This document shows, in pieces, positions 1-64,000 of a stretch of DNA of 64,000 nucleotides; the first letter of the stretch is position 1, and each line of letters opens with the position of its first letter. The position numbers and the translations under genes are program-made. A model generated the notes under the pieces. It was given only the letters and a program-made list of their open reading frames with translations, searched no databases and was not told the DNA's origin. Source of the DNA: Candidatus Thorarchaeota archaeon. Lineage in GTDB: Archaea; Asgardarchaeota; Thorarchaeia; Thorarchaeales; Thorarchaeaceae. The stretch covers positions 158,061-222,060 of the forward strand of contig RDOC01000003.1 in assembly GCA_011364985.1 (NCBI GenBank), written 5' to 3'.

Positions 1-953
1 AGATTACTGGTTACACAGTACGAAGAGAAGATTTCGATTATCTGCTATTGAAGAAGGCCGAAGAAGCAGGTGCGGAAGTAATCCAAAATACGAAGGTAAC
101 TGATGTCGTTGAAGAGGCGAACTGCATTTCAGTAATAACCAACGAAGAGAGAGAAAAAGCCAAGCTTGTAGTTGGAGCAGATGGGGTCAATAGCACCATA
201 GCAAGAAAAAGCGGGCTTCACGAACGATGGAAGGATAATGAGATCGCCCTCACTTTCGAGGCTTCTATTCCGATGGATTCTGCTGACATCCTACGAATAT
301 CAGGAAGTCCTGAGCATCATGAGTGTGTATTCATAGACATATTCTTTGGAGCCACGCCTCTAGGATACGCTTGGGCGTTCCCAAAAAAGAATGAATATAG
401 CCTTGGAATTGGAGCGATGGTCAGTGTCATGTCGAACTTCAAGGAATCGTGGGTGAAATTTGTTCATAACTTCATGGAGAGACACAATGTAGAATGCGAT
501 CTGTCTCAACAGACTGCAACTCGTATACCCTTAGGTGGCCTCATTCCGAATCTTTGCTCCAAGAGAATAATGCTGGCGGGGGATTCCGCAGGCTTTGTGT
601 CTCCAGCCACAGGAGAGGGAATTCACTATGCTATTGAATCCGGCATGATGGCGGCTAAAGTCGCTCAAGGCATTGTTGAAGGTAGATCAGATGTGACCAC
701 AGCATCCTACGCAAAAACCTGCAGAGAAACAATTGGTAATGACCTTAGGATTGGACGAGTCCTCCAGAAACTACTGTTCAAGTCAACTGAAAACATGGAA
801 CGATTCATTCGGATGTGCGAGAAGGACGAAGTCATGAAAGAGTATTCGTTGGAGCTTGTGATGGGGTATGTGCCCTTCAAAACAAGCAGGTCGCGAATGA
901 CCAAGAGGATGCTCAGGAAGCATCTGGGCCAAGCTATACGTCTACTGATTTAG
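1..953 (+). CDS. Geranylgeranyl reductase family FAD-dependent oxidoreductase (5'-truncated by window edge)
   Basis: Frame open from base 3 (..VRREDFDYLL..); motifs VVGADG, GYAWAFPK, LAGDSAGFVSPATGEGI. Confidence 0.85.
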   Translation, partial: ITGYTVRREDFDYLLLKKAEEAGAEVIQNTKVTDVVEEANCISVITNEEREKAKLVVGADGVNSTIARKSGLHERWKDNEIALTFEASIPMDSADILRISGSPEHHECVFIDIFFGATPLGYAWAFPKKNEYSLGIGAMVSVMSNFKESWVKFVHNFMERHNVECDLSQQTATRIPLGGLIPNLCSKRIMLAGDSAGFVSPATGEGIHYAIESGMMAAKVAQGIVEGRSDVTTASYAKTCRETIGNDLRIGRVLQKLLFKSTENMERFIRMCEKDEVMKEYSLELVMGYVPFKTSRSRMTKRMLRKHLGQAIRLLI

Positions 954-1047
954 ACTCACTGTGAGCAGAGTCTTTCATTGTTTAGCAAGAATATATTGAA
1001 AAATAGTTCCCAACTTAGTTCATGTATTCATGGAGAACAAGTCTGAT

Positions 1048-1569
1048 ATGATTGACCCTCAAGAAGTTAAATGTCTCTAAGCTGCCATCAAGAATCTAAA
1101 CCTTGACTATATGCGAGGGCTGATTTCTGAATCAGATTATAATAGGCAATCAGAGCAACTCAAAGAGCGTCTTGATCAGCTTGGGGAAATCCCAACAGGG
1201 CTGTCGGAAGCACGGAAATCACTCCAGACTTCTCCACAGGTGCAAAACAAGCAGGTCTTGACTGATCCCGTGACTGCCGTGAAGAAAGCAGTTCAATCAA
1301 TGCGAAGAATTCCTATAGAACGCATTGCTCAAGAATCAGGTGTTGATGCTATTCAAGTGACTCGTATCCTTACAGATTTGCTCGACGGACGTGAACTCTC
1401 AGGCCGGATTGACCATGATGCAGGCGATTTCATTCTGGGAACTGGGAGTAGGCCGCCGCCAAAGACCATAGCGGTATGTCCTTATTGTCGAAGTGATTTG
1501 CAGCGAATCGCGGTTAGAGGAGAAACCATGACTTGTGATGTATGCCGCGAGTCGTTTATTGTTTCATAG
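1048..1569 (+). CDS. SHOCT-like + PCI/winged-helix + Zn-ribbon protein; in-frame TAA at 1078-1080 (track ORF starts at 1111)
   Basis: LDYMRGLISESDY (SHOCT-like); RIPIERIA..LTDLL..LSGRIDH (PCI-like); CPYC..CDVC; upstream in-frame ATG at 1048. Confidence 0.6.
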
Positions 1570-1639
1570 AAACCTTTGTCCAGAATTGACCTAGTGTTCT
1601 TAAGAAGGAGGTGGCATACTTCTGCCCGTTTGACTTGTA

Positions 1640-2926
1640 TTGGACGAGGCAATGTTGATGACACTGTTTCAAGCATGCCTTAACGGGAATGAATCAGAAG
1701 CTGTTTCACAGTCAGCAGAAATGATTTCCATAGGTCAACCAGCTGCGCTATGGGCCATAATGATGCACGTTGCAAGTTGGCATGAACAGACAGAGTTTGA
1801 CACGTCCCATTCAACAATCATGACCTATGCGACACACAGACTAGTTGAAGACCTTGGCTTCAACGATGAGATACTGGTAGAAGGTTCCGCTACGACCCCT
1901 GTCAAGATTCACGATGATCTCAGGATTCCACTTCAGAGATCTCTGATTGAGCGTCTTGCTCTATATCTCGCCGCAGTCGAACACTGGACTCGGGAAAGGG
2001 GACCGAAGTACAATATTGATACGCAACTCGAATCCTTGGCCAGCAGCATACACAATTATGAACAAGGTGTGAGAGAGCAGTCGCACATGGGTACCCTGAA
2101 GGCAGCTCTGAGACTTGGCGAGAGGAAGGAGCCAGTACAGCTTAGACGGATGACTGCCTCCCTAGCCGCAGAAGAGCCTGATAACCTTGGACATGCTTTT
2201 ATCATGCCTTTTTCACTCCTGTCAGAACTCCCAGATTCGGAATTCAAGCTGCCATTCCAAGCCGCATTATGGCATCTTACAGAATACCTGATTAGAAAAG
2301 TCCCGAGGAAGGCTCCTAATGGATTTCGGATTGATCCTCGGATGGACAAGATGGCAAGCCCAACGGACTTGTCCAAGTACAAAGATCTCTTCGCCAACGC
2401 GGTTGTGAACTACGGAGTTCTTGGACATAACGGCATCTTTGCCCACAGAATTGCTGAAGCTGCCAAACGGGGATATCTTCATAATGAATCTATTACTTGG
2501 CTTTTGGATAGACTGAAAAAGAACATAGGTGGGAAGCTGCTAACTAAGGAACAGCTGGCCGTTGAGGAATTAGTGAGTAAGAAGGAGGGAATAGACTGGG
2601 AGCATCTACCAAGTGGTATCGATCTACCAGATTCTGGGAAGGTCAGACTATGGCTAGTAAAGAATGCCGTGGACTATTGGGATGCGATGACTGACTTGAA
2701 GACCAGTGTGTTCGAAAGGAAGATCCCCAGCATTTCAAAGAAGGATTGGTCGATTATCAGAGCTACCCAGTACGCCGTGCCGACTGTCAACGGTGCCCCT
2801 CAGGCATCCCATGTGACAATCTTCACGCAGGCAACTTGGTCACTGGTAGACCATGGTCTCATTGGCAATAAGCTTGCGGCACTTCAAGTCCATCGAATGC
2901 TTAGGCAATACCTCAAGGGAAGATAA
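1640..2926 (+). CDS. Hypothetical helical protein with four repeated HxxI motifs
   Basis: 428-aa ORF; SHSTIM, GHAFIM, GHNGIF, SHVTIF. Confidence 0.6.
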   Translation: MDEAMLMTLFQACLNGNESEAVSQSAEMISIGQPAALWAIMMHVASWHEQTEFDTSHSTIMTYATHRLVEDLGFNDEILVEGSATTPVKIHDDLRIPLQRSLIERLALYLAAVEHWTRERGPKYNIDTQLESLASSIHNYEQGVREQSHMGTLKAALRLGERKEPVQLRRMTASLAAEEPDNLGHAFIMPFSLLSELPDSEFKLPFQAALWHLTEYLIRKVPRKAPNGFRIDPRMDKMASPTDLSKYKDLFANAVVNYGVLGHNGIFAHRIAEAAKRGYLHNESITWLLDRLKKNIGGKLLTKEQLAVEELVSKKEGIDWEHLPSGIDLPDSGKVRLWLVKNAVDYWDAMTDLKTSVFERKIPSISKKDWSIIRATQYAVPTVNGAPQASHVTIFTQATWSLVDHGLIGNKLAALQVHRMLRQYLKGR

Positions 2927-2964
2927 CTTAGAGTCTTCAAATGACAGGTATTGCTAAAGAATGA

Positions 2965-2991
2965 GGTTGGAGAGGGCATGCCTCTTCAACC
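2965..2991. terminator. Hairpin between convergent genes
   Basis: GGTTGGAGAGG-gcatg-CCTCTTCAACC. Confidence 0.5.
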
Positions 2992-2996
2992 AGAAA

Positions 2997-4562
2997 CTAG
3001 GTCTTTGCATCACCCTTTCGATATGATTCAGCCAGCAAGTCTGGTATGTATCGGACCTGCATCTCTGTACCCTTCATCATATCGTTGAGTTGGATTGTAC
3101 AGAAAGGACATTCAGTAGTGACCATTTCTGCACCGGTGGCCTCGATATACTCCTTCTTGGTTGTGGCGATTTTCTGAGAGAGTTCACGCTGACCTGCACG
3201 AACTCCGCCGCCAGCACCACAGCAGCGGTTCTTATACGGGTCCTCAATATAGTCCACTCCTGGAATCATCTTGAGAAGTTGAATTGGTTCATCAAAGACA
3301 TGCTGCCCTCTACCAAGATGACATGGTTCATGATAGGTGATCTTCAGATCAATCTCGCCCTTAGGAGGTATGATGTTCTCCTTGCCGACCACTTGAATTA
3401 GGTATTCAGCCATGTCGTATACTTTGTATCTAGGAGGCTTACCACGTTCCTCCTCAATGAATGGGCGATGATCCTCGCGAAGAGTCTTCCCACATCCTGC
3501 GCAGGCGACAACCACAGTATCGCAATCGTACTTCTCACAGGCCTTCTCGAAAATCTCGGTGACTCTTCTTGCAGCGGCATGGGCCGTGTTTAGGTCTCCT
3601 GTTCTGAACGCAGGCGAGGCGCAACACCATTGCTCCTTAGGCACAACAACATCTATGTTGTTCCGGTTCAGAACCTCAATAAGTGCCTTGCCAGTGCTTT
3701 GCATTCGGTAATCGATGAGACATCCGGTGAAGAAGGCCACTCGTCCACGTGGATTCTCAACAAAGAATTCAGCAGTGTTCAGTTCTTTCAGAAGTGGGAG
3801 ATCCTTTTCGGGTACAGCTCGCCCGGTTTTAACAATTTGATCAACAAAACCTTGTTGGCCCTCTGCCAAGGGATAACCAGCTTCGACAGCTTTTGCACGT
3901 AGAAGCTCGACCGCCAGAGACGGAATTTTGATCTTCTTTGGACAGATATCTTCACACATCTTACAGGTAGTACAACTGTACAGAGACTCGTCCATTGCCA
4001 TAGCAATACGGTCCTCTACGTCTCGGGGATCTAGCTCCAGCCGCGCAAGCTGGCGGATAATCATTGGTCCGGGGTAGTCCCATGTTTCGTGAACGATTGG
4101 GCAGTTCGATAGGCAGGCACTGCACTCAATGCACTTTCGAATCTCTCTTACCTTCTCAATCTCTTCCGCATGAATGATCTCAGGTCTCTGTGGTTTCTTA
4201 TCACGAGCTACGTAAGGTCGTATCCTTCTTAACCTGAAGGTGGTTTGAGCCAGATCAACAACAAGGTCTTTTATCACTGGCATCTTCTCAAGAGGTTCAA
4301 TAAGCAGGTCTTCATCAGGGTCGACTTTGGTTCGACAGGCAATTCGTGCGATGGTGTTTACCTTCACTGCGCAAGACCCACACTGACCACCTCTGCACTC
4401 CCATCGGAAGGCCAAACTTGAATCGTATTTGTCCTGAATATCGAGTAAGACATCCAAGACTGTCATACCAGGTTCGTATTCCACATCGAAGTCTTGGAAA
4501 TAGGGTTCGTTGTCTGAGTCTGGGTTGTATCTGAAAACTTTCGCCTTGATTGTCTTTGTCAT
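2997..4562 (-). CDS. tfrB: Thiol:fumarate reductase Fe-S subunit B (SdhB-like + CCG domains)
   Basis: CRGGQCGSC [2Fe-2S]; CIECSACLSNCP and CTTCKMCEDICP; CCG-type motifs (WCCASP, YHEPCH, RCCGAGGG, ECPFC). Confidence 0.9.
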   Translation of the reverse strand: MTKTIKAKVFRYNPDSDNEPYFQDFDVEYEPGMTVLDVLLDIQDKYDSSLAFRWECRGGQCGSCAVKVNTIARIACRTKVDPDEDLLIEPLEKMPVIKDLVVDLAQTTFRLRRIRPYVARDKKPQRPEIIHAEEIEKVREIRKCIECSACLSNCPIVHETWDYPGPMIIRQLARLELDPRDVEDRIAMAMDESLYSCTTCKMCEDICPKKIKIPSLAVELLRAKAVEAGYPLAEGQQGFVDQIVKTGRAVPEKDLPLLKELNTAEFFVENPRGRVAFFTGCLIDYRMQSTGKALIEVLNRNNIDVVVPKEQWCCASPAFRTGDLNTAHAAARRVTEIFEKACEKYDCDTVVVACAGCGKTLREDHRPFIEEERGKPPRYKVYDMAEYLIQVVGKENIIPPKGEIDLKITYHEPCHLGRGQHVFDEPIQLLKMIPGVDYIEDPYKNRCCGAGGGVRAGQRELSQKIATTKKEYIEATGAEMVTTECPFCTIQLNDMMKGTEMQVRYIPDLLAESYRKGDAKT

Positions 4563-4576
4563 TGAATTTACCTCCT

Positions 4577-6265
4577 CTATGGGGGGGTGATCTTGGTGAT
4601 CACTAGGTCTTCCTTTCGTAACTCCATCTCGCCATCCTTGCCTTTTCGGATGACTATGTTGTAATAGCCCTTATCATTGGGGTCAGCATCTACACGGTAG
4701 TGTGCACCTCTACTTCCCTTTCGCATCACAGCAGCCTCTGCCACCATACGGGCGGTTGTCACCATATGCTCGAACTCAATGGCCTGATGCCATCCCGGAT
4801 TGAAACGTTTGACCGGCACATCCACCTTGATATTTGGAACAATCTCTTTCTGGATTCGTCGAAGCTCCTTCACGGCGTGCTGCATGTCATCTTCCTTCCG
4901 GAATATCTGGACCTTGGACCACATCAGCTCGGTTAGCTCTTCTCTTGCGTCAGCAGGTGAGACACCCTCCTTACGTTCAAGCATTGCTTCTAGCTTCTCA
5001 AATTCGGCGGCTATTGCGTCTCTGTTGATTCCAGTATGGGCGTTCTTCTTGGCAAATTTCGCCGCGCTTTCGCCAGCCAATGCTCCAAACACCTGTGTGT
5101 CAGCCAGTGCATTGCCACCCAATCTATTGCCACCATGAACCCCGCCAGTACACTCGCCTGCTGCATAGAGACCGGGGATACTCGTGCCCGCTTCTTCGTC
5201 AATCTTAATCCCACCCATGAAGTGGTGGGCGGTCGGAGACACCTGCATTGGCTCCTCCCGAATGTCTACACCCGCATCTTCAAACTGCTCAATCATGCTC
5301 TCCAATCTGAACTCCACAATAGACTTTGGAAGGTGTCCAATACTGAGGTAAACACCCCCTTCAGGAGAACCACGTCCTTCAAGAACCTCGGTCATGATAG
5401 AGCGAGCGACTTGGTCTCTACCTGCAAGCTCCATGACCTCAGGGTAGTACCTGTGCATGAAGCGTTCACTTTCGTTATTGAGGAGAATTCCACCTTCTCC
5501 GCGAACAGCCTCAGTCACAAGCCGTCCCTTGGCAGACTCAGGTTTCACCATTCCAGTCGGATGGAACTGGACCATCTCCATGTCAATTAGCTCGCACCCG
5601 GCCTCGTAAGCCATTCCATAGCCATCGCCAACATCCAATTGGGCATTACTTGTCACACTGAAGATGCGACCCGCGCCTCCAGTTGCCATCACAACCGATT
5701 TGGCACGAAAGATGAGATAGTCGCCGTACTTTAAATCGATAGATGCAACCCCTGCGACTCGCCCTTCCTCAACAAGGATTTTGGTAGCAAAGACTTCATC
5801 GAAGACTCGTACAGATTCTTTTCTAATTGCCTCTGTAAGGGTCACCATAATTTCAGATCCAGTTCTGTCCGATGCATATGCGGTTCTTCGCCAAGTCTGC
5901 TTTCCAAAAGGACGCTGAGCAATCTTTCCTTCGGGGGTTCTATCGAAAAGGGCACCGTATTCCTCTAGGTCAAAGATTCTCTCGGAAGCATCGCGAACAA
6001 GGATTTCGGCCAGCTTCTGATTGTTAAGGTAGTTGCCGCCCACAATAGTATCTTTGAAGTGTGTTTCAGGATTATCGTCAGGGTCAACGTTTCCAAGTGA
6101 CACATTATAGCCGCCCTCGGCCATGGAAGTGTGTGCTTTGCCGAGTAGCTCTTTGCTAAGCATGATTACATCCAAGTTATGCTTTGATGCTTCGATTGCC
6201 GCACGACATCCGGCACCGCCGGCGCCGACAACAAGAACATCGCACATTATCGTCTTGTAGTTCAA
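4577..6265 (-). CDS. tfrA: Thiol:fumarate reductase flavoprotein subunit A
   Basis: GAGGAG, AHTSMAEGG, QFHPTG, EAVRGEGG, HHFMGG, HGGNRLGGNAL; adjacent to tfrB. Confidence 0.9.
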   Translation of the reverse strand: MNYKTIMCDVLVVGAGGAGCRAAIEASKHNLDVIMLSKELLGKAHTSMAEGGYNVSLGNVDPDDNPETHFKDTIVGGNYLNNQKLAEILVRDASERIFDLEEYGALFDRTPEGKIAQRPFGKQTWRRTAYASDRTGSEIMVTLTEAIRKESVRVFDEVFATKILVEEGRVAGVASIDLKYGDYLIFRAKSVVMATGGAGRIFSVTSNAQLDVGDGYGMAYEAGCELIDMEMVQFHPTGMVKPESAKGRLVTEAVRGEGGILLNNESERFMHRYYPEVMELAGRDQVARSIMTEVLEGRGSPEGGVYLSIGHLPKSIVEFRLESMIEQFEDAGVDIREEPMQVSPTAHHFMGGIKIDEEAGTSIPGLYAAGECTGGVHGGNRLGGNALADTQVFGALAGESAAKFAKKNAHTGINRDAIAAEFEKLEAMLERKEGVSPADAREELTELMWSKVQIFRKEDDMQHAVKELRRIQKEIVPNIKVDVPVKRFNPGWHQAIEFEHMVTTARMVAEAAVMRKGSRGAHYRVDADPNDKGYYNIVIRKGKDGEMELRKEDLVITKITPP

Positions 6266-6631
6266 ACTACAGTCCTCCGATGGAGAAGTCTCTCCGAGCT
6301 GTAAATCGGTCGGGAAAAGGCCAGCGTTTAAGAGTTACTGTTGAGGGCTGGAGCGGAAATCCTGTGAAACTACATCCGAAGATGAGCGATTTGGAAACAG
6401 ACTGCATAGGCTTTGAAAAGGGAGAGAATGGCGCCATTTGCTTGCCTGAATCGACCCTTTTATTCACCTTGGGTACGTTCAGAATCATAGTAATCATGGG
6501 CACGCTGGGGGTGTTAAGTGCATGGACTTTGAAGAAATTCTGCTAGTACTATTCGTAGTAGTGCTTGTCTTGATGACTGTATATGGGTTAACCATTCCCG
6601 TGTCGTAAAGATGCGGAGAAAAGAGTAGATG

Positions 6632-6647
6632 GCAGGCTAATGCCTGC
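6632..6647 (-). terminator. Short hairpin followed by T-rich run downstream of fumarase beta
   Basis: GCAGGC-taat-GCCTGC. Confidence 0.4.
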
Positions 6648-6667
6648 TGTAAATGATATTAAGCATT

Positions 6668-7276
6668 CTACTCACTTACGCCAATCTTGGAATAGACCTC
6701 GGATTTCGCATCCTGTACCTTCTTTGATACGACATCATGCATACTATTGCCATGAGAGTCCATAGTGACCAGCAATGGACCGAACTTCTCAGCTGTGATA
6801 ACCCATAGAGCTTCGGGCATTCCTAGGTCTTGCCACTCATAGGCCCTGACTTCCTTCAGGCCCTTTGCAGCGAGAGCTCCACAGCCACCAGTAAAACTGC
6901 AGTAGACAGCACCTGCTTCTTTCAATGCTGCAAGAGTCCTAGCTCCCATTCCTCCTTTTCCAATGATTATACGAGCCCTATACTTGCGTAGGAACTCATC
7001 TTCGAAGAGATCCATTCTGGCACTTGTGGTGGGTCCTGCGGACACAATCATCCATTTACCATTGACCTCTTTTGCAACTGGTCCTACGTGATAGATCACA
7101 CTGCCTTCGAAGTCGACAGGCGGCTTCTCACCCTTTTCGAACATTTCTAAGGCACGATGATGAGCTTCATCGCGTGCAGTATAGACATGTTCGCCCGTCA
7201 CATACACAATGTCACCCACCTTGAGCTTCCTAACATCCTCCTCTGAGAGGGGGGTTGTAAAGTGATACTCTGCCAA
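6668..7276 (-). CDS. fumB: Class I (Fe-S) fumarate/tartrate hydratase beta subunit
   Basis: YTARDEAH, GPTTSARM, IGKGGMG, DLGMPEA. Confidence 0.9.
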   Translation of the reverse strand: MAEYHFTTPLSEEDVRKLKVGDIVYVTGEHVYTARDEAHHRALEMFEKGEKPPVDFEGSVIYHVGPVAKEVNGKWMIVSAGPTTSARMDLFEDEFLRKYRARIIIGKGGMGARTLAALKEAGAVYCSFTGGCGALAAKGLKEVRAYEWQDLGMPEALWVITAEKFGPLLVTMDSHGNSMHDVVSKKVQDAKSEVYSKIGVSE

Positions 7277-7278
7277 TT

Positions 7279-8166
7279 CTATTCTCCCTCCAATGGATGG
7301 GTCACATAGGTGATTTTCAGGTCTTTTGTTATTATTGCCTTACTATGTCTGGCTGCCCAACATTGAACAGCAACTCCAACTGGTAAGGATGCAGGATGAC
7401 GCATTGCATAGTCAACCTTCACACCTAAGACGGTAGTCTTTCCTCCCAAGCCCATTGGTCCTATACCTGTGGAGTTGATTGCTTCCATCAATTCCTCTTC
7501 AATCTGTGCCACTTCAGGCTCTGGGTGCTTGTCGTTGAGGGGGCGCAGAAGCTGTTGCTTGGCAATTTTGATAGCTATGTCGGCCCCTCCACCAATGCCA
7601 ACACCAATAATATTGGGTGCACAGGCCTTGCCCATGTAGTTCATAGCATTGTCAACAACCAATTTCTTCACACCTGTTAGACCTACGCCGGGCTTGAGCA
7701 TTCCAACAATACAAACATTCTCGCTTCCGCCACCCTTAGGAAAGACAATGACTTCAAGCGAATCACCTAGAACTATCTCCCAGTTAATCCATGGAATCTT
7801 GACGCCGGTATTATCGCCAGAGTTGCCACCAACGATTGGATTGACTGCATTGGGACGAAGGGGTACACTCTCGGTGGCGATTCTTGTTGCCTTTTCTAAT
7901 GCGGCCTTGATTTCATCCATGAATGGAAACTTTGACCCAACCTTGACGTAGAATATGATGATTCCAGTGTCTTGGCACATCGGAACACCGGTTCTTGCAA
8001 TCTCGATGTTTTCCAATATTGCAGAGAACTGAGTCTTTGCGGTTGGGTCCGTTTCACGTTCATAAGCAGCTCTTAGCGCCTCCTCAATATCATCGGGCAA
8101 CTTGGTCGCTGCCATCTTGAGAAGACGAACTGCGGTGTCTTGAATGACTTGCATTGGATCCTTCAT
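7279..8166 (-). CDS. fumA: Class I (Fe-S) fumarate/tartrate hydratase alpha subunit
   Basis: PMCQDTG, KGGGSEN, GIGPMGLGG, HPASLPV, QCWAAR. Confidence 0.9.
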   Translation of the reverse strand: MKDPMQVIQDTAVRLLKMAATKLPDDIEEALRAAYERETDPTAKTQFSAILENIEIARTGVPMCQDTGIIIFYVKVGSKFPFMDEIKAALEKATRIATESVPLRPNAVNPIVGGNSGDNTGVKIPWINWEIVLGDSLEVIVFPKGGGSENVCIVGMLKPGVGLTGVKKLVVDNAMNYMGKACAPNIIGVGIGGGADIAIKIAKQQLLRPLNDKHPEPEVAQIEEELMEAINSTGIGPMGLGGKTTVLGVKVDYAMRHPASLPVGVAVQCWAARHSKAIITKDLKITYVTHPLEGE

Positions 8167-8337
8167 TCTATCAGCTTCTAAGTCGTGATTTGCGGTGGAT
8201 TCAACTCCTTCGCACTAACTTCGGAAATTGATAGCTTCCTAATCTTTCTTGCTGTGTGTGTATCTCCTTGAGGAGTATGAAAGGACTATATACGAGCGGC
8301 CCTCCACTATTGAATAGGCGAGATTGGAAGGATTCCG

Positions 8338-8829
8338 ATGACGTTTGAAGCAACATTCGCATCAGCTCTTTCTTTCATAGCGATGTCAATTCTTCTTGTC
8401 ATATATGGGACTCTTGATGTAAAACACCGAGAAGTATCGAACAAATACATGTTTACCGGAATAGTGGCAAGCATGATAATTGTAATCGCGACCGGTCGCC
8501 TTTTTGAACAGCCTTTGCTGCACATCACTGCTATTCTTGTAATGATTCTGCTCTCTTTTGCTTTGTACAGATTGGGGGCCATTGGTGGAGCGGACATCAA
8601 ATCTCTGCTAATAATAGGAGTCTTAAGCCCAGGCATTGAGTTTGCGGTCTGGGAGGACACTATCCTTGAGGGTATATTGGTGTCAGGACTGGAGATCATA
8701 CTCATGCTGACTCTTGGGATCCTGTATTGGCAGCTTCAGGGCAGCAATAGACCAGAAAAGAACGTCGTGCCCCTCATTCCATTTCTGTTATTGGCGTATC
8801 TAGGAGTACAGCTAATTGCATTCCTCTAG
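8338..8829 (+). CDS. A24 family prepilin/prearchaellin peptidase-like membrane protein
   Basis: DVKHREV and IGGAD aspartyl motifs; VPLIPFL C-terminus. Confidence 0.75.
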   Translation: MTFEATFASALSFIAMSILLVIYGTLDVKHREVSNKYMFTGIVASMIIVIATGRLFEQPLLHITAILVMILLSFALYRLGAIGGADIKSLLIIGVLSPGIEFAVWEDTILEGILVSGLEIILMLTLGILYWQLQGSNRPEKNVVPLIPFLLLAYLGVQLIAFL

Positions 8830-8842
8830 TTCTTCATTCTGT

Positions 8843-9208
8843 CTAAAGCAACATGAGGTTCTCAAGGGCAGAGGGAGGGAGAGTAAAGGCGTAGAACAGC
8901 GTCCAGAGAACAACCCAAAGGAGAAGGTAAGTTGGGAGGGAGTTTGTGATGAGTTTCTGGCGACCGCCAATTTCCTCTGGGTCAATCTCCATAATATAGA
9001 CGACCACAAACAAGCTCAAAACGTAGGTCAGAAGTCCAAAGATCAGTCCTCTGCTACCGGCAAAAAGAGGGCCATAGAGCCCGCAGATGACCGCACTTAT
9101 AATGGCGAAGAGTATCTTGACGTAGGTCTGCTGGTCTATGGGCTTGTCGTCCCATCGTCCAAAGATCTTCTTGAATAGGCTTCGAATGGGGTTAATTACT
9201 GAAGACAT
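8843..9208 (-). CDS. EMC6/Rab5-interacting-like 3-TM protein
   Basis: Three TM segments; C-terminal SLPTYLLLWVVLWTLFY resembles the EMC6 GLFTYVLFWTFLY pattern. Confidence 0.6.
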   Translation of the reverse strand: MSSVINPIRSLFKKIFGRWDDKPIDQQTYVKILFAIISAVICGLYGPLFAGSRGLIFGLLTYVLSLFVVVYIMEIDPEEIGGRQKLITNSLPTYLLLWVVLWTLFYAFTLPPSALENLMLL

Positions 9209-9283
9209 TTCTCGACACCTGCTGGGTCTTGCTCTCGGTCAATCATACAGGTTATAAAACGCTCGGTCGGAAGTAAAACTATC

Positions 9284-11305
9284 ATGAAGCAAACAATGAG
9301 CAATATTGACCTACATCTGGCCACGCCGGAGCTTCAGCAGGCTGCAGAAGGATCTTTTATCAAGAATGTATACCAATATGGGGACATATTCATCTTGAAG
9401 CTCTATCAGCCATCAGGAGGCACAAGTCAGCTACTCATTCAGCCAGGGCAGCGTATACATTTGACGGAGTACCGTCGGTCTGCTCCAAGGGTGCCACCAA
9501 AGTTTTGTACGGTACTCCGAAAATACCTTCGTGATAGAAAGGTCGTTTCAATACAACAGTATGACTTGGACCGCATTGTAATCATCGAAATAGGTGACGA
9601 AGATAGTAGGTATAAGATTGTGGCTGAACTCTTTGGCAACGGGAATCTTCTTCTGCTGGACCCTGATGATTCAATCTTTATCGCTATGCGTTATCGTAAG
9701 ATGAAGGACAGGGACATTGTACCAAAGGCAACCTATGTTTTTCCACCTCCAAGGGGTGTTGACATATTCAGTCTGGAACCGAACTCGCTTCAGGACATAA
9801 TAGCGGACTCGATAGCAAGTCTGTTACGCACTCTAGCGAGCAGGCTAAATCTTGACTCGTTATCGTGTGAGGAGATATGTGCCTTGGCAGGTCTGGAACC
9901 CCAAAAAAAAGTGCCAGAGCTTACATCTCAGGAATCGAAGGACTTGCAGGAAGGACTGGACATTTTCGCTAAGAAACTCAAGAACGGAGTTACAGAGCCC
10001 TGCATAGTTCAGGATGAGGATATTGAGGATGAAGAAGAACCTCAGCCAGTAGCTTTTCTTCCATTTGAGTTTGAAATGTATAATGGACGCATTCTGCAGA
10101 CTTTTGATACCTTTAGCAAGGCGATTGATTCGTTTTTCGGAGTATCTGACGCAGAACTAGCGGATGAAGAAGCAAAAGATGCGTTTGCAAATGAGAGAAA
10201 GCGACTTCAGATTATAGTGGACAAACAATCCGAGAGCATTTCAAGGTTGGAAACTAAGGCAAGAGAACTAAGAACTGCAGGAGAAGCAATCTATTCCCAC
10301 TTCCAGATTGTGCAAGAAATCCTGAATACGATTTCAGAGGCCCGTACTGGCGGTCTTTCTTGGGGAGAGATTATGACTAGGATAGAGGATGGAAAGAAGA
10401 AGGGGATTTCATCAGCTGTTGCGATCAAGCGAGTTATTCCATCCCAAGGTAAGATTGAGGTTGATCTCTCAGGCGCAGAAGTTGTCCTCGATATTCGCAG
10501 AAGTCCCCAGGACAACGCAGCAGCTGCCTATGATCAAGCAAAGAAATCCGAAGCAAAGGCAAAAGGAGCACTAAAGCAAATCGAACGAACTAGATCGAAG
10601 TTGGAGGAGCTAGCAGTATCATCAGTCGAGGTTGATAAAATAGCTCCGACAGCAGCAAAAATGAGAAAGAAACTCTGGTATGAAAAATACAGATGGTTTC
10701 TGTCCTCGGAAGAACATCTTGTCATTGGCGGCCGCGACGCAAAGACCAATGAGAGGCTGGCAAAGCGCCAGATGGAACCAAATGATGTCTTTCTCCATGC
10801 CGCACTACACGGCGCCCCATATGTCATAATCAAAGTTCCGGACAAAGCTCCTGGAGAACAGACTCTGAGAGAAGCTGCGCAGTTTGCGGTCACATTTTCA
10901 CGAGCATGGCAAGATGAATTGACCAATGGCGATGCATACTGGGTTGATCCGGACCAAGTGAGTTTCACTCCACCTTCTGGCGAGTATCTGCCAGCTGGAG
11001 CTGTCATGATTTATGGTTCGAAGAACTACATTCGCAATGTGCCCATATCTCTGGCAGTTGGAGTAATGCTTGAGGAGGAGTATGCCATTCCATTCTCAGG
11101 GCCTCACTCTGCGGTATCAGCGCATACGGATTACTATTTGGAAATAGCTCCTGGAAACACGAAGAAAGGACAGCTTGTAAAAGGCATTGTAAGTCGCTTG
11201 CGAAAGATGGTTCCTGAGGGAGAGGCGCATCTAATTGATGAAATACCACAGGAAGAAGTCATGCGAGTGTTGCCTACTGGTAATGGAAGAATACTCACTG
11301 AGTAG
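9284..11305 (+). CDS. rqcH: Ribosome quality-control NFACT protein (Rqc2/RqcH)
   Basis: LRKYL..DRIV..ELFGNGN; WYEKYRWF..IGGRDAKTNE; FLHAALHGAP; SGEYLPAGA. Confidence 0.9.
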   Translation: MKQTMSNIDLHLATPELQQAAEGSFIKNVYQYGDIFILKLYQPSGGTSQLLIQPGQRIHLTEYRRSAPRVPPKFCTVLRKYLRDRKVVSIQQYDLDRIVIIEIGDEDSRYKIVAELFGNGNLLLLDPDDSIFIAMRYRKMKDRDIVPKATYVFPPPRGVDIFSLEPNSLQDIIADSIASLLRTLASRLNLDSLSCEEICALAGLEPQKKVPELTSQESKDLQEGLDIFAKKLKNGVTEPCIVQDEDIEDEEEPQPVAFLPFEFEMYNGRILQTFDTFSKAIDSFFGVSDAELADEEAKDAFANERKRLQIIVDKQSESISRLETKARELRTAGEAIYSHFQIVQEILNTISEARTGGLSWGEIMTRIEDGKKKGISSAVAIKRVIPSQGKIEVDLSGAEVVLDIRRSPQDNAAAAYDQAKKSEAKAKGALKQIERTRSKLEELAVSSVEVDKIAPTAAKMRKKLWYEKYRWFLSSEEHLVIGGRDAKTNERLAKRQMEPNDVFLHAALHGAPYVIIKVPDKAPGEQTLREAAQFAVTFSRAWQDELTNGDAYWVDPDQVSFTPPSGEYLPAGAVMIYGSKNYIRNVPISLAVGVMLEEEYAIPFSGPHSAVSAHTDYYLEIAPGNTKKGQLVKGIVSRLRKMVPEGEAHLIDEIPQEEVMRVLPTGNGRILTE

Positions 11306-11471
11306 GAAAGTGCTCCGTCTAGCCCTAAAAACATGAATCAAACCTTATAATGGCAAGGATTGATACTGCGACAATGTTTAAATTCCAAAGGTCTGTGATT
11401 GGCAAGTCTGCACCTTTAAGGAAACATCCTAAGGAGCAGAATCAGCTTTCTAAGAGGCTGAGGTAATATCT

Positions 11472-12044
11472 ATGTCTGAACCCTCGCATTCCATGTCTGT
11501 GAGAGAAATAATGGCGGTCAATGTTGTAACCGTACCGCCTGATGCAACAGTCAGAGAAGTTGCTATCTCAATGGCAAAGATGGACATTGGCTCCTTAATC
11601 ATAATAGACAAAGATCGTCCTGTGGGAATCATCACAGAAGCAGATATCGTAACCAGAGTAGTTGCTCATGATAAGGATCCGTCAACAACAAAGGTCGTTG
11701 ATGTAATGTCTGCACCATTAATACACATCACACCAGATACCGCTCTGACAGAAGCGATGCGTGTCATGGCCAAGAGCAACATAAGGCGAGTTGCAGTGCT
11801 AAAAAACAACTCTCTTGCCGGGATTATAACTTCGAGAGATATCTTGCGCTGGTCTCCTGAGCTTATTGATGTGTTGGTTGAGTCACTTCGTCTTCGCAAT
11901 GATCAGGCAGCAAGTGAAGATGAGGAAGAGGATGAAGATGAGCTAGTGGCCTATGGCGGCATATGTGATAGCTGTGGCGAATACTCTGTGGAGCTGACCT
12001 TACAGGATGGCAGGTATCTCTGTGATGAATGCCGGGGAGAATAG
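11472..12044 (+). CDS. CBS domain protein with C-terminal Zn finger
   Basis: Tandem CBS pair (PVGIITEADI, LAGIITSRDI); CDSCG..CDEC. Confidence 0.85.
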   Translation: MSEPSHSMSVREIMAVNVVTVPPDATVREVAISMAKMDIGSLIIIDKDRPVGIITEADIVTRVVAHDKDPSTTKVVDVMSAPLIHITPDTALTEAMRVMAKSNIRRVAVLKNNSLAGIITSRDILRWSPELIDVLVESLRLRNDQAASEDEEEDEDELVAYGGICDSCGEYSVELTLQDGRYLCDECRGE

Positions 12045-12073
12045 GCTAGAGAATTCATTGCAGCAAGACCAGA

Positions 12074-12919
12074 ATGGTCGTTAGAAGGAGGTACAAAGAA
12101 ATGGAAGTTAGTCAGATTATGAGTGAACCTGTCACAATCGACAAGGATCAAAGGTTATCATATGCACTTGAGCTTCTAGATAAGAAACGTGTAGATAGAT
12201 TGATTGTGGCTGACGATGGAGCTGTGAGAGGAATTCTAACCTACGCAGACATAGCAGACAGACTAGGTGTCAGTAAAGTTGTTGCAGTATCAGTCGTAAG
12301 ATTGCATATTTCAAGTGCAATGACTGATACGGTGATCACCGTATCTCCAAAGGATGATGTAACCGAAGTTGCCCAGCTCATGATTGAACGTGGAATGAGT
12401 GGTTGCCCAGTTGTGGATGAGAAGGATAAGCTGGTCGGAGTAATATCAAAGAAGGAACTCTCAGCGCTTGTCGAGAAATTCGAGGATGTGAAAGTCGAGG
12501 ATCTGATGACAAAAGAGAATCTTCTCGTTGTCAATCCAGTTGAGCGGCTAGTCAAGGCACGTCTCGAAATGCTTGATAGGGGTTATTCAGGTCTCCCTGT
12601 GGTTGATGGTAGCAGAGTTCTAGGTCTTCTAACTGAACGCGCCGTAGCTGAGGCAATGGCACGTTTTAGCACTGAAGTGCCTGACAAGTATCGTAGAAAT
12701 CAGGTTAGGCAAATCCGGGTTGTAGATGCCATGATTCAGCAGCCCCCGATGGTTGGACCCGATGATTCCGTTTCGGAGGCAATCAAAAAAATGGCTGATG
12801 CTAATCTGAACACACTTCCAGTCGTTGCAAAGGGTAACAAGTTAGTTGGGATTATTAGCACCACTGACTTCACAAGATTCGTTGCCAACAAATTCAAGAT
12901 ACCCGAGAAAGGTGAGTAG
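12074..12919 (+). CDS. CBS domain protein (four CBS repeats)
   Basis: GILTYADI, GVISKKEL, GLLTERAV, GIISTTDF. Confidence 0.85.
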   Translation: MVVRRRYKEMEVSQIMSEPVTIDKDQRLSYALELLDKKRVDRLIVADDGAVRGILTYADIADRLGVSKVVAVSVVRLHISSAMTDTVITVSPKDDVTEVAQLMIERGMSGCPVVDEKDKLVGVISKKELSALVEKFEDVKVEDLMTKENLLVVNPVERLVKARLEMLDRGYSGLPVVDGSRVLGLLTERAVAEAMARFSTEVPDKYRRNQVRQIRVVDAMIQQPPMVGPDDSVSEAIKKMADANLNTLPVVAKGNKLVGIISTTDFTRFVANKFKIPEKGE

Positions 12920-12964
12920 GCATGGGTCGGCAGAATCATATCCTACCGAGTCTACTAATTAGAT

Positions 12965-14281
12965 ATGCCCGCGGATCTTCTTCTAAGAAACGGCATATCA
13001 GTAGTTGCTGGGAAGGAAGCCATCCGCTCAATAGCAATAGAAGCAGGAAAAATACAGCAGATATGTTCCCCTGCGGACGAACCAACTGCAAGGGAAGTAA
13101 TTGATTGCTCGGGAATGTATGTTCTCCCAGGTGCGATTGATATTCACGTTCATCTTCGAGACCTAGGTCAGTCTGAAAAGGAAACTTTTGCCACAGGGAC
13201 GATGGCAGCAGCTGCAGGGGGTATTACTACTGTTGTGGATATGCCCAATTCCATTCCGCCAACTCTGACATCCTTCGATCTCGAGGGGAAAATCGAGTGC
13301 GCACTCATAGACAAATTCGTGAATGTTGGATTCTATGCAGGTATTCCCAAGAATATCGTGGAATTTGATGAGAAAATGATTCCCAATCTATTGGGGCTTA
13401 AGGTGTATCCACACGCTCCGCTTGAGAAAGAGACGAAATACACAAAGGATCATATTCGTGATTGTATGAAATTAGCTGCCAAACACAAGATTCCCCTTCT
13501 ATTTCATCCAGACGCTGCTGCATCTGAGAAAAGAGTATCAGAAAAAGAAGAATTTCTGGAGCTTCATAGTTGCCGGAGCGAAGTAAGATCTTTGAAGAGG
13601 TTTCTCTCTGCAAAAGTGGAGGTCGAGGGAAAGCTACACGTTTGCCACGTGAGTTGCGCAGCGACTGCAGAAATAATTGCTGAGAATAGAGCTGAAGACA
13701 CCTTGACTGCAGAAGTTACGCCGCATCATCTCTTCCTCAGCGATAATGATTTCAGTCATGAGAATGGAACAGCCAAGATGTTGCCACCATTGAGAGGAGT
13801 AGATGATACAAGAGCACTTCAAAACGCACTAACACAAACATGTGCGATTGATTGCATCGTGTCAGATCATGCTCCACACGAGGAACATCGAAAGAAAGCA
13901 CCATTCCTCAAAGCAGCTTCGGGAATCCCAGGTCTCGAAACAACAATTCCTATTATGTTAACGGAGGTCTTCGAGGGAAGAATGAATTGGGTAGACTATC
14001 TTAGATTATGTTGTTCAGGACCTGCAAGAATTCTGGGAATACGTGGGAAAGGTATTATTGCTGAAGGTTATGATGCCGACATTACTGCTGTTATCAAGGA
14101 AGATTCGGTAATTCGTGGTGCTGACTTTCATTCCAAAGCAAAGATTACCCCTTTCGAAGGACGAAAAATCTTTGCGAAGCCAGTAATCACAGTTGTTGGT
14201 GGCGAAATTGTCTATAGCCATGGAGAGTTTCTTGTAGATCCGGGAGTCGCTGGGAATGCACCTGTTCGTAAGGGATGGTGA
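12965..14281 (+). CDS. pyrC: Dihydroorotase (amidohydrolase)
   Basis: PGAIDIHVHLRD, DMPNSIP, HVCHVS, EVTPHHL, SDHAPH. Confidence 0.85.
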   Translation: MPADLLLRNGISVVAGKEAIRSIAIEAGKIQQICSPADEPTAREVIDCSGMYVLPGAIDIHVHLRDLGQSEKETFATGTMAAAAGGITTVVDMPNSIPPTLTSFDLEGKIECALIDKFVNVGFYAGIPKNIVEFDEKMIPNLLGLKVYPHAPLEKETKYTKDHIRDCMKLAAKHKIPLLFHPDAAASEKRVSEKEEFLELHSCRSEVRSLKRFLSAKVEVEGKLHVCHVSCAATAEIIAENRAEDTLTAEVTPHHLFLSDNDFSHENGTAKMLPPLRGVDDTRALQNALTQTCAIDCIVSDHAPHEEHRKKAPFLKAASGIPGLETTIPIMLTEVFEGRMNWVDYLRLCCSGPARILGIRGKGIIAEGYDADITAVIKEDSVIRGADFHSKAKITPFEGRKIFAKPVITVVGGEIVYSHGEFLVDPGVAGNAPVRKGW

Positions 14282-14333
14282 AGACAAAAAGCATAATCGC
14301 AATCAATGATTTGAGAAAGAGGGGTGGTTAAGA

Positions 14334-14963
14334 TTGGTACATGCATATTCTGATGATGAAGGTACGCTCCTTGTGAGACTTGCAAGAAAGACTGTTGATA
14401 GGTACGTTACAAGAAGAGAGAGACCAGCTATCCCGGAGAACATTCCGGCGAAACTCCGGGAGAAGTCTGGTGTCTTTGTGACGCTGAATAAGACTGGGAG
14501 AAGCATCTCCAGACTGAGAGGCTGCATAGGCAGACCGTATCCTAGCCAACCTCTTGTAGAAGCAACAATAGACTCCGCCGTAGACTCAGCCACAAACGAC
14601 TCCAGATTTCCACCAGTGACCGTTGGAGAATTAGATGCAATAGTCGTGGAGTTGAGTGTTCTTACGCCCCCAATGCCAATCAAGTATGACAACCCCGACG
14701 AACTCCTTCGAATGGTTGAGGTTGGAAAAGATGGCCTAATTGCAAGCCAAGGAATGTGGCGCGGCCTTCTTTTGCCACAGGTTCCTGTCGAGTATGGGTG
14801 GGATGCTAAGACATTCCTTGAGCATACCTGTATGAAGGCCGGACTGCCTTCCAATCAGTGGAGAGAGCAAGGAATAGAGTTCATGTCCTTTCAGGCAGAG
14901 ATCTTTGGTGAAACGGCACCTCGTGGGCCCATAGTCAGAAACCCAAGAAACGAGCGATGCTGA
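14334..14963 (+). CDS. AMMECR1 family protein
   Basis: GVFVTL, LRGCIG, DSRFPPV, GLLLPQVP. Confidence 0.9.
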   Translation: MVHAYSDDEGTLLVRLARKTVDRYVTRRERPAIPENIPAKLREKSGVFVTLNKTGRSISRLRGCIGRPYPSQPLVEATIDSAVDSATNDSRFPPVTVGELDAIVVELSVLTPPMPIKYDNPDELLRMVEVGKDGLIASQGMWRGLLLPQVPVEYGWDAKTFLEHTCMKAGLPSNQWREQGIEFMSFQAEIFGETAPRGPIVRNPRNERC

Positions 14964-14978
14964 TGGAGGCAACTAAGA

Positions 14979-15836
14979 ATGGAACGACTTCCCTTTGATG
15001 TAATTGAAGACCTGAAGAGATTCCTAAGAGAAGATATTCGGTCTGGAGACTTGACTTCCAATATCACAATACCTGTCGACGCCAAGGGCAAGGCTACTAT
15101 ATATGCGAAGAGCAAAGCAGTACTTGCTGGTATGGAAGAAGTGATTGCAATTGCTGAGCTAACAGGGCTTCAACACGACCTACATGTCTTTGAAGGCAAC
15201 TGGGTAAATCCCGGGGAAGGTGTGCTCACACTTACAGGGCAAGCAAGGATACTCTTGGCTATTGAACGTGTTTCTTTGAACATTGTTCAGCGGATGAGTG
15301 GCATTGCAACCAAGACCTACAACATAGTTCATGAAGCCAAAAAGATGAATCCAAAGGTGAGAGTGGCTGCAACAAGAAAGACCACCCCAGGATTCAGATA
15401 TTTTGACAAACGAGCTGTGAAAATAGGCGGAGGCGATACACATCGCTATGCCCTTGATGATATGGTGTTGATCAAGAACAACCACATCTCTGTTGTGGGG
15501 AGTGTCGGAGAAGCAGTCAGACTTGCTCGAAGAGAGGTGTCATTCAGCAAGAAGATCTCATGCGAGGTTCGTACTCTTCAGGAGGCATTGGAAGCAATCA
15601 AGGCAGGAGCAGATATTGTGTTGTTAGATAATTTCAGCCCACAAGATGTTGCAGGTGTTCACAAGATACTTACTGAAAAAGGCTTACGCAATAAGATCAT
15701 CCTAGAAGCTTCTGGTGGAATTGATCAAGATAATATCAAGGCTTATGCCGAGAGCGGATGCGATGTGCTTTCCTCAGGTGCTTTAACCCATTCCTATGAA
15801 TCCTCAGATTTCAATATGCTATTGACCATCGAATAG
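14979..15836 (+). CDS. nadC: Quinolinate phosphoribosyltransferase
   Basis: TRKTTPG, HRYALDD..LIKNNH, LLDNF, EASGGI. Confidence 0.95.
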   Translation: MERLPFDVIEDLKRFLREDIRSGDLTSNITIPVDAKGKATIYAKSKAVLAGMEEVIAIAELTGLQHDLHVFEGNWVNPGEGVLTLTGQARILLAIERVSLNIVQRMSGIATKTYNIVHEAKKMNPKVRVAATRKTTPGFRYFDKRAVKIGGGDTHRYALDDMVLIKNNHISVVGSVGEAVRLARREVSFSKKISCEVRTLQEALEAIKAGADIVLLDNFSPQDVAGVHKILTEKGLRNKIILEASGGIDQDNIKAYAESGCDVLSSGALTHSYESSDFNMLLTIE

Positions 15837-15850
15837 AAGAGCATGGAAAA

Positions 15851-15928
15851 TGGTGCTCCGGCCGGGATTCGAACCCGGGTCTGCGAATCGAAAGTCCGCG
15901 ATGCTTGGCCGGACTACACTACCGGAGC
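15851..15928 (-). tRNA. tRNA-Glu(TTC), encoded CCA
   Basis: Reverse complement GCTCCGG..GCGGA-CTTTCGA-TTCGC..GGTTCGAATCC CGGCCGGAGC ACCA. Confidence 0.95.
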
Positions 15929-15982
15929 TGTGGGGCATTGCACGGCCTCATTTCGTTATTAACGTTGTGCAACTACAACTGA

Positions 15983-16417
15983 TTATACACGCCAAGATTC
16001 GACCGGCCCAACTTGCTCTGAGGATTTCTGCTTCGGCTCTGAACGTAATTCTGTTGATAGTCGCTTAATACGGCTTGCAGGACGAATAATGGCCCTTGGA
16101 CTCCCTTCCTGATGCACTGCAATAGGCTCTGTTATTGATTGCATAAGAAAAGATATGAGGTCTGCGCTTGTTGGAACACCGCATATCATATTGCCCTTAG
16201 ATACTAGAGTTGGAACCATCATTATTCCATAGATTTCTGCAATACTTTGATAGCGGTCAATATTCACTTCATAGATCAGAGTAGACTCACTCAGTTCATG
16301 ACTTGCATTTTCAAGCATCTCTTTGACAATATCACACCATGCACATTGATTAGATGTGAAGAAGAGAATCACTAGAAGCCCGCCAAGACGATTTTCTCGT
16401 AGTCCTTTTTGAGTCAT
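15983..16417 (-). CDS. Thioredoxin-fold protein
   Basis: CAWC motif, YGIMMVPTL. Confidence 0.75.
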   Translation of the reverse strand: MTQKGLRENRLGGLLVILFFTSNQCAWCDIVKEMLENASHELSESTLIYEVNIDRYQSIAEIYGIMMVPTLVSKGNMICGVPTSADLISFLMQSITEPIAVHQEGSPRAIIRPASRIKRLSTELRSEPKQKSSEQVGPVESWRV

Positions 16418-16499
16418 TTAAACTCGGAGAAACCGCTTTGAAGAATAAAAGCGACGATGAAGAAAGCTTAATATCGTAAAAGAAAAGGACTGGTCTGCG

Positions 16500-16576
16500 G
16501 GGCCCGTAGCTCAGCTTGGTAGAGCAGCAGGCTCATAACCTGTAGGTCGAGCGTTCGAATCGCCCCGGGCCCACCA
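16500..16576 (+). tRNA. tRNA with CAT anticodon, probably tRNA-Ile2 (agmatidine type) rather than Met
   Basis: GGGCCCG..GCAGG-CTCATAA-CCTGT..GTTCGAATC..CGGGCCC ACCA; the GGGCCC acceptor is typical of archaeal Ile tRNAs. Confidence 0.9.
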
Positions 16577-16734
16577 TCTTTGATTGCTTTTATGGCATCG
16601 ATTGAGTTTCCCTTTCTAAGCGGATAAGCAACGGATATTCTATGGTATATTACGAAAATTGGCTTAGAATGCGTGTTCAGAGAATAGTATAGTCCGACTT
16701 CTTTAATAAGACTAGAATCAACGTCCTCTATACT

Positions 16735-17511
16735 ATGCAGCTCTTCTCGGACCCAATTTCAGCAGGAATCATTGCAAGTCTTTTGGCTGGTGCAGCAACA
16801 GGAGTAGGTGCCATTCCTGTGCTACTTGGTGGAAACTACAGTCGAAGAACGCTTGATCTTATGCTTGGATTTGCAGCAGGAGTGATGTTGGCTGCATCTT
16901 CTTTCAGTTTACTTGTTCCTTCCCTAGAACTTGTTACAAACTGGATCGAGGTAATCACCATTGTGGGATTGAGCTTCTCACTCGGAGGGCTCTTTGTGCA
17001 CGTGGCCGATAGATACATTCCACATGAACACTTCAAGAAGGGGGAGGAAGGGCCATCTTCCAGTATGGCAAGGGTTTGGCTGCTGGTCTTAGCAATAACA
17101 ATACACAATTTCCCTGAAGGAATTGCTGTCGGAGTCGCTTTTGGAGGGAATGATTTCATAGCAGGAACATCAGTGGCGCTTGCAATAGGGCTACAGAATA
17201 TGCCGGAGGGGGTGGCTGTTGCCGCACCGCTTGTTCGAGAGGGCTACTCAAGAAAGTATGCTGCAGGTCTTGCACTAATTACAGGACTTGTGGAGCCTAT
17301 CGGAGGAATCTTTGGTGTCACAATCGCTCACTTTCTTCTTCCATTTGGTCTTGCATTCGCCGCTGGAGCAATGATCTTCGTTGTTGGAGAGGAGATGGTT
17401 CCTGAGAGCCATTCCGGTGAGAATGCTCGATTGGCGACTTGGGGATTAATGATAGGATTCGTAATCATGATGATTATGGACAATATCTTTGAGTTCCTTC
17501 TACTAGGGTGA
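16735..17511 (+). CDS. ZIP family (GufA-like) metal transporter
   Basis: GFAAGVML, HNFPEG, QNMPEG, FAAGAM. Confidence 0.9.
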   Translation: MQLFSDPISAGIIASLLAGAATGVGAIPVLLGGNYSRRTLDLMLGFAAGVMLAASSFSLLVPSLELVTNWIEVITIVGLSFSLGGLFVHVADRYIPHEHFKKGEEGPSSSMARVWLLVLAITIHNFPEGIAVGVAFGGNDFIAGTSVALAIGLQNMPEGVAVAAPLVREGYSRKYAAGLALITGLVEPIGGIFGVTIAHFLLPFGLAFAAGAMIFVVGEEMVPESHSGENARLATWGLMIGFVIMMIMDNIFEFLLLG

Positions 17512-17669
17512 GAGCCCAATTTCGTCTGGCGAGACTTGTGCCATCTAGTCGATTGAAATAATATAGTAGCTAATATACTCTGATACCGAACTAAGACTTG
17601 AATCGAACTATTCTAGGAGGCAATCGAATGGTCAGGATCAAGTAGTACGAAACTAGCCCCATCCAGGAA

Positions 17670-18794
17670 TTACCAAAGGTGATGGAAACGAGTGTTTCTT
17701 TTCAACGAGTTTTCTCCTTCCAATTTTGAGGAAGAATCAACCCTTACCGTAAGGACAAGTCCTACTAGAAGTACAGTTGCTCCTATAATGAAACAAATGG
17801 CCGGAAGTGTGATGTCCTCTCTTATTTGCAGAAGTGTACAATATTTCCGTACACTTAGGTTTGTTATTGCATCGACGTTCACCCTTTCAAGACTGATTGT
17901 TGTTGAATTTGCAGAGTCAAAAGGGATTGTAAACCACCAATTGCTGTCTTTGCCAGCCTCCACAAGCATGGTTTCTGACTCATTATCACTTGAGATTCTT
18001 AGAATAACTGGATAATTGTCAGAGTACAAAGAGTGAACCTCATACTGTGTGACAGTTCCCTCTTTTGGATATAGAGATGATAGATCAAGAGAAAACACAG
18101 GACTAGTTTCGTTCAGCGTATAACTAAAGTTCTCATCTAAGGTCACAGATGTAGGCATAGGAACAAAATCGCCCTGAGCTTGTCCCCTTCCTAGTGGATA
18201 ACAAAGACCTGTGCCAGTGAACAGAAGCAGTATTGCCGTAAGCAGCAAAACCCTTTCATTTCGAGAATATTCAAACCTCGAAACCGTGAAACGTAGCCCT
18301 CCAAGTGCAAGGACAGTCAGAATAACCCCTATTGAGGGAACCAGAATGGGGGTAGGAGAAGGAATGAAGGTGTATGGGATAGTAGTATCTCCAAGTTGGT
18401 AGCGTATGGTAATTGTGAAGTTCACATCAGAGTCCTGCCGGACTACTTCGACCAGCAGACTCTGTTCAGCTCTTGCGACTGTTAATGGAAACATTGTTAG
18501 AGAGGTGATATTTGTCGCATTAAATTGAGCCTGAGACCCCCGAATCACCAGCATCACAGGCGTGCCGTTAGTCTGGAGCGAGTCTATTACTACTGCTGAG
18601 CAAGAGCTGGGAATCTCCGTGGAATAGATGGACAATTCTTCGCTTAGTATCCCATCCTTGGTTTCAGTAAACCAAGGATGATAACCAAGGGGGGAATAAT
18701 GATGGATGCTCATGAAGAAGCTCATAAAGAGAGAAAGCCCTACAAGGAGAATGGCTGCAGGGATGGTGAGTCTGGGAAAAGACCGTATTCCCAC
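17670..18794 (-). CDS. Hypothetical membrane protein (two TM-extracellular-TM halves)
   Basis: 374 aa, four hydrophobic segments, N-glycosylation sequons. Confidence 0.6.
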   Translation of the reverse strand: MGIRSFPRLTIPAAILLVGLSLFMSFFMSIHHYSPLGYHPWFTETKDGILSEELSIYSTEIPSSCSAVVIDSLQTNGTPVMLVIRGSQAQFNATNITSLTMFPLTVARAEQSLLVEVVRQDSDVNFTITIRYQLGDTTIPYTFIPSPTPILVPSIGVILTVLALGGLRFTVSRFEYSRNERVLLLTAILLLFTGTGLCYPLGRGQAQGDFVPMPTSVTLDENFSYTLNETSPVFSLDLSSLYPKEGTVTQYEVHSLYSDNYPVILRISSDNESETMLVEAGKDSNWWFTIPFDSANSTTISLERVNVDAITNLSVRKYCTLLQIREDITLPAICFIIGATVLLVGLVLTVRVDSSSKLEGENSLKRNTRFHHLW

Positions 18795-18938
18795 TACAAT
18801 GAATCACCCAATAAATAACAGGCCATCCATGCTCATTAACGTTGATATTCACGTACCTTAGCATATCTTGATTCCTAGAGATTTGGTTTCGAGCTAAACA
18901 GCAACGTTAATATTCGAACATGCGACCTCAGCGGAACA

Positions 18939-19017
18939 GCCGCCGTAGCTCAGCCGGTAGAATCCTGTTTCCTTAGGGAACAGCATGTCGAAGATGACAG
19001 CCTGTCAAGTTGTTGGT
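18939..19017 (+). pseudogene. Truncated tRNA-Asn-derived pseudogene (anticodon GTC) with one BHB intron at 22/23 (18961-18992); T-arm and acceptor 3' strand absent
   Basis: GCCGCCGTAGCTCAGCCGGTAG|intron|GATG ACAGC CTGTCAA GTTGT TGGT matches the spliced 5' part of the 29245-29469 tRNA; upstream promoter also homologous. Confidence 0.75.
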
Positions 19018-19157
19018 TCCATTTTCTCACTACAGAGGAAACATGATTCTTCCTTATGCAACATTGATTATATCGAGTTATCACTCAGTAAAGGACGAGA
19101 ATATTCGTTAGGAGAACAGGGGAATTCAATGCAAAGTGCTCCATCTGGAACTCCTAT

Positions 19158-19646
19158 TCAGCCTATGATTCTATCGCCACCATTGGAGCAGTCATAGACA
19201 TACTCCCCAGCAACGCAAATTGTTCTTGTGCTGCCATCTATTTCCCTGACTCTGACCATCCATACTGGACGTGTTGGGTGTTTGTCGTAGGAGAGAAAGG
19301 CGGCAACAATTTCATCATCTGGTTCTATCCTATCTCTGATAAAAGCCATAATGAACTCGGGGTCTAGCCAGTGCTTTGCCAACGGACAGTTCTTAGTGGA
19401 AGAAGGATGCCGCTGGAATGTGGAATACCTCATAAGGTTCAAATCTGTGTCGAATTGAAGATATCCAACAAGAAAGGAATCAATAGTTATACCAACATAC
19501 CAAGAAACTGTCTTCTCATCTGGTCCAACAATTGGAATTGGTTGGTTGACCACTCCTTTTCGTGTTACGAAATCATTCTGTGCGATGTTTGACTTCAGCA
19601 AGTGTATGGCCTTTGAATGAATTCTCTGATTCATATCTTTCTGCAT
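19158..19646 (-). CDS. Hypothetical protein, PepSY/propeptide-like, coupled to C39 peptidase
   Basis: 162 aa, 7 nt downstream of the peptidase; FLSYDKHPTRPVWMV. Confidence 0.55.
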   Translation of the reverse strand: MQKDMNQRIHSKAIHLLKSNIAQNDFVTRKGVVNQPIPIVGPDEKTVSWYVGITIDSFLVGYLQFDTDLNLMRYSTFQRHPSSTKNCPLAKHWLDPEFIMAFIRDRIEPDDEIVAAFLSYDKHPTRPVWMVRVREIDGSTRTICVAGEYVYDCSNGGDRIIG

Positions 19647-19653
19647 TTTTCTC

Positions 19654-20838
19654 TCATACCAATGTTAAAGCAGCTGTAAACGTATCCCAATAAGTTGTTA
19701 GGTCAAAATTCTCCCATCGAGCTATTGACCCTCCGGTAGGTGGCCAAGGATCATACACAAGAAGTCCACGGAAGGTATACCAAGTTCCTAGACGAGATCT
19801 TGTATATCCAGCTACTGTTCTTGAGTGCCCAGGAATCCAACTGATTAGTGGCCTATTTGCATTGATTTCCGATACAAACTCATTCCAATTTGCATTGGTA
19901 TTTCTATTTCCAGTTAAGGCCTGACTTGTGAGATCTTGAAGAACAGTTACCACATCGTTTGCACGAGAATATGGAAGACCATTTGGATTGGCACGAGTCC
20001 CAAGTCCCAACTCTTGTGCAAGACGGTCTTGAGTGTAGTTGTATCTATAGAAATCGAGAATCATCTGAACACTGGCTGCGACACACCAAACATTTGTCAA
20101 TTGCCCTCTTAGTTCATAACAAGGATGATGGTCATCATTGTTGGTACTGTAATGCAATTCACGAGAAATGAAGAGTGACACCACAAGTTCTGCCGGAGTT
20201 AGAATTCTTGTGAAATCGGCCAATCTAAGATACTCCGGGTTAAACATCCTATCACCAACTGGATGCTTCTTGTCCCAGAAATCAATTCGTTCTTTGAAAG
20301 ATTTCTTATTCTTTACTCTCTTCGCGCTTGGTATTTCTCTCAAAAGGGACCATCGCTCGAAGTGCCCAGGAGGCACCCCTGGAGTCCTAGGCTTTTCATC
20401 CGGAACCTTCTCCCATGTGAACAGCTCCAACATCAGCACTTCTCTTCCTCTTTGAAGAAATTGGATTGCCAGTTTTGGATAGCTATACGCCACGAATCGA
20501 GTTTGGTTGAATTTCACTCGATGTTTTCGTTCAGCAATCTGTTTTCCTTCCTTCAGCAGTTTTGGGAAACTCCAATCTGGTCCGAGCTGTATTGCCATCA
20601 GTGGATGCCCCAATTCTGGATTGGCCGCAATATCTGCTTGGAATACTTGACGACCCTTCTTTACTGGCACGCGATATAATAGTAGCTCGCCGTTTGTATC
20701 ATAAACAGGAGTTCCAGACGACTGAACCTTACCATTCTCAAAGAGTTGCTTCGGCAAGATGCCCGAGTGAAGGAGTGCATTGAGTTCTAGTCCTGCAATG
20801 CGTTTTATCATATCACGTTTCAACATTAGTCCTATCAA
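19654..20838 (-). CDS. Papain-like C39 family cysteine peptidase
   Basis: GQLTNVWCVAAS (Q/C), GHSRTVAGY (H), VYDPWP (D). Confidence 0.8.
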   Translation of the reverse strand: MIGLMLKRDMIKRIAGLELNALLHSGILPKQLFENGKVQSSGTPVYDTNGELLLYRVPVKKGRQVFQADIAANPELGHPLMAIQLGPDWSFPKLLKEGKQIAERKHRVKFNQTRFVAYSYPKLAIQFLQRGREVLMLELFTWEKVPDEKPRTPGVPPGHFERWSLLREIPSAKRVKNKKSFKERIDFWDKKHPVGDRMFNPEYLRLADFTRILTPAELVVSLFISRELHYSTNNDDHHPCYELRGQLTNVWCVAASVQMILDFYRYNYTQDRLAQELGLGTRANPNGLPYSRANDVVTVLQDLTSQALTGNRNTNANWNEFVSEINANRPLISWIPGHSRTVAGYTRSRLGTWYTFRGLLVYDPWPPTGGSIARWENFDLTTYWDTFTAALTLV

Positions 20839-21007
20839 ACCTCCGATTGTTTACATTTCTGTGTCCGAAAGAAACTCAAATTGGAAACCCCATACCTGAA
20901 TTTCATCTGCCACGATAAGGTAAACAAACACAAATGATACCATAGCATGTATTTATACCCTTTGATACTTATTTCATATTACTGTCATAGTGTTTCGTGA
21001 CTCGAAA

Positions 21008-21235
21008 GATGAGAAGAAGATTGCTGAGAGCCTAGGCTTCCAAATAACGCTTGCACCAACAGCTGTGAAGTACTTCCCAAGAACCGAGAGAGTATCTGTG
21101 AATTGGGTTGCCATAACTACAACAAAGGAAGATGCAGAACGCTGGGCTGACATCTGACCTCCAAATGATAAGCGAAAACGAGATGCTGTAGAGTTCTGGC
21201 TTAGAGAAGGAGCTGAGAAATGGCTTGATTCCTGA
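21008..21235 (+). pseudogene. Relic C-terminus of a paralog of the LAGLIDADG-like protein at 26593-28653
   Basis: Frame 2 reads DEKKIAESLG..P..VKYFPRTERVSVNWVA..DI*PPNDKRKR versus DEIRIVRKLG..P..IRYHERSGRVSVAWTA..APSNDVIKR; internal TGA at 21155-21157. Confidence 0.75.
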
Positions 21236-21241
21236 AAGAAG

Positions 21242-21260
21242 TAGGAAGCGCCACCGGGAG
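21242..21260 (+). repeat. att-like direct repeat, distal copy of tRNA-Asn 3' end
   Basis: TAGGAAGCGCCACCGGGAG, identical to 29238-29256. Confidence 0.85.
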
Positions 21261-21331
21261 AACTTGCTTCGGAACTATTATATGAACAAGAACAGAAATC
21301 GACTTGTTGGCGGGTTAGTTTCACACAAAAG

Positions 21332-22726
21332 ATGGGGCCTAATCATATGTTTGACTATTTTCGTTGGCAAGGAGTTCCCACCTATCCCTTGACTCAATCA
21401 GATAAACCTCGAACTGCAGTCTTCTGGGATGCTGAGAATGTTAGTGAGATCACAGGGGCCGATGTCGTAGAGAATTTCAATACTTGGTTGGAAAATGACT
21501 ATGATATTAATGCGAAATTTGCATTTGCTGACTGGAGTGGCCCCTATAGAGAGGTTGCTAATGCGCTAAACAGAATTGGATTTGACTTCATTCACGTTCC
21601 TGACGATTTGAAGGATAGTACTGATTATCAAATGGCCGCCTACATGATTGATTGGCTTCTACGTTCACCAGAAACCTCCTCCTATGTGATTGTTTCTGGT
21701 GATGCAGGGTTCGCACTAATTATGAGAGCGCTGCAAAAACAGGGAAAGAAGGTAACAGTGGTTAGTAATCCAGTAGTCACCCGACCGGAGTACATGATTT
21801 ATGCTGATAGATACGAGGACATTGACCGATTCAAGCCAAAGGCATTGAGAATAGACCCTCTGAAAGACGAAAAGGGAAAGAAGCTGACACCCGACGAGCT
21901 GAAAGAGGTGGCTGTACTCAGATTGTTGGAAACCATTGCAAGACTAGAAGGAGAGAACAGACCGACATATGACAAATATGTCAAAGTAATGTTATCCAGA
22001 TACAATCCAGATATTTCCTTTGGACGACCTGGCTCTTATAATTGGGAGGAAGCAATTACTGAATCCCTTTTTGATGGATTGATTGTGCATGAAGGGCAAG
22101 GAGTCACCGCACAGCTTAAGCTGACTAAGAAAGGAGCTGAAATGAGCGAAGGCCGTTCGGCCTCCGTTGAGAGCGCCCTCGAAAAGCTGGGAGAGATTGT
22201 CGAAACAATGTATGAGAAGGGGCAGCACACAGGAATGGAATCAGTAGTTCATGAGGTGAGGAAGGCCAAAATTGACTATGTGGATTTTGGCTTTCAGAAA
22301 TTCGGCGACTTTTCAAGAGCTGCAGAAGGTCGCAATATAATCAGAATAGAAACTAAAGAGAGCAGCACTCCTATTATCAAACCAGTTTATTCTGAAGAAA
22401 GGGCTCGGATTTGGTATGAAACAAACCTAGAGAACTACTTCGGAAAAGGAGCAAGAATACCCCAATCAAGATTTGTTCAGAGGACAATACAGTTTCTCTA
22501 TCAGTATGATGCTGGTTTCTCAAAACTTGAGTCATATCTAAGCGATGAGAAAACACAGAAAAGCTATGATGCAATTCTTGAAAACAGCGGAGTTTCTTTC
22601 ATTCCGCCATATGAAAAAGTTCTTCTCACGCTTCTACTGGGATTGGGCATAGATTGCCAAGAAGCACTTGAAATTGTAAACCGAGAATTGGCTCCGCTCG
22701 GTTATGAACTCAAGTGTCCGGAGTAG
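21332..22726 (+). CDS. NYN domain ribonuclease with LOTUS/OST-HTH domain(s)
   Basis: AVFWDAEN, STDYQM, IVSGDAGF..LQKQGKKV; DYVDFGFQKFGDF. Confidence 0.85.
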   Translation: MGPNHMFDYFRWQGVPTYPLTQSDKPRTAVFWDAENVSEITGADVVENFNTWLENDYDINAKFAFADWSGPYREVANALNRIGFDFIHVPDDLKDSTDYQMAAYMIDWLLRSPETSSYVIVSGDAGFALIMRALQKQGKKVTVVSNPVVTRPEYMIYADRYEDIDRFKPKALRIDPLKDEKGKKLTPDELKEVAVLRLLETIARLEGENRPTYDKYVKVMLSRYNPDISFGRPGSYNWEEAITESLFDGLIVHEGQGVTAQLKLTKKGAEMSEGRSASVESALEKLGEIVETMYEKGQHTGMESVVHEVRKAKIDYVDFGFQKFGDFSRAAEGRNIIRIETKESSTPIIKPVYSEERARIWYETNLENYFGKGARIPQSRFVQRTIQFLYQYDAGFSKLESYLSDEKTQKSYDAILENSGVSFIPPYEKVLLTLLLGLGIDCQEALEIVNRELAPLGYELKCPE

Positions 22727-22738
22727 ATAACTGCTTGG

Positions 22739-23557
22739 CTAGTCGGTCCGTGCTCTTGATTCTTCTTGCTTGAGAAATTCATCCAGGATTCGTACGGACT
22801 CACTCCTGTTGCGGAAATAATACACTATCAAGAAAGGAATAATTAATCCTATACTGATTGCCCACACTAGTGGTTGACGTATTACTTGGCTAAGGAACGG
22901 CATATAGACAGGTTGGTTATTCAAAGTTGACAAAACAAGTAGTAGATTCCCAACATAGACCATAAGAGTGACATCAAATCCCTTTGGGACAGCCAAATCA
23001 AGCATTTCATTTAGTGTTATTCTTCGACCATCCTCTTCGTCAGTCAGAGCATATTTCCTTCTACTGCTTTTTTCAAGAGATTCGAACCAACGGTGGTGAA
23101 GATGCTTCGTGTACTTCTGAATATAGTAGACCGTTGGAGTGGATACCAAGAATAGTATAACTAAATCAACCATCCCAGGTTCTTGCACTGCAAAGAATAG
23201 AGAAGAAACCAAGAACCAGAAATATAGAGGTATTAGGGCGACCAAGGTAGCAACTAATGTTAGGCCATAGATGTAAAGCAGCTGGCAAACCATCAATCTG
23301 AATGTGATCGACTTCCACTTTTTTGCCAATTCATACGAGAAAGAAAGTACTCCACCTATGATGAACACAACCAAACCCAGATTGAAGCTTAGTGCCAGAT
23401 TATCAATCTGAAAAATCGCAAATGCTAGACTGGCCAGTTCAATTGCGAGGAAATAGATTCCAAAGTTCTCGTCGAAGTCCTCAACTCTTGAAGGGTCTGT
23501 TTGGGAGTTTATGAAGTCCCTTACTATTGCCACTTGCTTTGCTGTTGGTTTCATCAC
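22739..23557 (-). CDS. Hypothetical multi-pass membrane protein
   Basis: 272 aa with about six hydrophobic segments. Confidence 0.65.
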   Translation of the reverse strand: MMKPTAKQVAIVRDFINSQTDPSRVEDFDENFGIYFLAIELASLAFAIFQIDNLALSFNLGLVVFIIGGVLSFSYELAKKWKSITFRLMVCQLLYIYGLTLVATLVALIPLYFWFLVSSLFFAVQEPGMVDLVILFLVSTPTVYYIQKYTKHLHHRWFESLEKSSRRKYALTDEEDGRRITLNEMLDLAVPKGFDVTLMVYVGNLLLVLSTLNNQPVYMPFLSQVIRQPLVWAISIGLIIPFLIVYYFRNRSESVRILDEFLKQEESRARTD

Positions 23558-23874
23558 ATACCCCTTGCTTATCCTTATTTACTACACAGAGTCATATAAA
23601 CAGGCACTTCAGAGATTATTGAAGCGACTTTGCTATTGAACCAGTAAAGCTAGCATCCTATATTAACCAAAAGCTGCTTCGATGTGTGTGTAAAGAGTGC
23701 TCATAGGCCTTTATGTTATGTAAGGGATAATAAGATACGCTCGTTTTTGGGGGCGGGTGTTTAATTTACTTCTTTTGAAATTTTGATGATTATATACTGT
23801 GATTGGATTGACACCAAAGGAATTTGGATTCATGTAACATAGAATTCTCACAGAGAAGATTGTAGAGGATAGTA

Positions 23875-26592
23875 TTGCAATTGTTTGGGCCATGGAAAGG
23901 AGAAGAATTAGTAGGAGCTCTAGAAGTGCTGGAGATTCCTGAAACATACATGTTGCAATCAGATTCGGGGAGTCAGCACCGTTCGTACGGCAAGTCATTC
24001 ATAAGTATTTTACGAGGAATGATTCTAGCCAAAACGCCTGTAGCTCTACGTCTTGAACGAACTCACGGGAAGACTCGAGTACTGCTCTTGACATGGGCAA
24101 GAAACCAAGAAGATCTGCAAAGGTTTCTGGACTCACTCTCCTCGAACTTAGTAGCTCATCTTCCCAAGTTCAAACTGAAGCGGCATGAGTTATTCCAAGG
24201 ATTTTCATCTCATCCAAACATCCAAGGCATTAATGCCTGTCTAGTGGGCGAGCCAGAAATCACAGAGGAAAAAGATGATTCGCCAAAACCAATGGATGTT
24301 GTTGGAGAGTGCATCCAGAACCTCTCAAATGCAATCCTTCAGGTCTTTGTCACTCCCACTAAAACCAATCGTGGCAAAGTGAGAGGTTTGGAACGCGCCT
24401 ATGAACGGGCGATGGAACAGTCACAGCAGGTAGTTTCCGCTGCCAGCATGTTCTCGCCAGACATTCAACAGTCCACCACACGGGTTAGTGCTAGTGCTTC
24501 ACGTGATGCTGAACGTCTTTCCAGACAGATCAAACGAATGAGTAGCCGTTACTTGGGAAAAGTGTCAGTTGTTGCGACCTGCTGGCACCAAGATAAGAGA
24601 GTTGCAGAAACAGAGGCCCGACGACTGCTGTCCGTTCTCATGAGTAGCGTCACCCCTGCTGACAAGGAAGAAGACCTTCGAGTTGAGATTAAGAAGAAGG
24701 CCAAAGACTTTGAGAAGGCTCTGGCTGGAAGACCCATTGGGAAAGAAACCATTCTTGTCCCTGAGGAGATAGTCAACTACTTCACACTCCCACGTGTAGA
24801 CATGGGAATCAAGGTGTCACGTCGAGAGGACTTCTCTACGGCGGGTATTGACCTAACGAAACTTGAGAACAATGAGAATGTGCCTCAGCCCAGTATCAGC
24901 CCGGCCCCTATGTCAGACTGGAAACCTAGGACAGCAACAAGATGGTCACCCGCAGAGGATGATACCATATGGAGATTCCCCCTTGAGAAGCTCCTTCTTC
25001 TTGGCTATGCAATTCGGAACAATGCACCTCAGAAACAGGAGCCCTATGGTCTTGTTCCACGAATTCTGGGCTCCCACGTCGGCATCTATGGGAACACCGG
25101 CTACGGCAAGACCACCACCGCCGTCACGCTCATTGCTCAGGCCTACAGGAACAATGTCATCCCAATCATTCTCACTCCCGGAAACGTTGACGACTGGCGA
25201 GTCCTTAGGGACCTCTACGATGAGTTTCGTATCTTTACTGCCGGAAATCCCGATGTGGCACCCCTGCGATACAACATGTGGAATGTCCCGGACGGTGTCC
25301 CCATTGGCAAGTACATCGATAGGATGGTGGACGTCCACACCGCTGCTCTCCCAACAGACGGCGTCATCTCCATGCACTTTGACGATGTCTTCAACACTAT
25401 GTACGAGAACTGTGGCTGGTCACGCATGGGGAACGTCCGAGGTCGTCCCATCCTGCTCTCGGACCTGTATGAGGCCGTACATGAGGTTGCGGACACTCAC
25501 CTGAAGTACGGCGATGAGATGCGCAGGGACTTTCATGGTGCACTCGATGCGCGCCTTCGCAGCATTCTCAGAAACGACATTCTGGTGGACATGTTCAACA
25601 CGCCCAGTGGGCTCACGATTCCCGAACTCCTCTCTCACCCGACCATCATTGAGACCCGTGACCTCTCTCCTGAAGACCGGGCGTTGCTTACTGGCGCCCT
25701 TACGGTGGGCATCAGCGAGTACCTCATTGCGAATCCGCGGAAGACGGTCAGTCATCTACTGGTCATTGAGGAGGCCCATCACTTCCTCAAGCGTCCACGA
25801 ATGGCTGGAGGCTACGCTGAGCCCACCTCCCAGCAGAAGGCCACGGAGAACATCACTGAGATGCTACGGACTCAACGCGGGACCGGTCTAGGCCTTATGC
25901 TCATCGACCAACTTCCCAGCAGTCTTCCTCTGGACATTGTCAAGCTCCCCAGCAGTGTCATCATTCACACACTGACCGACGTGGAGGAGCGTACTCTGGT
26001 TGGCAGGCAAGCCCTGTGTAACGACGCGCAGATCGAGCACATTGGCGGCATGGGTATCGGGGAGATCGTGGCACGAGTGCAGACGCAGACCGTTCCGTCT
26101 AACGTGCAGGTGGTGCCGCTGGATTATGTACTCACGCAGCCTCTGCCCAAGCGCCCTTGGACCGATGCGATGATCAGGAGTGCGATGCGGCCGGTCTTCG
26201 AGGGCAATCCTCACCTCGACGAGAGTCATCCGCTCTCTGGGGAGCTTCGGGGCGCCCTGAAGGGCATCTCGGCGCCGGCACGTATGGAACTTCGCCCCGA
26301 GGCACAACTGGTCAGCCTGTCCAGCAGGCAGGAAACCGACATCTCGGAGATCGTCAACACGCCCGCCTTTGTCGATGCTTACTTGGACCGTGTGGGGCTG
26401 GCGTCGCAGGGTGACCCCGCTGCTGTGGCTCGGTTGCTGACGGTGGTGGCCGGGAAGTTCTGCTCGGATGGGGTGCAGGTGGTTCCCTTCGCTGAGCGCC
26501 TTCTTCTGCATGCGGCAGGGATGCTTCAGGAGCCTCGAGAGACCGCCGTTCTTGGGGGGATTCTTCTGGCAATCAGGGGTACTAGTGTGTGA
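23875..26592 (+). CDS. HerA/VirB4/FtsK-like P-loop ATPase
   Basis: Walker A GNTGYGKT, Walker B LLVIEEAH, R..GLGLMLIDQLPS. Confidence 0.85.
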   Translation: MQLFGPWKGEELVGALEVLEIPETYMLQSDSGSQHRSYGKSFISILRGMILAKTPVALRLERTHGKTRVLLLTWARNQEDLQRFLDSLSSNLVAHLPKFKLKRHELFQGFSSHPNIQGINACLVGEPEITEEKDDSPKPMDVVGECIQNLSNAILQVFVTPTKTNRGKVRGLERAYERAMEQSQQVVSAASMFSPDIQQSTTRVSASASRDAERLSRQIKRMSSRYLGKVSVVATCWHQDKRVAETEARRLLSVLMSSVTPADKEEDLRVEIKKKAKDFEKALAGRPIGKETILVPEEIVNYFTLPRVDMGIKVSRREDFSTAGIDLTKLENNENVPQPSISPAPMSDWKPRTATRWSPAEDDTIWRFPLEKLLLLGYAIRNNAPQKQEPYGLVPRILGSHVGIYGNTGYGKTTTAVTLIAQAYRNNVIPIILTPGNVDDWRVLRDLYDEFRIFTAGNPDVAPLRYNMWNVPDGVPIGKYIDRMVDVHTAALPTDGVISMHFDDVFNTMYENCGWSRMGNVRGRPILLSDLYEAVHEVADTHLKYGDEMRRDFHGALDARLRSILRNDILVDMFNTPSGLTIPELLSHPTIIETRDLSPEDRALLTGALTVGISEYLIANPRKTVSHLLVIEEAHHFLKRPRMAGGYAEPTSQQKATENITEMLRTQRGTGLGLMLIDQLPSSLPLDIVKLPSSVIIHTLTDVEERTLVGRQALCNDAQIEHIGGMGIGEIVARVQTQTVPSNVQVVPLDYVLTQPLPKRPWTDAMIRSAMRPVFEGNPHLDESHPLSGELRGALKGISAPARMELRPEAQLVSLSSRQETDISEIVNTPAFVDAYLDRVGLASQGDPAAVARLLTVVAGKFCSDGVQVVPFAERLLLHAAGMLQEPRETAVLGGILLAIRGTSV

Positions 26593-28653
26593 GTGGTTCG
26601 CATGGCGGGACGTATCGAGAGCAGGGGCCGCGGTGAGAGGTCTGAGATACGGGATGCTGGCAGTGATGTGCGGGAGCTTCGGGAGGTACGGGACGCGGAG
26701 GAGGTTCAGGTTGAAACCGGGGAGGATGAGCATGCCGTTGAGCGGATTGAGCGGAGCGATGCGCAGGAACCCGTGGAGCGGAGGGTCGTTGATGCGATTC
26801 AGGAACTGGATGCTGAGGAAGGGCGTGAGAGCGACACGCGGAAACGGATTGCTGGTGCCCTCAGGGAGCTGGAGGAGATAGAGGGCGGGTCCGTCAGGGA
26901 CAGGGTCGAGCGGGCAGTTGCGGAGGTCAAGGAGGAAGTTGAGAAACCGGACATTCCTCCTGAGAAGGACTTTGAGGATGCAAGAGAGGTAGTAGAGAGA
27001 GCCAAGGAGGTTGAAGAGGCAAACGTAGAGGCCAAGGAGGAAGAGAGTAGGGTATCAGAGTCGTCACCCAGAGAGGCGTTTGAGGATTCATCAGAACAAC
27101 GGGCGGAGGGGGAGAAGCGCAAGGGGCTTGAGAGGGTTCCCGATGAACAGGTGCGCGAAACCTTCTCGGAGTTGGAATCGAAGGAGGGTGAACCACGAAG
27201 CTGGGCTTCGGAGGAGATTGCAGAAGGGCTGAAGCGGCTCGCTCCGGAAGACGCAGAGGTTTCTCGGGTCTATTGTGCAGACATTCGAGAGGGATTGGGC
27301 CTGACGCCGGAGGAGGTCGAGTCCTTCACGAATGAGTTTCAGCAGGCGAAGGAGGCACTTGAGGCAGAGGGGGAGGTTCGATGTGGCATGGTGGATGAGA
27401 AGGTCTACATTTGGAGGCCAGACTTGGACCCAACCCAGCTTGAGAATGCTTATGGCAATCTCTACTACTATTTCCGTGATGAAGAAGCATTTGAGAAGTA
27501 TATCTGGGATATTGCGTGTCCTCTGGGAATTGAGGGGGATGATGAGAAGCAGAACATTGAACATCTTCAGAAGCTAGCCTCTCAGATGTTGACTGAGCCT
27601 ACGAGTGAATACTGCGTGAATCCTAGACTCAATCGTATTCGTGGAGATCATGTCCATTTTTTTAATAATTTGTCTGGAAAGACACTGTCTGAGTTGGAAG
27701 GTGAGATTTCAAAGATCACTAAGAAGGGTGGTCGAGGAGGAATTAGGAATCCGAGGTTTCCTGAAGGCGAGGAGTTGGAGATTGCATTGGCTCGCCTTAC
27801 TGCTGTCGCTGTCAGCGATTGCCACCTGAAAGCAAATGGAACCCTTGAGTATGCTGAGGGGGAGATAAGTCGGATACGTATAGTTGAGAGAGATCTTCAG
27901 GTGTTTGGAGATATTAGAATGAATCCAAAGTTAAAAGAGAGAGAGAATTTCTATGAAGTCTTCTTGCCTTCTCCATTCGGAATCGTGTTATTACACCTAG
28001 GAATACCTTCAGGTGACCGGACGGTCCAGAATCCAGGGCTTTATCCGGAACTTAGGGAGTTCTCAGTAAAGGCCCAGTGTGGATTTATTGAGAATCTAAT
28101 CCCTCAAGATGGAACCATTAGCAGAAAGAATGTTCAGTGGACTCACTCAAACGCCCTACATGCAGGCGATAAAACAGAAATCTATGGAATCGAGCCCAAA
28201 GTGGGGCGCAAAGAAATCAATTTGATAATTGAAGAGGGGAAGAGAGAGAAACACAGTTGGGTACTTAATTACGGAAAACTGGAAGAGCTTAGACAATCTG
28301 ATTCAGATAATCTTAGACATATTGCAGACAGTCTATGGAACATTGTTTATGAAAATCCCAACCGACTAGTTGAGGATGAGATAAGAATTGTTAGAAAGTT
28401 GGGTGTAAATTATAATGCAAAACCATACACAATCCGATATCATGAGAGGAGTGGGCGGGTTTCTGTTGCTTGGACAGCAGAACCAGAGAGTGTTCTTGAA
28501 TCAATCAAGCTAGCGATGATTGCCCCTTCTAATGATGTAATTAAAAGACAGATCATGAGGGATTTGATTGCAAATCATCCTAAATACATGAGAAGAGCAC
28601 TTCGGCAATTCGAAAAGAACGGTATAGAGGTTTATCAGTGGTGGACATCATGA
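26593..28653 (+). CDS. Acidic E/R-rich N-terminus fused to a two-motif LAGLIDADG-like endonuclease domain
   Basis: LARLTAVAVSDCHL and FIENLIPQDGTI at the spacing of DOD-type LAGLIDADG motifs; abuts the ATPase stop (alternative start ATG 26602). Confidence 0.65.
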   Translation: MVRMAGRIESRGRGERSEIRDAGSDVRELREVRDAEEVQVETGEDEHAVERIERSDAQEPVERRVVDAIQELDAEEGRESDTRKRIAGALRELEEIEGGSVRDRVERAVAEVKEEVEKPDIPPEKDFEDAREVVERAKEVEEANVEAKEEESRVSESSPREAFEDSSEQRAEGEKRKGLERVPDEQVRETFSELESKEGEPRSWASEEIAEGLKRLAPEDAEVSRVYCADIREGLGLTPEEVESFTNEFQQAKEALEAEGEVRCGMVDEKVYIWRPDLDPTQLENAYGNLYYYFRDEEAFEKYIWDIACPLGIEGDDEKQNIEHLQKLASQMLTEPTSEYCVNPRLNRIRGDHVHFFNNLSGKTLSELEGEISKITKKGGRGGIRNPRFPEGEELEIALARLTAVAVSDCHLKANGTLEYAEGEISRIRIVERDLQVFGDIRMNPKLKERENFYEVFLPSPFGIVLLHLGIPSGDRTVQNPGLYPELREFSVKAQCGFIENLIPQDGTISRKNVQWTHSNALHAGDKTEIYGIEPKVGRKEINLIIEEGKREKHSWVLNYGKLEELRQSDSDNLRHIADSLWNIVYENPNRLVEDEIRIVRKLGVNYNAKPYTIRYHERSGRVSVAWTAEPESVLESIKLAMIAPSNDVIKRQIMRDLIANHPKYMRRALRQFEKNGIEVYQWWTS

Positions 28654-29240
28654 ATATGAATGAGATGATACAAAAAGCTGCTGGGATTGTTACAAACATA
28701 CTTGCAAGGATTGAATCACGGCAATTGCCCCTGAAAGATGTGAAGATTAGAGTGAGTGAGAAACTGGAGGGGGCAGACGATATTAATGCGACTGTGGATA
28801 AAGCAATAGAGTGGGCACTAGATAATTGGATAGTGGATAAGGTCTTGGACTATGATGAGGATGACGAGGAATTTGCTGGAGAGCTAGTATGGTTCCTACG
28901 TGCAACAACAGAAGAAGAAGCCGAGTATCTAGGTCGCTTGTCGAAAGCAGAGCATGCTCTACTAAATATCCTGAGAAATGCTGAAAACGAAAGCAGACTA
29001 GGAGTAATTCGGGCAAATGAAGCTCTTCAGAGATTGCGTAAACTAGGGTTTGATTTAAAGTCTGCACCATCTATTATTGGAAAGACAAGTAGTTTCTTCA
29101 GGCCGGAGAATGGAAAGCTGATTGAGTTCAAATATCTACTTTCTGAAGAAGAGAAATCTGAGGAGTATGTAACAGCTCTGAAAGAACTTGATGAGAAAGA
29201 ACGCAGGAAACAAGAACGTTTGGATAGGATGAATGAATAG
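28638..29240 (+). CDS. Hypothetical acidic protein, translationally coupled to the LAGLIDADG-like gene; stop codon lies inside the att repeat
   Basis: ATGA overlap at 28650-28653; TAG at 29238-29240. Confidence 0.7.
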   Translation: MVDIMNMNEMIQKAAGIVTNILARIESRQLPLKDVKIRVSEKLEGADDINATVDKAIEWALDNWIVDKVLDYDEDDEEFAGELVWFLRATTEEEAEYLGRLSKAEHALLNILRNAENESRLGVIRANEALQRLRKLGFDLKSAPSIIGKTSSFFRPENGKLIEFKYLLSEEEKSEEYVTALKELDEKERRKQERLDRMNE

Positions 29241-29256
29241 GAAGCGCCACCGGGAG
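29238..29256 (+). repeat. att-like direct repeat, tRNA-proximal copy
   Basis: TAGGAAGCGCCACCGGGAG. Confidence 0.85.
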
Positions 29257-29469
29257 GATCATCGATCGCTCCGGAAATCGAAGCGAAGCTCGAACCTCCG
29301 ACCATTCGTCGCACACCACGGAATGTGATGCACTACAACTGTCTGGCTCTCAACCAGCCGGCTGAAAGATAACAGGCTTTAGCGGCATGGCGCAGTACGC
29401 GTCCACTGCTGTCGCTTTCGATGTAAGGCTCCCTTGGGAACCTCACCCTACCGACTGAGCCACGGTGGC
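29245..29469 (-). tRNA. tRNA-Asn(GTT) interrupted by five BHB introns (22/23, 28/29, 37/38, 43/44, 59/60)
   Basis: Exons 29469-29448, 29416-29411, 29378-29370, 29340-29335, 29304-29289, 29258-29245 join to a 73-nt cloverleaf GCCACCG TG GCTC AGTCGGTA GAGC G ACAGC CTGTTAA GTTGT TGGTC GGAGG TTCGAGT CCTCC CGGTGGC G. Confidence 0.88.
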
Positions 29470-29494
29470 TGAGTTGGCTGAGGCTGCGGATTAC

Positions 29495-29510
29495 AATATT
29501 AACATTGCTG
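29495..29510 (-). promoter_or_regulatory. Putative BRE/TATA-like promoter of the tRNA-Asn gene
   Basis: CAGCAATGTTAATATT ending about 25 nt upstream; CAGCAACGTTAATATT at the same place upstream of the 18939 copy. Confidence 0.6.
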
Positions 29511-29579
29511 TTGAGGTTCGCAACCAATGACATATCTGAGAAGATAACCAGAGAGTAGAGAGGACTCATGAGAGCCAAC

Positions 29580-29768
29580 TTATTTCTCGGTTTCCACTCT
29601 CAGTTGTATATGCCCGCAATCTAGACAGGCGTAAGCGGCAACTCGTCTGACTGTTTCACCATAGAATACGACCATATTGTTTGGATTACTGACTCCTAGC
29701 CAGCCCCAATCTAGTCTTTCACTTCCGCAGGCATGGCAGCCATCAGGCTTTGCTGTTTTTGAACTCAT
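29580..29768 (-). CDS. Small Zn-ribbon protein
   Basis: CHACGS..CLDCG. Confidence 0.65.
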   Translation of the reverse strand: MSSKTAKPDGCHACGSERLDWGWLGVSNPNNMVVFYGETVRRVAAYACLDCGHIQLRVETEK

Positions 29769-29865
29769 TATGAAGACCCATCTCCTTTTTGGATATTCTC
29801 TAAGAATCTTGTTCTTAAGTAGATGATTGCCGTGAACCTAATAACGCAAAGAGAGAAACACAATA

Positions 29866-30756
29866 ATGGATGATTCGGGTTTGAGTTTCGAAGAACGTAA
29901 TGAGGCCCTAGATAAGGGAGTGGAATATCTCCGACACGTAACACTGGTGATTTTAGCAGCTTGCGGAGCATTCTGGACAGCCACAAGAGCAGATGAAGCT
30001 GCTTTTCCTTGGATAATCATGGTTTACGGCGGCGCCATTTCTTTTACTCCAGATAGAAGAAGGAGATTCCTTAGTACTGCCAAGAGAAGATTTATTCGCC
30101 TTGACGGCTAGTTGCAAGTAGATTGGGTGGAGAGGAGAAGAATTCCAAAGGAATACTATCGAGATAGTAAGAGTGAAGAAATAGAACGGATGATTAGAAG
30201 AGATCCCCACTACAAAGATTGGATTGTGATGCGTTTTCGCTCCTCGGGCGGATTATCAGATTATGAAGACATGCTTGAGATTCAAAATGCGAAAGGGAAA
30301 AGTGTCACAGAATTATCAGAGTCAGAAGTTGACCTCTTGATCTCATCTGGAACCTTGTTTTTTGTACTTGAAAATTGTCAGAGAATGGGATTTTTCAGAA
30401 GATTCGGTTCTCGTACACCTTATGTCATACTCCTTGTACTATTTGCAGGTATGATCTTTGCCTTTGTTGTAGGGACTGTTTTCTTTGAATACATCAGGAC
30501 GCTACCAGCTGAGCAAGGATTGCTCGGATTCATTCTCTTCTTCGCGGTACTCTTCTGCTTTGCAGGAATCCTATGTTTTTCACAAAGAAACAATCATAGA
30601 CGAGAGCAGGAAGCTGATTTTGCTAGAAGTAAGCAGGAGCCTATCTCAGACGAGTTACTTGATGATATTCTTGATAAAACAGAGAAGCTTGCAGATTTGA
30701 AACAAAACGATCCATCAGAATACATCCATAGGTTGAGAGAACTGGCTGATGACTAG
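29866..30756 (+). pseudogene. Membrane protein split by a single in-frame TAG (30109-30111)
   Basis: ORFs 29866-30111 and 30112-30756 are contiguous in the same frame. Confidence 0.6.
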
Positions 30757-30842
30757 AATGACTTGAGTTGTAACGTCCAACGGCTCCTAGCGGTACCATA
30801 GCTCATTATCCGAAGAAAGATTCATCCTAGTCATGGAAAATA

Positions 30843-31244
30843 TCATTCAACTGGACGTTCAGCCGGGCTGCGGAAAGTCGTTCGACCACCGCTATCAACA
30901 GCCATCAACTTACGTCTGACCTCCCTCTCAGCCCATTGTTCAGCAGCAGTTTCCGCCCCAAGCCAATCCAATCGGAAAACGCCCTCTCTTCCTCCACTGG
31001 CGATAACAGTCACGATAAACTCTTGCCAGATAGACCGGGCTTCAATAGTTACGGTGAGTGTTAGGGTCTGCATATTTCTGAGCATTAGTTTGTCTCTCAC
31101 AAATACACCTATAGTTCCATCTTCGAAGTCCCAAACTCGGGCATATTTGTTTGAGAATTCTTTCCTAAGAAAATCTAGCAATGGATTCAGGCAATAGCTC
31201 TCAGCTTTAATCTCAATTGGAATTCCTGTTTCCCTCATATCCAA
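30843..31244 (-). CDS. Hypothetical protein
   Basis: 133-aa ORF; VIASGG..GAE motif. Confidence 0.6.
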   Translation of the reverse strand: MDMRETGIPIEIKAESYCLNPLLDFLRKEFSNKYARVWDFEDGTIGVFVRDKLMLRNMQTLTLTVTIEARSIWQEFIVTVIASGGREGVFRLDWLGAETAAEQWAEREVRRKLMAVDSGGRTTFRSPAERPVE

Positions 31245-31434
31245 TTCTCGGACGATCTGACTATTCCAAATCGAGTCAGGCCATCCTCACATACTTCCAT
31301 ATTTGAAAACAGAAAAGGATTTGCAAAAGAATCCCACAGCGTTATTTATTTTTGATCATCCATTTCTCACTTAGCAACCTAAATTAATACGGAAGATGGA
31401 TTAGGTCAGAGTTGAAACTGGAGCGATAAGGAGA

Positions 31435-31818
31435 TTGACAAATCGGATTGCGTGTCTGATGATTGTTGAGATGCCGTCAGTGGAGTTGGCAGAGAGAAAT
31501 GCCCAGAAAATGCGAAACTGCCCTCGTCTAATTCTATCGGGATTTACATCCAATTTCGCATATAATCTCTTTATCATTTCAGAAAGAGAGCGGTGGTGGG
31601 CAGAATATCCTGCTGAACATCCAGAAGTACTAGGAGCCAAGAGTGTTCATTTGGAGATTGTGGAAAATCTGCTACATCCAGATGAGTCTAGAATGAGTCT
31701 ACCCGTCGAAAGATTCGAAGTTGCTCCTTGTGGTTCGGACTGTGGGTCCTGTCCTTCACGGGAAGAATTCGATTGTCAGGGTTGTCCTGCTACGATTCAT
31801 TATATAGGGACAGAATGA
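31435..31818 (+). CDS. Hypothetical protein with Cys-rich C-terminus
   Basis: APCGSDCGSCP..CQGCP. Confidence 0.6.
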   Translation: MTNRIACLMIVEMPSVELAERNAQKMRNCPRLILSGFTSNFAYNLFIISERERWWAEYPAEHPEVLGAKSVHLEIVENLLHPDESRMSLPVERFEVAPCGSDCGSCPSREEFDCQGCPATIHYIGTE

Positions 31819-31909
31819 ACACCCAACAGCGCCACTTTTCCTTTACTGCATTATTCGCTGGTAATCACTTCTTGTAGTCCTATTCGAATCTCAAGTTGAA
31901 CTGCTGGTT

Positions 31910-32281
31910 CTATGATGAGGTTGATTCTCGCTTGCGACGTTCGGATCGACCAACAATAGGACAGCAGGCGCAGACTGATGAATAAGTAAGAAATATGACA
32001 ACAACAAACTGCGTTACACCAACATAAAACTCGGAAGGGGTCGACAATAGCTGGAACGAAAGAAAGGCAACTATAACACCCAAGATGAGAATGGAGCAGA
32101 GAGCAAAGTACAGATTAATCCGATATTCACCAGCTGCGTAGCACTTAGCTGAGCAATAGTATGTCCCAAGACCCTGATAGCGTAGCCTGTTTGTCCACAT
32201 ATAGTGTGGTTTTCCGCACCAATCGCAAAAACCTTCGCGAGTATTGTTTCTCTGTGTCAATAGACCGCCTCTTGCCTTCAA
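31910..32281 (-). CDS. Small Zn-binding two-TM membrane protein
   Basis: CDWCG..YYCSAKC followed by two TM helices. Confidence 0.6.
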   Translation of the reverse strand: MKARGGLLTQRNNTREGFCDWCGKPHYMWTNRLRYQGLGTYYCSAKCYAAGEYRINLYFALCSILILGVIVAFLSFQLLSTPSEFYVGVTQFVVVIFLTYSSVCACCPIVGRSERRKRESTSS

Positions 32282-32432
32282 GCTTACATGTCTTTATTCA
32301 TCTCAATAATCTTTGCAAAGCCTTCTTCCAACCGTAGAATGAGTACTCAACATAGGAAAAACTAATGCGGACTAGGACAGCGGAAGTTTTACCTAGACCC
32401 TTTGTTTCTTCCAGTTGTAGAAAGAACACAAG

Positions 32433-33755
32433 GTGTCCCTTATGATACTCCAGAAGTATGTGAGTCGCTTGGATGGTGATGGAAAGTTAGCCATAGTAAC
32501 GAAGAGCGTATCGAGAAATCTCGAGATGGCAGGGGTTCTAAAAGCATTGGAACCGAAGCCTGTTTTGTTCACTAATATTGCGGGATTCGAAGTGCCGGTT
32601 GTAGGGAACCTGTTTTGCACAAAGGAGCAGATTGCGAGCTACTTTGGCATTAATTCCGAAGAAGTAATTCGACTGCTGGCAAGAGCAATAGACGGCAGTA
32701 GCAGTCCAGAGATAATTGACAACGCCCCCTGTCAGGACGTGGTCGAGAATACTGTGAATCTAGATAGGCTACCAATTCTTATTCACAACAAAGTGGAACG
32801 CGGGCCGTACATAACAGCAGGGGTTGTCGTATCTTCAGATCCAGAATATGGACAAAACCTCGACTTCCACAGGGCAATGCAGCTAGACAAGAACCGAATG
32901 GTCACAAGAGTTGTACGAGGACATGACTTTCACAAGTTCTTGGAGAAGAACGGTGAAGTTGATGTTGCTTTCTGCATTGGAAATACACCGGAGATATTGA
33001 TAGCAGCAGCTACGACCGTGGAGATAGGAAAAAATGAATTGAATATAGCTAATGCGCTTGGACCAATAAAGGTCACAAGAGCTAAGACTACTGATTTGCT
33101 GATTCCTGCTGATTGTGAGTACGTTCTGGAGGGAAGAGTTGTCTGGGAGGAGAAGTACGACGAGGGGCCATTTGTAGATATCACTGAAACGGCGGATATG
33201 ATTCGACAGGAGCCACTATTTGAAGTCAAAAGGATCACCCATAGATCAAATCCCATTTGGCAAGCCCTTCTGCCAGGGCAAATGGAGCACAAGATGCTCA
33301 TGGGAATGCCTCGTGAGCCTACGGTGTTCAAAAAGGTCGCAGAGAGAGGGGTTGAGGTATTGGACGTTCATATCACCCCTGGAGGAACAAGTTGGTTGCA
33401 CATCGCAGTGAAGATCAGGAAGATGAGAGAAGATGACGGAATGAAAGCCATTGAGGGGGCATTTGAGGGCCATCGAAGCGGAAAACATGTCTGGATATAT
33501 GATGAGGATATTGACATTTACAACGAGCAAAACCGCGAATGGGCAATGGCTACGAGGTTTCAGGGAGATACTAATATGTTAGTCAAAGACAGAGAACCAG
33601 GCAGCTCTCTTGACCCTAGTGCGGAACCGGGAACGAAGCTGACAACCAAAATCGGATTCGATACCACAAAGCCGCTAGTAGTGAAAGGCAAGAACTTCGA
33701 ACGTGTAGATTTCCCCAAAGTCGAGATAGACGATTACCTGCATGATATTTCTTAG
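32433..33755 (+). CDS. ubiD: UbiD family prFMN-dependent decarboxylase
   Basis: VVGNLF, GPYITAG, NLDFHR, EYVLEG, EGPFVD, WAMATR, SSLDPS, KIGFDTTKP. Confidence 0.9.
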   Translation: MSLMILQKYVSRLDGDGKLAIVTKSVSRNLEMAGVLKALEPKPVLFTNIAGFEVPVVGNLFCTKEQIASYFGINSEEVIRLLARAIDGSSSPEIIDNAPCQDVVENTVNLDRLPILIHNKVERGPYITAGVVVSSDPEYGQNLDFHRAMQLDKNRMVTRVVRGHDFHKFLEKNGEVDVAFCIGNTPEILIAAATTVEIGKNELNIANALGPIKVTRAKTTDLLIPADCEYVLEGRVVWEEKYDEGPFVDITETADMIRQEPLFEVKRITHRSNPIWQALLPGQMEHKMLMGMPREPTVFKKVAERGVEVLDVHITPGGTSWLHIAVKIRKMREDDGMKAIEGAFEGHRSGKHVWIYDEDIDIYNEQNREWAMATRFQGDTNMLVKDREPGSSLDPSAEPGTKLTTKIGFDTTKPLVVKGKNFERVDFPKVEIDDYLHDIS

Positions 33756-34112
33756 TCAAGACAGTGCTTTTACTTCCGTTTCGGTTGTCAGAACCGAACG
33801 CATTGACTGGATGCGAATTAAGAGGAAGTTCTATGTCAGAGGGAGATAATACGCAAATTATCATAGTGAACAGGAAAACAGGATATTTGAAGAAAGCGAG
33901 TCGTTCTTGCCATTAAATCGGCAGATTGACTGTTGCTTACATAACTGTTGAACAGAAATCCAAGACATATCATACAGTGCTCAACTGCAGCGTTGTGTTG
34001 CTAAGGTTCTTTTCAAGTAGCATCGAGGCTGCGCATCTGTCTTCGATTTGTCTTGCCCACTTTAGTGCATGGAATTCTTCAACGAAGTCAGTTTCCCCAT
34101 CAAACCTTCTAT

Positions 34113-34448
34113 TTAGGTGCGTGATTTCCAGCAAGAGAGATCTTTTTGGGACACAACCCATTGTGGCTCTTGGAAAACACATCGTATGTATCGAATTTTA
34201 TTTACCTTTCTTTCATGTGAGCAGAAGTAGCAATTCTCACAGCTTCGCTCCAGCGGTGATTCTTCTTTATCTGCTAGAGCTCTTTCAGGTTTAGTGGGTT
34301 CTTTCCTCCATTTTTCTAGTTTCTTTCTTACTGACTTCTTAGTGAGCCAAACCATGTCCTCATAATCGATGTCTTCTTGACTGCCAGATTCCTTTTCCTC
34401 GTCAGAAGAGAAAAGCCCAACCATACCAACATAATGGGAGAACGACAA
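34113..34448 (-). CDS. Small hypothetical Cys-containing protein
   Basis: CENCYFC..RC..C. Confidence 0.45.
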   Translation of the reverse strand: MSFSHYVGMVGLFSSDEEKESGSQEDIDYEDMVWLTKKSVRKKLEKWRKEPTKPERALADKEESPLERSCENCYFCSHERKVNKIRYIRCVFQEPQWVVSQKDLSCWKSRT

Positions 34449-34516
34449 GATAAATCCATCTTAGCCAGAAGACACACTCTCTCAAATCTTCCAAGATGAA
34501 GACAGAGTGCCTTCGT

Positions 34517-34852
34517 CTAATTTTCGATGGACGTGACTGTCCAACTCTCAATCATCATGACTGCAGTTCTCTCCAGAGCCTTTATTCTGTGATTAGCCGC
34601 TCTCAGAACTATAATTCCCTGTCCAGACCTCAAGTTGACTGTCTTGTTCTGTATATCAACGTGTAATAGACCATTGATGACATAGAAGAAGTCGCCCTCG
34701 GCATCATGTTTATGCCAATGAAACTCACCATGAATGACACCTGATCGAACCACGCAATCATGAACCTCGCAGAACGGGATGTTCTGATGTCTCTTCTTGC
34801 AGCCCTGAATGAGCTCTGGTATGTCTATGATATCTAAAGCATTAAACTTCAT
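34517..34852 (-). CDS. Cupin domain protein (appears degenerate)
   Basis: GEFHWHKHDAEGDFFYVING. Confidence 0.65.
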   Translation of the reverse strand: MKFNALDIIDIPELIQGCKKRHQNIPFCEVHDCVVRSGVIHGEFHWHKHDAEGDFFYVINGLLHVDIQNKTVNLRSGQGIIVLRAANHRIKALERTAVMMIESWTVTSIEN

Positions 34853-34976
34853 CTATATTGATTGAACAATGAGAGCGGGAATTCATGCCAGTAGCTCCTT
34901 GAATTGTATAGAAGTGATGCCGCATTTCAAAGGTTCCTATTTTGATACTTGTTCTCTTTAATTGTAGACCCCCCCC

Positions 34977-35009
34977 AAAAAAAAAGAGCAAGCGCCAAGC
35001 CCTTGCTCT
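34977..35009 (-). terminator. Hairpin + T-tract downstream of OsmC-like gene
   Basis: AGAGCAAG-N9-CTTGCTCT preceded on + by an A-run. Confidence 0.55.
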
Positions 35010-35017
35010 CTAGACTT

Positions 35018-35473
35018 CTAACGATAAGAAACAACAAGCTCTGTCACAAGTTTCACACAAGAGCCAATCAGGCAGTTCCCTATTGGACAGTTCTTGTGTG
35101 CCACGTCAAACAATCGCTGTATCTTCTTCTCATCCACATCTTTTGGGACCGTTGCCCTGGTGTGAATCTCAATTGTTGTAAATCTGCTCTCCCCAGATTT
35201 GTCATCAGTTTCATAGTGTCCAACGATTTCAGAGTGAAGGTCCAATAGATCAACACGGGCCTTCTGGAGGGCAATTTCAAAGACCAGATTGACACAGGCT
35301 CCTATAGAAGCAAGGAATAGTTGATGCGGACTCGTAGTCCCGGGGCATTCCTTGGTCATGGGAGGCGGGCAGACTGCAGTACTCTGATAACCACCCAGAG
35401 TGATAGTGTGAATTTGAGGCACTTCTGTCTTCGTCAAGTGAGCAGTAAAGGTTGAGTTTCCCATTGTTTTCAT
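35018..35473 (-). CDS. OsmC/Ohr family protein
   Basis: TSPHQLFLASIGAC..AHKNCPIG. Confidence 0.85.
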   Translation of the reverse strand: MKTMGNSTFTAHLTKTEVPQIHTITLGGYQSTAVCPPPMTKECPGTTSPHQLFLASIGACVNLVFEIALQKARVDLLDLHSEIVGHYETDDKSGESRFTTIEIHTRATVPKDVDEKKIQRLFDVAHKNCPIGNCLIGSCVKLVTELVVSYR

Positions 35474-35677
35474 CTCGTAAATTCATTCGGGGGCTTGGAT
35501 GAGCTTAGGACTTGATACCAAGACCAAATGGCCGTGAATTCGCCATGAAATAAATGTACGGAAACGGACATGAACGCGAATGGAATTTGACACCCAATAG
35601 AGACGAGTTTAATCAAACGCGATGATGCTCGATTTCGTGATAGCATTCATTCCTCATGTATCTTCTCTCCCGTTGTC

Positions 35678-35934
35678 CTATAAACGACCTTGATGCAAAT
35701 GGTAGGCAAAAGTCAATTCAACACTGCTCCCATTCTTCCTAGGAAACGGGAAACAGCGTCTTGATCGCATTACAAGTATCCACGGACATAGAATATAGAA
35801 AGAACTCGGGCATATCTTCCCTCTGCCGTCCGAGTACGTGTGACCTACTCTCTGGATCATAGAGCACTCTCTATTCTCAAGAATATCAACCACCTCGATT
35901 GCTGTTTTGAATCCGGGCATTGACACCATTTGCA
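35678..35934 (-). pseudogene. Degenerate TIGR04076-like small protein
   Basis: IEVVDI..CS..VGHTY..ICPSSFYIL.PW; C-terminus looks decayed. Confidence 0.35.
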
Positions 35935-36055
35935 TACTAAATACCAAATAACAAGGAGCCAATCGAACAGCACAATCCAAAAAAAAGTGAGATGAGGAGT
36001 ATTATAAAAGGGATATGTTGATAATAAGCTGATTGGGCGACATTACTGACAAAGA

Positions 36056-36685
36056 ATGGGGTTTGAAAGAACAAAGGGGGGTCCAATGAGTGTTTGGTGT
36101 CCCCTAGTACCACCAGAGGATCTCTTGGGTATGGGTCTGTACAAGAGAAATCTGTCAGATGTGAGTGGTGCCTATTACGATTGGTGTGCATCCATGAGGA
36201 GTAAAACACTAGGAAGCGTTACCATGGGGGGACTGTTGGACCGCATCAGGATGTTAATGATTAGTGTAGGCATTGCCTGCGGCCAGAATCGGGAACTTGC
36301 TGAATCCGTTCAGTCGATTGTAGCCTCTAATCTTAGAAAAGGAGCGGCAAGACTGGTTTCAAACCTGCCTGCGGAAACTCCGGAAGAGCAGACGGTAAAA
36401 AAGACCCTTGCCATGTTCTTTGCACGGATGAAATTCACACGTGATATCGACCCGAAAGAGGAAATCGGGAGGGCGATTCCGAAGTCTGTTTCAACAAAAC
36501 CTGAATCGGATAGTATAGCAACATCAGCATTTGGAGACATTCTACCCCGGGGCATGTCAAGAGATCTGGACATTGATGATAAAGTTCAGGTTACAAAACA
36601 GGCAATGTATCATGGGACAGAGATAGTGAGAGTTCTGTATACACGACTCCTGAGTCCTGACCCCTACGGAAACAACAATAGCTGA
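36056..36685 (+). CDS. Hypothetical protein
   Basis: 209-aa ORF (probable start ATG 36086). Confidence 0.65.
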   Translation: MGFERTKGGPMSVWCPLVPPEDLLGMGLYKRNLSDVSGAYYDWCASMRSKTLGSVTMGGLLDRIRMLMISVGIACGQNRELAESVQSIVASNLRKGAARLVSNLPAETPEEQTVKKTLAMFFARMKFTRDIDPKEEIGRAIPKSVSTKPESDSIATSAFGDILPRGMSRDLDIDDKVQVTKQAMYHGTEIVRVLYTRLLSPDPYGNNNS

Positions 36686-36694
36686 AATCCCTGC

Positions 36695-37282
36695 TTAGCA
36701 GGAAATCATACCGTTTGAATCTGTCAAGCTATATGTCATCCTTGACACCTTTTCAAGATGCCAATCAGTAAGATGGAGCACAACCTCTACTTGGCGTTTT
36801 GTGATCTCCAACTCGATGAAGCTGGCGTCAGTTCGCCCGCTCCAGCCTCCTGTAGCTCCTGAGAGTGTCCCAGGATTCAGAAGAAGTCGACCCTTGTAAA
36901 GCATTACTTCTGATTTATGAGTATGGCCGTGTACAGCAATATTGGCACGAACACCCATAGTAATCTCCCATAGCTGCTCAAGATTTCCTCTTGGTCGCAG
37001 TTGTGTCCCATGGATTAGGAGAATTCTGAAGTCATCAATCGCAACAATCTCGTGAAAACTGTATTCACTCCCATGGTCCATGTTACCCGTGACAATATGA
37101 CATCTTGGCAGAGGAGGAAGAGCGGCACGCATATCTTGCTCACGAACAAGGTCACCTGTTATTAGTGCCAAATCATAGTTCGTGTTCTCAATATGATTGT
37201 AGAACTCCACTGGAATTGTATCCCTGCGTGTGGGAATATGTGTGTCGCCAAATACTAGCACATGTTTCATATTTGGTTTCAC
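36695..37282 (-). CDS. YfcE/MJ0936/Vps29-like metallophosphoesterase
   Basis: GDTHIP, TGDL, GNMD, IHG, GHTH, LNPGT. Confidence 0.85.
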   Translation of the reverse strand: MKPNMKHVLVFGDTHIPTRRDTIPVEFYNHIENTNYDLALITGDLVREQDMRAALPPLPRCHIVTGNMDHGSEYSFHEIVAIDDFRILLIHGTQLRPRGNLEQLWEITMGVRANIAVHGHTHKSEVMLYKGRLLLNPGTLSGATGGWSGRTDASFIELEITKRQVEVVLHLTDWHLEKVSRMTYSLTDSNGMISC

Positions 37283-37296
37283 ATTCCTTCAATGCA

Positions 37297-39681
37297 TTAC
37301 ATTTCCTTTCGTTGACGAAGAAGATTTTCCAGAATCTTCTCATAGACCTCCTTCTTCTTGCCCTTTGAAAGCTTCGTTAGCCTCTCTACAATAAGCTCAG
37401 GAGTACTTCTTGCAATGGTACCGAAACGTGGAGTTCGGTCAACCATGAGCTCCAAATTCTCATCGAGTCCTCGTGCTTCGATTCCATCAATTCTTATCGG
37501 AACGTCAGTCGCTGCCGCGATCTCTTTGGCGAGATGGCTGCAAATGACAGCACAACTATGTGGGTCGCGCTGGAGTATTTCAATCAGACCAGCAATAACG
37601 TTGGCAGCACTCCCCGGCTCAGTAATTGCCTCGACCTCATCAAATAGCGCAAGCTTGGACTTCTCCGACACGACAATGTCAGCGAACTGCTTGAGGGTGG
37701 TTTCAAAAGCCCCTGCGCTAACCATTCCTCTGCTCTTGTAGAAGAAATAGATCTCCTCAAAGGGAGGAAGGTATGCATTCTCCGCTGGAACTGGAAATCC
37801 CGTCTGTGCCATGGTAGCAATTTGCGCAAGCGTCTGAATTGTAGTGGTCTTTCCACCACTGTTGGCACCTGAGAGAATGGCACAATTCTCTCCATTCGTG
37901 CCATCTGGCTTGAATAGGCTATTCCCAATGACGTAGTCGATTGGCTGTACCTTCCTGTGTCGACCTCTCAACATGCTCTCCTTGAGAAACAGGTTTGTCG
38001 CCTGTTCAACTCCAATTCCCGAGTATTCTAAGCCGATGTTTGGGATATGGAGATCATAGTCGGCTCCAAAGAGACCTACTGCTAAGAAGAGGTCAAACTC
38101 AAGGAGAGTTTGTACAGCTTCGGTGACAACATCTGTGAGCTTGTCCAATTGCCCAGATACCTTCTTGATTAATCGGAACTGGCGGTCAGAAAAGAAGCGT
38201 CGGAGGCGGCCCTCTAGGTCGTTTATCTGTGCCGGTATCAGCTTCACAGGAAGGGCAATTTCCTCACTTATGATTCCAGTGACCCAGTCTGCCTCTCTTG
38301 GAGTAAGACCAAGTATATCTACAAGCTTGTCCTCAGCTTCTTGAATCGTGGTTGTGAAAGTTTCGATAATCTCTGCAGGCAACATGTTTCTGAGAGCACT
38401 GCTGTCAGCGCCATCCATATCAGCTGACTGGAGAATAGTGATTATCTGTTGGCCGCCGAGGGTGATCTGGCTCTTTGCGATTCGCGCCTTTATCTCTTCA
38501 TTCAACCAAGACTCGGTCTCTGCGACTGCTGTTGGGAAGTTCTTGACGGCTCTTCTGTACCTGTCCAGCTCCTTATCTATGCTCTGCGCTACATCCCCTT
38601 CTTCGTTGATATTCTTCAAGGCCTTTCCGACCTGCAAGAGACTATCCAAATCAAGCGAGTCTATGAACGCTTGCACTGACTCGTTCTTGGGAAGATTGCT
38701 GAAGAGCTCAGCCAATCTAGAAGAAGCGTCGATAACACGGTAGTTGCGGGAGTAGAAACCTATGGTCATCTCGGGAAGGACTTCGTCGATAGTCCAGTCT
38801 TTGCCGAGGATCTCGACATTATCGAGCATGTTAACGGAGTCATCATACATCCCTATGGGAGAGATGTAAAGGACTAAGTCGTAACCCTTTGCATAGTCAA
38901 TGGCATTTTCACCTTCCGAGAGAATGTATACTGGACACCATTTGTCGATGCCCTCCTTCACAAGTCTGTCAAAGACCTTGTCATCATTAGTAATTATGAC
39001 CCTTCCCTCAAGGCGTCGTGGTTTGACTCTTCTATACAGACCACGGACGTTGGTGAGTTGCTGCTTCAGACTGGCCCTTTGGTCTTCGGATAGCCGCTTC
39101 GCCACATCAATAGCATCAGCAAAATACCTCTGCCGTTCATGAATCACATTGATCTTCTCGGGGGGAAGAGGAAAATACAGAAGCAGTTTATCCCGCGCGT
39201 AGCTGGTATTTGCATAACCACGGATAATCCCCAAAATCGAGTCGAATATCTTCCTCAAATCAGCGCTGCGAAGAATCGTATTAGCACTAGCCCCGAACTG
39301 CTGCTCGAAAGCAGCCTTCACGATATTGACAGCTTGCTTTGCTCCGATTTCAGGTACTGCAGCCACAAGGTCAACGCGGAAGTCCAATATGACCTTTAGT
39401 GCAACAGCTTCGGTTCCAAAATGGTCTATGAGGACCTTTCGTACCTTCTCTCCGACTCCGGGAATATCAGATAGACTTGCTAGACTCAATCTCAAAGCCT
39501 CTTGGTCGTGGCTGTTGTCTGCTGGCAAGCACTCCTTAAAGACCTGACTCTCTTGCAAAGTGTACATCCTCTGAAAAGACATTTTGAGCCGCATTCGTTT
39601 CCAAATGGGCTCTAGCTTCTCAATCTCGTGCTTGCAGTCATTGAAAAACACGTACAAACTATCGAATTTGGCCGCTGTCAA
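37297..39681 (-). CDS. Archaeal MutS2-like ATPase with HhH
   Basis: IPGVGEK HhH; LSGANSGGKTT; SAGAFET; LFDEVEAITEPG. Confidence 0.85.
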   Translation of the reverse strand: MTAAKFDSLYVFFNDCKHEIEKLEPIWKRMRLKMSFQRMYTLQESQVFKECLPADNSHDQEALRLSLASLSDIPGVGEKVRKVLIDHFGTEAVALKVILDFRVDLVAAVPEIGAKQAVNIVKAAFEQQFGASANTILRSADLRKIFDSILGIIRGYANTSYARDKLLLYFPLPPEKINVIHERQRYFADAIDVAKRLSEDQRASLKQQLTNVRGLYRRVKPRRLEGRVIITNDDKVFDRLVKEGIDKWCPVYILSEGENAIDYAKGYDLVLYISPIGMYDDSVNMLDNVEILGKDWTIDEVLPEMTIGFYSRNYRVIDASSRLAELFSNLPKNESVQAFIDSLDLDSLLQVGKALKNINEEGDVAQSIDKELDRYRRAVKNFPTAVAETESWLNEEIKARIAKSQITLGGQQIITILQSADMDGADSSALRNMLPAEIIETFTTTIQEAEDKLVDILGLTPREADWVTGIISEEIALPVKLIPAQINDLEGRLRRFFSDRQFRLIKKVSGQLDKLTDVVTEAVQTLLEFDLFLAVGLFGADYDLHIPNIGLEYSGIGVEQATNLFLKESMLRGRHRKVQPIDYVIGNSLFKPDGTNGENCAILSGANSGGKTTTIQTLAQIATMAQTGFPVPAENAYLPPFEEIYFFYKSRGMVSAGAFETTLKQFADIVVSEKSKLALFDEVEAITEPGSAANVIAGLIEILQRDPHSCAVICSHLAKEIAAATDVPIRIDGIEARGLDENLELMVDRTPRFGTIARSTPELIVERLTKLSKGKKKEVYEKILENLLRQRKEM

Positions 39682-40670
39682 TAGCCAAGTTCCATGTCTA
39701 CAATGCTCTTCGGTTCTTCTCCTTGCAGGAATCTAAGAATATTCTCTCCTGCGAATTGAAGATGTGCCTTGGCAACAGCCTCAGAATATGCAGCCCTGTG
39801 AGGTGACATAATTACATTATCCAACTCATTGAATGGATAGTTGGATGCTTGAAATTCCTTCACATCCACTCCCCACTGAGGGTATCTCCACCACACATCC
39901 AGGGCTGCAGCGAAGATCCGTTCTTCTCGCAGCGCATTGTAGAGGGCCAATTCATCGATTACCTCGCCTCTGGAAATATTGACAAGAATGGAGGTCTTCT
40001 TCATCCACGACAAAAACTGATTGTTCACAATTCCTCTTGACGATGGAGTGAGCGGAAGAGAAAGAATCACGAAGTCAGCTTTCCTGACCAGATGCTCCAT
40101 CTCCGCTACAATAGCCACAGCATCAATGAGACTAGGATTCCTGTTGACACCAGTTCTTGTCGCTCCTGTAATTCGCAGACCGAATCCCTTCAGTCGTTCT
40201 GCTATTGCCATGCCAATGTTGCCTAAGCCCAGAATTAGACAGGTCTTTTCTCTAATCTCAACATTGGGTCGAGGGCCACCAAATCCGTAGGTCCAATCCC
40301 CTTTTCGCAGCTCACGGTCATTGACTATGGTATTCTTTGCTGCGGCCAATAGAAGCATGATAGCATATTCAGCTACTTCTTCGGCATTCATAGGATTATT
40401 ACAGACAACAAGGTCGCCGCGTTCAAGGACCGCATCACAGTCGATTTTGTCAACTCCAGCACTAAGGGCTTGAATCATCTTGAGATTCTTCGCTTTTCTG
40501 ATGAATTCTGCAGGAACACGTCCGGATGCAACTACTAATGCATCGCCCGCCTTTTCAAGCATTGATTCGGCAGTGCGTTGGGAACTTACAACAACAGCTA
40601 GGTTACCAAGTATATTCTGAACGGCTGCCACCGTATCTGCATCATAGGGAATGAGAACCTTTGGCTTCAT
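39678..40670 (-). CDS. D-isomer-specific 2-hydroxyacid dehydrogenase
   Basis: GLGNIG, VNISRG, AALDVWW, SPHRA. Confidence 0.9.
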   Translation of the reverse strand: MKPKVLIPYDADTVAAVQNILGNLAVVVSSQRTAESMLEKAGDALVVASGRVPAEFIRKAKNLKMIQALSAGVDKIDCDAVLERGDLVVCNNPMNAEEVAEYAIMLLLAAAKNTIVNDRELRKGDWTYGFGGPRPNVEIREKTCLILGLGNIGMAIAERLKGFGLRITGATRTGVNRNPSLIDAVAIVAEMEHLVRKADFVILSLPLTPSSRGIVNNQFLSWMKKTSILVNISRGEVIDELALYNALREERIFAAALDVWWRYPQWGVDVKEFQASNYPFNELDNVIMSPHRAAYSEAVAKAHLQFAGENILRFLQGEEPKSIVDMELGY

Positions 40671-40788
40671 AGATTGCTTTCACACTCTTGAATATCGCTT
40701 TTCCACTGATTATCGCCTTAAGACTATCGTCAGAATGGATCATGCAAGGGGAATGTGGGGTCAAGTTTCGATTCCATGTCCATTGCAC

Positions 40789-42273
40789 CTAGTATGAACG
40801 AGCCACGTAAGCAACTTCTTGTGCAGCCCTTCCACAGACAGGACAGACTCCCTCAGGAGACTCCTTAACATCCATCCGAGTTCCTCGCATTTCTCCACCC
40901 GTACGTTCCTTTATCTCTTCGGCACATTCTAGACCGTCCATCTCGGTTGTACAGAATGGGATTCGTGCAATTTTCCCCTTGTTTAGGGCATCTTCCATTT
41001 CCCCGAGAGAAACGCAATCGACAACTAGTCCTTCGAATTTGGATTCGGCAAAGGTCCTTAGAGTCTTGTCGATTTCCTTACCAAGAGCATACACTCTCTT
41101 CTTGAGGTTCTTTAGCTCACAGGGCTCCCGTTTCATGGTATCCCTTCGAAAGAGGACTATCTTTTCCTCCTTGATATCACAGGGACCAGCCTCAATTCTA
41201 ATAGGGACACCTTTCATCTCCCAATAGTTGTATTTCCACCCAGGAGTATTATCGGAGTCGTCAAGGAAGACCCTAATCCCAGCCTTGGCTAGCTTGGACT
41301 CCACCTTCTTGCAATACGAAACGACTTCCTCTGCGTTTTTCCCTCTAACGATAGGAATGACAACTACTTGATAGGGGGCCAACTTGAATGGCAGACGAAG
41401 ACCCTTGTTATCGCCGTGAATAGAAATCACTGCACCAAAGATTCGCGAAACAGCGGGCCCATAACATGTCTGCCATGCGTGTACATACTCATTGTTCTCG
41501 TCAAGAAAGGTGATATCAAATGCCTTTGCGAAATTGTCACCCAAATCGTGCGTGGACGGGAGCTGAATCACCTTACCATCGGGCATTAGTGTATCAGCTG
41601 CATATGTGTTTAAGCCACCAGGAAACTTATCCCATTGGGTTCTTCGAAAGATCATGACAGGAAGTTCGTATTCATCTGACACGACCTCCTTTGTTGTTTC
41701 AAGGTCCTCCATGACCTGTGCCAAAGCCTCTTCATGGGTGGCAAAGACATTGTGGCTTTCAATCCAGAGAAACTCACGTCCGCGAAGGAAGGGACGTGTG
41801 CTCTTTATTTCGGAACGAAATACCGAACATCTTTGATACCTCTTCAGTGGTAAGTCACGCCATGAACGAATCCAGAGAGAGTACATTGGGTAGATTGCGG
41901 TTTCGCTGGTCGGCCTAAGAGCAAGCTTTTCTTCTAGCTCCTCGCTTGAGCCAATGTCCTTTATCCAAAAGACCTGAGGTGTGAAGCCTTCAACGTGATC
42001 AGCCTCTTTTGTCAGATTCTTCTCAGGAATCACAGTGGGAAACAGCATGGGCAGATGCTTCTTCCGTTTAAGAGCATCTTCGAGAAGGCCGAACATTATG
42101 TCCATCGTCATATAGCTCCAGGGCAAAAAGGGTGTGAATCCCTTGACCCCATACCTGATATCGGCCAGTTCTGCTACTTTCACTATTTCACCAAACCAAT
42201 CAGAAAACTCCTTTTCCTTGTTGATATTGAAGATTACCTGTCTTGGTTCCTGTTTCTCTTTCTTATCGCTCAT
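40789..42273 (-). CDS. proS: Prolyl-tRNA synthetase (archaeal/eukaryotic type)
   Basis: LRPTSET, TRPFLRGREFLW, C-terminal VARSY. Confidence 0.95.
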   Translation of the reverse strand: MSDKKEKQEPRQVIFNINKEKEFSDWFGEIVKVAELADIRYGVKGFTPFLPWSYMTMDIMFGLLEDALKRKKHLPMLFPTVIPEKNLTKEADHVEGFTPQVFWIKDIGSSEELEEKLALRPTSETAIYPMYSLWIRSWRDLPLKRYQRCSVFRSEIKSTRPFLRGREFLWIESHNVFATHEEALAQVMEDLETTKEVVSDEYELPVMIFRRTQWDKFPGGLNTYAADTLMPDGKVIQLPSTHDLGDNFAKAFDITFLDENNEYVHAWQTCYGPAVSRIFGAVISIHGDNKGLRLPFKLAPYQVVVIPIVRGKNAEEVVSYCKKVESKLAKAGIRVFLDDSDNTPGWKYNYWEMKGVPIRIEAGPCDIKEEKIVLFRRDTMKREPCELKNLKKRVYALGKEIDKTLRTFAESKFEGLVVDCVSLGEMEDALNKGKIARIPFCTTEMDGLECAEEIKERTGGEMRGTRMDVKESPEGVCPVCGRAAQEVAYVARSY

Positions 42274-42434
42274 GGGATCGCCTTCTATGGTTATGGTTTG
42301 ATTGTCTTTCGGAGCATTGGCTAGGACGAAGAATTAGCAGTCTATTAGTTCGGAACGCGTTCACCTAGCATTACGTTCACCAACAATGTGGTCTTGATGT
42401 TTCTATTTAAAGCCTATCGTTACAGTGATTGGAT

Positions 42435-42959
42435 CTATCTTTTTGTGGTTGTTTCCCCAACCTCTTGTACTCGTTTGTCCAAATCATGCTTCTTGATCAG
42501 TTCAGCAACCCCCTCAGGAACAAGTGACTCCCACTCAGAGTCATTCCATCGTATTAGGTCACGAATATGCTTTGCGCTGTACGTTTCTCTGTCAAGCAGA
42601 TTGGTTTCGTCAACTACGATACCCGCATCTTTCAACAGTCTTGATACAAGGGGGTTGTGAGAATAGGCTTTGTCAAAGTGGGGGGCAAAGCTCTTCAAAT
42701 GAGCGACCCATAGAGGATGGATATGAATGTCAGAAATCGGAATAACATCAACACGATCGAATGGAATGCCTTCATCCATTAGAGCGCGTCTGAGAAACAT
42801 CACGCGCTCTCCTCCTGTGAATGGATTGTCGGGGGTATGAGAGTACTGCGAGCTTCCGATTACAATAATCAGATCTTCGTCCTTGTCAAGTATCTGTTTT
42901 ATTGTATGAATATGACCCTTGTGAACAGGCTGAAAACGCCCAATGAATATAGATCGCAT
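42435..42959 (-). CDS. nadM: Nicotinamide-nucleotide adenylyltransferase
   Basis: IGRFQPVHKGH, NPFTGGER; start placed at ATG 42959. Confidence 0.9.
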   Translation of the reverse strand: MRSIFIGRFQPVHKGHIHTIKQILDKDEDLIIVIGSSQYSHTPDNPFTGGERVMFLRRALMDEGIPFDRVDVIPISDIHIHPLWVAHLKSFAPHFDKAYSHNPLVSRLLKDAGIVVDETNLLDRETYSAKHIRDLIRWNDSEWESLVPEGVAELIKKHDLDKRVQEVGETTTKR

Positions 42960-43055
42960 CTTGACCGCAGAGCCAAGAGAGATGGACACAAATAAGCATT
43001 CGTAAAGAGAGGAGTTCATAACGGATTACGACTTAGATCAGTAGAGGCGCTTAGT

Positions 43056-44123
43056 TTGATTGAAATTGATGGTTCCTACGGAGAAGGCGGAGGACAGATT
43101 CTACGTACAGCAATTGCCCTTTCAGCCCTCGCGATGATTCCGATTCGCATAACCAACATAAGGGCTGGACGGCCAAAGCCCGGGCTAAAGAGACAGCACA
43201 TGGCCGGAATAGAGCTGATTTCGCGCTTTGCAAATGCAGAGGTAAAAGGCCTTGAGGTAGGACGAACAGAACTCGAGTTTAGTCCCCGGAAATTGACAGG
43301 CAACCACTTCAAATATGATGTAGGCACCGCCGGTTCGATATCTCTGGTCTTGCAGGCAGTGTTTCCAGTAGCAGTCCTCTCGCCCGTACCAGTGCAGTTT
43401 ACAGTCAGTGGAGGCACAGATGTTAGGTGGAGCCCGCCTATTGACTATTTGAGGGCTGTTTTTGCAAATCATCTACGAAAAATGGGGGCAATCATAGAGA
43501 TTACAACAGTACGACGTGGACACTATCCGAGAGGGGGAGGTATTGTTTCATGCGAAGTAACACCTGCGGAGAAGCTAGCTCCCATTGATATAGTTGAGTT
43601 TGGAGATATTAAACAAGTTGCAGGTATCTCGCACTGCATTAGACTTCCGTCACACGTTGCAGAACGTCAAGCATCTGCTGCCAGAGCTCTTCTCCAAGAA
43701 GCCTCTCTAGGTCAAGCAACGATAGAAATAGAATCTCATGATGAGAAAGATGACCAACATGTTGATCCCGGCAGTGGAATTGTACTCTGGGCCGAGTCCG
43801 AGTCAGGGCTCAGAATAGGTGCCGATGAACTTGGGGAGAAGGGTGTGTCAGCAGAAGAAGTTGGCAGGAAATGCGCCAGACGCTTAGTGAAGGAAATGGC
43901 CTCTGGGATGGCTGCCGACTCGCATTTGGCTGATATGTTGGTGCCATATCTGGCTCTTGCAGATGGAACAAGCAAGGTTGGCGTCTCACAGATAAGTGAA
44001 CATCTTAGGACAAATGCTTGGGTGGCAAAACAGATTCTTGATTCGGATATCGAGATTAAGGAGAATGCTGATGGAACCAACCTATTGATTGCCCATGGAA
44101 TCGGTCTCTCCCTGAGAGAGTGA
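43056..44123 (+). CDS. rtcA: RNA 3'-terminal phosphate cyclase
   Basis: IDGSYGEGGGQILR, GGTDV, RGHYPRGGG, DSHLADML. Confidence 0.95.
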   Translation: MIEIDGSYGEGGGQILRTAIALSALAMIPIRITNIRAGRPKPGLKRQHMAGIELISRFANAEVKGLEVGRTELEFSPRKLTGNHFKYDVGTAGSISLVLQAVFPVAVLSPVPVQFTVSGGTDVRWSPPIDYLRAVFANHLRKMGAIIEITTVRRGHYPRGGGIVSCEVTPAEKLAPIDIVEFGDIKQVAGISHCIRLPSHVAERQASAARALLQEASLGQATIEIESHDEKDDQHVDPGSGIVLWAESESGLRIGADELGEKGVSAEEVGRKCARRLVKEMASGMAADSHLADMLVPYLALADGTSKVGVSQISEHLRTNAWVAKQILDSDIEIKENADGTNLLIAHGIGLSLRE

Positions 44124-45161
44124 TGATTTGAAATCATTAATAGCTTCTTCTAGCGACCGGAGATCAATGGCGTCGAGCGCTTCCTTCATCAATTGTTGAA
44201 TACCAATTCCTTCAGCAGCGACTATTTCGTGTGCATCAGGAATCATTTCTCTGGCTGTATCAAGCTGCTCCTGGGGTGTGATGTCTATTTTGTTGAAGGC
44301 AACAATGACCGGATTTACGGGGAACATTCGCTTCACTTCCTGATAGAGGGAATACTGGTCTGTCATGCTCCATCCGCAGGCCTCGGAAGGGTCTATCATG
44401 AATATAACGACTTGTCCCAGGTATTTGAGGGCTGCAATTGCCTCTCGTTCAATTTCGTTCCGTTTCTCCATCGGACGGTCAAGAATTCCAGGGGTATCAA
44501 TGATTTGCACGATATGGCTATCCATAGTAAGATGCCCAATAATCACTTCCTTCGTTGTAAAGGGATAATGAGCAATGTCGGGTTCAGCTGTCGAGACCGC
44601 CTTTACGAGTGTGGATTTTCCCACATTTGGAAATCCTGCACAGACGATTGTGGGCGAGTTTGGTCTGACTCCGGGAAGTCTTGACATTGTCACTTTAGCT
44701 TGAATTATGAAATCCAGGTTTTCGCTTGTGGCTCGAATGACAGAGGATATTCTTCCCTTTGCAGCTCTTCGTGTCTTTTTCATCTGCTTGAAGTCATCTG
44801 CAAGCTTCAAGGCTTCTAGATGGGTGTTCGTGATTTCATCAATAATCGGGATGCAGTTGTACACCGCTCCTAATGCCTGTTTCAGACGATCAATACCAAC
44901 AAGTATCTCAGCAAGCTCGATGTAAAATGGATGGAGACGGTCCAATGAGGGAAACCCTTCGACAGCCATTCTGAGCTTGCTTTTGGCATGCTTGGCAAAC
45001 TCCTGAAGTCTAGCAACTTCACGAATTCTTGTTCGATCAACCCTAGTGAGGCGCAAAGAACTCCTTGTGCTGACTCGAATAGACTTCTTCTGAGCGAAAT
45101 CAATGATCTCCTCAGCAGTCATTATCGTTGGAATTCTGCCAAATGGATTAAGCCAACTCAT
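44082..45161 (-). CDS. NOG1 family GTPase
   Basis: GFPNVGKS, YPFTTK, DTPGILDRP, NKID; start placed at ATG 45161. Confidence 0.9.
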   Translation of the reverse strand: MSWLNPFGRIPTIMTAEEIIDFAQKKSIRVSTRSSLRLTRVDRTRIREVARLQEFAKHAKSKLRMAVEGFPSLDRLHPFYIELAEILVGIDRLKQALGAVYNCIPIIDEITNTHLEALKLADDFKQMKKTRRAAKGRISSVIRATSENLDFIIQAKVTMSRLPGVRPNSPTIVCAGFPNVGKSTLVKAVSTAEPDIAHYPFTTKEVIIGHLTMDSHIVQIIDTPGILDRPMEKRNEIEREAIAALKYLGQVVIFMIDPSEACGWSMTDQYSLYQEVKRMFPVNPVIVAFNKIDITPQEQLDTAREMIPDAHEIVAAEGIGIQQLMKEALDAIDLRSLEEAINDFKSSLSQGETDSMGNQ

Positions 45162-45275
45162 TTTATTTCCACGCATTTTAGATTTTTGTGCATTGAAGGA
45201 ACACTTCAAAACGTTTTAAACAGAAGCCACCTGAGGCTTATTCAAGACTGAAAGCACTTAGGAGCCCTATTTAGT

Positions 45276-45869
45276 ATGTCACTTCCAACTGGAGCCACCA
45301 TTGTCGGCATTAAATGTAGTGATGGAGCAGTCATTGCCACTGATTCCCTCATAAGCTGGGGAACTTTCATTCTCACCGATAAAGGCGTCAAAGCCTTCAA
45401 GCTTACTGATACCATCGTTCTTGCCTCAGCAGGTCTTACCTCAGATTACCAAATGCTAGTTAACAGACTGAAGGCAAACATCAGACTCTATGAGTTCGAT
45501 CAAAAGAAATCGATCAGTGTAAAAGCCCTTTCAAAGATGATTGCAAATACTCTCTACAGAATGAAGATGACGCCGCTCTATGTCCAAACTGTGGTCGTTG
45601 GTCATGATGAAGAAGGGCCAGCGCTCTATACACTAGATATGGGCGGTTCTCTTATTCCAGATGACTATACTGCTGCTGGAAGCGGTGCACAGATAGCTTA
45701 TGGTGTTTTAGAGAAGGACTACAAGGAAGGTCTAACCGTAAAGGAAGCTGAGAAGCTGACAGTGCAGGCTGTCAAAGCGGGAATTGCTAGAGACGCTCAG
45801 TCTGGTGGATCCATCCACATCATGATAGTGACTAAAGATGGCGTGTACGAACGCGTTGTTGATAATTAG
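45276..45869 (+). CDS. psmB: Proteasome beta subunit
   Basis: TGATIVGI, AAGSG, ARDAQSGG. Confidence 0.9.
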   Translation: MSLPTGATIVGIKCSDGAVIATDSLISWGTFILTDKGVKAFKLTDTIVLASAGLTSDYQMLVNRLKANIRLYEFDQKKSISVKALSKMIANTLYRMKMTPLYVQTVVVGHDEEGPALYTLDMGGSLIPDDYTAAGSGAQIAYGVLEKDYKEGLTVKEAEKLTVQAVKAGIARDAQSGGSIHIMIVTKDGVYERVVDN

Positions 45870-47137
45870 TGCGCGTGCAGTGTGTGGGTTCCTATCAACT
45901 CCTGTTCCGGGCGCATCAATCCTCTAGGTATAGTATAGCTGCCCTTGTGGGCGCATTAGAGAATGATGACCGCTTGAAGGATTTGCAGGTCAGCGCCCCA
46001 GCAAAGCTCTCGCAGAATATAATCTGTCAAGCACTAAGCCAAGGGCCAACTATCATCGCTCATTCTGTAATGAGCACTCAGCTAGAGAGAGTAGAGAAGG
46101 AATGTCGAGTCGTTCGCCAAGCATTCGGTGATGACATACTAATGATTGCAGGTGGACCGCATGCCAGTGCAAGACCCAAGGAACTCCTCAGTACCGGGTT
46201 CGATTATGTGGTCATTGGAGAGGGAGAGAAGGTTTTACCGGAACTCATTTGGCATCTAAGCAGTGCTCGAGACCCCTCTGGCATAGAGGGTGTGGTGTCT
46301 AGAGCATCAACAGAATGGTCAGTTCCAAAGAATCTGCCTAAGGTAGTCCTTGATAACTATCCACCTTTCGCCTTGCAGAAGAACATTCTCGGGCCTATTG
46401 AAGTGACCCGTGGTTGTCCGTTCAGATGCAAGTTTTGTTCGACACCGTATCTAACTGGCGGAACTGTAAGACACCGCTCAGTGGAGATGGTCGAGTACTG
46501 GCTGAGTAGAGCGGTTGAAGAGCGAGGATTCAAGAGGACTTGGTTTCTCTCACCCAATGCGTTGTCCTATGGGGGCAAGGGACGTGCTCCAGAGTTGGAC
46601 AAGCTGGAACAGCTTTTGCGCACTGTAACAGCAATTGATGGGCTTGAAGAGGTGTTTTTTGGGTCATTTCCATCTGAAGTAAGGCCTGAGTTTGTCACAA
46701 AAAGGGCTCTGGAGATGATGCGCCACTATGTAGCAAACGAAACGATTCAGATTGGTATGCAATCGGCTAGTGATAGAGTCTTGAAGCTGGCAAATCGTCA
46801 TCACACAGTAGACGAGGCGATGACTGCTATAAGAACTGCATCTGATTGTGGATTTATTCCCCACGTAGACATGATATTTGGCCTTCCAGGAGAAGACAAG
46901 TCCGAGCTTACTAGAAGCATCGAGATGTGCGAGGACCTCGCGAAGACAGGGGTCAAGGTTCATGGCCATATGTTCATGCCCTTGCCCGGAAGCGAATTCG
47001 AGAGCATGCCACCAGGTCGTCTTGATAATGAAAGCCGGAGCTTGCTGGGAGAACTGTCGAGAAAAGGTGTGCTCACAGGATCTTGGAGTACGCAGGAAAG
47101 GCTTGCCAGACAGCTCTCAATGAATAGGACCACCTAA
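45869..47137 (+). CDS. B12-binding radical SAM protein (TIGR04013-like)
   Basis: AGGPHAS, GEGE, TRGCPFRCKFC, FPSEVRPE. Confidence 0.85.
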   Translation: MRVQCVGSYQLLFRAHQSSRYSIAALVGALENDDRLKDLQVSAPAKLSQNIICQALSQGPTIIAHSVMSTQLERVEKECRVVRQAFGDDILMIAGGPHASARPKELLSTGFDYVVIGEGEKVLPELIWHLSSARDPSGIEGVVSRASTEWSVPKNLPKVVLDNYPPFALQKNILGPIEVTRGCPFRCKFCSTPYLTGGTVRHRSVEMVEYWLSRAVEERGFKRTWFLSPNALSYGGKGRAPELDKLEQLLRTVTAIDGLEEVFFGSFPSEVRPEFVTKRALEMMRHYVANETIQIGMQSASDRVLKLANRHHTVDEAMTAIRTASDCGFIPHVDMIFGLPGEDKSELTRSIEMCEDLAKTGVKVHGHMFMPLPGSEFESMPPGRLDNESRSLLGELSRKGVLTGSWSTQERLARQLSMNRTT

Positions 47138-47155
47138 GGCTAGATAAGATGAACG

Positions 47156-48169
47156 TTGCCAAATCCTCATAAGGCACTTGACAGTTCAAGTCACGATTCG
47201 ACCTTGAGTTCCGAAATGCCCAGTATTCTGAGAAAGCGACTGAAGCGCCAAGGATATCATATACTTGGACAGAGAGGGGCTTTCAAGGCATGTCAGTGGC
47301 AACATAAGAGCCTCCTTGGGGACTTCTCATGCTATAAGCAGAGATTTTACGGTATTGCAAGTCATCGCTGTTTGCAGATGACTCCTGTTGTTGACAAATG
47401 CACTCAATGCTGCAAGTTTTGCTGGCGGGTCACTCCTAGAGATATAGGTGTGAGTTGGGATCAAGTGAATGTCAGCAAGGAAGATGTAATGCCTCCTGAG
47501 GAACTACTGGATGCAACTCTGGCGGCAAACCTTCGCTCTCTCGGGGGGTATAATCCGGAGATCAATCCCCAAGTCACAGAACAGAAATACAACGAGGCAA
47601 GGAGGCCGAAGCATATTGCAATCTCTCTTGCAGGAGAACCGACTCTCTATCCCTTTCTAAGCGAGTTAATAGAAATCGCCCGAAAACAAAACATGACTAC
47701 TTTTCTGGTTACAAATGGAACAAGGCCAAGGATACTGGAAACAATCACACAACCAACTCAGCTGTACATCACTCTATCCGCCCCTGATGAGGAAACGTAC
47801 AAGAAACTCTGCAGGCCAATAGAGCAAAAGGGCTGGAAGAATCTTCTTGAATCGCAGGAACTGCTTCAATCATTGTCTGGGCGAAAGGTGAACCGACTCA
47901 CAATGGTAGCTGGCTTAAATATGCACAAACCACGCGAATATGCAACGATGATCCTGAAAGGAGAACCAGATTTTATTGAGGTCAAGGGATATATGTTCCT
48001 GGGGTCATCACGAGAAAGGCTCGAAAGCAGTAATGCACCTTCACATCGAGATATTCGGGCTTTTTCAGAGAAGCTTGCTACTCTTACAGGGTACCACATA
48101 CAAGATGAACAGATTGAAAGCAGAGTGATCCTGTTGTCTCGAGCAATAAACATCAGCAAAGTAACCTAA
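47156..48169 (+). CDS. taw1: 4-demethylwyosine synthase Taw1/TYW1
   Basis: CYKQRFYGIASHRC, CTQCCKFCWR, SLAGEP, EVKGYM. Confidence 0.92.
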   Translation: MPNPHKALDSSSHDSTLSSEMPSILRKRLKRQGYHILGQRGAFKACQWQHKSLLGDFSCYKQRFYGIASHRCLQMTPVVDKCTQCCKFCWRVTPRDIGVSWDQVNVSKEDVMPPEELLDATLAANLRSLGGYNPEINPQVTEQKYNEARRPKHIAISLAGEPTLYPFLSELIEIARKQNMTTFLVTNGTRPRILETITQPTQLYITLSAPDEETYKKLCRPIEQKGWKNLLESQELLQSLSGRKVNRLTMVAGLNMHKPREYATMILKGEPDFIEVKGYMFLGSSRERLESSNAPSHRDIRAFSEKLATLTGYHIQDEQIESRVILLSRAINISKVT

Positions 48170-48188
48170 CAAACGGAGAACCAACCTC

Positions 48189-48821
48189 ATGAAACTCTCA
48201 GATATACTTCAGCCTCTTCGAAATGAAGTGGAGTCCGATGATTCTCTACGTGAAATCACATTGCCGCTAGCTAGGGCTGCAGTTAGGAAGTGCAGTGAAT
48301 CAATCAAAGAGACTCATAGAGGAGATTACGATACTGCAGCCTCGCTGCTTGAAGAGGCAAAGAAGATGACTGAGAAAGCAAGACATCAGATTGCCAATAG
48401 TGAGTTCCTATCATCAAGGAATTTGGATACTGCATACCAAGAGATAGCTGAGGCCTCCAATCTGCTTTCCCTTCTAAGGGATGGAGACTTCACGCCACCT
48501 TCGGATAATGGAATACCTTCAAGACCATATTTGACTGGTCTTGCGGATACTGTAGGAGAATTACGAAGAGCCATATTAAATTCGCTTCGCACGGATGATA
48601 TGGAGCGAGCAAACAGGTTACTTGGGTTCATGGAGGAGATACTTGATGAACTTGGAACCTTTGATTTTCCCAATGCCCTCATTCCAGAGCTGAGAAGAAA
48701 GTGTGACGTGGCCCGTTCAATCATTGAACGCACGCAGGGCGACCTCACTACTGCGATTCAGCAGGCCAAATTGATAAAGGAACTCCGAGATTTCGAGAAA
48801 CGACATAGAAGTAGCGAATAG
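48189..48821 (+). CDS. Translin/Trax family protein
   Basis: QEIAEA, YLTGLADTVGELRR, LRRKCDVAR. Confidence 0.88.
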   Translation: MKLSDILQPLRNEVESDDSLREITLPLARAAVRKCSESIKETHRGDYDTAASLLEEAKKMTEKARHQIANSEFLSSRNLDTAYQEIAEASNLLSLLRDGDFTPPSDNGIPSRPYLTGLADTVGELRRAILNSLRTDDMERANRLLGFMEEILDELGTFDFPNALIPELRRKCDVARSIIERTQGDLTTAIQQAKLIKELRDFEKRHRSSE

Positions 48822-48838
48822 TTGGGAATGATGAAGGA

Positions 48839-49519
48839 ATGATAGCACCAGAGATGTGGTTCACGCTTTATGTCCTTGCTCAGGAGGGTGCTATGCATAG
48901 AGGTGCAGTTCTAACAACGCACAAGGTGGGCGAACTGCTGCAGGTAAGCCAGCAAACTGCATCCAGAAGAATTGCTTCATGTGTGGAGGAGGGGTACATA
49001 ACAAGAATACATTCGGCAAAAGGAATGGTCATTGAGATATCTGACAAAGGCCGAAAGGAGCTGGATGGTGTACGGTCGGCTCTCGAATTGGCATTTGCTG
49101 CTCAGGTTGATGAAATCAGCATTGAGGGGGCAGTTGTTCATGGACTTGGAGAGGGAGCTTACTATGTTGATATGTATTCGGAACGATTCGAAAAGGCTCT
49201 TGGATTCAAACCATTTTTGGGAACGTTGAACGTGAAGATTACAGATGAAAGAGCACGTAAGGCATTGGCGAGAATGAAGCAGACGCCGCCTTTGATTGTC
49301 CCAGGATTCACGCAGGAGGGACGGACCTTTGGTGATGTGGTTTGTTATCATGTCCTAATCAATCAAAAGGTCGAAGGGGCGGTGGTTGCTGCGCAACGCA
49401 CTCATCACAGCCAGAACATACTGGAAGTGATCTCTCCATTCAATCTTAGGAAACGGTTGAGATTGAAGGATAATGATGTTGTAGTTCTTACACTCATTCC
49501 GTTGCATCTGGCGAAATAG
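48839..49519 (+). CDS. ribK: CTP-dependent riboflavin kinase with N-terminal wHTH
   Basis: SQQTASR; GLGEGAYY, PFLGTLN, RTHH, LEVISP. Confidence 0.9.
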   Translation: MIAPEMWFTLYVLAQEGAMHRGAVLTTHKVGELLQVSQQTASRRIASCVEEGYITRIHSAKGMVIEISDKGRKELDGVRSALELAFAAQVDEISIEGAVVHGLGEGAYYVDMYSERFEKALGFKPFLGTLNVKITDERARKALARMKQTPPLIVPGFTQEGRTFGDVVCYHVLINQKVEGAVVAAQRTHHSQNILEVISPFNLRKRLRLKDNDVVVLTLIPLHLAK

Positions 49520-49521
49520 GA

Positions 49522-50223
49522 CTAATGACCGTATTCTCCGGTCAGAGGTACAAATGCGACTCCGCCCCATCTGTGGATCTTGACTTCAGAGTCCAAGCCC
49601 TTCTTCACAAGCATCAGCTCCTGATAGAAGCCTCGACTTCCAACAGGAATGAGCATTGTTCCACCTAGTTTGAGCTGTTCCATAAGAGGCGTGGGGATAC
49701 TTGGTGCTGCAGCTGCGACAAAAATACCATCAAAAGGAGCTTTCTCGGGAAGGCCTTTTCCTCCATCTCCATGAATCAAGGTCACTCTATCGAGGTAGCC
49801 TGTTCTCTCGAGATTGCCTTTTGCGAAAGTGATTAGCTCATCAACTATTTCAATAGTATAGACATGACCAGGATTTTCTGTTCCTTCAGGGGCGACCATC
49901 TCAGCACAGAGAGCTGCATGATATCCAGACCCGGCACCCACCTCTAGAACAGTCATTCCTTCTTGAAGTTTCAGACCTTCGCACATTATTACACACATAT
50001 GCGGTGCAGAGATGGTTTGACCATGTCCTATTGAGAGTGGAGAATCCCTGTAGGCATACTTCCTCGACGAAGGCAGGACAAATTCCTCACGAGGAACTAC
50101 TCTGAAGGCATGTTCCATGGCTCCAGTCCTGATATACCCTCTTCGTTTTAGCTGGCTGATTAGGACATCCTTTTCTTTGATGAGGGGATTGATGGACATC
50201 GCTCTCAATGCTATGAGAACCAT
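49522..50223 (-). CDS. pcm: Protein-L-isoaspartate O-methyltransferase
   Basis: GQTISAPHM, LEVGAGSGY, AFVPL. Confidence 0.93.
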   Translation of the reverse strand: MVLIALRAMSINPLIKEKDVLISQLKRRGYIRTGAMEHAFRVVPREEFVLPSSRKYAYRDSPLSIGHGQTISAPHMCVIMCEGLKLQEGMTVLEVGAGSGYHAALCAEMVAPEGTENPGHVYTIEIVDELITFAKGNLERTGYLDRVTLIHGDGGKGLPEKAPFDGIFVAAAAPSIPTPLMEQLKLGGTMLIPVGSRGFYQELMLVKKGLDSEVKIHRWGGVAFVPLTGEYGH

Positions 50224-50258
50224 GCAATGATAAAAGCGTTCATACTAAAGGAAAAAAC

Positions 50259-50687
50259 ATGCAGACTGTACGATTTCAGGCATCAGGTCATCAGAACATC
50301 ATTGGCGTCCATTCCACTACACTCGAAATCACGTCGGAAGACAATCTGACCAAGCGAGGAACTTGTATTATCGGGGTCAATGCAACTGTAAATCTGCATG
50401 ATTTGGACATGAACCTGAAAGAACTGGCCTCGCAGGACACAACCAAGATAGTCCTCAGAATGAAGGTGGATGGTCTCTTGGAAGAGATTATAGGCTGGGG
50501 AGCCTCTGGACTCACCTATTCGGATACCACAAGTATGGTTGCAAGAACCAGCTTTTTTCGCTGTAATCGCACAGTAATGGTTGGGACCAATAAAGCAGCA
50601 TCTGACCTAGATCGGACGTTTGTTGAGCATCTGAAGTCGCCAGATGCAGTGTTGTATTGTGAACTTTTATTCATTATCGAACACTGA
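50259..50687 (+). CDS. DUF371 family protein
   Basis: GHQNI..H.TTLEIT..LTKRGTCIIGV, NKAASDL. Confidence 0.85.
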   Translation: MQTVRFQASGHQNIIGVHSTTLEITSEDNLTKRGTCIIGVNATVNLHDLDMNLKELASQDTTKIVLRMKVDGLLEEIIGWGASGLTYSDTTSMVARTSFFRCNRTVMVGTNKAASDLDRTFVEHLKSPDAVLYCELLFIIEH

Positions 50688-51738
50688 CATCACATACCAT
50701 TTGGTATTCATAGGGAGCACTATCTCGTACTCTTCGAACTCGAGAAATAGCCTTTATTTTGCGGCCTGCGGCTTCAATCATCTCTGTTATCTGCTTCTTG
50801 AGTTCATCTTCAGGATTCTCGCTGCTCATGAACTCGTAGTAATGCAGTATCCCTCCAGACTTGATTGCTTGACAGGCATCTGGAAGATACTCCTTCGCCT
50901 TCGAAGGGTGGTTCATGATAATACGGTCAACCTTGTCAGGAAGCCGCTCACGAATGTACTCACGCGCATCAGAGATAGTGGGGATCACTTCTCCGACAAG
51001 CTTGTTGATTTTCAGGCTCTCTTTCAGGAGGGATATTGCCTCCGAGTTAATATCAACTGCTAGGACTCTTGCGGCATGTTTCTTGGCAATATGAAGTGCA
51101 AACGGTCCAACTCCAGTGAACATGTCAAGCACTGTTTCATCATCCACGACTTGATTTGAAACCTGATTATGTTCCTCTAATAATCGTGGACTGAAGTATG
51201 CCTTGGCAAGATCAACTCGTATTTTGCATCCATACTCTATGTGGATTGTATCTGTCTTGTCTTCGCCAGCAAGGAGAGAATAGTCTCGCACTCGTATTGT
51301 GCCACTCACTGCTCCCTTTTTTCCTAATACTGTTGAGAAGCTTGGATGAACCTTGAGAAATGCGTTGCCAATAGTCTCTGAAAAGGCGGACAGCTCATCC
51401 GGAATCTCAAGAACGGCAATATCGCCAACCAGATCATAGGATCTTGGAAGAAGACCAAGCTGCTCTTTTGTGAGCCTGTCAGATAATGCATCTGATAGAG
51501 TATTTGGGCCTTCAGAAATCGGAGCAAATTCTCTTGTGCCGAACTCGACGTCTTCAATGCTAAGAAGCGACCGGACTTCAATCTCAGTGGATTTGTTAAC
51601 CAGAGGCAAATAGAGATGGGAGCCTTCACTGATTATTCGATAACTGGGATTAAGAAGACCCTTCTCTAGTAGGATTTGCCGGGCAGTCTCGCCCATTATG
51701 GAAGGGATTTTGACGTAGTATTTCTCTGATGACATCAA
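50674..51738 (-). CDS. trm5: Trm5/Taw2 family tRNA (G37) methyltransferase
   Basis: SYDLVGDIA, YFSPRL, DMFTGVGPF, IIMNHP. Confidence 0.85.
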   Translation of the reverse strand: MMSSEKYYVKIPSIMGETARQILLEKGLLNPSYRIISEGSHLYLPLVNKSTEIEVRSLLSIEDVEFGTREFAPISEGPNTLSDALSDRLTKEQLGLLPRSYDLVGDIAVLEIPDELSAFSETIGNAFLKVHPSFSTVLGKKGAVSGTIRVRDYSLLAGEDKTDTIHIEYGCKIRVDLAKAYFSPRLLEEHNQVSNQVVDDETVLDMFTGVGPFALHIAKKHAARVLAVDINSEAISLLKESLKINKLVGEVIPTISDAREYIRERLPDKVDRIIMNHPSKAKEYLPDACQAIKSGGILHYYEFMSSENPEDELKKQITEMIEAAGRKIKAISRVRRVRDSAPYEYQMVCDVSVR

Positions 51739-51795
51739 GAAGTAGGAGATGGCCGTTCCCTAAGACCATTACGCTATTAGCTAGCATGATTTGAC

Positions 51796-52872
51796 TCAAA
51801 AGCTCGCCTTGACGATTTTGACGTATTCTTTTCGTTCATAATCCTTGGTTCCAACCAACATCTGATAGAAGGGCTTATCTCCTCTGATACTGGGTTCCAC
51901 AAGTTGGAGAACCCCACAGACCTCGACTATATCTCCCGTTCGCAATAATCCACGAAAGGTGCCTTCGTAAATCATAATGCGATCTACAACGATATCTTTG
52001 GTCAGAGGAATGGATTCAGATTCAGCAATGTATATTGAAGGCGAGAATAGACCGTATGTGTCATCCTTTATCTCCATAACCACACGAATCGGCATTGATG
52101 TCTTAGCATGATATGACTCACTTCCATGGCGAATAGGATATTCATCTGGTAAGAGCACTGGCATTATGCCAATGGGTCGATCATAGCAATGTAGAAGCTT
52201 ACGCCTAGCGAACAGAAGTCGTACGTCCGAAGGAGTGAGATCAGGTATCTTTGAAAACAGCCGGGACATTGCCATTGCCCATTCATTAATCTGCCGCATC
52301 TTTATGTGGTCGTTGTTTCTGGCCATTTCGAAATAGCTCTTCTCAAGTCTCCATGATGCATCAAGTCCGTAGACATTCATATTGACGTCAGACTGATTGG
52401 TGCTATGAGCTTTCCAGAGAATGCTTCCGGCCACTCCTAAATCATCAAAGGAAATGTCTAGAGTCTCGTGAAGGGTTTCAGCCATCTTCAGGGCATCAGC
52501 CTCCAGCTTATCACTTGGACCTTTGTCAATTATCTCTTGAAGGCGTTTCTCTGGAGAGAAGTATCTCGTTACTTCTCGGTGAGGCACCTCTGCAAGTGTG
52601 GTTCGGAAGTGGGTATCTTTGCGAAGATATTCCGTCGGCACAGATCGCATACCTCGGACAACTGATTCGGAGCCGCCGAAGAACAATCTCCGATACTTCG
52701 TACCACCGGCTTTCCACCGACCAAGAGGATCGGGGACGTACTTCAGAAATGACAAGAATCGGTTTTGGGGTTGGATGTGGCCCAAGGCAACATAGACTCT
52801 CCCCTCCTTGTCGTGAAATATATCACGATCCCTTGCATAGGTCGGTGGGTCTATCTCTGCGGGACTATCCAA
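51796..52872 (-). CDS. Predicted archaeal nucleotidyltransferase
   Basis: FLKYVP, LGVAGSIL..SDVNMNVYG. Confidence 0.7.
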   Translation of the reverse strand: MDSPAEIDPPTYARDRDIFHDKEGRVYVALGHIQPQNRFLSFLKYVPDPLGRWKAGGTKYRRLFFGGSESVVRGMRSVPTEYLRKDTHFRTTLAEVPHREVTRYFSPEKRLQEIIDKGPSDKLEADALKMAETLHETLDISFDDLGVAGSILWKAHSTNQSDVNMNVYGLDASWRLEKSYFEMARNNDHIKMRQINEWAMAMSRLFSKIPDLTPSDVRLLFARRKLLHCYDRPIGIMPVLLPDEYPIRHGSESYHAKTSMPIRVVMEIKDDTYGLFSPSIYIAESESIPLTKDIVVDRIMIYEGTFRGLLRTGDIVEVCGVLQLVEPSIRGDKPFYQMLVGTKDYERKEYVKIVKASF

Positions 52873-52948
52873 GTTACCAGACCTCTCTGGATCTGTTAAG
52901 GCTACACAGATTAGGAGCTATTACATCCATAGTTTCGAGGAATCACCA

Positions 52949-54154
52949 GTGCGCATCCTCCATCTCTGCGACAGCATGAACCCAAGTGGGCTTGGAGGCT
53001 ATGAATCTTATTTGCACTATCTCTCTGCACAGCTTGCTTCTGCGGACCATGAATCAATCATTGTTACACAGTCACCAGCTAGGAATTCCCCAAGAGAATT
53101 ACAACACGAGCATTATATGTTGTATCATCTAAGGGGCAATCTCTTGGAGGCGAGAAAATGGGAGTACTATGCAATGCCAGAAGATGCGCGTAGTGTCGCA
53201 GCTAGCAAGCTTTTCAAATTGAATGATGTGGCGAAGAATGTTCTTCTTTTGACGAAGGAACTCAAGAAGTTGATTGAGAACCACAGGCCTGATATCATAC
53301 ATGCGCATAGCACCTACGTTGTACTCAATCGCGTTCTAACCAGACTGACAAGAGATTCTGACCTAGATGTCCCTTCCATTGTGACTATTCACGGATTGCC
53401 AAAACCACTTATCCTTCCAAGTGGAAAAAAGACAACAGACTATAACGAGCTAGTATCAGCGTTTCCCTTTAAATTGGCACTTGGAGTAAGCGAAGCCGTG
53501 TCACAGGCTCTGAGAAAGCATCTTGAGCCATCGAAACTCGAAAGCCTTGTCCGTACCGAGTACCTTGGAGTGAATATGTCTCTGTTCAAACCTCGTCCGA
53601 ATCTTGAGAAGAGATGGGATGTAGCTTTCATGGGCAGACTGGAAGAGATGAAATCTGTGGACCTCTTTCCAAAGATGCTTGCTCTCCTTAAGTCAACACA
53701 CCCTGATTTGAAGATGATGCTGACAGGGGATGGATCTCTCAAGACACGCTTACTGGAGGATATTGAACAACTGGGAGTGGAATCACTTGTGGAATACCGA
53801 GGTGTTGTGGAGACGGAAAGAGTTCCTGAGCTGATCAATCAGAGCCGCGTTTTCCTCTATCCCTCTAGAAGAGAACCCTTTGGTCTTTCCATAGTAGAGA
53901 GCATGGCTTGTGGAGTACCAGTAGTTACAACGGGTGTCTTTGGCCCCAGTGAGATTGTAAGGCATGAGTGGGATGGATACATTGTGCCAGTAGATGATGT
54001 TCAGGCTCTTGCAGAAGCAATAGAAACGCTTCTATCGGATGCCAGTCTCAGATTGCGACTCGGCAGGAATGCTGTGAACACTGTGAAGAAACGGTTTGAT
54101 ATCCGACTACATGCCAAACGCCTGATGAGTATATACAGAGAAGTTCTTGCCTAG
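52949..54154 (+). CDS. GT4 family glycosyltransferase
   Basis: FMGRLEEMK, EPFGLSIVESMACGVPVV. Confidence 0.9.
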   Translation: MRILHLCDSMNPSGLGGYESYLHYLSAQLASADHESIIVTQSPARNSPRELQHEHYMLYHLRGNLLEARKWEYYAMPEDARSVAASKLFKLNDVAKNVLLLTKELKKLIENHRPDIIHAHSTYVVLNRVLTRLTRDSDLDVPSIVTIHGLPKPLILPSGKKTTDYNELVSAFPFKLALGVSEAVSQALRKHLEPSKLESLVRTEYLGVNMSLFKPRPNLEKRWDVAFMGRLEEMKSVDLFPKMLALLKSTHPDLKMMLTGDGSLKTRLLEDIEQLGVESLVEYRGVVETERVPELINQSRVFLYPSRREPFGLSIVESMACGVPVVTTGVFGPSEIVRHEWDGYIVPVDDVQALAEAIETLLSDASLRLRLGRNAVNTVKKRFDIRLHAKRLMSIYREVLA

Positions 54155-54167
54155 CAAAAAGGAATAA

Positions 54168-54188
54168 GTGGGGCAAATCATGCCCCAC
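54168..54188. terminator. Hairpin between convergent genes
   Basis: GTGGGGCA-aatca-TGCCCCAC. Confidence 0.5.
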
Positions 54189-54196
54189 ATTATGTG

Positions 54197-55015
54197 CTAT
54201 TTGGCCACAATTCTTGTGGCTGCAACTGGCTCTCCTTTAAGGAAAGATTTGAGGTTACCGTACTCCATCATTGAGAGAAGTCCGACCTCTAAGCCCTGCT
54301 CAATCTCTGGCAGTGCAGGAACCAAGGACTCCAACTTCCCTTTCATCTTCCCACTTGCATCTGCTGTCTCTGATTTGCCCATGCGTTTGAGTGTTGCATC
54401 TAGCTGATTCAGATTCACCATATCGATGAGTGGAGCCTCAGGGTCAAGCTTCGGGTCAGCTTCGTAGATACCCGATACATCAGAAGCGAAGATGAGACGC
54501 TCTGCCCCAAGCTCCTTGGCAATGATGACAGCTAGTTGGTCACCGCTTCCAACACTCCATCCCATGATTGCATCGACAAGAATGTCGCCTCCCAACAAAG
54601 GCACCATTCCTACCGAGGCGAATCCCTTGAGAGAGTCAAGGAAGTAATTAGTCATCCTCATTTTCTCGGCAGTCACCATTGACGAGGGATACATCAGGCA
54701 CACAGGAATCCCAGCCTTTTGGAGCTCCTTGACTATTATATGACGAAGCGTCGCTACACTCTCCTGGGTTTCCGAGAGAGGCAGCAACTGCTCAGGGCCG
54801 AGGAATCCTTTGTGCAGATTGTACTTGAGAACCGGCGGGTGACCATAGGAACCGACACCATGCAGCAGAACCAGAGATTGAATCAGATCTTCGTCAAGGC
54901 ATTCCCTTATCTCTTGAGTGACCGAACTCAAAACCTTCTCTCTGTAGGTGTACGGTTTGGTCTTGTCAGTCAATAAGGAACCACCGAGCTTGATGATGGT
55001 CAGGTCCTTGGTCAT
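54197..55015 (-). CDS. ipk: Isopentenyl phosphate kinase
   Basis: IKLGGSLLTDK, HGVGSYGH, SGDQ, DASGKMKGK. Confidence 0.88.
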   Translation of the reverse strand: MTKDLTIIKLGGSLLTDKTKPYTYREKVLSSVTQEIRECLDEDLIQSLVLLHGVGSYGHPPVLKYNLHKGFLGPEQLLPLSETQESVATLRHIIVKELQKAGIPVCLMYPSSMVTAEKMRMTNYFLDSLKGFASVGMVPLLGGDILVDAIMGWSVGSGDQLAVIIAKELGAERLIFASDVSGIYEADPKLDPEAPLIDMVNLNQLDATLKRMGKSETADASGKMKGKLESLVPALPEIEQGLEVGLLSMMEYGNLKSFLKGEPVAATRIVAK

Positions 55016-55034
55016 TTTACATCACTACACGAAC

Positions 55035-55856
55035 TTAGAAGAGAGTGAACAGGGGATAGGGCCAGAATAGGCCGATATATGGCAGTATCAGACACATCAC
55101 AATGGCTGCAATAGTGATTGTGATGTTATCTAGTCCTTTTGGAGTCAGCGCTTCCACGATTGTAGCGACAATGCTAACAACAATGATTGGAAGAAGCAGG
55201 TCAATCAGTGCAAAGGAAGACACTTCGATGGAAAAGAGAAATACCAAGATTATACTGGATAAGACAGATCCAATGAACATGCCAATGGTTCCGGCTAACG
55301 TCTTCTCAGCTCCGCCTATTCCGAATTTCTTCTCGCCTCCGTATTTGCGTCCAATGACATCTGCAAGACCATCACCACCAGCAAGACAACCAAAGACTAT
55401 GAGCGCAAGTGGTGTAGCATTTGCAAGAGTTGCATCAGCAGGCACATAGAACCAGAGAACAGCTACAACCATCATCAGGAATGCGTAGTATAGCGTTCCT
55501 CCAAGAAGTTCTTTGGGATCTCCGGACCTAGACATTGAACTTACAAAGTCTTCATTGACCATCTTTCCAGTCCCAATTGCCACAAACAGGATTACAAACA
55601 ATAGCGGAACTATTAATGCTAGCCATCGACTGAAGACACTCCCTGAGAAAAGCACCCAAGTGACAACCCAGAGAGGAGCAGCAAAGGTATGAATCACCTT
55701 TCTTGTGACGGTTGTCGATAGCTTCCCACTCTTTTCGATTGCAGCATTGATTTGAACGAGCATCAATATCAAAATGAACGAAACAATGAATGCAATGAAG
55801 TCCCAGACTAACTCAAGGCCAGGAAATCCTAACAATTCAAGTAAATTGAACACCAT
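55035..55856 (-). CDS. CTP-dependent prenol (phytol/farnesol/dolichol) kinase-like membrane protein
   Basis: TRKVIH, SRSGDPKELLGGTLYY, GDGLADVIGRKYG, KTLAG, DNITI. Confidence 0.85.
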   Translation of the reverse strand: MVFNLLELLGFPGLELVWDFIAFIVSFILILMLVQINAAIEKSGKLSTTVTRKVIHTFAAPLWVVTWVLFSGSVFSRWLALIVPLLFVILFVAIGTGKMVNEDFVSSMSRSGDPKELLGGTLYYAFLMMVVAVLWFYVPADATLANATPLALIVFGCLAGGDGLADVIGRKYGGEKKFGIGGAEKTLAGTIGMFIGSVLSSIILVFLFSIEVSSFALIDLLLPIIVVSIVATIVEALTPKGLDNITITIAAIVMCLILPYIGLFWPYPLFTLF

Positions 55857-55976
55857 GTTTCCAATTTCCTCCCAGATAATTGGTCTTCAGGGGCAGCCAC
55901 TGCCCAACCTAAAAATCTGCCGAGAGAGCTTGAAACGAAAGAGAGAGGACTGAATGATCCTCTCTGTCTGTTATGT

Positions 55977-56600
55977 TCACAGTGTCGTGGGAAAGACCTT
56001 GATCATAAATGCATACCAGATTCGGCCAAACACTGGTGTAAGGAAGGCAACGGTTAGCATCCCCTGAGTCAGAAGAGGTAGTGTCACAAACCCAATGACT
56101 GCCATCGTTGCAGCGCCCTCAATTGTGAGCCCAATTACTGTGACTAGGAGAAGGGTGAAAGTCATTCCAACTATCGACATGATAGACAACTTGACCAATG
56201 ACCGACCGTTGTCTAATTCATAAGAAGCCAAGCCAACCACAAGACCTGTAAATCCATATGCGAATGCGGGCAATGTCATTGTGATCATAGTTCCACTCAA
56301 TAAGGTACCTGCCAGCAGCTCGCCAAGATAGCCAGTAAGTAGGCCAGCAATAGGACCACGAATAGCACCTACAAGGGCAATCACTGCAAGAGCTGGAAGA
56401 AGACCAAGTGTGAATAGATCGACCATGATGTACGGCCAAGAAATCCACTTCAGAACAATGTAGATGACGGCCCCAAACAAAGCTGTAAGCAGCGTTCCTA
56501 AGGCGACTTTCGGTTCTTGAACTTGCAGTAGCTCCAATACTGTCTTTTCATCACTACCCTCTTTCCGTGCTGTTGATTCTTCATTCATGTTACTCATCAC
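55977..56600 (-). CDS. ECF transporter S-component-like membrane protein
   Basis: About six TM; GAIRGPIAGLLTGYLG signature. Confidence 0.7.
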   Translation of the reverse strand: MMSNMNEESTARKEGSDEKTVLELLQVQEPKVALGTLLTALFGAVIYIVLKWISWPYIMVDLFTLGLLPALAVIALVGAIRGPIAGLLTGYLGELLAGTLLSGTMITMTLPAFAYGFTGLVVGLASYELDNGRSLVKLSIMSIVGMTFTLLLVTVIGLTIEGAATMAVIGFVTLPLLTQGMLTVAFLTPVFGRIWYAFMIKVFPTTL

Positions 56601-56601
56601 C

Positions 56602-58233
56602 TCACATTATTACCAATTGGTAGATTCCCGGCTGTAAAGTGAGAGTGTAGTCAGATCCGCTCTGTTGGAGTGCGGCGAGAACACTCCCTCTGGAGTATGC
56701 TGTTGGTTGAGAAGCAAAATTGCTGAAGGTCAGAGACGCAGCTTGGTCAACTTGGATGTTTAGGATGAATCCGTCTTTTTCCGAGTCCCATTGTGCCTGG
56801 TATACCCAGATGTTTCTGTCGTCGGCCGCACTTATGTAAGGATAGTTCCAGAACTCTGCAGCCCGAGCCTCAGTGACATCCTTTATTGTAACAGGAAGAT
56901 TTCCCCATAGATATCCGAACCCAGCAATAGATTGGAGGAACCCATCGAGAGAGAGCGTGTCGAAATGCATTTCCCTTCCGTTGGCGGACCAGACCTTGTT
57001 GTAGGAATTGAAGAAGAAATTGGCCAATCGGTTCCGGGTCACATAGTCCTTTTGTTGATTCGCAATATGCAGGGCGAAGAGAGTTGCAAGAATATCATAG
57101 GTGGCAAATCCGTCTGGATTGTTGTAACTATCCATGATGAAGGCCTTGTCATCAGACAAGTTCTTCATGAAGTACTCAATGAATCTTGGATAGGTCTCTG
57201 CTGTCTGTTCGGGCTGTAGACTCTCTAGAAATGCCAGCGCCCATGCGTTTCCATACCCGGCAATTTTGGGCGTCGGGTTTTCGGTCCATGGAGAGAGTGC
57301 CAAACCTGGATATGCCTGTGGAAGTCGCTCACTGGCATAGTAAAATCCTGTAGGTTCGTAAAGATAGTATCCATCAGCAAAGAAGCCCTCTGTATTCACC
57401 ATATCATTGTTGACGAAGTTGAGACCATAGTCCCAGATAGGCAAGAAACTCGTCCCATACAGACCATCGTAGAGTTTGGTACAGACCATGGGCACCGAGT
57501 TACACTGCACAAAGACCACATACGGCTCGCAGGGGATTATTCCGGTACCCCAAATACCTCCCTCAGCAGGATGACCAAAGCCGTCCGTAGTTAATGAGTT
57601 GTTCCAATCAAGAATATAGTGCGTAATCTCGTCGGTCATTTCATTTGTGTTGAAGCTTCTCTCATACAGGGACATCATCAAGGCATAATGAGCAGTCCAC
57701 ATGATGTTCGCTGGGCCGCGAAAGCGTCCAACGTAGAGATCGCTCGTATCCGTCTGATTGGGCCAATAGTAGTTGACATAGTTGTATTCGGGATGCGACC
57801 ACTCCTTGTATTCTATACTATTGTTTCCCCATTCAGCCTCAGTGGTATTCATCTTCTTTATGAGATCATAGAGAAAGTCACGATAATGACTCGTACGATA
57901 CCCTGAAGTGATTTCAAACAGGAAAGAAACAGAATATGCCATGAAGGCAAGAACATAGTGATGCAGTCCATGCTGTTCTTCAGCATACCAGCCATTCCAT
58001 TCTCCATAGCCCTGATATTCATCGTTCACGATTGTATCCAAGTAATTGAAGAGAGCAAGCATCTCATGGTCCACAGAGTCGTAGTCAGCAAAGTTGAAGG
58101 TCGTTCCATTCACCGTCTGAACGCCTGTTTGAGTAGCAGGACCGGGGATGTTGCCAAAGGTCATTCCCGCCAGTATAATGCTGATTGTGAGTGCGGCCAA
58201 GAAGAACTTGTTCTTCTTTAAAATCTCGCTCAT
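56602..58233 (-). CDS. Linalool dehydratase/isomerase-like secreted or anchored protein
   Basis: YVLAFMAY, NIMWTAHY, GIIPCEPYVVFVQCNS; N-terminal signal/TM. Confidence 0.8.
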   Translation of the reverse strand: MSEILKKNKFFLAALTISIILAGMTFGNIPGPATQTGVQTVNGTTFNFADYDSVDHEMLALFNYLDTIVNDEYQGYGEWNGWYAEEQHGLHHYVLAFMAYSVSFLFEITSGYRTSHYRDFLYDLIKKMNTTEAEWGNNSIEYKEWSHPEYNYVNYYWPNQTDTSDLYVGRFRGPANIMWTAHYALMMSLYERSFNTNEMTDEITHYILDWNNSLTTDGFGHPAEGGIWGTGIIPCEPYVVFVQCNSVPMVCTKLYDGLYGTSFLPIWDYGLNFVNNDMVNTEGFFADGYYLYEPTGFYYASERLPQAYPGLALSPWTENPTPKIAGYGNAWALAFLESLQPEQTAETYPRFIEYFMKNLSDDKAFIMDSYNNPDGFATYDILATLFALHIANQQKDYVTRNRLANFFFNSYNKVWSANGREMHFDTLSLDGFLQSIAGFGYLWGNLPVTIKDVTEARAAEFWNYPYISAADDRNIWVYQAQWDSEKDGFILNIQVDQAASLTFSNFASQPTAYSRGSVLAALQQSGSDYTLTLQPGIYQLVIM

Positions 58234-58391
58234 AGAAGACGCCTCAAGTAGCTTTGCGTATGCATCAGAAGCCAGAAATCACATGCATTTCAGCAATATA
58301 TTTTCCACTATTGTAATGAATATTAGATTCACTTTTGATATATCGTCTAGTGAGATGCCTTCAAATTACGATAAAACAAGAAAAATAGTGA

Positions 58392-58409
58392 GTGGGGGAT
58401 TACCCCCAC
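58392..58409 (-). terminator. Hairpin + T-tract after peroxiredoxin
   Basis: GTGGGGG-atta-CCCCCAC. Confidence 0.5.
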
Positions 58410-58414
58410 ATTGG

Positions 58415-59062
58415 CTATAGCTTCTTTTTACAAAACCACCAATCAGTGCAGTCGAATCCTTCCTTGAGGCGCTTCTCTGCACCTTCCTTGGTCTTCGGAG
58501 GAGGAACAATCACCTTGTCACCTGGATTCCAGTTAGCAGGAGTAGCAACATTATGCTTATCAGATGTCTGAAACGCGTCAACGACCCTTAGGATTTCAGC
58601 CATGTTACGTCCGTTGCTGAGTGGATAGTAGATCAATGCCCGAAGTTTGAATTCAGGGTCGATGAAGAATACTGCTCGAACCGCAGCTGTTCCGCTTTGA
58701 GCTGGGTGTATCATTCCGTACTTCTTTGCAACGTTCATGCTAAGGTCCTCGATGATCGGGAACGGAATCTCCACGCCAAACTTCTCCTTAATTGTGCTAA
58801 TCCATGAAATATGCGAATAGATGCTATCAATGCTAAGCCCTAGAAGCTTAACTCCTCGCTTCTGGAGTTCTGGATAAATCTCTGTGAATCCAATAAATTC
58901 AGTGGTGCACACAGGTGTGAAGTCGGCAGGATGGCTGAATAGGATGACCCAGCTGCCTTTTGCCCAGTCACTGAACTTTATTGGACCATCGGTGGTCACT
59001 GCCTCAAAATCAGGAGCTTCCTCTCCAATTAGGAGCATCCTCGTTTCTTCATATTCTTCCAT
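58415..59062 (-). CDS. Peroxiredoxin (Prx6/archaeal type)
   Basis: FSHPADFTPVCTTE, GRN, TPANW, CTDWWFC. Confidence 0.93.
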   Translation of the reverse strand: MEEYEETRMLLIGEEAPDFEAVTTDGPIKFSDWAKGSWVILFSHPADFTPVCTTEFIGFTEIYPELQKRGVKLLGLSIDSIYSHISWISTIKEKFGVEIPFPIIEDLSMNVAKKYGMIHPAQSGTAAVRAVFFIDPEFKLRALIYYPLSNGRNMAEILRVVDAFQTSDKHNVATPANWNPGDKVIVPPPKTKEGAEKRLKEGFDCTDWWFCKKKL

Positions 59063-59095
59063 TCGAACTATCTCCGTGAATTAGTGGATGTAAAC

Positions 59096-59160
59096 AATAA
59101 TCATTATTATTTAAGTATTATTATCTGTAAAAATTTTACCCTTGATAATAATATTTATTA
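59096..59160. promoter_or_regulatory. AT-rich divergent promoter with Fur/PerR-box-like inverted repeats
   Basis: AATAAT-C-ATTATT (59096-59108) and GATAATAATATTTATTA. Confidence 0.55.
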
Positions 59161-59185
59161 GAAGATTTTATGGTTCCAACATGTC

Positions 59186-59614
59186 ATGACCGCTGCAAAA
59201 CCTGATATAACACTAGAATTGCACAGTAGAGGGTATCGTGCAACACCCCAAAGACTCTCTATCTATGATGCAATATGGAATGCCGGTGACCATCCAACAG
59301 TCGCTCAGATCCACGAATGCGCAGTCAAGAGAGACCCCACAATTAGCCTTGCAACGGTCTACAAGACGCTCCAACTTTTAACAAATATTGGCCTTATACG
59401 AGAGATGGCTTCTAGGGATGACTCCATGCGTTATGATTCAGTAGTGGATAGTCATATCAATTTGGTATGTAGTAAGTGTGGAGAGGTAGAGGATTTTGAG
59501 TGCGATAAGATAGAAAGCATTGTAGCTGCAATAAGCTCCCAAACCAACTTTCTCGTAAGCAGTCAAAGCTTTGAGGTCTATGGTGTATGTTCTAAATGTA
59601 GGGCCTCGACTTAA
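59186..59614 (+). CDS. Fur/PerR family transcriptional regulator
   Basis: RATPQR, HPT, SLATVYKTL, H.NLVCSKCG, YGVCSKC. Confidence 0.9.
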   Translation: MTAAKPDITLELHSRGYRATPQRLSIYDAIWNAGDHPTVAQIHECAVKRDPTISLATVYKTLQLLTNIGLIREMASRDDSMRYDSVVDSHINLVCSKCGEVEDFECDKIESIVAAISSQTNFLVSSQSFEVYGVCSKCRAST

Positions 59615-59625
59615 CCATAACACTT

Positions 59626-60237
59626 CTATGAACCAGTAGGCAATGCTTTCAGTTCAGCTGCATGAATGACTCTTGCAGAAACAGGAACCAGCAGTAGTAC
59701 AGTCGGGATTCCTTGAGTCAACATAGGGAGAAGGACAAAGCCTATGCCAACAAGGACTGAGTATCCCTCTACTACAATTCCCACAACAACCAGCAGCAGA
59801 GCAGTGAGTACGAGACCCACAAGGGAGAGTATTGAGAGCTTGGCTAAAGAGCGTCCTGTCGCAAAGTTGTAAGAGGACAAGCCTACGACTAAGCCCATGA
59901 GTCCGTAGGCGATACCTTGCAGTGTGAAGCTGACTATTGTTGAGTGAAGAAGAAGGTCTCCAACTGCTACGCCAATATAACCTGCCAGAAAACCTGAGAA
60001 AGGACCTCGGAAAGCACCAACCAAGGCAATGATTACAATTGTGGGAAGGATTCCAAATTTGAACAGTGATATTGCCAAGAATGGCATGGACAAAGTCGAG
60101 AACGCCATAAAGAGGACAGCGCCAATCAGACCTATCAGAATAGTCCAGAATGAACTCGTGATGTCTTCCAGACGAAACAAGACTCTGAAAGGCTTTGATT
60201 GCTCTTGTGTGCCCATTTGATTGTCCTCTGTCATCAT
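59626..60237 (-). CDS. ECF transporter S-component-like membrane protein (paralog)
   Basis: GAFRGPFSGFLAGYIG; GRSLAKLS shared with 55977-56600. Confidence 0.7.
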   Translation of the reverse strand: MMTEDNQMGTQEQSKPFRVLFRLEDITSSFWTILIGLIGAVLFMAFSTLSMPFLAISLFKFGILPTIVIIALVGAFRGPFSGFLAGYIGVAVGDLLLHSTIVSFTLQGIAYGLMGLVVGLSSYNFATGRSLAKLSILSLVGLVLTALLLVVVGIVVEGYSVLVGIGFVLLPMLTQGIPTVLLLVPVSARVIHAAELKALPTGS

Positions 60238-60245
60238 TCTTCACC

Positions 60246-61901
60246 TCACTTTATCACCAGATTGTAGACTCCCGGGTCTAGAGTAAGCCTAAAGCCGTCA
60301 CCAAGAGAAACAAGTTCTCCAAGGGCATATCCACTGGAATACGCTGTTGGAGTGTGCACGAAGTTGCTGAAGGTCAAGGTAGCGGTCGCGTCAACGCGAA
60401 TGTTCAAAATGAATGCATCTTTGAGTGAATCCCATACAGCCTGATAGACCCAGATGTTGGCGTCATCTGCTTTGGATATATAGGGATAGTTCCAGAAGTC
60501 AGGGGACCTTGCATCAGCAAGATCTTTGATAGAAACCGGACTCTTAGCCCAAATCCAGCCAAAGGCCATTGCGGATTGCAGAAAGGGCTCTAAGGACATA
60601 GTGTCAAAATGCATCGTTCGCCCATCTTCTGACCATACCTGATTGAAGGCTGGCCAGAGAAAATTAAGGATTCTATCTCGTGTCACGAAGTCGCCTCGCT
60701 GTTTGGCAAGATGAAGAGTAAACAGGGTGCCAAGTATGTCAAAGGTACCAAAGGTTGATGGATGATTGTAGGAGTCAATGATGTACATTCGATCTCCGGA
60801 GAGTTCTCTCCCGTAGACATCAATATAGGCTGGATAGAGAGGAATTGTCTTTCCCCCCCAAGTGTACTCAAGAAATGCAAGTGCCCATCCATTGCAGTAG
60901 GAAGACACCTGACGTCTTCCATCATTTGTTATTCTATCTAGTGATGGCCCAGGGAAAGTGTAGTCAGGCCCAGTGGGAGACTCAACGAACCCCGTTGGTT
61001 TCATCATATAGTATCCATCTGTGAAAAGCCCATAGTTGTCTGTCATATTTGCTTCAATAAAGTCAAGACCATACTCCCACATTCCTCCCTCCATATAGCT
61101 TGTATTGTACATGTTATCATAGAGCTCAGTTGTGACAATGGGAATGCTGTTACATTGAACAAAGACTATGTAAGGTTCACAGGGGATGAGCCCAACGCCC
61201 CAGATTCCACCCTCCTTAGGATTACCGAATCCATCTGTTGTTAACGAGTTATTCCAGTCAGCCACAAACCAGCCGAGTTCATCCCTCATCTCGCCTGTGT
61301 TGAAATTACGCTCGAATAGCGACATCATGAGTGCATAATGCCCAGTCCACATAATGTTCGCTGGTCCCCGAAAGCCCCCAACATAGAGATCATCAGAATC
61401 CGGTGTTGTAGTATTGGGCCACCAGTAGTCCAAAAAGTTGTACGAGGGATTCGACCACTCCCTATACTCGATACTGTTGTTGCACCATTCCGCCTCTGTC
61501 GTATTCATCTTTCTAATCAAGTCTCGAGAGAAGTTGCGGTAATAGTCCGTGCGATAACCAAGTGTTGATTCAAACATCATGGACACCGAATATTGCATGA
61601 AGGCCAATACATAATGCTGTAAGCCAAAGAAATCATCTGCATACCATCCATCCCACGAGCCATACGGCTGAAAATCTGAACTGACTAATGTATTCAGATA
61701 GTTGAAGATAGCCAACTGCAAATGGTCAATTGCCATGTAGTCGGCAAATCTGAATGTGACCCCGTCCACTACTTGAACGCCAACAGTAATTTGAGGGGCT
61801 GGCAGATTGCCAAAGGACAACCCTGCGAATACAATCAATCCAATCAGGGTGATAGTGAAGAACTTGTTCGACATGACTGTTGTTTTCATATGCATCCCCA
61901 T
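60246..61901 (-). CDS. Linalool dehydratase/isomerase-like protein (paralog)
   Basis: YVLAFMQY, NIMWTGHY, LIPCEPYIVFVQCNS; N-terminal signal/TM. Confidence 0.8.
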   Translation of the reverse strand: MGMHMKTTVMSNKFFTITLIGLIVFAGLSFGNLPAPQITVGVQVVDGVTFRFADYMAIDHLQLAIFNYLNTLVSSDFQPYGSWDGWYADDFFGLQHYVLAFMQYSVSMMFESTLGYRTDYYRNFSRDLIRKMNTTEAEWCNNSIEYREWSNPSYNFLDYWWPNTTTPDSDDLYVGGFRGPANIMWTGHYALMMSLFERNFNTGEMRDELGWFVADWNNSLTTDGFGNPKEGGIWGVGLIPCEPYIVFVQCNSIPIVTTELYDNMYNTSYMEGGMWEYGLDFIEANMTDNYGLFTDGYYMMKPTGFVESPTGPDYTFPGPSLDRITNDGRRQVSSYCNGWALAFLEYTWGGKTIPLYPAYIDVYGRELSGDRMYIIDSYNHPSTFGTFDILGTLFTLHLAKQRGDFVTRDRILNFLWPAFNQVWSEDGRTMHFDTMSLEPFLQSAMAFGWIWAKSPVSIKDLADARSPDFWNYPYISKADDANIWVYQAVWDSLKDAFILNIRVDATATLTFSNFVHTPTAYSSGYALGELVSLGDGFRLTLDPGVYNLVIK

Positions 61902-62234
61902 GCAGAGTAAAAACTTCAGAATGCTATGAAATGGTGCATAATATATCTATCTCACAAGGGAAGGCCTCAGCACTTGTATTTCTCCACTGGAGCCAGGACC
62001 AAAAAACTTCAATTCAAAGGTCAGAGAACTGATGATATCATTTTGGTTTCAGTGTGTTTAAGATCATTTGAACATTTGATGGTGACTGGAATCGGCTTAC
62101 CCATTGGAGCTGGTGGTTAAGCCACGCAAATTCTGTGAGCCTGCCTTGAAGAGGTCGAGGTTGATATGAGCTCAAGGGGGTTCATTCCGAAGGTGGGGTC
62201 AATATAATCAATCGATTTAGAGAATCACTAAACT

Positions 62235-62254
62235 TACCGACATATGTCGGGAGA
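62235..62254. promoter_or_regulatory. Palindromic operator candidate
   Basis: TA-CCGACATATGTCGG-GAGA contains a perfect 14-bp palindrome; 17/20 copy at 63708-63727. Confidence 0.6.
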
Positions 62255-62286
62255 GTTCATATATCGCTATGGAGAGAGGGTGAAAC

Positions 62287-63009
62287 ATGTCGCTATTTGA
62301 AGTTGTGTTTAGAGCATTCTATGATAATCCTTTCAGCAAGGTCACAGAGAGAAATCCCTCGGTGCAGCTGTATCAATGGTGCAACGATCAACACGATATT
62401 ATTGAGCTGGTATTACAGAAACCGGAAGACTATGATCAAGTGCGCAAGGAGTTCGAAAAAGCGGTTGAGATTGTTGATGAGATAGATAATGGATCTAACA
62501 TACATGTCATCACTAGAATGTGTGCATGTGATGGGCCCGGCACAGTGAATAGCTATCTTAGTGATCCTAGCCTTCTGGTGATACCGCCAGTTGCCTATGA
62601 AAAGGGCTGGGAGTACTTCAGACTGATTGCCTTCAGGCATGAAGGAATTACAAGACTGCTTACCAAGTTACGAGAGGCTGGTTTCAGAGTTGAGATTCTT
62701 AGAAAGACTCCATTTGACGGATACATAGCGAGTTCATTGACTCTATCAACAGACACCCTATTCTCAGGGCTAACAGAGAAACAGATGGATGCACTTCTCA
62801 CAGCCTATGCACAGGGCTACTTCAGGTTTCCAAGAGGGTCTGACCTTCAGACCATTGCATCCAAGGAGAAGATAGGGAGAACTACCTTTTTGGAGCATCT
62901 TAAGAAAGCTGAGAACAAAATTATCACGGCACTAATTCCACACATTCAGCTATTCAGGAAGATACCTCAGGAACGAAAAGACAGCATGCGTCTTATTCAC
63001 AGTGCCTGA
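62287..63009 (+). CDS. Bacterio-opsin-activator-type (HTH_10) transcriptional regulator
   Basis: LTEKQ..L..AYAQGYF.FPR..L..IA..TTFLEHLKKAE. Confidence 0.88.
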   Translation: MSLFEVVFRAFYDNPFSKVTERNPSVQLYQWCNDQHDIIELVLQKPEDYDQVRKEFEKAVEIVDEIDNGSNIHVITRMCACDGPGTVNSYLSDPSLLVIPPVAYEKGWEYFRLIAFRHEGITRLLTKLREAGFRVEILRKTPFDGYIASSLTLSTDTLFSGLTEKQMDALLTAYAQGYFRFPRGSDLQTIASKEKIGRTTFLEHLKKAENKIITALIPHIQLFRKIPQERKDSMRLIHSA

Positions 63010-63086
63010 GAGGGGACCCTCCAAGGATTCAATCTTTGCACGTTGCCCGGTACAGACTCCTCCAACTGGTACACTACAAGATCCTC

Positions 63087-63428
63087 CTAGATTGAGTTCC
63101 TGATCTCCTCAAGCTTTTCTCTGGCTTCTGGTTCATTTGACAGAAAACTCTCAATCTTCTCACATAGATAATCGTCGCAGTGGGCGCAGGTTTCCACTCC
63201 TCGCTTCATGGCACAAGGACGCACCAGACATATGCTCCGGCACCATCCAGAAATCCTTGACGATCGGCATCCATCACACTCAATATCCTGTACTGTGAAC
63301 TCGGTGTTGAATTGTCGACTCCAGCGTTCAGCAATTTGTTTCATTTGCTCCAGATTCTTGGCCTGAGTTGCTTTGAATGCACTACAGTCGCTGCAGTCCA
63401 ATCCGCAGTAAGCGATGATCTTAGACAT
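63087..63428 (-). CDS. DUF3795 Cys-rich protein
   Basis: AYCGLDCSDC, CDGCRS, CAHCDDYLC. Confidence 0.85.
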   Translation of the reverse strand: MSKIIAYCGLDCSDCSAFKATQAKNLEQMKQIAERWSRQFNTEFTVQDIECDGCRSSRISGWCRSICLVRPCAMKRGVETCAHCDDYLCEKIESFLSNEPEAREKLEEIRNSI

Positions 63429-63450
63429 AGTTGTTTTTCACATCCTTGAT

Positions 63451-63699
63451 CTATCTGATGAATGACGCTCTGTGTGCTGCTGCCATAGCGAGCGCCTTTC
63501 TGTGTTCCAGTTCGCGCATAGCCTCCTCAGACGTAAGGTACTTGCGGAGCTTCGCAGATTCCTCATCATAAATCTCAGATTTTACTGAGGCTGTTTTCCT
63601 AGTATTGATTGGTTCCAGCGTTTCTGTATGAACGCATACCTGCTGACTTTGTGAACATTCCATCTGTATCATCAAGGGATGGATGAAGAGAACGGGCAT
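63451..63699 (-). CDS. Small hypothetical protein
   Basis: Co-oriented with DUF3795; start uncertain. Confidence 0.45.
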   Translation of the reverse strand: MPVLFIHPLMIQMECSQSQQVCVHTETLEPINTRKTASVKSEIYDEESAKLRKYLTSEEAMRELEHRKALAMAAAHRASFIR

Positions 63700-63707
63700 A
63701 ACTTTTG

Positions 63708-63727
63708 TACCGACACTTGACGGGAGA
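63708..63727. promoter_or_regulatory. Second copy of operator candidate
   Basis: TACCGACACTTGACGGGAGA. Confidence 0.5.
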
Positions 63728-63764
63728 ATCTATTCAAAAGAGAATGATGGAATCTCAGGTGGTT

Positions 63765-64000
63765 TTACTCACTCCACCAAATGAGTGACTGAAAATTGTC
63801 TACTATGTCAAAGCCGATAGACTTGTACAGGGCGATTGCTGCTGCATTATTCACGTGCACTCGGAGGTATGCTTTTTTACACCTAGCCTCTATCAGTTTC
63901 TTCAAGCCAAAAGAGACCATTTTTCTGCCATATCCCTTTCCCCGATGATCTCTTTTCACTCCAACAACTCCTATTAATCCGCTTTCTGTGCTGAACTCAA
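63765..64000 (-). CDS. GNAT acetyltransferase (5' end beyond window)
   Basis: HRGKGYG, NNAAAIALYKSIGF. Confidence 0.85.
   Translation of the reverse strand, partial: EFSTESGLIGVVGVKRDHRGKGYGRKMVSFGLKKLIEARCKKAYLRVHVNNAAAIALYKSIGFDIVDNFQSLIWWSE

Follow-up and report, generated by a model that had tools for sequence, protein, structure and literature searches.

A decayed gene tail outside an 8-kb insertion points to successive LAGLIDADG-family occupants at a tRNA-Asn end in a Thorarchaeota archaeon

What leaves a gene-like fragment stranded on the far side of an 8-kb block, next to a second copy of a tRNA end? The question is raised by a short frame in a 64,000-nucleotide stretch of Candidatus Thorarchaeota archaeon DNA (assembly GCA_011364985.1, contig RDOC01000003.1; the whole stretch is called the window here), which comes from a metagenome assembly that is 74% complete. 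An earlier note took this frame to be the decayed remnant of a divergent previous element with a LAGLIDADG-like gene, pushed outward when a newer element of the same family entered the same tRNA gene. We consider it likely that the frame is what remains of the 3′ end of a former LAGLIDADG-family gene, left by a succession of occupants at the end of a tRNA-Asn gene; with much less assurance, we infer that the later insertion was nuclease-promoted.

Table 1 Features of the tRNA-Asn locus (window coordinates).
Feature	Position	Strand	Basis or remark
Zip transporter gene	16735–17511		
Pseudogene of a second, oppositely oriented tRNA-Asn	18939–19018	+	87.5% identical to intact (+) tRNA-Asn of same-genus G064, L068
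Relic, read as the C-terminal tail of a P0033-type LAGLIDADG-family gene	21005–21235	+	About 71 last codons and native stop
Spacer AAGAAG	21236–21241		6 nt, from relic stop codon to 19-nt repeat
Distal 19-nt repeat copy, read as displaced original tRNA-Asn 3′ end (12 nt) plus 7 nt of 3′ flank	21242–21260		Exact repeat
Inserted element of about 8 kb, five genes	21261–29237	+	Collinearity with empty-site loci; flanking 19-nt repeats
NYN-domain protein	21332–22726	+	Element gene
272-aa protein	22739–23557	−	Element gene
HerA/FtsK-like ATPase	23875–26592	+	Element gene
686-aa LAGLIDADG-family protein (P0001), resident	26593–28653	+	Acidic variable N-terminus and conserved C-terminal 347 aa
200-aa protein	28638–29240	+	Element gene; stop codon is the TAG inside the 19-nt repeat
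Proximal 19-nt repeat copy	29238–29256		Exact repeat; overlaps last tRNA-Asn exon, ends 3 nt before T-loop intron
tRNA-Asn(GTT), functional-looking, five intervening segments of about 30 nt	29246–29469	−	ARAGORN on spliced sequence, 74 nt

The frame lies where the earlier note placed it, about 230 bases long, in the orientation of the resident 686-aa gene and with only the AAGAAG spacer between its last codon and the distal repeat. Translation of 20990–21238 (+) reads VFRDSKDEKKIAESLG...RVSVNWVA...ADI*PPNDKRKRDAVEFWLREGAEKWLDS*, with an in-frame TGA at 21155–21157 and a terminal TGA at 21233–21235. The tBLASTn comparison proposed in that note, with the resident protein as query, matches 21005–21181 to residues 594–652 (36% identity over 59 aa); the E value of 1.6e-4 in the window and 0.004 in the whole 1.7-Mb assembly is significant, but marginal taken alone. 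The 42 homologues that we gathered come without exception from Thorarchaeota or ‘Promethearchaeota’ metagenome genomes, and Pfam recognises no domain on the conserved part of any of them. A profile of the 348-aa domain at the C-terminus was made from 36 homologues, with the window’s own protein left out. A search of the six-frame genome with this profile recovers the relic (21005–21223, 61 bits, E 5.5e-18, profile positions 257–329), confirming the homology. P0033, a protein from another genome, matches 21005–21217 with residues 709–779 of 779, through its final residue (56% identity, E 1.4e-16), and the likeness extends to DNA, where the relic aligns with the 3′ end of the P0033 gene at 62% over 199 nt (E 6e-11). 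That a non-coding frame should look like this by chance, which the weak pairwise tBLASTn values by themselves would allow, is therefore excluded by the independent profile match, the identity to the very end of P0033 and the DNA-level homology, and with the relic also lying in the same place beside a tRNA end as its relatives we regard its probability as negligible.

The relic is not a close copy of the gene that now occupies the site. Among 78 family C-termini compared, it is about 36% identical to the resident protein and 54–60% identical, over 68–69 aligned residues, to a group comprising P0030, P0033–P0041 and L026. A tree of the relic segment places the relic, together with a fragment from locus L029, within this same group (support 0.958). 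The relic belongs to a subfamily distinct from that of the resident gene and was not derived from it, in keeping with the divergence that had been proposed by eye.

Sequence comparison also shows that the relic is a pseudogene stump, the last 71 or so codons of a gene of about 780–850 codons. It keeps only positions 257–329 of the 348-position profile, and the window holds no further pieces of a P0033-type gene. The P0033-type subfamily normally has a short tail after PPND..KR, and the terminal stop is therefore native. The internal TGA aligns with a Cys or Ser codon in ten relatives, consistent with a change of one base. Both truncation and in-frame stop thus bear out the decay that the earlier note had described. 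What survives is the extra C-terminal domain (β-hairpins and helices, with two hairpins), outside the nuclease core. Selenocysteine at the internal TGA was considered and rejected: the stump is headless and 71 codons long, other relatives carry Ser at the position, and Rfam returns no SECIS or other RNA family match for the relic frame.

Could the fragment nevertheless be alive, as a small stand-alone gene for the C-terminal domain, encoding for example a DNA-binding protein that blocks the site from cutting or insertion? C-terminal-only open frames of 105–163 aa, with no internal stops, do recur in other genomes, some of them preceding a homologue of the ~190-aa partner gene, and the part retained here is just such a hairpin-plus-helices domain away from the nuclease core. 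The relic differs from them in its internal TGA, which the lack of a SECIS match leaves as a stop; its sole possible start is a GTG that would give 55 aa, and no partner gene follows. We give this explanation very little credence. The relic itself is ordinary dead, non-functional DNA, and its value lies in the record that it keeps of insertion and succession.

That record is read from the repeat and the tRNA gene. The 19-nt repeat, TAGGAAGCGCCACCGGGAG, is identical at 19/19 positions at 21242–21260 and 29238–29256 (0.01 matches expected by chance), with no additional copies in the window when up to 3 mismatches are allowed. It covers the 3′ end of a real tRNA gene, as had been claimed: spliced from 29469 to 29246 (−), the sequence is identified by ARAGORN as tRNA-Asn(GTT), with perfect 7-bp acceptor pairing and intervening segments at 29417–29447, 29377–29408, 29341–29369, 29305–29334 and 29260–29289. 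Splicing was done manually, guided by the one-intron tRNA-Asn of a same-genus genome. The unspliced gene is missed by ARAGORN and Rfam, which detect just tRNA-Glu and tRNA-Met in the window; multi-intron tRNAs escape both. An exact repeat of 17–19 nt made of a tRNA end is the mark expected when two molecules exchange conservatively at sites of identical sequence.

Other Thorarchaeia supply the unoccupied form of the locus. Loci L042, L043, L044, L045, L046 and L026 have the order Zip (+), solitary family gene (+), tRNA-Asn (−), and in five contigs with P0033-type genes at this place the ATPase and 190-aa genes are absent. We reconstructed the empty site of the window by joining 20990–21260 to 29257–29540, that is, by removing 21261–29256. 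The product aligns with L042 and L026 as a single HSP, query 31–398 across the junction at 271 (64% over 401 nt, E 1e-37), and is collinear with L042, L026 and L045, which belong to other species and serve as a proxy rather than as an allele. Alignment in one block across the junction indicates that relic and tRNA were once contiguous and that 21261–29256 is an insertion with a 19-nt duplication. The 8-kb segment is on these alignments a later insertion at the tRNA-Asn 3′ end, and the outward push of the older material is upheld; a chimeric join in the metagenome assembly is a remote, formal alternative. One part of the earlier claim changes: there was an earlier occupant from the family, but it was probably a solitary gene and not a multi-gene element. 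C-terminal family fragments also directly abut tRNA-Asn in L029 (which is syntenic) and in L039, so decay from the 5′ side occurs without a new insertion too.

These loci bear equally on the idea that there was no serial insertion, and that tail and 19-mer are a local duplication or arrived with the incoming segment, as an orphan C-terminal cassette or through homing or gene conversion. Polymorphic toxin and nuclease loci are known to accumulate displaced C-terminal fragments, and the element has a sharp compositional break (59% GC in 25.0–27.4 kb, against 46% for the window). The fragment, however, lies 5.4 kb upstream, not downstream, of the intact gene, shares only 36% identity with it, and together with the tRNA is collinear with loci of other genomes where the 8-kb block is missing; position, identity and collinearity rule out the orphan cassette of a polymorphic locus. 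LAGLIDADG enzymes are homing nucleases, and homing leaves no direct repeats, so it would not account for the 19-nt pair. We consider an origin of this kind highly improbable.

How, then, did the 8-kb segment enter? Pfam, PHROGs and PADLOC find no integrase or recombinase family among the element’s five genes, and return no matches for the 686-aa, 200-aa and 272-aa proteins. An SSV-type split integrase was rejected: the 200-aa frame stops at the TAG of the repeat in both configurations, and no gene is split. Inspection by eye reveals no terminal inverted repeats at 21261 and 29237, which makes the 19-mer unlike the target-site duplication of an element with such termini. Beside tRNA-Asn, in the Zip neighbourhood, the genes of close relatives of the resident protein still form a trio with those of a HerA-like ATPase and a ~190-aa protein.

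The family protein itself is predicted to adopt a nuclease fold. An AlphaFold2 model of the 347-aa conserved domain (pLDDT 91.8, pTM 0.88) shows a double LAGLIDADG fold (αββαββα, twice, with two interface helices) followed by a C-terminal domain. Foldseek against the PDB gives 45 matches at E ≤ 1e-3, including LAGLIDADG enzymes, intein endonucleases and WhiA; the top matches comprise 7qsu (2.4e-6), I-Tsp061I (3.2e-6), PI-SceI, many I-DmoI entries and WhiA. Compared with I-DmoI, I-Tsp061I, PI-SceI and WhiA (PDB 2vs7, 2dch, 1vde and 8dy7), the model has the same fold (Foldseek E 2e-6 to 1e-4, target TM 0.5–0.6) and, as in the LAGLIDADG enzymes, two motif helices each ending in a conserved Asp; its C-terminal helical, DNA-binding-like addition is a predicted likeness to WhiA. 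The first motif helix (54–70) closes on Asp70, present in all 37 sequences, and the second (153–167) on Asp167, whose conservation is at least 90%; their contexts are SDCH and PQDG. Both Asp residues may be catalytic, a role assigned from their position rather than from residue-level superposition, and the model is consistent with an active two-motif LAGLIDADG enzyme. Unlike the enzymes and WhiA, to which its identity is just 10–14%, the family carries an additional hairpin domain, its N-termini are long and vary between members (acidic or HTH), and it is not encoded in introns or inteins.

Sequence profiles tell a different story. The Pfam LAGLIDADG_1/2/3 profiles essentially miss the family, with no match for the window’s protein and LAGLIDADG_3 matching only three out of 37 (best E 0.04). 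When the family profile was searched against PDB sequences, only noise came back. The ‘LAGLIDADG-like’ label of the earlier note accordingly holds by predicted fold (AlphaFold2 and Foldseek) and not by Pfam: as modelled, this is a LAGLIDADG family by fold only and not by curated sequence family. The model of a full-length solitary member (644 aa, pLDDT 81) has helical and winged-helix-like N-terminal parts before the LAGLIDADG-fold core, and no second catalytic-looking domain. An ESM Atlas search with the P0033 N-terminus yielded no usable match. A full-text literature search found no description of the family, nor of LAGLIDADG genes at Asgard tRNA genes.

The family is present in 52 of 87 Thorarchaeia genomes, at up to 8 places per genome and with many C-terminal fragments, and in all seven sampled genomes of a second Asgard family (7/7); outside these two groups it is nearly absent among 151 sampled genomes of the phylum. 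A stable-RNA gene lies at most 1.5 kb downstream of the family gene in 13 of the 19 best loci: tRNA-Asn in seven, tRNA-Lys, tRNA-Val, tRNA-Tyr and an untyped tRNA in one each, and 5S rRNA in two. One further locus overlaps tRNA-Ala. The expectation that more copies would be found beside tRNAs therefore holds in other genomes (Asn, Lys, Val, Tyr and Ala) but not in this one, where the neighbour is a 5S rRNA gene, directly upstream of which lies a three-frame family pseudogene (C15:40100–41123); a weak family relic lies at C15:20056–20355.

One of these loci repeats the pattern of the window. In L058 (genome G020), a lone family gene (8648–10582) has an exact 17-nt copy of a tRNA 3′ end on either side (8203 and 10596). 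The tRNA is Ser-like, with a perfect 7-bp acceptor, on a reading made by eye. An older 24-nt copy of the repeat, with 2 mismatches, lies at about 4996, 3.2 kb further out, and cargo genes (a nitroreductase and an LRR protein) fall between the older and the newer repeats. L058 is an independent second case of a serial array; its tRNA-proximal unit contains nothing but the family gene. That the LAGLIDADG-like gene forms the core of these insertions, as the earlier note had supposed, agrees with its being the sole gene common to both occupants of the window’s site, solitary elsewhere and alone in the L058 unit.

Such arrays are a minority. Direct repeats of at least 14 nt between the RNA-gene side and the upstream side were absent from 22 further family loci. 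With direct repeats in 2 of about 25 loci examined (the window and L058), most family copies are old, arrived otherwise or have lost the distal repeat. No further tandem relics were found in 18 loci of 5–20 kb. A ‘fragment’ in G015 was considered as a tail relic and set aside as a recent internal duplication.

Taken together, these observations give the following course of events, whose first steps the sequence comparisons show. The ancestral locus had the order Zip, P0033-type gene (+), tRNA-Asn (−), the stop codon of the gene lying within a few bases of where the tRNA ends. A segment of about 8 kb, carrying a member of a different subfamily, a HerA-like ATPase and a 200-aa protein, now lies exactly at the tRNA 3′ end; the 19-nt sequence on both of its sides shows that the old gene tail and tRNA end were displaced 8 kb outward. 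Whether before or after the insertion, the old gene shrank to its ~71 final codons, in which a Cys/Ser codon became TGA. The exchange itself was presumably conservative: a free element copy, probably circular, would have carried the 19-bp site and recombined there with the identical site of the tRNA gene. In the least certain step, the element’s LAGLIDADG-type nuclease would cut the ~19-bp site, and host functions would join or recombine the ends. Family members would thus succeed one another at the end of the same stable-RNA gene, the relic marking a displaced earlier occupant.

We propose the nuclease as promoter of the insertion because no integrase is present and because its gene is the sole constant, always tRNA-proximal component. 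The 19-bp site is about as long as known LAGLIDADG targets. Given the relic scenario, that a family nuclease recognises this site and provokes the exchange strikes us as plausible, if slightly on the doubtful side of even. We know of no precedent for conservative insertion driven by a nuclease.

The explanation that competes best with a nuclease leaves the origin of the relic unchanged. In it, the insertion was made by a conventional or novel recombinase acting in trans, supplied by the host, by another element or from the unassembled 26% of the genome, and the family protein serves in homing, in addiction, in defence together with the HerA-like ATPase, or in WhiA-like DNA binding. Tyrosine integrases classically leave behind a short exact repeat of a tRNA 3′ end, an integrase could have gone unassembled in a genome that is 74% complete, and the sole Resolvase-domain ORF found lies on contig C21, outside the element’s contig; for the other roles, the pairing of a HerA-like ATPase with a nuclease resembles defence modules. 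Yet PF00589 is found nowhere in the 1.7-Mb, 74%-complete assembly and is present in 14 of 14 control genomes. In each of the two repeat-bounded units, moreover, the family gene lies nearest the tRNA, the place usually taken by an integrase, and one unit contains no other gene; the family is also strongly tied to stable-RNA gene ends, at the 13 of 19 loci described above. We take a recombinase in trans seriously as a tentative, clearly less-than-even prospect.

Going further with the nuclease, one could cast the LAGLIDADG-fold protein as the insertion enzyme of a so far undescribed class of integrase-free archaeal elements. Such elements would use a site of ~17–19 bp at a stable-RNA end (tRNA or 5S rRNA) and insert conservatively with the formation of repeats; the unit inserted might consist of the gene alone or of 8 kb that include a HerA-like motor, and rival subfamilies would displace each other. 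The heavy intron load and the tRNA-Asn duplication and loss at the locus would be part of the same conflict. We think a generalisation of this breadth unlikely.

Parts of this picture are well known. Serial integration at one tRNA 3′ end, with repeated att copies and decayed fragments, occurs in the ‘gene capture’ of Sulfolobus and in tRNA-linked island arrays of bacteria. The window shares with these systems the tRNA 3′-end repeat, the newer element at the tRNA and the decayed older remnant outside the distal repeat, and L058 provides a second array of the kind. It differs from them in that neither occupant has a tyrosine, serine or split integrase, that a LAGLIDADG-fold gene is tRNA-proximal, and that the older occupant apparently consisted of one gene only. 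Homing endonuclease genes that stand free next to a tRNA gene are also known, examples being SegB in the tRNA cluster of phage T4 and ‘intronless homing’; SegB is a GIY-YIG enzyme of a phage. There, as here, a nuclease gene outside any intron or intein lies against a conserved stable-RNA gene, and such genes are patchy, multi-copy and often decayed. In contrast to SegB, the present family has a LAGLIDADG fold and Asgard archaeal hosts, with two units bounded by 17–19-nt tRNA-end repeats, one of them with 8 kb of cargo that includes a HerA-like ATPase. What sets the locus apart is the combination: a repeat-bounded insertion at a tRNA 3′ end, with no recombinase, in which a LAGLIDADG-fold gene is the sole constant tRNA-proximal component across two successive occupants. 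The literature search yielded no account of this combination.

The relic matters in that it gives the ‘before’ state of the site and a dated sequence of events. It establishes that the block of 8 kb, which lacks an integrase, was inserted at the tRNA-Asn 3′ end, and it shows that two distant members of one LAGLIDADG-fold family held the same tRNA end successively. With this successive occupation, the family protein becomes the foremost candidate for carrying out the site-specific step. If the protein binds or cuts the 19-bp site, archaeal elements would have a new route into tRNA genes, and homing-type nucleases would be linked to the unusual intron load and to a broken tRNA-Asn duplicate at the locus. 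If it does neither, the relic is an unremarkable remnant of the turnover that goes on at a tRNA hotspot.

The broken duplicate is the remnant of the second tRNA-Asn gene (Table 1). Homology to the upstream region of the live gene begins at 18883; the anticodon has changed from GTT to GTC, and the T-arm and 3′ acceptor strand (~25 nt) are missing. The counterpart in G064 is intact, has one intron and encodes CCA. With this remnant included, the 19–30 kb interval looks like a two-ended hotspot whose history is longer than the two events recorded by the relic. At the tRNA-Thr(GGU) locus of Caldiarchaeum subterraneum, an orphan tRNA fragment and an intact, intron-richer copy flank a mobile insert, and the authors (Sugahara et al. 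2012, PMC3293823) tie the disruption of the tRNA and its gain of introns to the entry of a mobile element. Compared with that locus, the tRNA-Asn locus differs in that no recombinase was found and in having the displaced tail of a nuclease gene in its record.

Related loci carry further traces of the tRNA, with inverted 5′ tRNA fragments left of the module and several (+) copies of the tRNA-Asn 3′ end right of it, sharing a TTCTTCT-like flank. A single weak (+) copy of that 3′ end occurs in the window, at 30025.

Upstream of the element the window holds a second tRNA-Asn, a pseudogene inverted relative to the live gene and 87.5% identical to the intact one-intron (+) tRNA-Asn of a same-genus genome (G064; locus L068, ~6233-6339). 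Its anticodon is GTC, and it lacks the T-arm and 3' acceptor strand, the remaining end reading ...GGTT followed by CCATTTTC.

In loci carrying the trio of HerA-like ATPase, LAGLIDADG-fold family nuclease and ~190-aa partner (L003, L004 and L006), the promoter and 5' part of tRNA-Asn recur in inverted orientation, as one or two copies per locus, directly upstream of (+) genes. Exact runs against the live tRNA reach at least 53 nt; no direct repeat was found at these copies in the three loci. Copies of the tRNA-Asn 3' end, on the (+) strand, lie beyond the live (-) gene, frequently straight after gene ends; they include CCA and continue into a common T/C-rich flank (YTTCTTCT-like). The window's copy is not significant by itself (0.15 expected by chance). 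These 3'-end copies look like older att scars of the opposite-strand tRNA-Asn, or a cassette array.

Coordinates of tRNA-derived and family-related features in the window and in other loci
Feature	Location	Strand	Remarks
tRNA-Asn pseudogene (second copy)	window 18883-19018	+	inverted relative to live tRNA-Asn; similar to G064 tRNA-Asn
Inverted tRNA-Asn promoter + 5' part	L003 6032-6210		
Inverted tRNA-Asn promoter + 5' part	L004 5059-5129, 6271-6343		
Inverted tRNA-Asn promoter + 5' part	L006 4365-4432, 6151-6218		
tRNA-Asn 3'-end copy	window 30025-30050	+	
tRNA-Asn 3'-end copies	L004 18351, 19088, 19505, 21072	+	
tRNA-Asn 3'-end copies	L006 15015, 18918	+	
tRNA-Asn 3'-end copies	L003 22887; L042 ~12625	+	
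Second serial array	L058 (G020:C2) 4996-10760		
Decayed family paralogue + 5S rRNA	G000 contig C15:39893-41123	-	RNA at L002 8893-9044

A second serial array is present in another genome (L058). There, a lone family gene is flanked by 17-nt repeats, and a 3.2-kb outer block encoding a nitroreductase, a 129-aa protein and an LRR protein ends at an older 24-nt repeat with two mismatches. Neither ARAGORN nor Rfam called the Ser-like multi-intron tRNA (-) of this locus.

Family frames comprising the C-terminal domain only (105–163 aa, free of internal stops) recur in many genomes, for example at L027, L028, L032 and L034. In several cases the gene that follows is homologous to the ~190-aa partner, so these frames may be short forms that still function and not relics. 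Different in kind from the tail relics is a recent duplication at L071 (G015:C10), where a ~196-nt internal piece of a family gene occurs twice in near-identical form, 7 kb apart (6520-6716 and 13515-13711).

The decayed paralogue on C15, broken into three frames with stops, has a 5S rRNA gene immediately downstream. This gene may be interrupted, given its length of 152 nt (usually ~120) and an Rfam score only just above threshold. Family genes lie immediately upstream of 5S rRNA in two other genomes (L016 and L021).

Within the element, GC content is 59% at 25000-27400, against 46% for the whole window. This stretch takes in the 3' part of the HerA-like gene and, in the 686-aa gene, the region for the acidic N-terminus; the conserved nuclease half of the latter gene is AT-richer. 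The element's 272-aa gene (22739-23557 (-)) has a homologue (53% identity) at L003 15869-16666 (+), on the opposite side of tRNA-Asn; cargo has therefore been shuffled around tRNA-Asn between genomes.

Pfam Phage_integrase (PF00589) has zero matches in the window's whole assembly, G000 (1.7 Mb, 74% complete), so that even a XerA-like gene was not found there. ARAGORN predicts a tRNA-SeC on contig C11 of this assembly (352835-352925).

Follow-up and report, generated by a model that had tools for sequence, protein, structure and literature searches.

How does an 8-kb DNA segment come to lie between two exact copies of a tRNA 3′ end when it encodes no integrase? This question is raised by a 64,000-nucleotide stretch of a Candidatus Thorarchaeota archaeon genome (GenBank assembly GCA_011364985.1, contig RDOC01000003.1, positions 158,061 to 222,060, forward strand), hereafter the window. 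The original prediction, made from sequence alone, described a 19-bp repeat of the tRNA-Asn 3′ end bounding five genes without a recombinase, and proposed either an undescribed class of Asgard mobile element, in which a LAGLIDADG-type nuclease targets tRNA ends and a pumping ATPase moves DNA, or a satellite relying on an integrase supplied in trans. We find that the observation is correct, while the interpretation is supported only in part. The segment has landed on the end of the tRNA-Asn gene on top of an older element of the same family, and these elements probably spread by cutting and re-supplying gene ends.

The repeat and the tRNA-Asn gene

The 19-bp repeat is exact at 21242–21260 and 29238–29256 (both on the minus strand), with no other copy at up to 3 mismatches, where 0.01 would be expected by chance. 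It covers tRNA positions 62–73 plus 7 downstream bases; the right copy is the 3′ end of the working tRNA, while the left copy is a displaced 3′ end. The working tRNA-Asn(GTT) (29245–29469, minus strand) is missed by both ARAGORN and Rfam, but was recovered with a stem-pairing finder written for this purpose, which made no calls on two shuffled sequences. It comprises six exons and five introns of 29–32 nt, one of them in the T-loop, giving a 73-nt mature sequence, and its acceptor stem is a different allele from that of the tRNA relics described below.

Five genes without a recombinase

The five ORFs between the repeats are as originally described. The first (21332–22726, plus strand) encodes an NYN-domain protein (Pfam E 4.7e-19), although the LOTUS domain also proposed for it was not detected by Pfam, and no homologue occurs in any other locus examined. 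The second (22739–23557, minus strand) encodes a 272-aa membrane protein matching no family, with homologues beside the ATPase in one related locus (L168) and beyond the tRNA in another (L190). We regard both genes as cargo. The third (23875–26592, plus strand) encodes a 905-aa VirB4/HerA-like P-loop ATPase (DUF87) with intact Walker A and B motifs at residues 406 and 632; its model (pLDDT 80.5) finds its best fold matches in VirB4/TrwK (E 6e-16 over about 900 columns, though with a TM of only about 0.28) and HerA.

The fourth gene (26593–28653, plus strand) encodes a 686-aa protein in which an acidic N-terminal arm (32% D+E) precedes a predicted two-domain LAGLIDADG endonuclease. Sequence searches gave no family for this protein, but its model (pLDDT 92.7) shows two alpha-beta-beta-alpha-beta-beta domains packed by two helices, with a Foldseek E of 1.5e-5 and a VIA Z of 17.4 (rmsd 3.0, 194 residues aligned), and the top 19 VIA rows are LAGLIDADG-fold proteins. 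The predicted catalytic residues D409 and D506 lie at the ends of helices 169–185 and 268–282 of the model and are conserved in 176–179 homologues (D409, 99% D; D506, 80% D plus 20% E). The fifth gene (28638–29240, plus strand) is coupled to the fourth and stops on the first three bases of the right repeat. It encodes a 200-aa protein that is possibly a winged helix and is present in some clades only; structure matches in the Atlas (TM about 0.39) are a lead only, and the likeness to TFIIIC B-block winged helices (TM 0.38) is too weak to use. Only the ATPase, the nuclease and, in some clades, the 200-aa gene form the core of the element.

No recombinase or transposase family matches the five ORFs or four neighbors, and no PF00589 or PF16795 integrase was found in the genome, which is 74% complete. 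A serine resolvase exists elsewhere in genome G000 (C21, 209-aa frame) but not in genomes G104 or G017, and was rejected as the integrase. In Logan contigs from two runs that may be the source sample, depth is flat (about 21–29) over element and flanks and no joint between the repeats was seen, although such contigs drop rare forms and hence carry no evidence on excision; no RNA data set was listed as holding the sequence. One low-depth contig joins 18960 to 29416, which is explained by a related tRNA-Asn lacking intron 1 that maps to both copies.

Two layers in the window

Directly left of the left repeat is the relic 3′ end of an older LAGLIDADG gene (21005–21244, plus strand), which was not part of the original prediction. 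It contains two in-frame stops, the last of which falls on the first bases of the left repeat, and its best six matches (52–60% identity) are all from the clade without the 200-aa gene (clade A), while the intact 686-aa gene belongs to another (clade B). The whole block is in turn flanked by a split native tRNA-Asn, also not noted originally. The 5′ relic (18939–19018, plus strand) extends to about position 48, contains one D-arm intron and a mutated anticodon, and is inverted relative to the working gene; it is identical at 71/79 positions to the intact tRNA-Asn of a same-genus genome, and at 43/63 to the window's working gene. A decayed 3′ fragment (30026–30037, plus strand) has an acceptor half that pairs with the 5′ relic and not with the working gene. 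As this fragment is only 12 nt, with 0.15 expected by chance in the window, its assignment rests on position and on the same layout in relatives. Between the 5′ relic and the nuclease relic lie a 162-aa ORF and a C39-like peptidase (19158–20838, minus strand), probable cargo of the older layer, although this assignment is inferred. Beyond the 3′ fragment, a 214-aa membrane-type ORF (30112–30756, plus strand) recurs as a single-gene cassette between tRNA-Asn 3′ fragments in other genomes (five loci). The older element split the native tRNA-Asn around an inverted, five-intron copy of another allele, after which the 8-kb element displaced the older nuclease gene.

Distribution and junctions of the family

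The family is patchy, multi-copy and often broken in Thorarchaeota, with matches in 52/86 genomes (0–9 per genome). A convergent tRNA 3′ end lies within 150 nt of 35/75 module ends (33/73 without the window), against 21/1248 ordinary ORFs (1.7%), at Asn, Lys, Trp, Ser, Arg, Phe, Glu and other tRNA genes. Other clades abut the 3′ ends of the protein-coding AdoHcyase, class-V aminotransferase, OTCase and S19 genes, three with a 94–130-bp duplicate of that end on the far side and a fourth of 106 bp. Most relatives, however, show no far repeat within 10 kb, and in family f12, seen only with 1.5-kb flanks, about 1 of 20 copies is next to a tRNA. Empty sites exist, in which zupT is followed directly by tRNA-Asn. 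Two nuclease clades, by a quick tree, occupy the same Asn site, each in genera g1 and g5. No relatives were found in viral contigs or by a single-protein metagenome scan, both of which were insensitive pattern scans.

The displaced tRNA-Asn 3′ fragments start at tRNA position 62 in 30/50 cases and never before position 60, while the three longest 5′ relics end at T55, two with one junction sequence but different host introns. These breakpoints point to a cut in the T-loop, not to integrase recombination. By hand count, the working tRNA is inverted against zupT in 13/16 nuclease-adjacent and 5/26 nuclease-free loci (p 1e-4), although the genomes are kin and p-values are overstated. The allele of the working tRNA differs from the flanking fragments in the outer layer of the window and in four other genomes, while the two 19-bp copies are identical; a hand count of T-arm introns gave 23/25 against 21/34 (p 0.014, subject to the same kinship), and nuclease-adjacent tRNAs of other types often have no T-arm intron. 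Of 56 assessable nuclease genes, 33 have no ATPase directly upstream, and no other secretion-system gene was seen.

A proposed homing element that replaces gene 3′ ends

We favor, with reasonable but not full confidence, a homing element that replaces gene 3′ ends. In this model the free-standing LAGLIDADG protein would cut a sensitive tRNA-Asn gene in the T-loop, between positions 55 and 62. The break would then be repaired on a donor copy, where the 5′ part of the tRNA pairs with the donor's tRNA, the donor's 3′ end, nuclease, ATPase and cargo are copied, and the recipient's old 3′ end (from position 62) becomes the far repeat. Repeated events stack elements and single-gene cassettes, with the newest next to the tRNA, as illustrated by the clade B element that pushed away a clade A nuclease. 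In many loci the unit sits inverted inside the host tRNA gene and carries a complete rescue tRNA with promoter, while the split host gene decays on both sides, as here. Of these steps, the stacking and the inverted layout are demonstrated by our analysis, though the origin of the latter remains unexplained; cleavage, with its site and overhang, is inferred from the junctions, as is repair on a donor. More weakly, it is inferred that a T-arm intron in the incoming tRNA may shield it from re-cutting. It is also inferred, tentatively and as somewhat less likely than not, that the VirB4/HerA-like ATPase moves donor DNA between cells, which homing in a prokaryote needs; nuclease genes without it would depend on help. 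Several observations count against this model. Most relatives show no far repeat within 10 kb, 33 of the 56 nuclease genes lack the ATPase, nuclease-adjacent tRNAs of other types often have no T-arm intron, and few copies in family f12 are next to a tRNA. Because the repeat copies in the window are identical, replacement of the 3′ end by a foreign allele is not visible in this last event, and cassette arrays also occur in five genomes without a nuclease match.

The original prediction is supported in that the element is mobile, lacks an integrase, has a predicted LAGLIDADG fold with intact catalytic residues and is strongly associated with tRNA 3′ ends. The repeat, however, is better read as a pushed-aside gene end left by homing than as an att site, the targets include the 3′ ends of protein genes, and DNA pumping by the ATPase remains an inference.

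Alternative explanations

The alternative of a satellite or remnant integrated by a tyrosine or serine integrase supplied in trans, where the repeat is attL/attR and the nuclease is cargo, is not supported and we consider it unlikely. Duplicated tRNA 3′ ends starting in the T arm are typical of integrase elements, 29/86 genomes carry a PF00589 gene, the genome is incomplete, and arrays exist in genomes without a nuclease match. Yet the direct repeat is not diagnostic, no PF00589 match lies on a fetched nuclease locus (on the one shared contig the two are over 600 kb apart), and four genomes of 91–97% completeness have tRNA-linked nucleases but neither PF00589 nor PF16795. Relics ending at 55 and fragments starting at 62 imply lost bases, and the inverted rescue copies and duplicated protein-gene ends do not fit conservative recombination. 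A vertically inherited chromosomal operon next to tRNA-Asn, with the repeat an old accident, would account for the same genes lying between zupT and tRNA-Asn in several genera, mostly without a far repeat. This is very improbable and already contradicted, as about 20 genomes have the empty site, nuclease clades cut across host genera, two clades occupy one locus, zupT is about 75% identical where the module is 36–41% identical, and other copies sit at many other genes.

It is also unlikely, though slightly less so than a satellite, that the locus is an ATPase-nuclease defense or anti-competitor module, like HerA-effector systems, that merely accumulates in a tRNA hot spot. Weak PADLOC HerA matches (best E 1e-9), Foldseek listings of Sir2-HerA, DUF4297-HerA and TdpAB, and the NYN cargo are consistent with this view, although PADLOC returned no match for the nuclease. 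The ATPase and nuclease core are also shuffled (57% identical for the ATPase but 28% for the core in locus L036; 30% and 56% in L190), but shuffling fits target switching equally well. Defense does not explain why the nuclease gene, with or without ATPase, ends within a few bases of a gene 3′ end in fixed orientation, why neighboring clades share a target, or the fixed breakpoint.

Implications

The locus points to a recombinase-free way of site-specific gene acquisition in Asgard archaea that integrase- and hallmark-based searches miss. The mapped break, between positions 55 and 62, makes a nuclease assay straightforward, and the family (559 clusters at 50% identity) is a large untapped set of predicted meganucleases with guessable natural targets. 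A bolder possibility, which we consider less likely than not, is a self-transmissible homing element, whose nuclease and VirB4-like pump together would move gene ends between Thorarchaeota cells, build integron-like single-gene cassette arrays at tRNA 3′ ends without any recombinase, and import whole intron-laden tRNA alleles. If true, this would give one concrete route for the spread of Asgard tRNA introns. A literature search, which did not extend to subscription papers, found no paper that combines VirB4, LAGLIDADG and archaea in this sense.

Comparison with known systems

The predicted nuclease shares its fold (Z 13–17) and two acidic residues at helix ends with intein- and intron-encoded two-domain LAGLIDADG enzymes (TliVMA, PI-PfuI, I-Tsp061I, I-DmoI) and with WhiA, but at 10–18% identity, with no splicing element around it and with extra N-terminal regions. 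WhiA is catalytically dead, while here the acids are kept. The ATPase shares the P-loop motor domain of VirB4/TrwK and HerA, with an alignment to VirB4 that spans both halves, but at 9–14% identity and low global TM; no other type IV secretion gene and no NurA was seen in the element, and none of the four other ORFs matches a channel or relaxase family of conjugative elements. No Cas1 or family B polymerase, as in casposons, was found by Pfam among the five ORFs, and no IntI tyrosine recombinase, as in integrons, was found on array loci, where cassettes are instead separated by tRNA ends. Among Asgard elements at tRNA genes in Heimdallarchaeum (Wu et al., 2022, PMC8813620), aloposons have tandem 3,000–6,000-aa genes and a MinD/ParA ATPase, neither of which occurs here. 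HeimM2, compared by its description only, is 8 kb, has a homing-endonuclease homologue proposed to serve integration and an LRR gene, and no ATPase is described for it.

Phage SegB is likewise a free-standing homing endonuclease enriched beside tRNA genes of many types and drives duplications (Chihara et al., 2026, PMC13096335), although it is phage-encoded, lacks an ATPase and causes amplification rather than end replacement. SegB is a GIY-YIG enzyme. Mobile endonuclease ORFs (mORFs) of fungal mitochondria, at Allomyces and Glomus atp6, bring a foreign gene end and leave the native end duplicated downstream (PMC3630166), but are organellar single ORFs with protein-gene targets and no motor ATPase. 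The yeast WHO elements at FBA1 (Coughlan et al., 2020, PMC7282813) show a free-standing LAGLIDADG gene behind its target, 3′ fragments of the target that begin at one position just past the cut, clusters of intact and decayed genes with the newest next to the working gene, and occasional moves to other loci, and these same signatures are seen here. WHO elements are eukaryotic, home in diploids at meiosis, encode an intein-zinc-finger protein and leave fragments of about 400 bp of a protein gene, while the present element is archaeal, with 12–30-bp tRNA fragments, an acidic arm, a coupled ATPase, cargo, tail-to-tail orientation and inverted rescue copies, and no intein-like or zinc-finger domain in the Pfam scan or the model. 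The mechanism proposed here thus has known counterparts in WHO elements and mORFs, and the element is not a wholly undescribed class.

The element and its tRNA-Asn gene

The observation behind the original prediction, an element of about 8 kb bounded by an exact direct repeat of a tRNA-Asn 3′ end and carrying five genes, holds. The 19-bp direct repeat is exact at 21242-21260 and 29238-29256 and is far above chance, and the five ORFs between the copies are as described. The tRNA-Asn gene is invisible to ARAGORN and Rfam because it has five introns; however, a stem-pairing finder and a manual parse place it at 29245-29469 on the minus strand, with a normal 73-nt mature sequence, where the repeat corresponds to tRNA positions 62-73 plus 7 bases. 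The five introns of this tRNA-Asn(GTT), of 31, 32, 29, 30, and 30 nt, equal the maximum number reported in a preprint (10.64898/2026.10.13.758758). Named homologues come from Thorarchaeota. Elsewhere in the window, a diverged tandem duplication with about 3650-nt spacing and 70-80% identity lies at 56573-61511.

Predicted nuclease and ATPase

Residues 225-686 of the 686-aa protein are predicted to fold with a pLDDT of 92.7, and the model matches two-domain LAGLIDADG enzymes (Foldseek E 1.5e-5; VIA Z 17.4, RMSD 3.0 over 194 residues). The two motif helices end in D409 (99% D) and D506 (80% D, 20% E) across 176-179 homologues, which argues for an active nuclease, while the N-terminal 224 residues are 32% acidic. 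The 905-aa protein has intact Walker motifs and resembles VirB4/TrwK and HerA ATPases, although the global TM is low, so that it is the family that is clear rather than the exact role. Of the two domains that had been proposed for the first gene of the element, NYN is confirmed and LOTUS is not, while the 200-aa protein matched no family. The G+C content rises to 58-63% in the 3′ half of the ATPase gene and in the acidic arm of the nuclease, and drops to 39-45% in the nuclease core. The identities of the ATPase and of the nuclease core are also discordant across loci, so the two are shuffled.

Distribution and target association

The nuclease family is found in 52 of 86 genomes of the host family, with 0-9 matches each and many of them broken, in 15 of 19 genomes of one other Asgard family, and hardly elsewhere among the groups searched, with 559 clusters in the representative library. 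A second, frameshifted nuclease pseudogene is present in the same genome as the window (C15, about 40100-41150; positions 10187-11156 of the extracted locus L114). Here, no tRNA end lies directly behind the gene, a tRNA-Ala lies 2.8 kb upstream, and a nearby tRNA-Leu call by ARAGORN looks false. Tyrosine integrases were found in only 29 of the 86 genomes and on none of the nuclease loci retrieved, and four well-assembled genomes with tRNA-linked nucleases have neither PF00589 nor PF16795. The other 57 genomes have no PF00589 match at all, not even a XerA-like gene, and these include several that are over 95% complete, which may reflect either a limit of the search or a real loss.

Of 75 module ends, 35 have a convergent tRNA 3′ end within 150 nt (33 of 73 without the window), against 21 of 1248 ordinary ORFs, and an independent whole-tRNA finder confirmed 31 of the 35. 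Many tRNA types are used, and near neighbours on the tree, which was inferred with a quick method, mostly share one. The other large clade ends at the 3′ ends of protein genes, namely AdoHcyase in four genomes, a class-V aminotransferase, OTCase, and S19. Convergent ORFs as such are common (189 of 610), but three of these loci carry a 94-130-bp, 77-84% identical duplicate of that gene end on the far side.

Succession of elements at the Asn locus

About 20 genomes have zupT followed by a co-oriented tRNA-Asn and no nuclease; in the genomes of loci L122, L139, and L059 (genus g3) and in genome G019, the zupT matches carry an in-frame TGA or TAG near the 3′ end, which probably just reflects a shorter gene. 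Two nuclease clades occupy this site, clade A without and clade B with the 200-aa gene, and each occurs in two host genera (g1 and g5), indicating replacement and not descent. The window shows the succession, where a clade A relic at 21005-21244, with 52-60% identity to clade A, ends on the left repeat, and the intact clade B element lies between this relic and the tRNA. Locus L037 (1-7816) carries tandem elements consisting of a nuclease and 200-aa gene, a tRNA 3′-end-like sequence, one ORF, and then another ATPase and nuclease.

Breakpoints and cassette arrays

Among 50 tRNA-Asn 3′ fragments, 30 start at position 62, 7 at position 63, 10 at positions 64-66, and 3 at positions 60-61. The 5′ relics mostly end near position 20, but the three longest end at T55, and two of these share one junction sequence although their introns differ. 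We infer that a break in the T-loop with loss of positions 56-61 fits a staggered cut followed by repair better than it fits conservative recombination. Many tRNA-Asn 5′ fragments with a promoter end near positions 19-22, at the site of the D-arm intron (L035, L055, L056, L066, L068, L137, L143, L158, L166, and L187), forming a second preferred breakpoint. Single-gene cassettes separated by tRNA-Asn 3′ fragments form arrays of up to five (L065, L076, L035, and L191), and the same cassettes recur in different genomes, also at loci without a nuclease. At L157 (2615-4055; contig C37 of genome G002), the ubiD-like gene itself lies between two tRNA-Asn 3′ fragments, as if it were a cassette, while in the window a degenerate sequence at about 31829-31840, right after the 127-aa ORF, resembles a further tRNA-Asn 3′ fragment and may mark another old cassette.

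A split host gene around an inverted tRNA copy

The working tRNA is inverted against zupT in 13 of 16 nuclease-adjacent loci and in 5 of 26 nuclease-free ones (hand count; p 1e-4, although related genomes are not independent), and it is flanked by a 5′ relic and 3′ fragments in the original orientation (L035, L068, L187, L190, and L191). In the window, the 5′ relic at 18939-19018 is identical at 71 of 79 positions to the native tRNA-Asn of a same-genus genome, intron included, and at only 43 of 63 to the working gene, while the 3′ fragment at 30026-30037 has the acceptor half that pairs with the relic. So an earlier event split the host gene and supplied an inverted copy of another allele. By whatever route the inverted form first arises, it is inferred that, once formed, it is a valid homing donor with homology on both sides. 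In genome G091 (L062:4796 and L133:1741), the working tRNA and the 5′ relic share three nearly identical introns but differ in the acceptor and T stems, as would result from gene conversion or from a chimeric rescue copy. T-arm introns are found in 23 of 25 nuclease-adjacent and 21 of 34 free tRNA-Asn genes (p 0.014), which is suggestive of shielding, but other tRNA targets often lack them.

Proposed mechanism and relationship to known elements

The mechanism that we consider most likely, and hold with fair confidence, is that the nuclease cuts a sensitive allele, repair copies the donor's gene end together with the element, and the old end is pushed away as the far repeat. While the repeat, the succession of clades, the target association, and the positions at which fragments and relics end are observed directly, cleavage by the nuclease and the copying that would follow are inferred from these junctions and from the predicted fold. 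It is possible, though somewhat less likely than not, that the ATPase delivers donor DNA; it is absent upstream of 33 of 56 assessable nuclease genes.

The original interpretation, of a possibly undescribed class of Asgard mobile element in which a LAGLIDADG-type nuclease targets tRNA ends and a pumping ATPase moves DNA, or else of a satellite relying on an integrase supplied in trans, is partly supported. The element is real and mobile, whereas an integrase acting in trans is unlikely. A defence module that sits in a hot spot is similarly doubtful, and a vertically inherited operon is very improbable.

Our literature search found no paper on this family. What this analysis adds is the mapped breakpoints, the succession of two clades at one site, the split host gene with an inverted rescue copy, and the cassette arrays. 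On the features tested, the element does not qualify as an integrase element, an aloposon, a casposon, or an integron. The logic of the proposed mechanism has been shown experimentally for yeast WHO elements (PMC7282813) and described for mitochondrial mORFs (PMC3630166), and in this view the element works like both while being a member of neither. The nearest Asgard precedent is HeimM2, for which co-option of a homing endonuclease for integration at a tRNA was suggested (PMC8813620).

Follow-up and report, generated by a model that had tools for sequence, protein, structure and literature searches.

Introns interrupt 92-95% of the tRNA genes of Atabeyarchaeia and Freyarchaeia (PMC11291895), tRNAs with four introns are found there (PMC11291895 (2024), Supplementary Data 4), and for three Asgard families a recent preprint raises the number to as many as five per gene, Thorarchaeia not being named in its main text (bioRxiv 10.64898/2026.10.13.758758). 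The same preprint treats the route by which tRNA introns arrived in Asgard genomes as the central open problem, finds no general route and leaves the splicing of its newly found sequences unshown. Elsewhere, the tRNAs of Cyanidioschyzon merolae carry up to three introns, which are processed in a constrained order (PMC3728597), an intron has been proposed to act as protection against further invasion in the case of Caldiarchaeum subterraneum (PMC3293823), and the SegB nuclease of T4-like phages acts in a tRNA gene region (PMC2988022). Here we analyse a window of 64,000 nucleotides (the whole stretch of DNA under study) from a 74%-complete genome of Thorarchaeia (Asgard), in which a tRNA-Asn(GTT) gene carries five introns. 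Since four- and five-intron Asgard tRNAs have already been reported, this number alone is not new; the initial annotation, which had taken three introns as the known maximum and five as exceptional, is overtaken on both points, and it had itself conceded that such reports would remove the novelty. What remains new is the genomic context, which that annotation left unused, namely a nuclease module beside the gene and a broken resident allele.

We confirm that the minus-strand segment 29469-29245 is a real five-intron tRNA-Asn(GTT) gene of the bulge-helix-bulge (BHB) type, made of six exons of 22, 6, 9, 6, 16 and 14 nt and introns of 31, 32, 29, 30 and 30 nt, with the following features:

29495-29512, minus strand: BRE/TATA-like promoter motif, conserved upstream of the examined Asn alleles and remnants
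29448-29469, minus strand: exon 1 (tRNA positions 1-22)
29417-29447, minus strand: intron 22/23, 31 nt, strict BHB
29411-29416, minus strand: exon 2 (23-28), 6 nt
29379-29410, minus strand: intron 28/29, 32 nt, central helix 4/4; 88% like the intron of genome G010
29370-29378, minus strand: exon 3 (29-37), carrying the anticodon GTT
29341-29369, minus strand: intron 37/38, 29 nt, central helix 3/4; identical to the intron of genome G071 (another genus)
29335-29340, minus strand: exon 4 (38-43), 6 nt
29305-29334, minus strand: intron 43/44, 30 nt, relaxed BHB; of a sequence family common to the 50/51 intron of relatives
29289-29304, minus strand: exon 5 (44-59)
29259-29288, minus strand: intron 59/60, 30 nt, relaxed BHB, interrupting the T-loop; candidate for the protective intron
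29245-29258, minus strand: exon 6 (60-73), CCA not encoded

The exons join to a 73-mer with all stems paired (7/7, 4/4, 5/5 and 5/5), which ARAGORN calls as tRNA-Asn(gtt), the identity first assigned. For the junctions we relied on a spliced tRNA finder written for this analysis, combining a position profile, BHB-scored intron jumps and stem pairing. Run over the whole window with no coordinates supplied, it returned the identical five junctions with a score of 68.9, whereas 60 dinucleotide-shuffled versions of the locus scored no higher than 7.9 and DNA simulated with a Markov model (1.2 Mb) no higher than 17.8. All exon and intron coordinates and lengths proposed in the initial annotation are correct. 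Intronless orthologues in four relatives provide an independent fix of the junctions, the one in G006 scoring 70.4 bits with RF00005 and differing from the joined 73-mer at 3 positions. The six exons follow one another in cis, in their normal sequence, within 225 nt, and the gene is therefore neither split nor permuted. As had been foreseen, the genomic copy is missed by standard tools, both by ARAGORN, with the intron option on or off, and by Rfam cmscan. That such genes explain 'missing' tRNAs also holds for this genome, in which ARAGORN without the intron option recovered 18 tRNA genes, Rfam 27 and the spliced search 41, a measure of how many tRNAs may be overlooked in genomes of this kind.

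The 41 genes contain about 46 introns (none in 15 genes, one in 13, two in nine, three in two, four in tRNA-Tyr and five in tRNA-Asn; three finder parses were corrected by hand for these counts), and with a genome mean of only about 1.1 introns per tRNA gene the Asn gene is an outlier. Neither the spliced search nor Rfam found a further Asn gene in the 74%-complete genome, in which Asn represents 3.6% of the residues of long ORFs; at this completeness a second Asn gene could sit in unassembled DNA, and tRNA-Cys, tRNA-Lys(CTT), tRNA-Ala(TGC) and probably the initiator were likewise not found. The tRNA introns are uniform genome-wide, 42 of 43 measuring 26-33 nt and 19 exactly 30 nt, typically with a 9-bp stem and a short loop; the finder mildly favours introns of 24-45 nt, and a motif-free parse of the Asn alleles likewise gives a median of 30. 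No cross-isotype intron family reaches 80% identity in this genome (the best pair, at 0.74, lies within one gene), one cross-gene pair at 0.7 or above was observed where a structure-preserving null gives 0.9, and copying of introns between isotypes was rejected as not exceeding that null at 0.65-0.7 identity. The four introns of tRNA-Tyr(GTA) (C15:169402-169595, plus strand) stand at 22/23, 37/38, 56/57 and 59/60 and leave one exon of 3 nt; the same mature sequence is found in 12 relatives with zero to two introns. The ~60-nt introns at 37/38 of tRNA-Trp and tRNA-Met (C15:43935-44067 and C15:147347-147512) may be C/D-box guide introns, and ARAGORN places a tRNA-Sec at C11:352835-352925 (minus strand).

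A survey of 87 genomes of the class, of the kind that had been proposed for multi-intron genes, retrieved 61 intact Asn genes, the five-intron gene included, with no introns in 4, one in 5, two in 18, three in 16, four in 15 and five in 3. The two other five-intron alleles belong to G087, with introns at positions identical to those of this gene, and G073, in which the 50/51 intron replaces that at 59/60; no allele among the 61 has six. The relatives sharing the intron pattern are Thorarchaeota, and the known range of five-intron tRNA genes now includes Thorarchaeia. Exons are nearly invariant and introns occur only at 22/23, 28/29, 37/38, 43/44, 50/51 and 59/60, so that the 61 alleles constitute a natural series of zero to five introns over six positions. 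The introns at 50/51 and 59/60 never occur together (0 against 5.9 expected in the 61 alleles). Compared across genomes, 50/51 introns resemble those at 43/44 with a mean identity of 0.65 and a maximum of 0.83, other pairs of positions giving 0.39-0.51, which suggests that the 50/51 intron arose from the 43/44 intron by copying to a site seven bases further on in the gene. CCA is not encoded in 7 of the 10 alleles with a 50/51 intron. At most intron stem positions several different standard pair types occur among the alleles, and one exon base of the D-loop covaries with the intron base opposite it (16 of 24 Watson-Crick, permutation p 0.0007, kinship not corrected); both patterns point to selection for splicing. 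Intron identity within a genus exceeds that between genera at every position, the pattern of introns at 37 and 50 recurs in four genera, and the nearest match of each intron of this gene lies in a different genome. Introns of tRNA-Tyr match across genera too, and therefore exchange or mosaicism is not confined to the Asn locus. In run X1, which may be the source sample, contigs of low depth from other organisms have Asn alleles that differ from this one, one of them without the 43/44 intron and with an apparent insert at 50/51 (window 29335-29416); a pattern scan of metagenomes gave one chance match and two loci without a complete gene.

The gene stands between fragments of another Asn allele, and part of its own 3' end is repeated 8 kb away:

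18899-19017, plus strand: promoter and 5' remnant (positions 1-47) of the resident one-intron Asn allele, with its intron at 18961-18992
30027-30037, plus strand: orphan 3' end (positions 66-76, CCA included) that matches the acceptor stem of the 18939 remnant
21242-21260, minus strand: direct repeat matching 29238-29256 over all 19 nt (from tRNA position 62), immediately following the relic of an earlier LAGLIDADG gene

The 18939 remnant had been taken for a copy of the five-intron allele, whereas it is the degenerate 5' part of a one-intron allele resembling that of G008, to which it is much closer than to the five-intron gene (alignment score 177 against 89); its single intron is at 22/23, its D-stem is mutated and its anticodon has changed to GTC. 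Readings of it as a tRNA-Asp or as one half of a trans-spliced tRNA were rejected on account of the mutated D-stem and of an intact Asp gene on C15. The remnant follows a ZIP transporter gene, which is the place and orientation of the intact gene in many relatives, its acceptor stem pairs with the 30027 orphan 3' end and not with that of the five-intron gene, and the sequence downstream of the orphan can be aligned to that following the intact G016 gene. The two fragments are therefore the ends of one allele, from which positions 48-65 (the T-arm) are missing, and the five-intron gene sits inverted between them with its own promoter. From this arrangement, the five-intron gene seems to have taken the place of a resident copy that is now broken. 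G089 shows the inverted layout too, with two remnants, G075 and G078 contain matching fragments, and 5' remnants occur in about 9 of 62 genomes; in G016 remnant and intact gene are almost identical in promoter and exon 1. Of 32 orphan 3' ends, 22 have position 62 as their first base, at a distance of two bases from the 59/60 site. The relic of the earlier LAGLIDADG C-terminus (window 21005-21240, plus strand) ends at the 21242-21260 repeat, and the minus-strand ORF at 20974-21324 is an antisense shadow of this relic. In G013 (C41), G089 (C10) and G071 (C60), arrays of small genes are split by tRNA-Asn 3'-end repeats from position 62 onward, in both orientations and with up to four repeats per locus.

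Three coupled genes point toward the 3' end of the five-intron gene:

23875-26592, plus strand: 905-aa HerA/VirB4-like (DUF87) ATPase
26593-28653, plus strand: 686-aa protein with an acidic N-terminus and a two-motif LAGLIDADG-fold domain
28638-29240, plus strand: 200-aa module ORF, its stop codon within the 3'-end repeat

Sequence searches of Pfam, PHROGs, NCBIfam and PDB gave no match for the 686-aa protein, for which Atlas provided a LAGLIDADG lead. A model of its C-terminal 413 residues (pLDDT 91.6) matches the TliVMA intein endonuclease best (Z 15.1, rmsd 3.0, 195 aligned), followed by PI-PfuI (14.0) and I-Tsp061I (13.2), and Foldseek agrees; as modelled, the protein has a two-domain LAGLIDADG fold. 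An acidic residue follows each LAGLIDADG helix, and D409 and D506, assigned from the motif rather than by structural superposition, are invariant in 26 of 26 homologues; no longer homologues were found, which is weak evidence. The family occurs in 52 of the 87 genomes, often in several copies, and 35 of 89 examined loci face the 3' end of a tRNA gene, of nine types (Asn 11, Ala 6, Met 5, Phe 5, Lys 3 and others). Only 3 of these 35 tRNA genes are intronless, and for two of them the adjoining nuclease gene contains an internal stop. Of the 23 Asn genes beside the nuclease, 22 carry an intron in the T-arm, as against 21 of the 33 others (Fisher 0.008, within-genus permutation 0.02), an association that is post hoc, having been noticed before testing, with five positions tested and genomes that are kin; the single exception, in G094, adjoins a nuclease carrying a stop. 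A degenerate second LAGLIDADG gene copy with internal stops lies at C15:40100-41123 (minus strand), about 3 kb from tRNA-Trp, and 13 of 19 genomes of a second Asgard family (f12) also contain this LAGLIDADG family, with only 1 of 20 loci near tRNA genes. Our literature search found no paper linking Thorarchaeota, mobile elements and LAGLIDADG.

How the gene came to carry five introns can be read in several ways. The leading one, to which we would give slightly less than an even chance, is that the adjacent LAGLIDADG protein homes, cutting the intron-free T-arm, and that repair imports both the module and an intron-protected tRNA allele. The predicted target would be the T-arm DNA, pseudo-palindromic in sequence, of tRNA-Asn alleles that lack an intron there. 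Incoming DNA, for whose delivery the ATPase of the module may be responsible, would serve as the template for repair, and the module would thereby arrive together with a promoter-bearing tRNA allele, the T-arm intron of which would block further cutting while the remaining introns hitch-hiked by co-conversion. On this account the five-intron gene would be the incoming allele, the 18939 and 30027 fragments the two ends of the broken resident, and its composition the outcome of repeated cutting of the locus by the neighbouring nuclease, in the course of which alleles were replaced and introns shuffled. Homing is favoured by the fold and its two invariant aspartates, the 35 of 89 family loci that face a tRNA 3' end, the excess of T-arm introns with its one stop-bearing exception, the loss of the stretch 48-65 from the resident, the clustering of orphan ends at position 62, the recurrence of the inverted layout in G089 with fragments in G075 and G078, the scattered nearest matches of the introns and the lack of a detectable tyrosine integrase. 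It is weakened, besides the post hoc character of the association and the kinship of the genomes, by a similar though weaker trend for the 37/38 intron (p 0.036), by Ala, Asp and some Lys and Phe genes that adjoin the nuclease and have no T-arm intron, by a mean intron number beside the module that is not significantly higher than elsewhere (3.0 against 2.6, p 0.21) and by the Tyr introns, whose matches across genera make mosaicism a feature not specific to this locus. Moreover, WhiA shows that a LAGLIDADG fold can be non-catalytic.

The gene and the remains around it could also have arisen at a tRNA hotspot through conventional integration and inversion driven by an integrase, on the lines of the Caldiarchaeum model, with the LAGLIDADG module as cargo and with elements bearing partial tRNA attachment sites swapping tRNA segments, introns included. 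We consider this somewhat unlikely, yet the exact 19-nt direct repeats of the tRNA 3' end that bound the 8 kb adjoining the gene are those looked for in a pNOB8/SSV-type element, a 5' fragment beside an intron-richer allele has a described precedent (PMC3293823), and the near identity of promoter and exon 1 between remnant and intact gene in G016 fits as well. On the other hand, no family match to a tyrosine integrase was obtained among the ORFs between the repeats, nor was PF00589 (Phage_integrase) found in this 74%-complete genome; the repeats are short and start at position 62, remnant and intact gene point in opposite directions, and the T-arm association is not something that integration would predict. 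Gain and loss of introns in place by vertical descent, the remnants being decayed local duplicates and the module incidental, is unlikely: the closer intron identity within genera speaks for it, as do the repeated gains with no mobile-element signal described for other Asgard classes (bioRxiv 10.64898/2026.10.13.758758), but the remnant is much nearer to the allele of G008 than to this gene and pairs its acceptor stem with the orphan instead of this gene's 3' end, and a 37/38 intron identical in another genus and a 37+50 pattern spread over four genera are difficult to accommodate. Returning to homing, a generalization can be ventured, more tentatively still: in Thorarchaeia a free-standing LAGLIDADG nuclease module may target tRNA-Asn genes in their T-arm DNA, a 30-nt BHB intron at 50/51 or 59/60 may protect the allele that carries it, and repair of the cut may transfer entire intron-bearing alleles from lineage to lineage in the style of collaborative homing, with the five-intron gene as one product.

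Whatever its origin, the gene has to be judged as a substrate for splicing. A strict or relaxed BHB motif is present at every junction, as initially claimed, with central helices of 4/4, 4/4, 3/4, 3/4 and 3/4 in introns 1 to 5: intron 1 has an exon helix of 2 bp and a full intron helix, intron 2 a weaker intron helix, and the relaxed introns 3, 4 and 5 each an intron helix. This geometry is conserved and covarying in relatives, among which the relaxed form is the norm, for example in 45 of 48 introns at 37/38. Shifting intron 5 by one base to 58/59, tried by hand, lost most central-helix pairs and was rejected. Since each upstream exon has at least 6 nt, enough for the central helix plus two bulge bases, every central helix is formable in the unspliced precursor, and the sequence does not demand an obligatory splicing order; exons 2 and 4 are nevertheless common to neighbouring motifs, so that introns 1/2 and 3/4 compete and are not fully foldable together. 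To judge from these competing motifs, the introns should be removed stepwise. ViennaRNA folding of all 31 splicing states gave low central-helix probabilities and no reliable order.

The host encodes two EndA paralogues, with genes on C11 and C15, one of 188 aa, closest to the alpha subunit of Aeropyrum pernix (3P1Z/3AJV, E 1.6e-46), and one of 213 aa that fits a beta subunit. It also encodes RtcB (E 6e-179) and a CCA-adding enzyme. The 188-aa paralogue aligns with the A. pernix enzyme through its specificity-linked loop, which we take to be the broad-specificity loop of crenarchaeal enzymes; by these homologies, a predicted broad-specificity EndA and an RNA ligase are encoded by the host. Transcription from the archaeal promoter of the gene would yield a precursor of about 225 nt, the (alpha-beta)2 EndA would cut the five strict or relaxed motifs, RtcB would join the six exons and the CCA enzyme would complete the 3' end. 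While the anatomy is observed, we infer transcription, splicing and its order, and hold it very probable that the locus yields a functional tRNA-Asn(GTT) by such stepwise EndA/RtcB splicing, notwithstanding the mismatch in three of the five central helices and the low nearest-neighbour folding probabilities; no RNA run was listed among those containing the stretch and two metatranscriptome assemblies from the same study do not cover the gene, which weighs neither way. The opposite view, that the locus is a pseudogene or unspliceable relic with the working Asn gene in unassembled DNA, is very unlikely, for although the genome is 74% complete, CCA is not encoded and three motifs are relaxed, the 73 exon bases and the promoter show no disabling change whereas the neighbouring remnant has decayed, CCA is not encoded in 12 of the 61 intact alleles either, and relaxed geometry is usual in relatives.

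Taken together, the five-intron tRNA-Asn gene is real and probably functional. Its intron number equals the highest reported without exceeding it, and the gene offers a compact substrate for the study of ordered multi-intron splicing with 6-nt exons. The locus offers a concrete, testable candidate route for intron spread, with one nuclease and one predicted target, the intron-free T-arm; if true, collaborative homing would spread, shuffle and stack protein-spliced tRNA introns.

This locus shares with the tRNA genes of Atabeyarchaeia, Freyarchaeia and Jordiarchaeia several non-canonical BHB introns, their being missed by annotators and a two-subunit EndA (PMC11291895; bioRxiv 10.64898/2026.10.13.758758). 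Thorarchaeia are nonetheless a different class, this genome has about 1.1 introns per tRNA gene in place of 2.2, its introns are uniformly ~30 nt long against a median of 22-23, and the gene adjoins a nuclease module whereas the preprint found no link to mobile elements. BHB introns at scattered positions are also known from Thermoproteales and C. merolae (PMC3728597), with three introns where we find five, and the cross-isotype intron families quantified for Thermoproteales in the preprint have no counterpart here at 80% identity or above. Closer in layout is the tRNA-Thr(GGU) of C. subterraneum, in which a 5' fragment lies beside an intron-richer intact allele with a mobile element between them (PMC3293823); that element has a recombinase and a direct repeat, while the present locus yielded no integrase, has its remnant in inverted orientation and includes a module that codes for a LAGLIDADG-fold protein and an ATPase. 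Finally, the free-standing nuclease genes SegB and MobE of T4-like phages adjoin their target region, as the module does (PMC2988022). Those enzymes are of the GIY-YIG or HNH type and belong to phages, whereas here a predicted LAGLIDADG protein, its gene coupled to that of a HerA/VirB4-like ATPase, is encoded in a cellular archaeal chromosome, beside BHB introns of the protein-spliced kind; by analogy with the collaborative homing of T4-like phages, it is tempting to propose that the module would spread its flanking DNA, including the intron at the cut site.

Follow-up and report, generated by a model that had tools for sequence, protein, structure and literature searches.

Gene content of the locus

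The window analysed was a stretch of 64,000 nucleotides from a Candidatus Thorarchaeota archaeon (GCA_011364985.1, RDOC01000003.1:158061-222060). The preliminary description had placed on its minus strand two successive pairs of a linalool dehydratase/isomerase-like (LDI) gene and an ECF S-component gene, followed by a prenol-kinase-like gene and an isopentenyl phosphate kinase (IPK) gene. ORF calling bore out this content, order and strand. All six genes were real, and the open reading frames matched their coordinates exactly (Table 1). The gene list had passed over two genes between the LDI/S pairs, encoding a 1-Cys peroxiredoxin and a FUR-family regulator. The regulator held the same position in loci L005, L042 and L043, and the peroxiredoxin gene was syntenic in loci L003, L005 and L006. 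P0002 started 8 nt past the end of the P0001 gene, P0005 1 nt past the P0004 gene and P0007 19 nt past the P0006 gene. Glycosyltransferase and STT3 genes were present in the vicinity.

Table 1. Features of the locus, with positions counted from the first nucleotide of the window
Feature	Position	Strand	Basis or remark
LinD-like enzyme 1 (P0001, 551 aa)	60246-61901	-	Pfam Ldi, PDB LinD sequence and fold matches
ECF S-component-like partner 1 (P0002, 203 aa)	59626-60237	-	PF07155 (ECF-ribofla_trS), fold matches
FUR-family regulator, between the two LDI/S pairs	59186-59614	+	Pfam FUR, E 9e-29
1-Cys peroxiredoxin, between the two LDI/S pairs	58415-59062	-	Pfam AhpC-TSA and 1-cysPrx_C; NCBIfam PRK13189, 317 bits
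LinD-like enzyme 2 (P0004, 543 aa)	56602-58233	-	Pfam Ldi, 49.6 bits
S-component-like partner 2 (P0005, 207 aa)	55977-56600	-	PF07155, 23.7 bits, below cut-off
Terminator-like hairpin with U-rich tail	55934-55972	-	directly after the P0005 stop; would set the partner-2 pair apart from the kinase pair
Polyprenol/phytol/dolichol-kinase-like membrane protein (P0006, 273 aa)	55035-55856	-	first gene of the kinase pair
Accessory isopentenyl-phosphate-kinase paralogue (P0007, 272 aa)	54197-55015	-	NCBIfam IPPK_Arch

The LinD-like enzymes and their membrane partners

Homology to the linalool dehydratase/isomerase LinD of Castellaniella defragrans (PDB 5G1U, 5HLR, 5I3T) was confirmed by profile, fold and catalytic residues alike. 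The Pfam profile Ldi (PF18566, cut-off 26.1 bits) scored 55.1 bits with P0001 and 49.6 bits with P0004, aligning well only in the central part, at approximately positions 139-205. LinD was the sole strong sequence match to P0001 in the PDB (E 3e-7), although the identity was only 18-19%. The AF2 model of P0001 (pLDDT 92) began with a membrane helix, continued into an (alpha/alpha)6 barrel and ended in a beta-sandwich of some 75 aa. The LinD-like (alpha/alpha)6 fold, set beforehand as a test, was found in a structure search with Foldseek. LinD occupied ranks 1-27 (TM 0.76-0.81 by target, E 4e-13 to 3e-12), and the next fold appeared only at E 3.8e-4. In the sequence alignment, Met125, His129, Cys171 and Cys180 of LinD corresponded to M184, H188, C241 and C250 of P0001. 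N182, I183, M184, C241 and C250 were invariant among 32 relatives, bacterial ones included, and H188 was at least 90% conserved. The N-terminal region of P0001, in which counterparts of Tyr45 and the neighbouring-subunit Asp39 of LinD would be sought, gave no sequence alignment to LinD.

The two motifs noted earlier were retained in both LDI-like proteins, as NIMWT[GA]H and CEPY[IV]VFVQCNS, and the proposed signal or anchor helix was found in each as a single N-terminal hydrophobic helix at residues 8-26. The claim of many N-glycosylation sequons held less well. N-x-S/T sites were present, but their numbers of 7 and 6 lay little above the 4.3 and 4.9 expected from composition. P0004 was 57% identical to P0001, and the nearest relatives of the two proteins differed; enzyme 2 is a deep paralogue of enzyme 1. 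Up to four diverged LDI copies occurred per genome.

LinD and the Thorarchaeota enzymes share the barrel, the Met and His in NIMxxxH and the two Cys in CEP...VQCNS. LinD lies outside the cytoplasm, as is predicted for the Thorarchaeota enzymes, and a cofactor-binding domain is absent from both. Unlike LinD, the Thorarchaeota enzymes have an archaeal host, a membrane anchor helix, extra N-terminal strands, the C-terminal beta-sandwich and an obligate S-like membrane partner. The linalool isomerase Lis of Thauera linaloolentis also contains an LDI-like domain, and acts at the membrane in a reductant-dependent manner (PMC4791888). In Lis, the N-terminus comprises four fused helices, and the protein is predicted to be oriented towards the cytoplasm (PMC4791888), whereas the Thorarchaeota enzyme has a single helix, is paired with a six-helix partner encoded by its own gene, and by prediction faces outwards. 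Distant bacterial LDI homologues adjoined alcohol and aldehyde dehydrogenases, and a Helarchaeota-labelled copy adjoined two Zn-ADHs and an aldehyde:ferredoxin oxidoreductase.

The partners were only marginally recognised by sequence. P0002 scored 27.1 bits with PF07155 (ECF-ribofla_trS, cut-off 26.7) and P0005 fell below at 23.7 bits. NCBIfam S-component profiles gave 14-22 bits against cut-offs of 60-99, and the closest families, at marginal scores, were riboflavin and folate S components. P0005 was 42% identical to P0002 and aligned over its full length with 26 partners. The S-component fold proposed earlier was borne out by the P0002 model (pLDDT 84), whose best 27 PDB fold matches were all S components, at moderate similarity (TM 0.45-0.62 by target, E 0.02-0.36). 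With ECF S components such as RibU, ThiT, FolT and BioY (PF07155 and relatives), the partners have the six-helix fold and the size in common. They differ in their marginal scores, in being always paired with an enzyme gene, in the lack of a vitamin context and in outward loops that are predicted to be covered by the LinD-like enzyme. No Ecf module was present near the LDI/S pair. Elsewhere, the genome encoded at least two EcfA/A'/T modules, together with one that was linked to NikR.

Enzyme and partner form a strict unit and co-diversify. The partner gene lay directly 3' of the LDI gene for 29 of 29 complete genes, with a spacing of -3 to +16 nt, at 26 loci drawn from Thorarchaeota, Hodarchaeales-labelled and Helarchaeota-labelled contigs. 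Between the LDI and partner distance matrices, the overall correlation was r 0.91, with 0.39 as the highest value in 2000 permutations; within Thorarchaeota it was r 0.46 (best permutation 0.40). The paralogue subfamilies of both were congruent inside single genomes. A complex model of P0001 with P0002 supports docking of the two, with a score of 0.72 compared with 0.00 for the best of three controls. Of 80 solved complexes, 58 attained this score, as did 2 of 110 mismatched pairs; these counts apply only approximately, since the model was built from our own alignments. Contact agreement between model runs was at least 76% and partner pLDDT at least 82.

A MacB/FtsX-type ABC cassette, encoded together with small membrane-anchored proteins, was associated with the LDI genes. 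Of the 43 LDI-positive genomes of the family, 26 carried the FtsX permease orthologue, as did 2 of the 34 LDI-negative ones (odds ratio 24 and p 3e-7 by Fisher's test, uncorrected for phylogeny and counting related genomes as independent). No orthologue was detected in the remaining 17 LDI-positive genomes, many of which were incomplete, nor in any of 207 sampled genomes of 28 other families. The cassette adjoined LDI/S in eight genomes from four genera and two families; in the window's own genome it was located on another contig (G000:C18:37964-39184). It resembles the MacB, LolCDE and FtsEX systems in its FtsX-type permease, MacB-like outward domain and single ATPase, and differs from them in its archaeal host and its association with a LinD-like enzyme.

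The kinase pair and its linkage to the enzyme/partner pairs

P0006 showed about eight hydrophobic segments. No Pfam or NCBIfam match was obtained (Pfam at E up to 10), and a PDB profile search was also empty. Among 20 orthologues, 5 gave weak matches to PF01148, none better than E 0.0023. The leads came from the nearest Atlas clusters by language-model features (cytidylyltransferase, diacylglycerol/polyprenol kinase and phytol kinase, 0.90-0.94) and from source annotations of relatives (dolichol kinase, phytol kinase, diacylglycerol/polyprenol kinase family). The earlier assignment of the 273-aa protein as prenol-kinase-like was therefore matched weakly by annotation resemblance, but by no curated family for P0006 itself.

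P0007 was a clear IPK-family member, with 169.3 bits to the NCBIfam equivalog IPPK_Arch (NF040647, cut-off 120) and E 4e-32 to IPKs in the PDB. K9, H59 and D159 were conserved in 15 of 15 orthologues. The preliminary description was right about the family; the protein itself is an accessory paralogue and not the pathway IPK. A second IPK, encoded on contig 15, scored 190 bits and was 28% identical to P0007. Its universal clade was present in 55 of 62 sampled relatives, including all four IPK-bearing ones without the P0007 type, which was absent from 16 of the 62. The role of mevalonate-pathway IPK was thus not supported for P0007. The catalytic Lys, His and Asp were kept in both clades. The pocket differed, with Thr, Val and Gly in the accessory clade and Ile, Ile and Leu in the universal clade, at positions we take to be R1-R4 from our own alignment to PDB entries and the presumed residue spacing of the Thermoplasma enzyme. 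Smaller residues at these positions widen the substrate range (PMC8500459). P0007 is thus like the archaeal IPKs of known structure (PDB 7LNT, 3LL9, 3K4O, 3LKK) in its above-cut-off score and catalytic residues, and unlike them as a second, accessory copy with a Thr/Val/Gly pocket.

P0006 and P0007 form a second strict unit. Their orthologues occurred together in 44 genomes, adjoining in all but one. At another site, each of these genomes also encoded an IPK with 24-32% identity and a P0006 paralogue with 24-36% identity.

The enzyme/partner pair is here termed module A and the kinase pair module B. The preliminary description had proposed one integrated salvage route, in which the surface enzyme turns isoprenoid alkenes or tertiary alcohols from the environment into primary prenols, which enter the cell through the S component and reach lipid synthesis by way of the two kinases. 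Family membership makes all four functions plausible, and the remodelled pocket of the accessory IPK is in line with such a role. Modules A and B adjoined in 18 genomes from six genera of the family, which could reflect a real, optional functional link. There is also a report that benthic archaea reuse isoprenoid chains from the sediment (Takano 2010, doi 10.1038/ngeo983, as cited in PMC6155224).

Against this route, the two modules did not co-occur beyond chance. Of 43 LDI-positive genomes, 34 had the kinase pair, and of 20 LDI-negative ones, 13-15 did (odds ratio 1.3, p 0.75, with related genomes counted as independent). Nine LDI-positive genomes lacked it, six of which were 90-97% complete. 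Neighbourhood conservation with the kinases had been named earlier as a check, and the linkage was largely not conserved: among 42 sampled LDI-positive genomes of the family, the kinase pair adjoined in 17, was on another contig in 16 and was not found in 9. Between translin and LDI, locus L031 had the gene order of the window, and nothing was missing from it except the kinase pair and the second LDI copy. In five genomes from two further Asgard families, the LDI pair was at least 130 kb from any homologue of either kinase or on a different contig, and no linkage was seen on Hodarchaeales- or Helarchaeota-labelled contigs. Inside the window, the hairpin after partner 2 had a 9-bp core stem and -14.4 kcal/mol (z -3.25, equalled by 1 of 200 shuffles). 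The kinase gene followed 120 nt after the end of partner 2, with GGGAGG 8 nt before the P0006 ATG. Judged from these signals, the second LDI/S pair and the kinase pair would be separate transcription units. Furthermore, long-chain prenols cross membranes without a transporter. A single four-step pathway was not supported by the uncorrelated presence, the patchy adjacency, L031 and the hairpin. We consider the integrated route unlikely, and the earlier interpretation as a whole is partly supported.

Proposed roles of the two modules

The locus is probably best explained as a pair of two-gene modules, each independent of the other, that only happen to be neighbours in this lineage, with the following roles. 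Module A, present twice, would consist of a LinD-family (alpha/alpha)6 enzyme tethered to the outer membrane face by its one N-terminal helix. In the predicted complex, the enzyme uses this helix and two loops on its surface to dock onto those loops of the S-like partner that face outwards. Because the Met/His/Cys/Cys set of LinD is kept, its most likely reaction at the membrane surface is hydration, dehydration or 1,3-isomerisation, with isoprenoid-type dienes and allylic or tertiary alcohols as substrates. The probable task of the partner is to retain the hydrophobic substrate or product, or to hand it on. MacB/FtsX-type transporters act on outer-leaflet substrates, and in many genomes, this one included, module A would work with such a cassette, here encoded on the other contig.

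Module B would combine a CTP-transferase/polyprenol-kinase-like membrane enzyme with an extra IPK paralogue whose alkyl pocket is remodelled. Its most likely task, by analogy with the plant enzymes and with the Sulfolobus activities, is a two-step phosphorylation of a prenol, in which the alcohol becomes first the monophosphate and then the diphosphate. In plants, the CTP-dependent prenol kinases VTE5/FOLK likewise represent a membrane enzyme that is followed by a second kinase, VTE6 (PMC10849223), although in module B this second position is taken by an IPK paralogue and not by a VTE6-type protein. Sulfolobus acidocaldarius shows geranylgeraniol and geranylgeranyl-phosphate kinase activities (Ohnuma 1996, as cited in PMC9385802). 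These had no genes assigned in the literature consulted. If the proposed activities are true, the kinase unit could recycle isoprenoid alcohols. Each module can do without the other, although in genomes that have the two of them, A may pass its product on to B.

Three other readings concern module A. In a role in defence, the enzyme would convert terpene alcohols that are toxic to membranes into less toxic hydrocarbons for expulsion by the MacB-type pump, with the S-like protein serving only as a dock. MacB-family pumps are exporters that draw on the outer leaflet or the periplasm, and the strong co-occurrence and adjacency of LDI and FtsX fit this role. A periplasmic location has been argued to suit a defence role of Ldi (PMC4791888). 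However, the alcohol/aldehyde dehydrogenase and oxidoreductase contexts of the bacterial and Helarchaeota-labelled copies indicate catabolism, and the several diverged copies per genome fit a range of substrates better than one task. Detoxification is therefore quite unlikely.

We regard as improbable a remodelling of the cell's own lipids, with the enzyme acting on outer-leaflet polyprenol, dolichol or unsaturated ether-lipid chains that the S-like protein presents and the ABC cassette extracts. Transporters of the LolCDE type pull lipid moieties out of the outer leaflet, the tethered enzyme is predicted to rest on a membrane protein at its outward loops, and the nearby glycosyltransferase and STT3 genes would suit this role. 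The distribution was patchy even in one genus (6 of 13), which is unexpected of a core lipid step, and to our knowledge the expected tertiary-alcohol lipid has no precedent in Asgard archaea.

Finally, the family matches to riboflavin and folate S components and the Ecf modules elsewhere in the genome would allow an ordinary vitamin S component on a shared ECF module, next to an unrelated LinD-like neighbour or vitamin-precursor processor, but this is hardly credible given the marginal Pfam scores, the NCBIfam scores far short of their cut-offs and the strict pairing, co-diversification and predicted docking, which are unexpected for an unrelated neighbour.

Gene content of the locus and its LinD-like enzymes

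The window is part of contig 16. The genome, 1.7 Mb in size, was 74% complete, and its nearest relatives carried the Thorarchaeota label. The coordinates of the six minus-strand genes reported in the preliminary description matched exactly, and both motifs quoted there were found in the enzymes P0001 and P0004. The gene list omitted the peroxiredoxin and the FUR-family regulator located between the two enzyme/partner pairs. It had also emphasised N-glycosylation sequons in the enzymes. With 7 and 6 counted and 4.3 and 4.9 expected from composition, the enrichment was not significant, and this proximity to the expectation makes the sequon argument weak.

Genes of the locus and related genes elsewhere in the same genome
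Feature	Location	Strand	Remark
LDI-like enzyme 1 (P0001)	60246-61901	minus	
S-like partner 1 (P0002)	59626-60237	minus	
LDI-like enzyme 2 (P0004)	56602-58233	minus	
S-like partner 2 (P0005)	55977-56600	minus	
P0006	55035-55856	minus	273-aa membrane protein
P0007	54197-55015	minus	amino-acid-kinase-fold protein
1-Cys peroxiredoxin	58415-59062	minus	between the two enzyme/partner pairs
FUR-family regulator	59186-59614	plus	between the two enzyme/partner pairs
HTH_10 / HVO_A0563_N-type regulator	62287-63009	plus	divergent from LinD-like gene 1
GT4 glycosyltransferase	52949-54154	plus	convergent with IPK paralogue
358-aa protein	51796-52872	minus	
Second IPK	contig 15, 112462-113250 (locus L017:1495-2472)	minus	190 bits to IPPK_Arch
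Five-gene ABC cassette	contig 18, 36462-39877 (locus L041:5462-8877)		outside window; permease 59% identical

P0001 and P0004 passed the Pfam cut-off for Ldi, and each had one hydrophobic N-terminal helix. The sole solved protein matched by sequence was LinD, the linalool dehydratase/isomerase of Castellaniella defragrans (E-value 3e-7), whose motifs NIMYKGH and CEPDNYFVQCNS aligned with those of the archaeal enzymes. An AlphaFold model based on 32 relatives (pLDDT 92) retrieved exclusively LinD chains on Foldseek ranks 1-27, with TM-scores of about 0.8 by target and E-values of about 4e-13; other six-hairpin folds appeared only from an E-value of 3.8e-4. In the enzyme alignment, which takes in bacterial proteins of 19-25% identity, N182, I183, M184, C241 and C250 were invariant and H188 nearly so. 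Pfam, Foldseek and the catalytic residues agreed with the LinD homology proposed from the sequence, establishing both family membership and fold. The model held an extra beta-sandwich from about residue 475 to the end. The enzymes appear to face outward and would act on isoprenoid-like alcohols or dienes by chemistry of the LinD type. A full-text literature search turned up no paper that names archaeal LinD homologues in its title or abstract; to our knowledge, work on LinD-family enzymes has been confined to a small number of terpene-degrading bacteria. The closest precedent for an LDI-like domain at the membrane is the membrane-anchored Lis of Thauera (PMC4791888).

Strict pairing with an S-component-like membrane protein

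P0002 scored just above and P0005 just below the cut-off of PF07155. A homologue search with the S-like protein gave 24 matches and was hampered by low-complexity words, so partners were collected from the loci instead. The model from 27 partners (pLDDT 84) had exclusively ECF S components as its top 27 PDB matches, at moderate TM-scores of 0.45-0.62, bearing out the earlier S-component call at the level of the fold. At least two EcfA/A'/T modules and one NikR-linked module were present elsewhere in the genome; use of a shared energiser by the partner is therefore possible.

The partner gene directly followed all 29 complete LDI genes in 26 loci of this and other genomes, at a distance of -3 to +16 nt. 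At one locus the enzyme gene was present fourfold; the partner followed three of the copies, and the last copy was cut off by the locus end. Pairing was kept in a Hodarchaeales-labelled locus (L010), a Helarchaeota-labelled locus (L012) and a 37%-identical relative, with different flanking genes in all three. Distances among the enzymes correlated with those among the partners: Mantel r was 0.91 for the full set and 0.46 for Thorarchaeota alone, each value beating all 2000 permutations. Where a genome had more than one pair, the partners clustered by orthologous enzyme subfamily and not by genomic neighbour. Enzyme and partner are thus strictly paired and have diversified together.

Prediction of the complex gave a score of 0.72 for enzyme and partner versus 0.00 for the best of three controls; 58 of 80 solved complexes scored this high, as did 2 of 110 mismatched pairs, counts that are rough since our own alignments were used. 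The runs shared at least 76% of contacts, with a partner pLDDT of at least 82. The modelled interface was formed by the anchor helix 17-34 and the loops 365-388 and 406-437 of the enzyme and by the loops 47-63, 90-107 and 153-168 of the partner. The prediction supports, rather than shows, binding of the enzyme to its partner, to which it may hand its substrate.

The enzyme was present in 49 of 301 sampled genomes of the phylum. It occurred in 42 of 76 genomes from the window's own family and, in two other families, in 2 of 3 and 4 of 21; the remaining families had none. Within the window's own genus, 6 of 13 genomes held it. This patchy spread across families and the genus identifies the LDI pair as an accessory cassette. 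Distant bacterial LDI homologues lacked the partner and were located near alcohol and aldehyde dehydrogenases. In the Helarchaeota-labelled locus (L012:70-5053), genes for an aldehyde:ferredoxin oxidoreductase as well as for two Zn-dependent alcohol dehydrogenases were located close to the pair, which hints at a catabolic role there and echoes the geraniol and geranial dehydrogenases that adjoin ldi in Castellaniella.

An accessory two-kinase unit

The designation of P0006 as prenol-kinase-like finds weak support in source annotations, which label relatives as dolichol kinase, phytol kinase or a member of the diacylglycerol/polyprenol kinase family, in the same names on its nearest named Atlas clusters and in weak matches to PF01148 in a quarter of its orthologues. 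P0006 itself had no curated family match, and sequence and profile searches against the PDB gave only chance matches. P0007 passed the equivalog model for isopentenyl phosphate kinase (IPK) with 169 bits, confirming the family named earlier, but is an accessory copy. The second IPK of the genome was 28% identical to P0007, adjoined a glmS-like gene and is probably the mevalonate-pathway enzyme. This second type (24-32% identical to P0007) was detected in 55 of 62 relatives, including all four IPK-bearing ones without the P0007 type, which itself occurred in 46 (52-81% identical). Orthologues of P0006 were distributed like the P0007 type, and the two were adjacent in all 44 genomes having both, except for one with a distance of 3.3 kb. 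A P0006 paralogue of 24-36% identity was present elsewhere in nearly every genome. Shared distribution, adjacency and the paralogues elsewhere characterise P0006 and P0007 as an accessory, strictly paired two-kinase unit.

Both IPK clades kept Lys9, His59 and Asp159. In the alkyl pocket, with positions tentatively assigned from PDB alignments and the residue spacing of the Thermoplasma enzyme, the accessory clade held Thr83 (14/15), Val155 (14/15) and Gly156 (13/15), the universal clade Ile (15/16), Ile (16/16) and Leu (16/16); at one pocket position the accessory clade had the larger residue. Smaller residues at these alkyl-pocket positions have been linked to the acceptance of longer or bulkier alkyl phosphates (PMC8500459). 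By analogy, the kinase pair may phosphorylate a prenol in two steps, resembling plant VTE5/FOLK plus VTE6 as well as the archaeal geranylgeraniol and geranylgeranyl-phosphate kinase activities (PMC10849223, PMC9385802). These activities were measured in archaea in 1996 (cited in PMC9385802), and prenol-salvage genes outside plants were still listed as unidentified in a paper of 2024 (PMC10849223). The prenol-kinase-like gene and the accessory IPK offer a concrete gene candidate for the 1996 activities.

Relation of the enzyme/partner pair to the kinases and to an ABC cassette

The preliminary description had placed enzyme, S-component, prenol kinase and IPK in a single pathway. The kinase pair lay no farther than about 3 kb from the LDI pair in 17 of 42 LDI-positive relatives and on a different contig in 16 more; it was not detected in the other 9, six of them 90-97% complete. 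It was also present in 13-15 of 20 LDI-negative relatives. With an odds ratio of 1.3 (p 0.75), the two units do not co-occur beyond chance, and a suspected tracking of the LDI pair by the accessory IPK and P0006 was rejected on the 62-genome tables. Locus L031, from a 97%-complete genome that lacks the kinase pair, showed gene-by-gene synteny with the window in the order translin, riboflavin kinase, PCMT, DUF371, Trm5, 358-aa protein and GT4 glycosyltransferase, directly followed by partner and enzyme. Two genomes (G233 and G069) kept the order GT4, peroxiredoxin, FUR, partner and enzyme, their kinases being encoded on separate contigs. Five genomes from two other families had the LDI pair on a different contig from every homologue of the two kinases or separated from them by 130 kb or more, and the two kinases did not adjoin each other there. 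In the window, a hairpin with a 9-bp stem and a U-rich tail (z -3.25) was located directly 3' of partner 2, and the kinase gene lay 120 nt downstream of this partner with its own GGGAGG. Taken together, co-occurrence, L031, the other families and the hairpin indicate that the proposed kinase linkage is largely not conserved; adjacency in six genera leaves room for an optional link.

A MacB/FtsX-type ABC cassette is the better-supported companion of the LDI pair. In one genome (G037), the pair was divergent from three small membrane-anchored proteins, an FtsX-type permease and an ABC ATPase. In a representative of another family, enzyme, partner, a small two-helix protein, permease and ATPase followed one another in this order on one strand, its permease being 39% identical over the full length to that of G037. 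Two 156-aa proteins near the FtsX gene were considered as counterparts and showed no similarity on comparison; the true counterpart of the small protein was a 137-aa two-helix protein. Within the 301-genome sample, permease orthologues were restricted to two of the three enzyme-bearing families. In the window's family, 26 of 43 LDI-positive genomes had one, against 2 of 34 LDI-negative ones (odds ratio 24, p 3e-7, uncorrected for relatedness), a contrast that recurred within four genera. The cassette adjoined the LDI pair in eight genomes. The window's genome was not one of them and encoded all of it on another contig, with small membrane-anchored proteins of 136, 159 and 137 aa that had no match in Pfam.

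MacB/FtsX-type transporters act on substrates at the membrane's outer face, which fits a hydrophobic, membrane-partitioned substrate of the enzyme. It is a rather improbable reading that enzyme, S-like dock and ABC cassette form an undescribed archaeal surface machine that captures phytol-, isophytol- or phytadiene-like isoprenoid alcohols or dienes from the sediment, which the kinase pair, where present, would convert to prenyl diphosphates for membrane lipids. If true, this machine would be the missing mechanism by which benthic archaea recycle isoprenoids. A LinD relative that faces outward and has a transporter-like protein as its obligate partner would represent a new enzyme architecture; the candidate occurs in three Asgard lineages with up to four copies per genome, is tied to a MacB-type ABC system and would offer a way into the question of how archaea in sediments handle hydrophobic isoprenoids.

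Further features of the locus were recorded. The FUR regulator and the 1-Cys peroxiredoxin (58415-59614) were syntenic in several relatives (L003, L005, L006, L042 and L043). LinD and Lis require reduced cysteines; a functional tie of these two genes to the LinD-like enzymes would be only speculation. The HTH_10 / HVO_A0563_N-type gene is a candidate local regulator, and a similar one was located upstream of the LDI array in L005. The 358-aa protein had no match in Pfam, NCBIfam or the PDB. Its place was conserved in every Thorarchaeota locus examined, with Trm5/TYW2 on one side and the kinase pair or the GT4 gene on the other; lying downstream of the IPK in synteny with Trm5, it is probably unrelated. 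The GT4 gene marked a conserved neighbourhood edge in L031, L042 and L043, where the kinase pair was absent or elsewhere. Positions 24000-28000 of the window had a G+C content of 0.52-0.56, compared to about 0.45 elsewhere.
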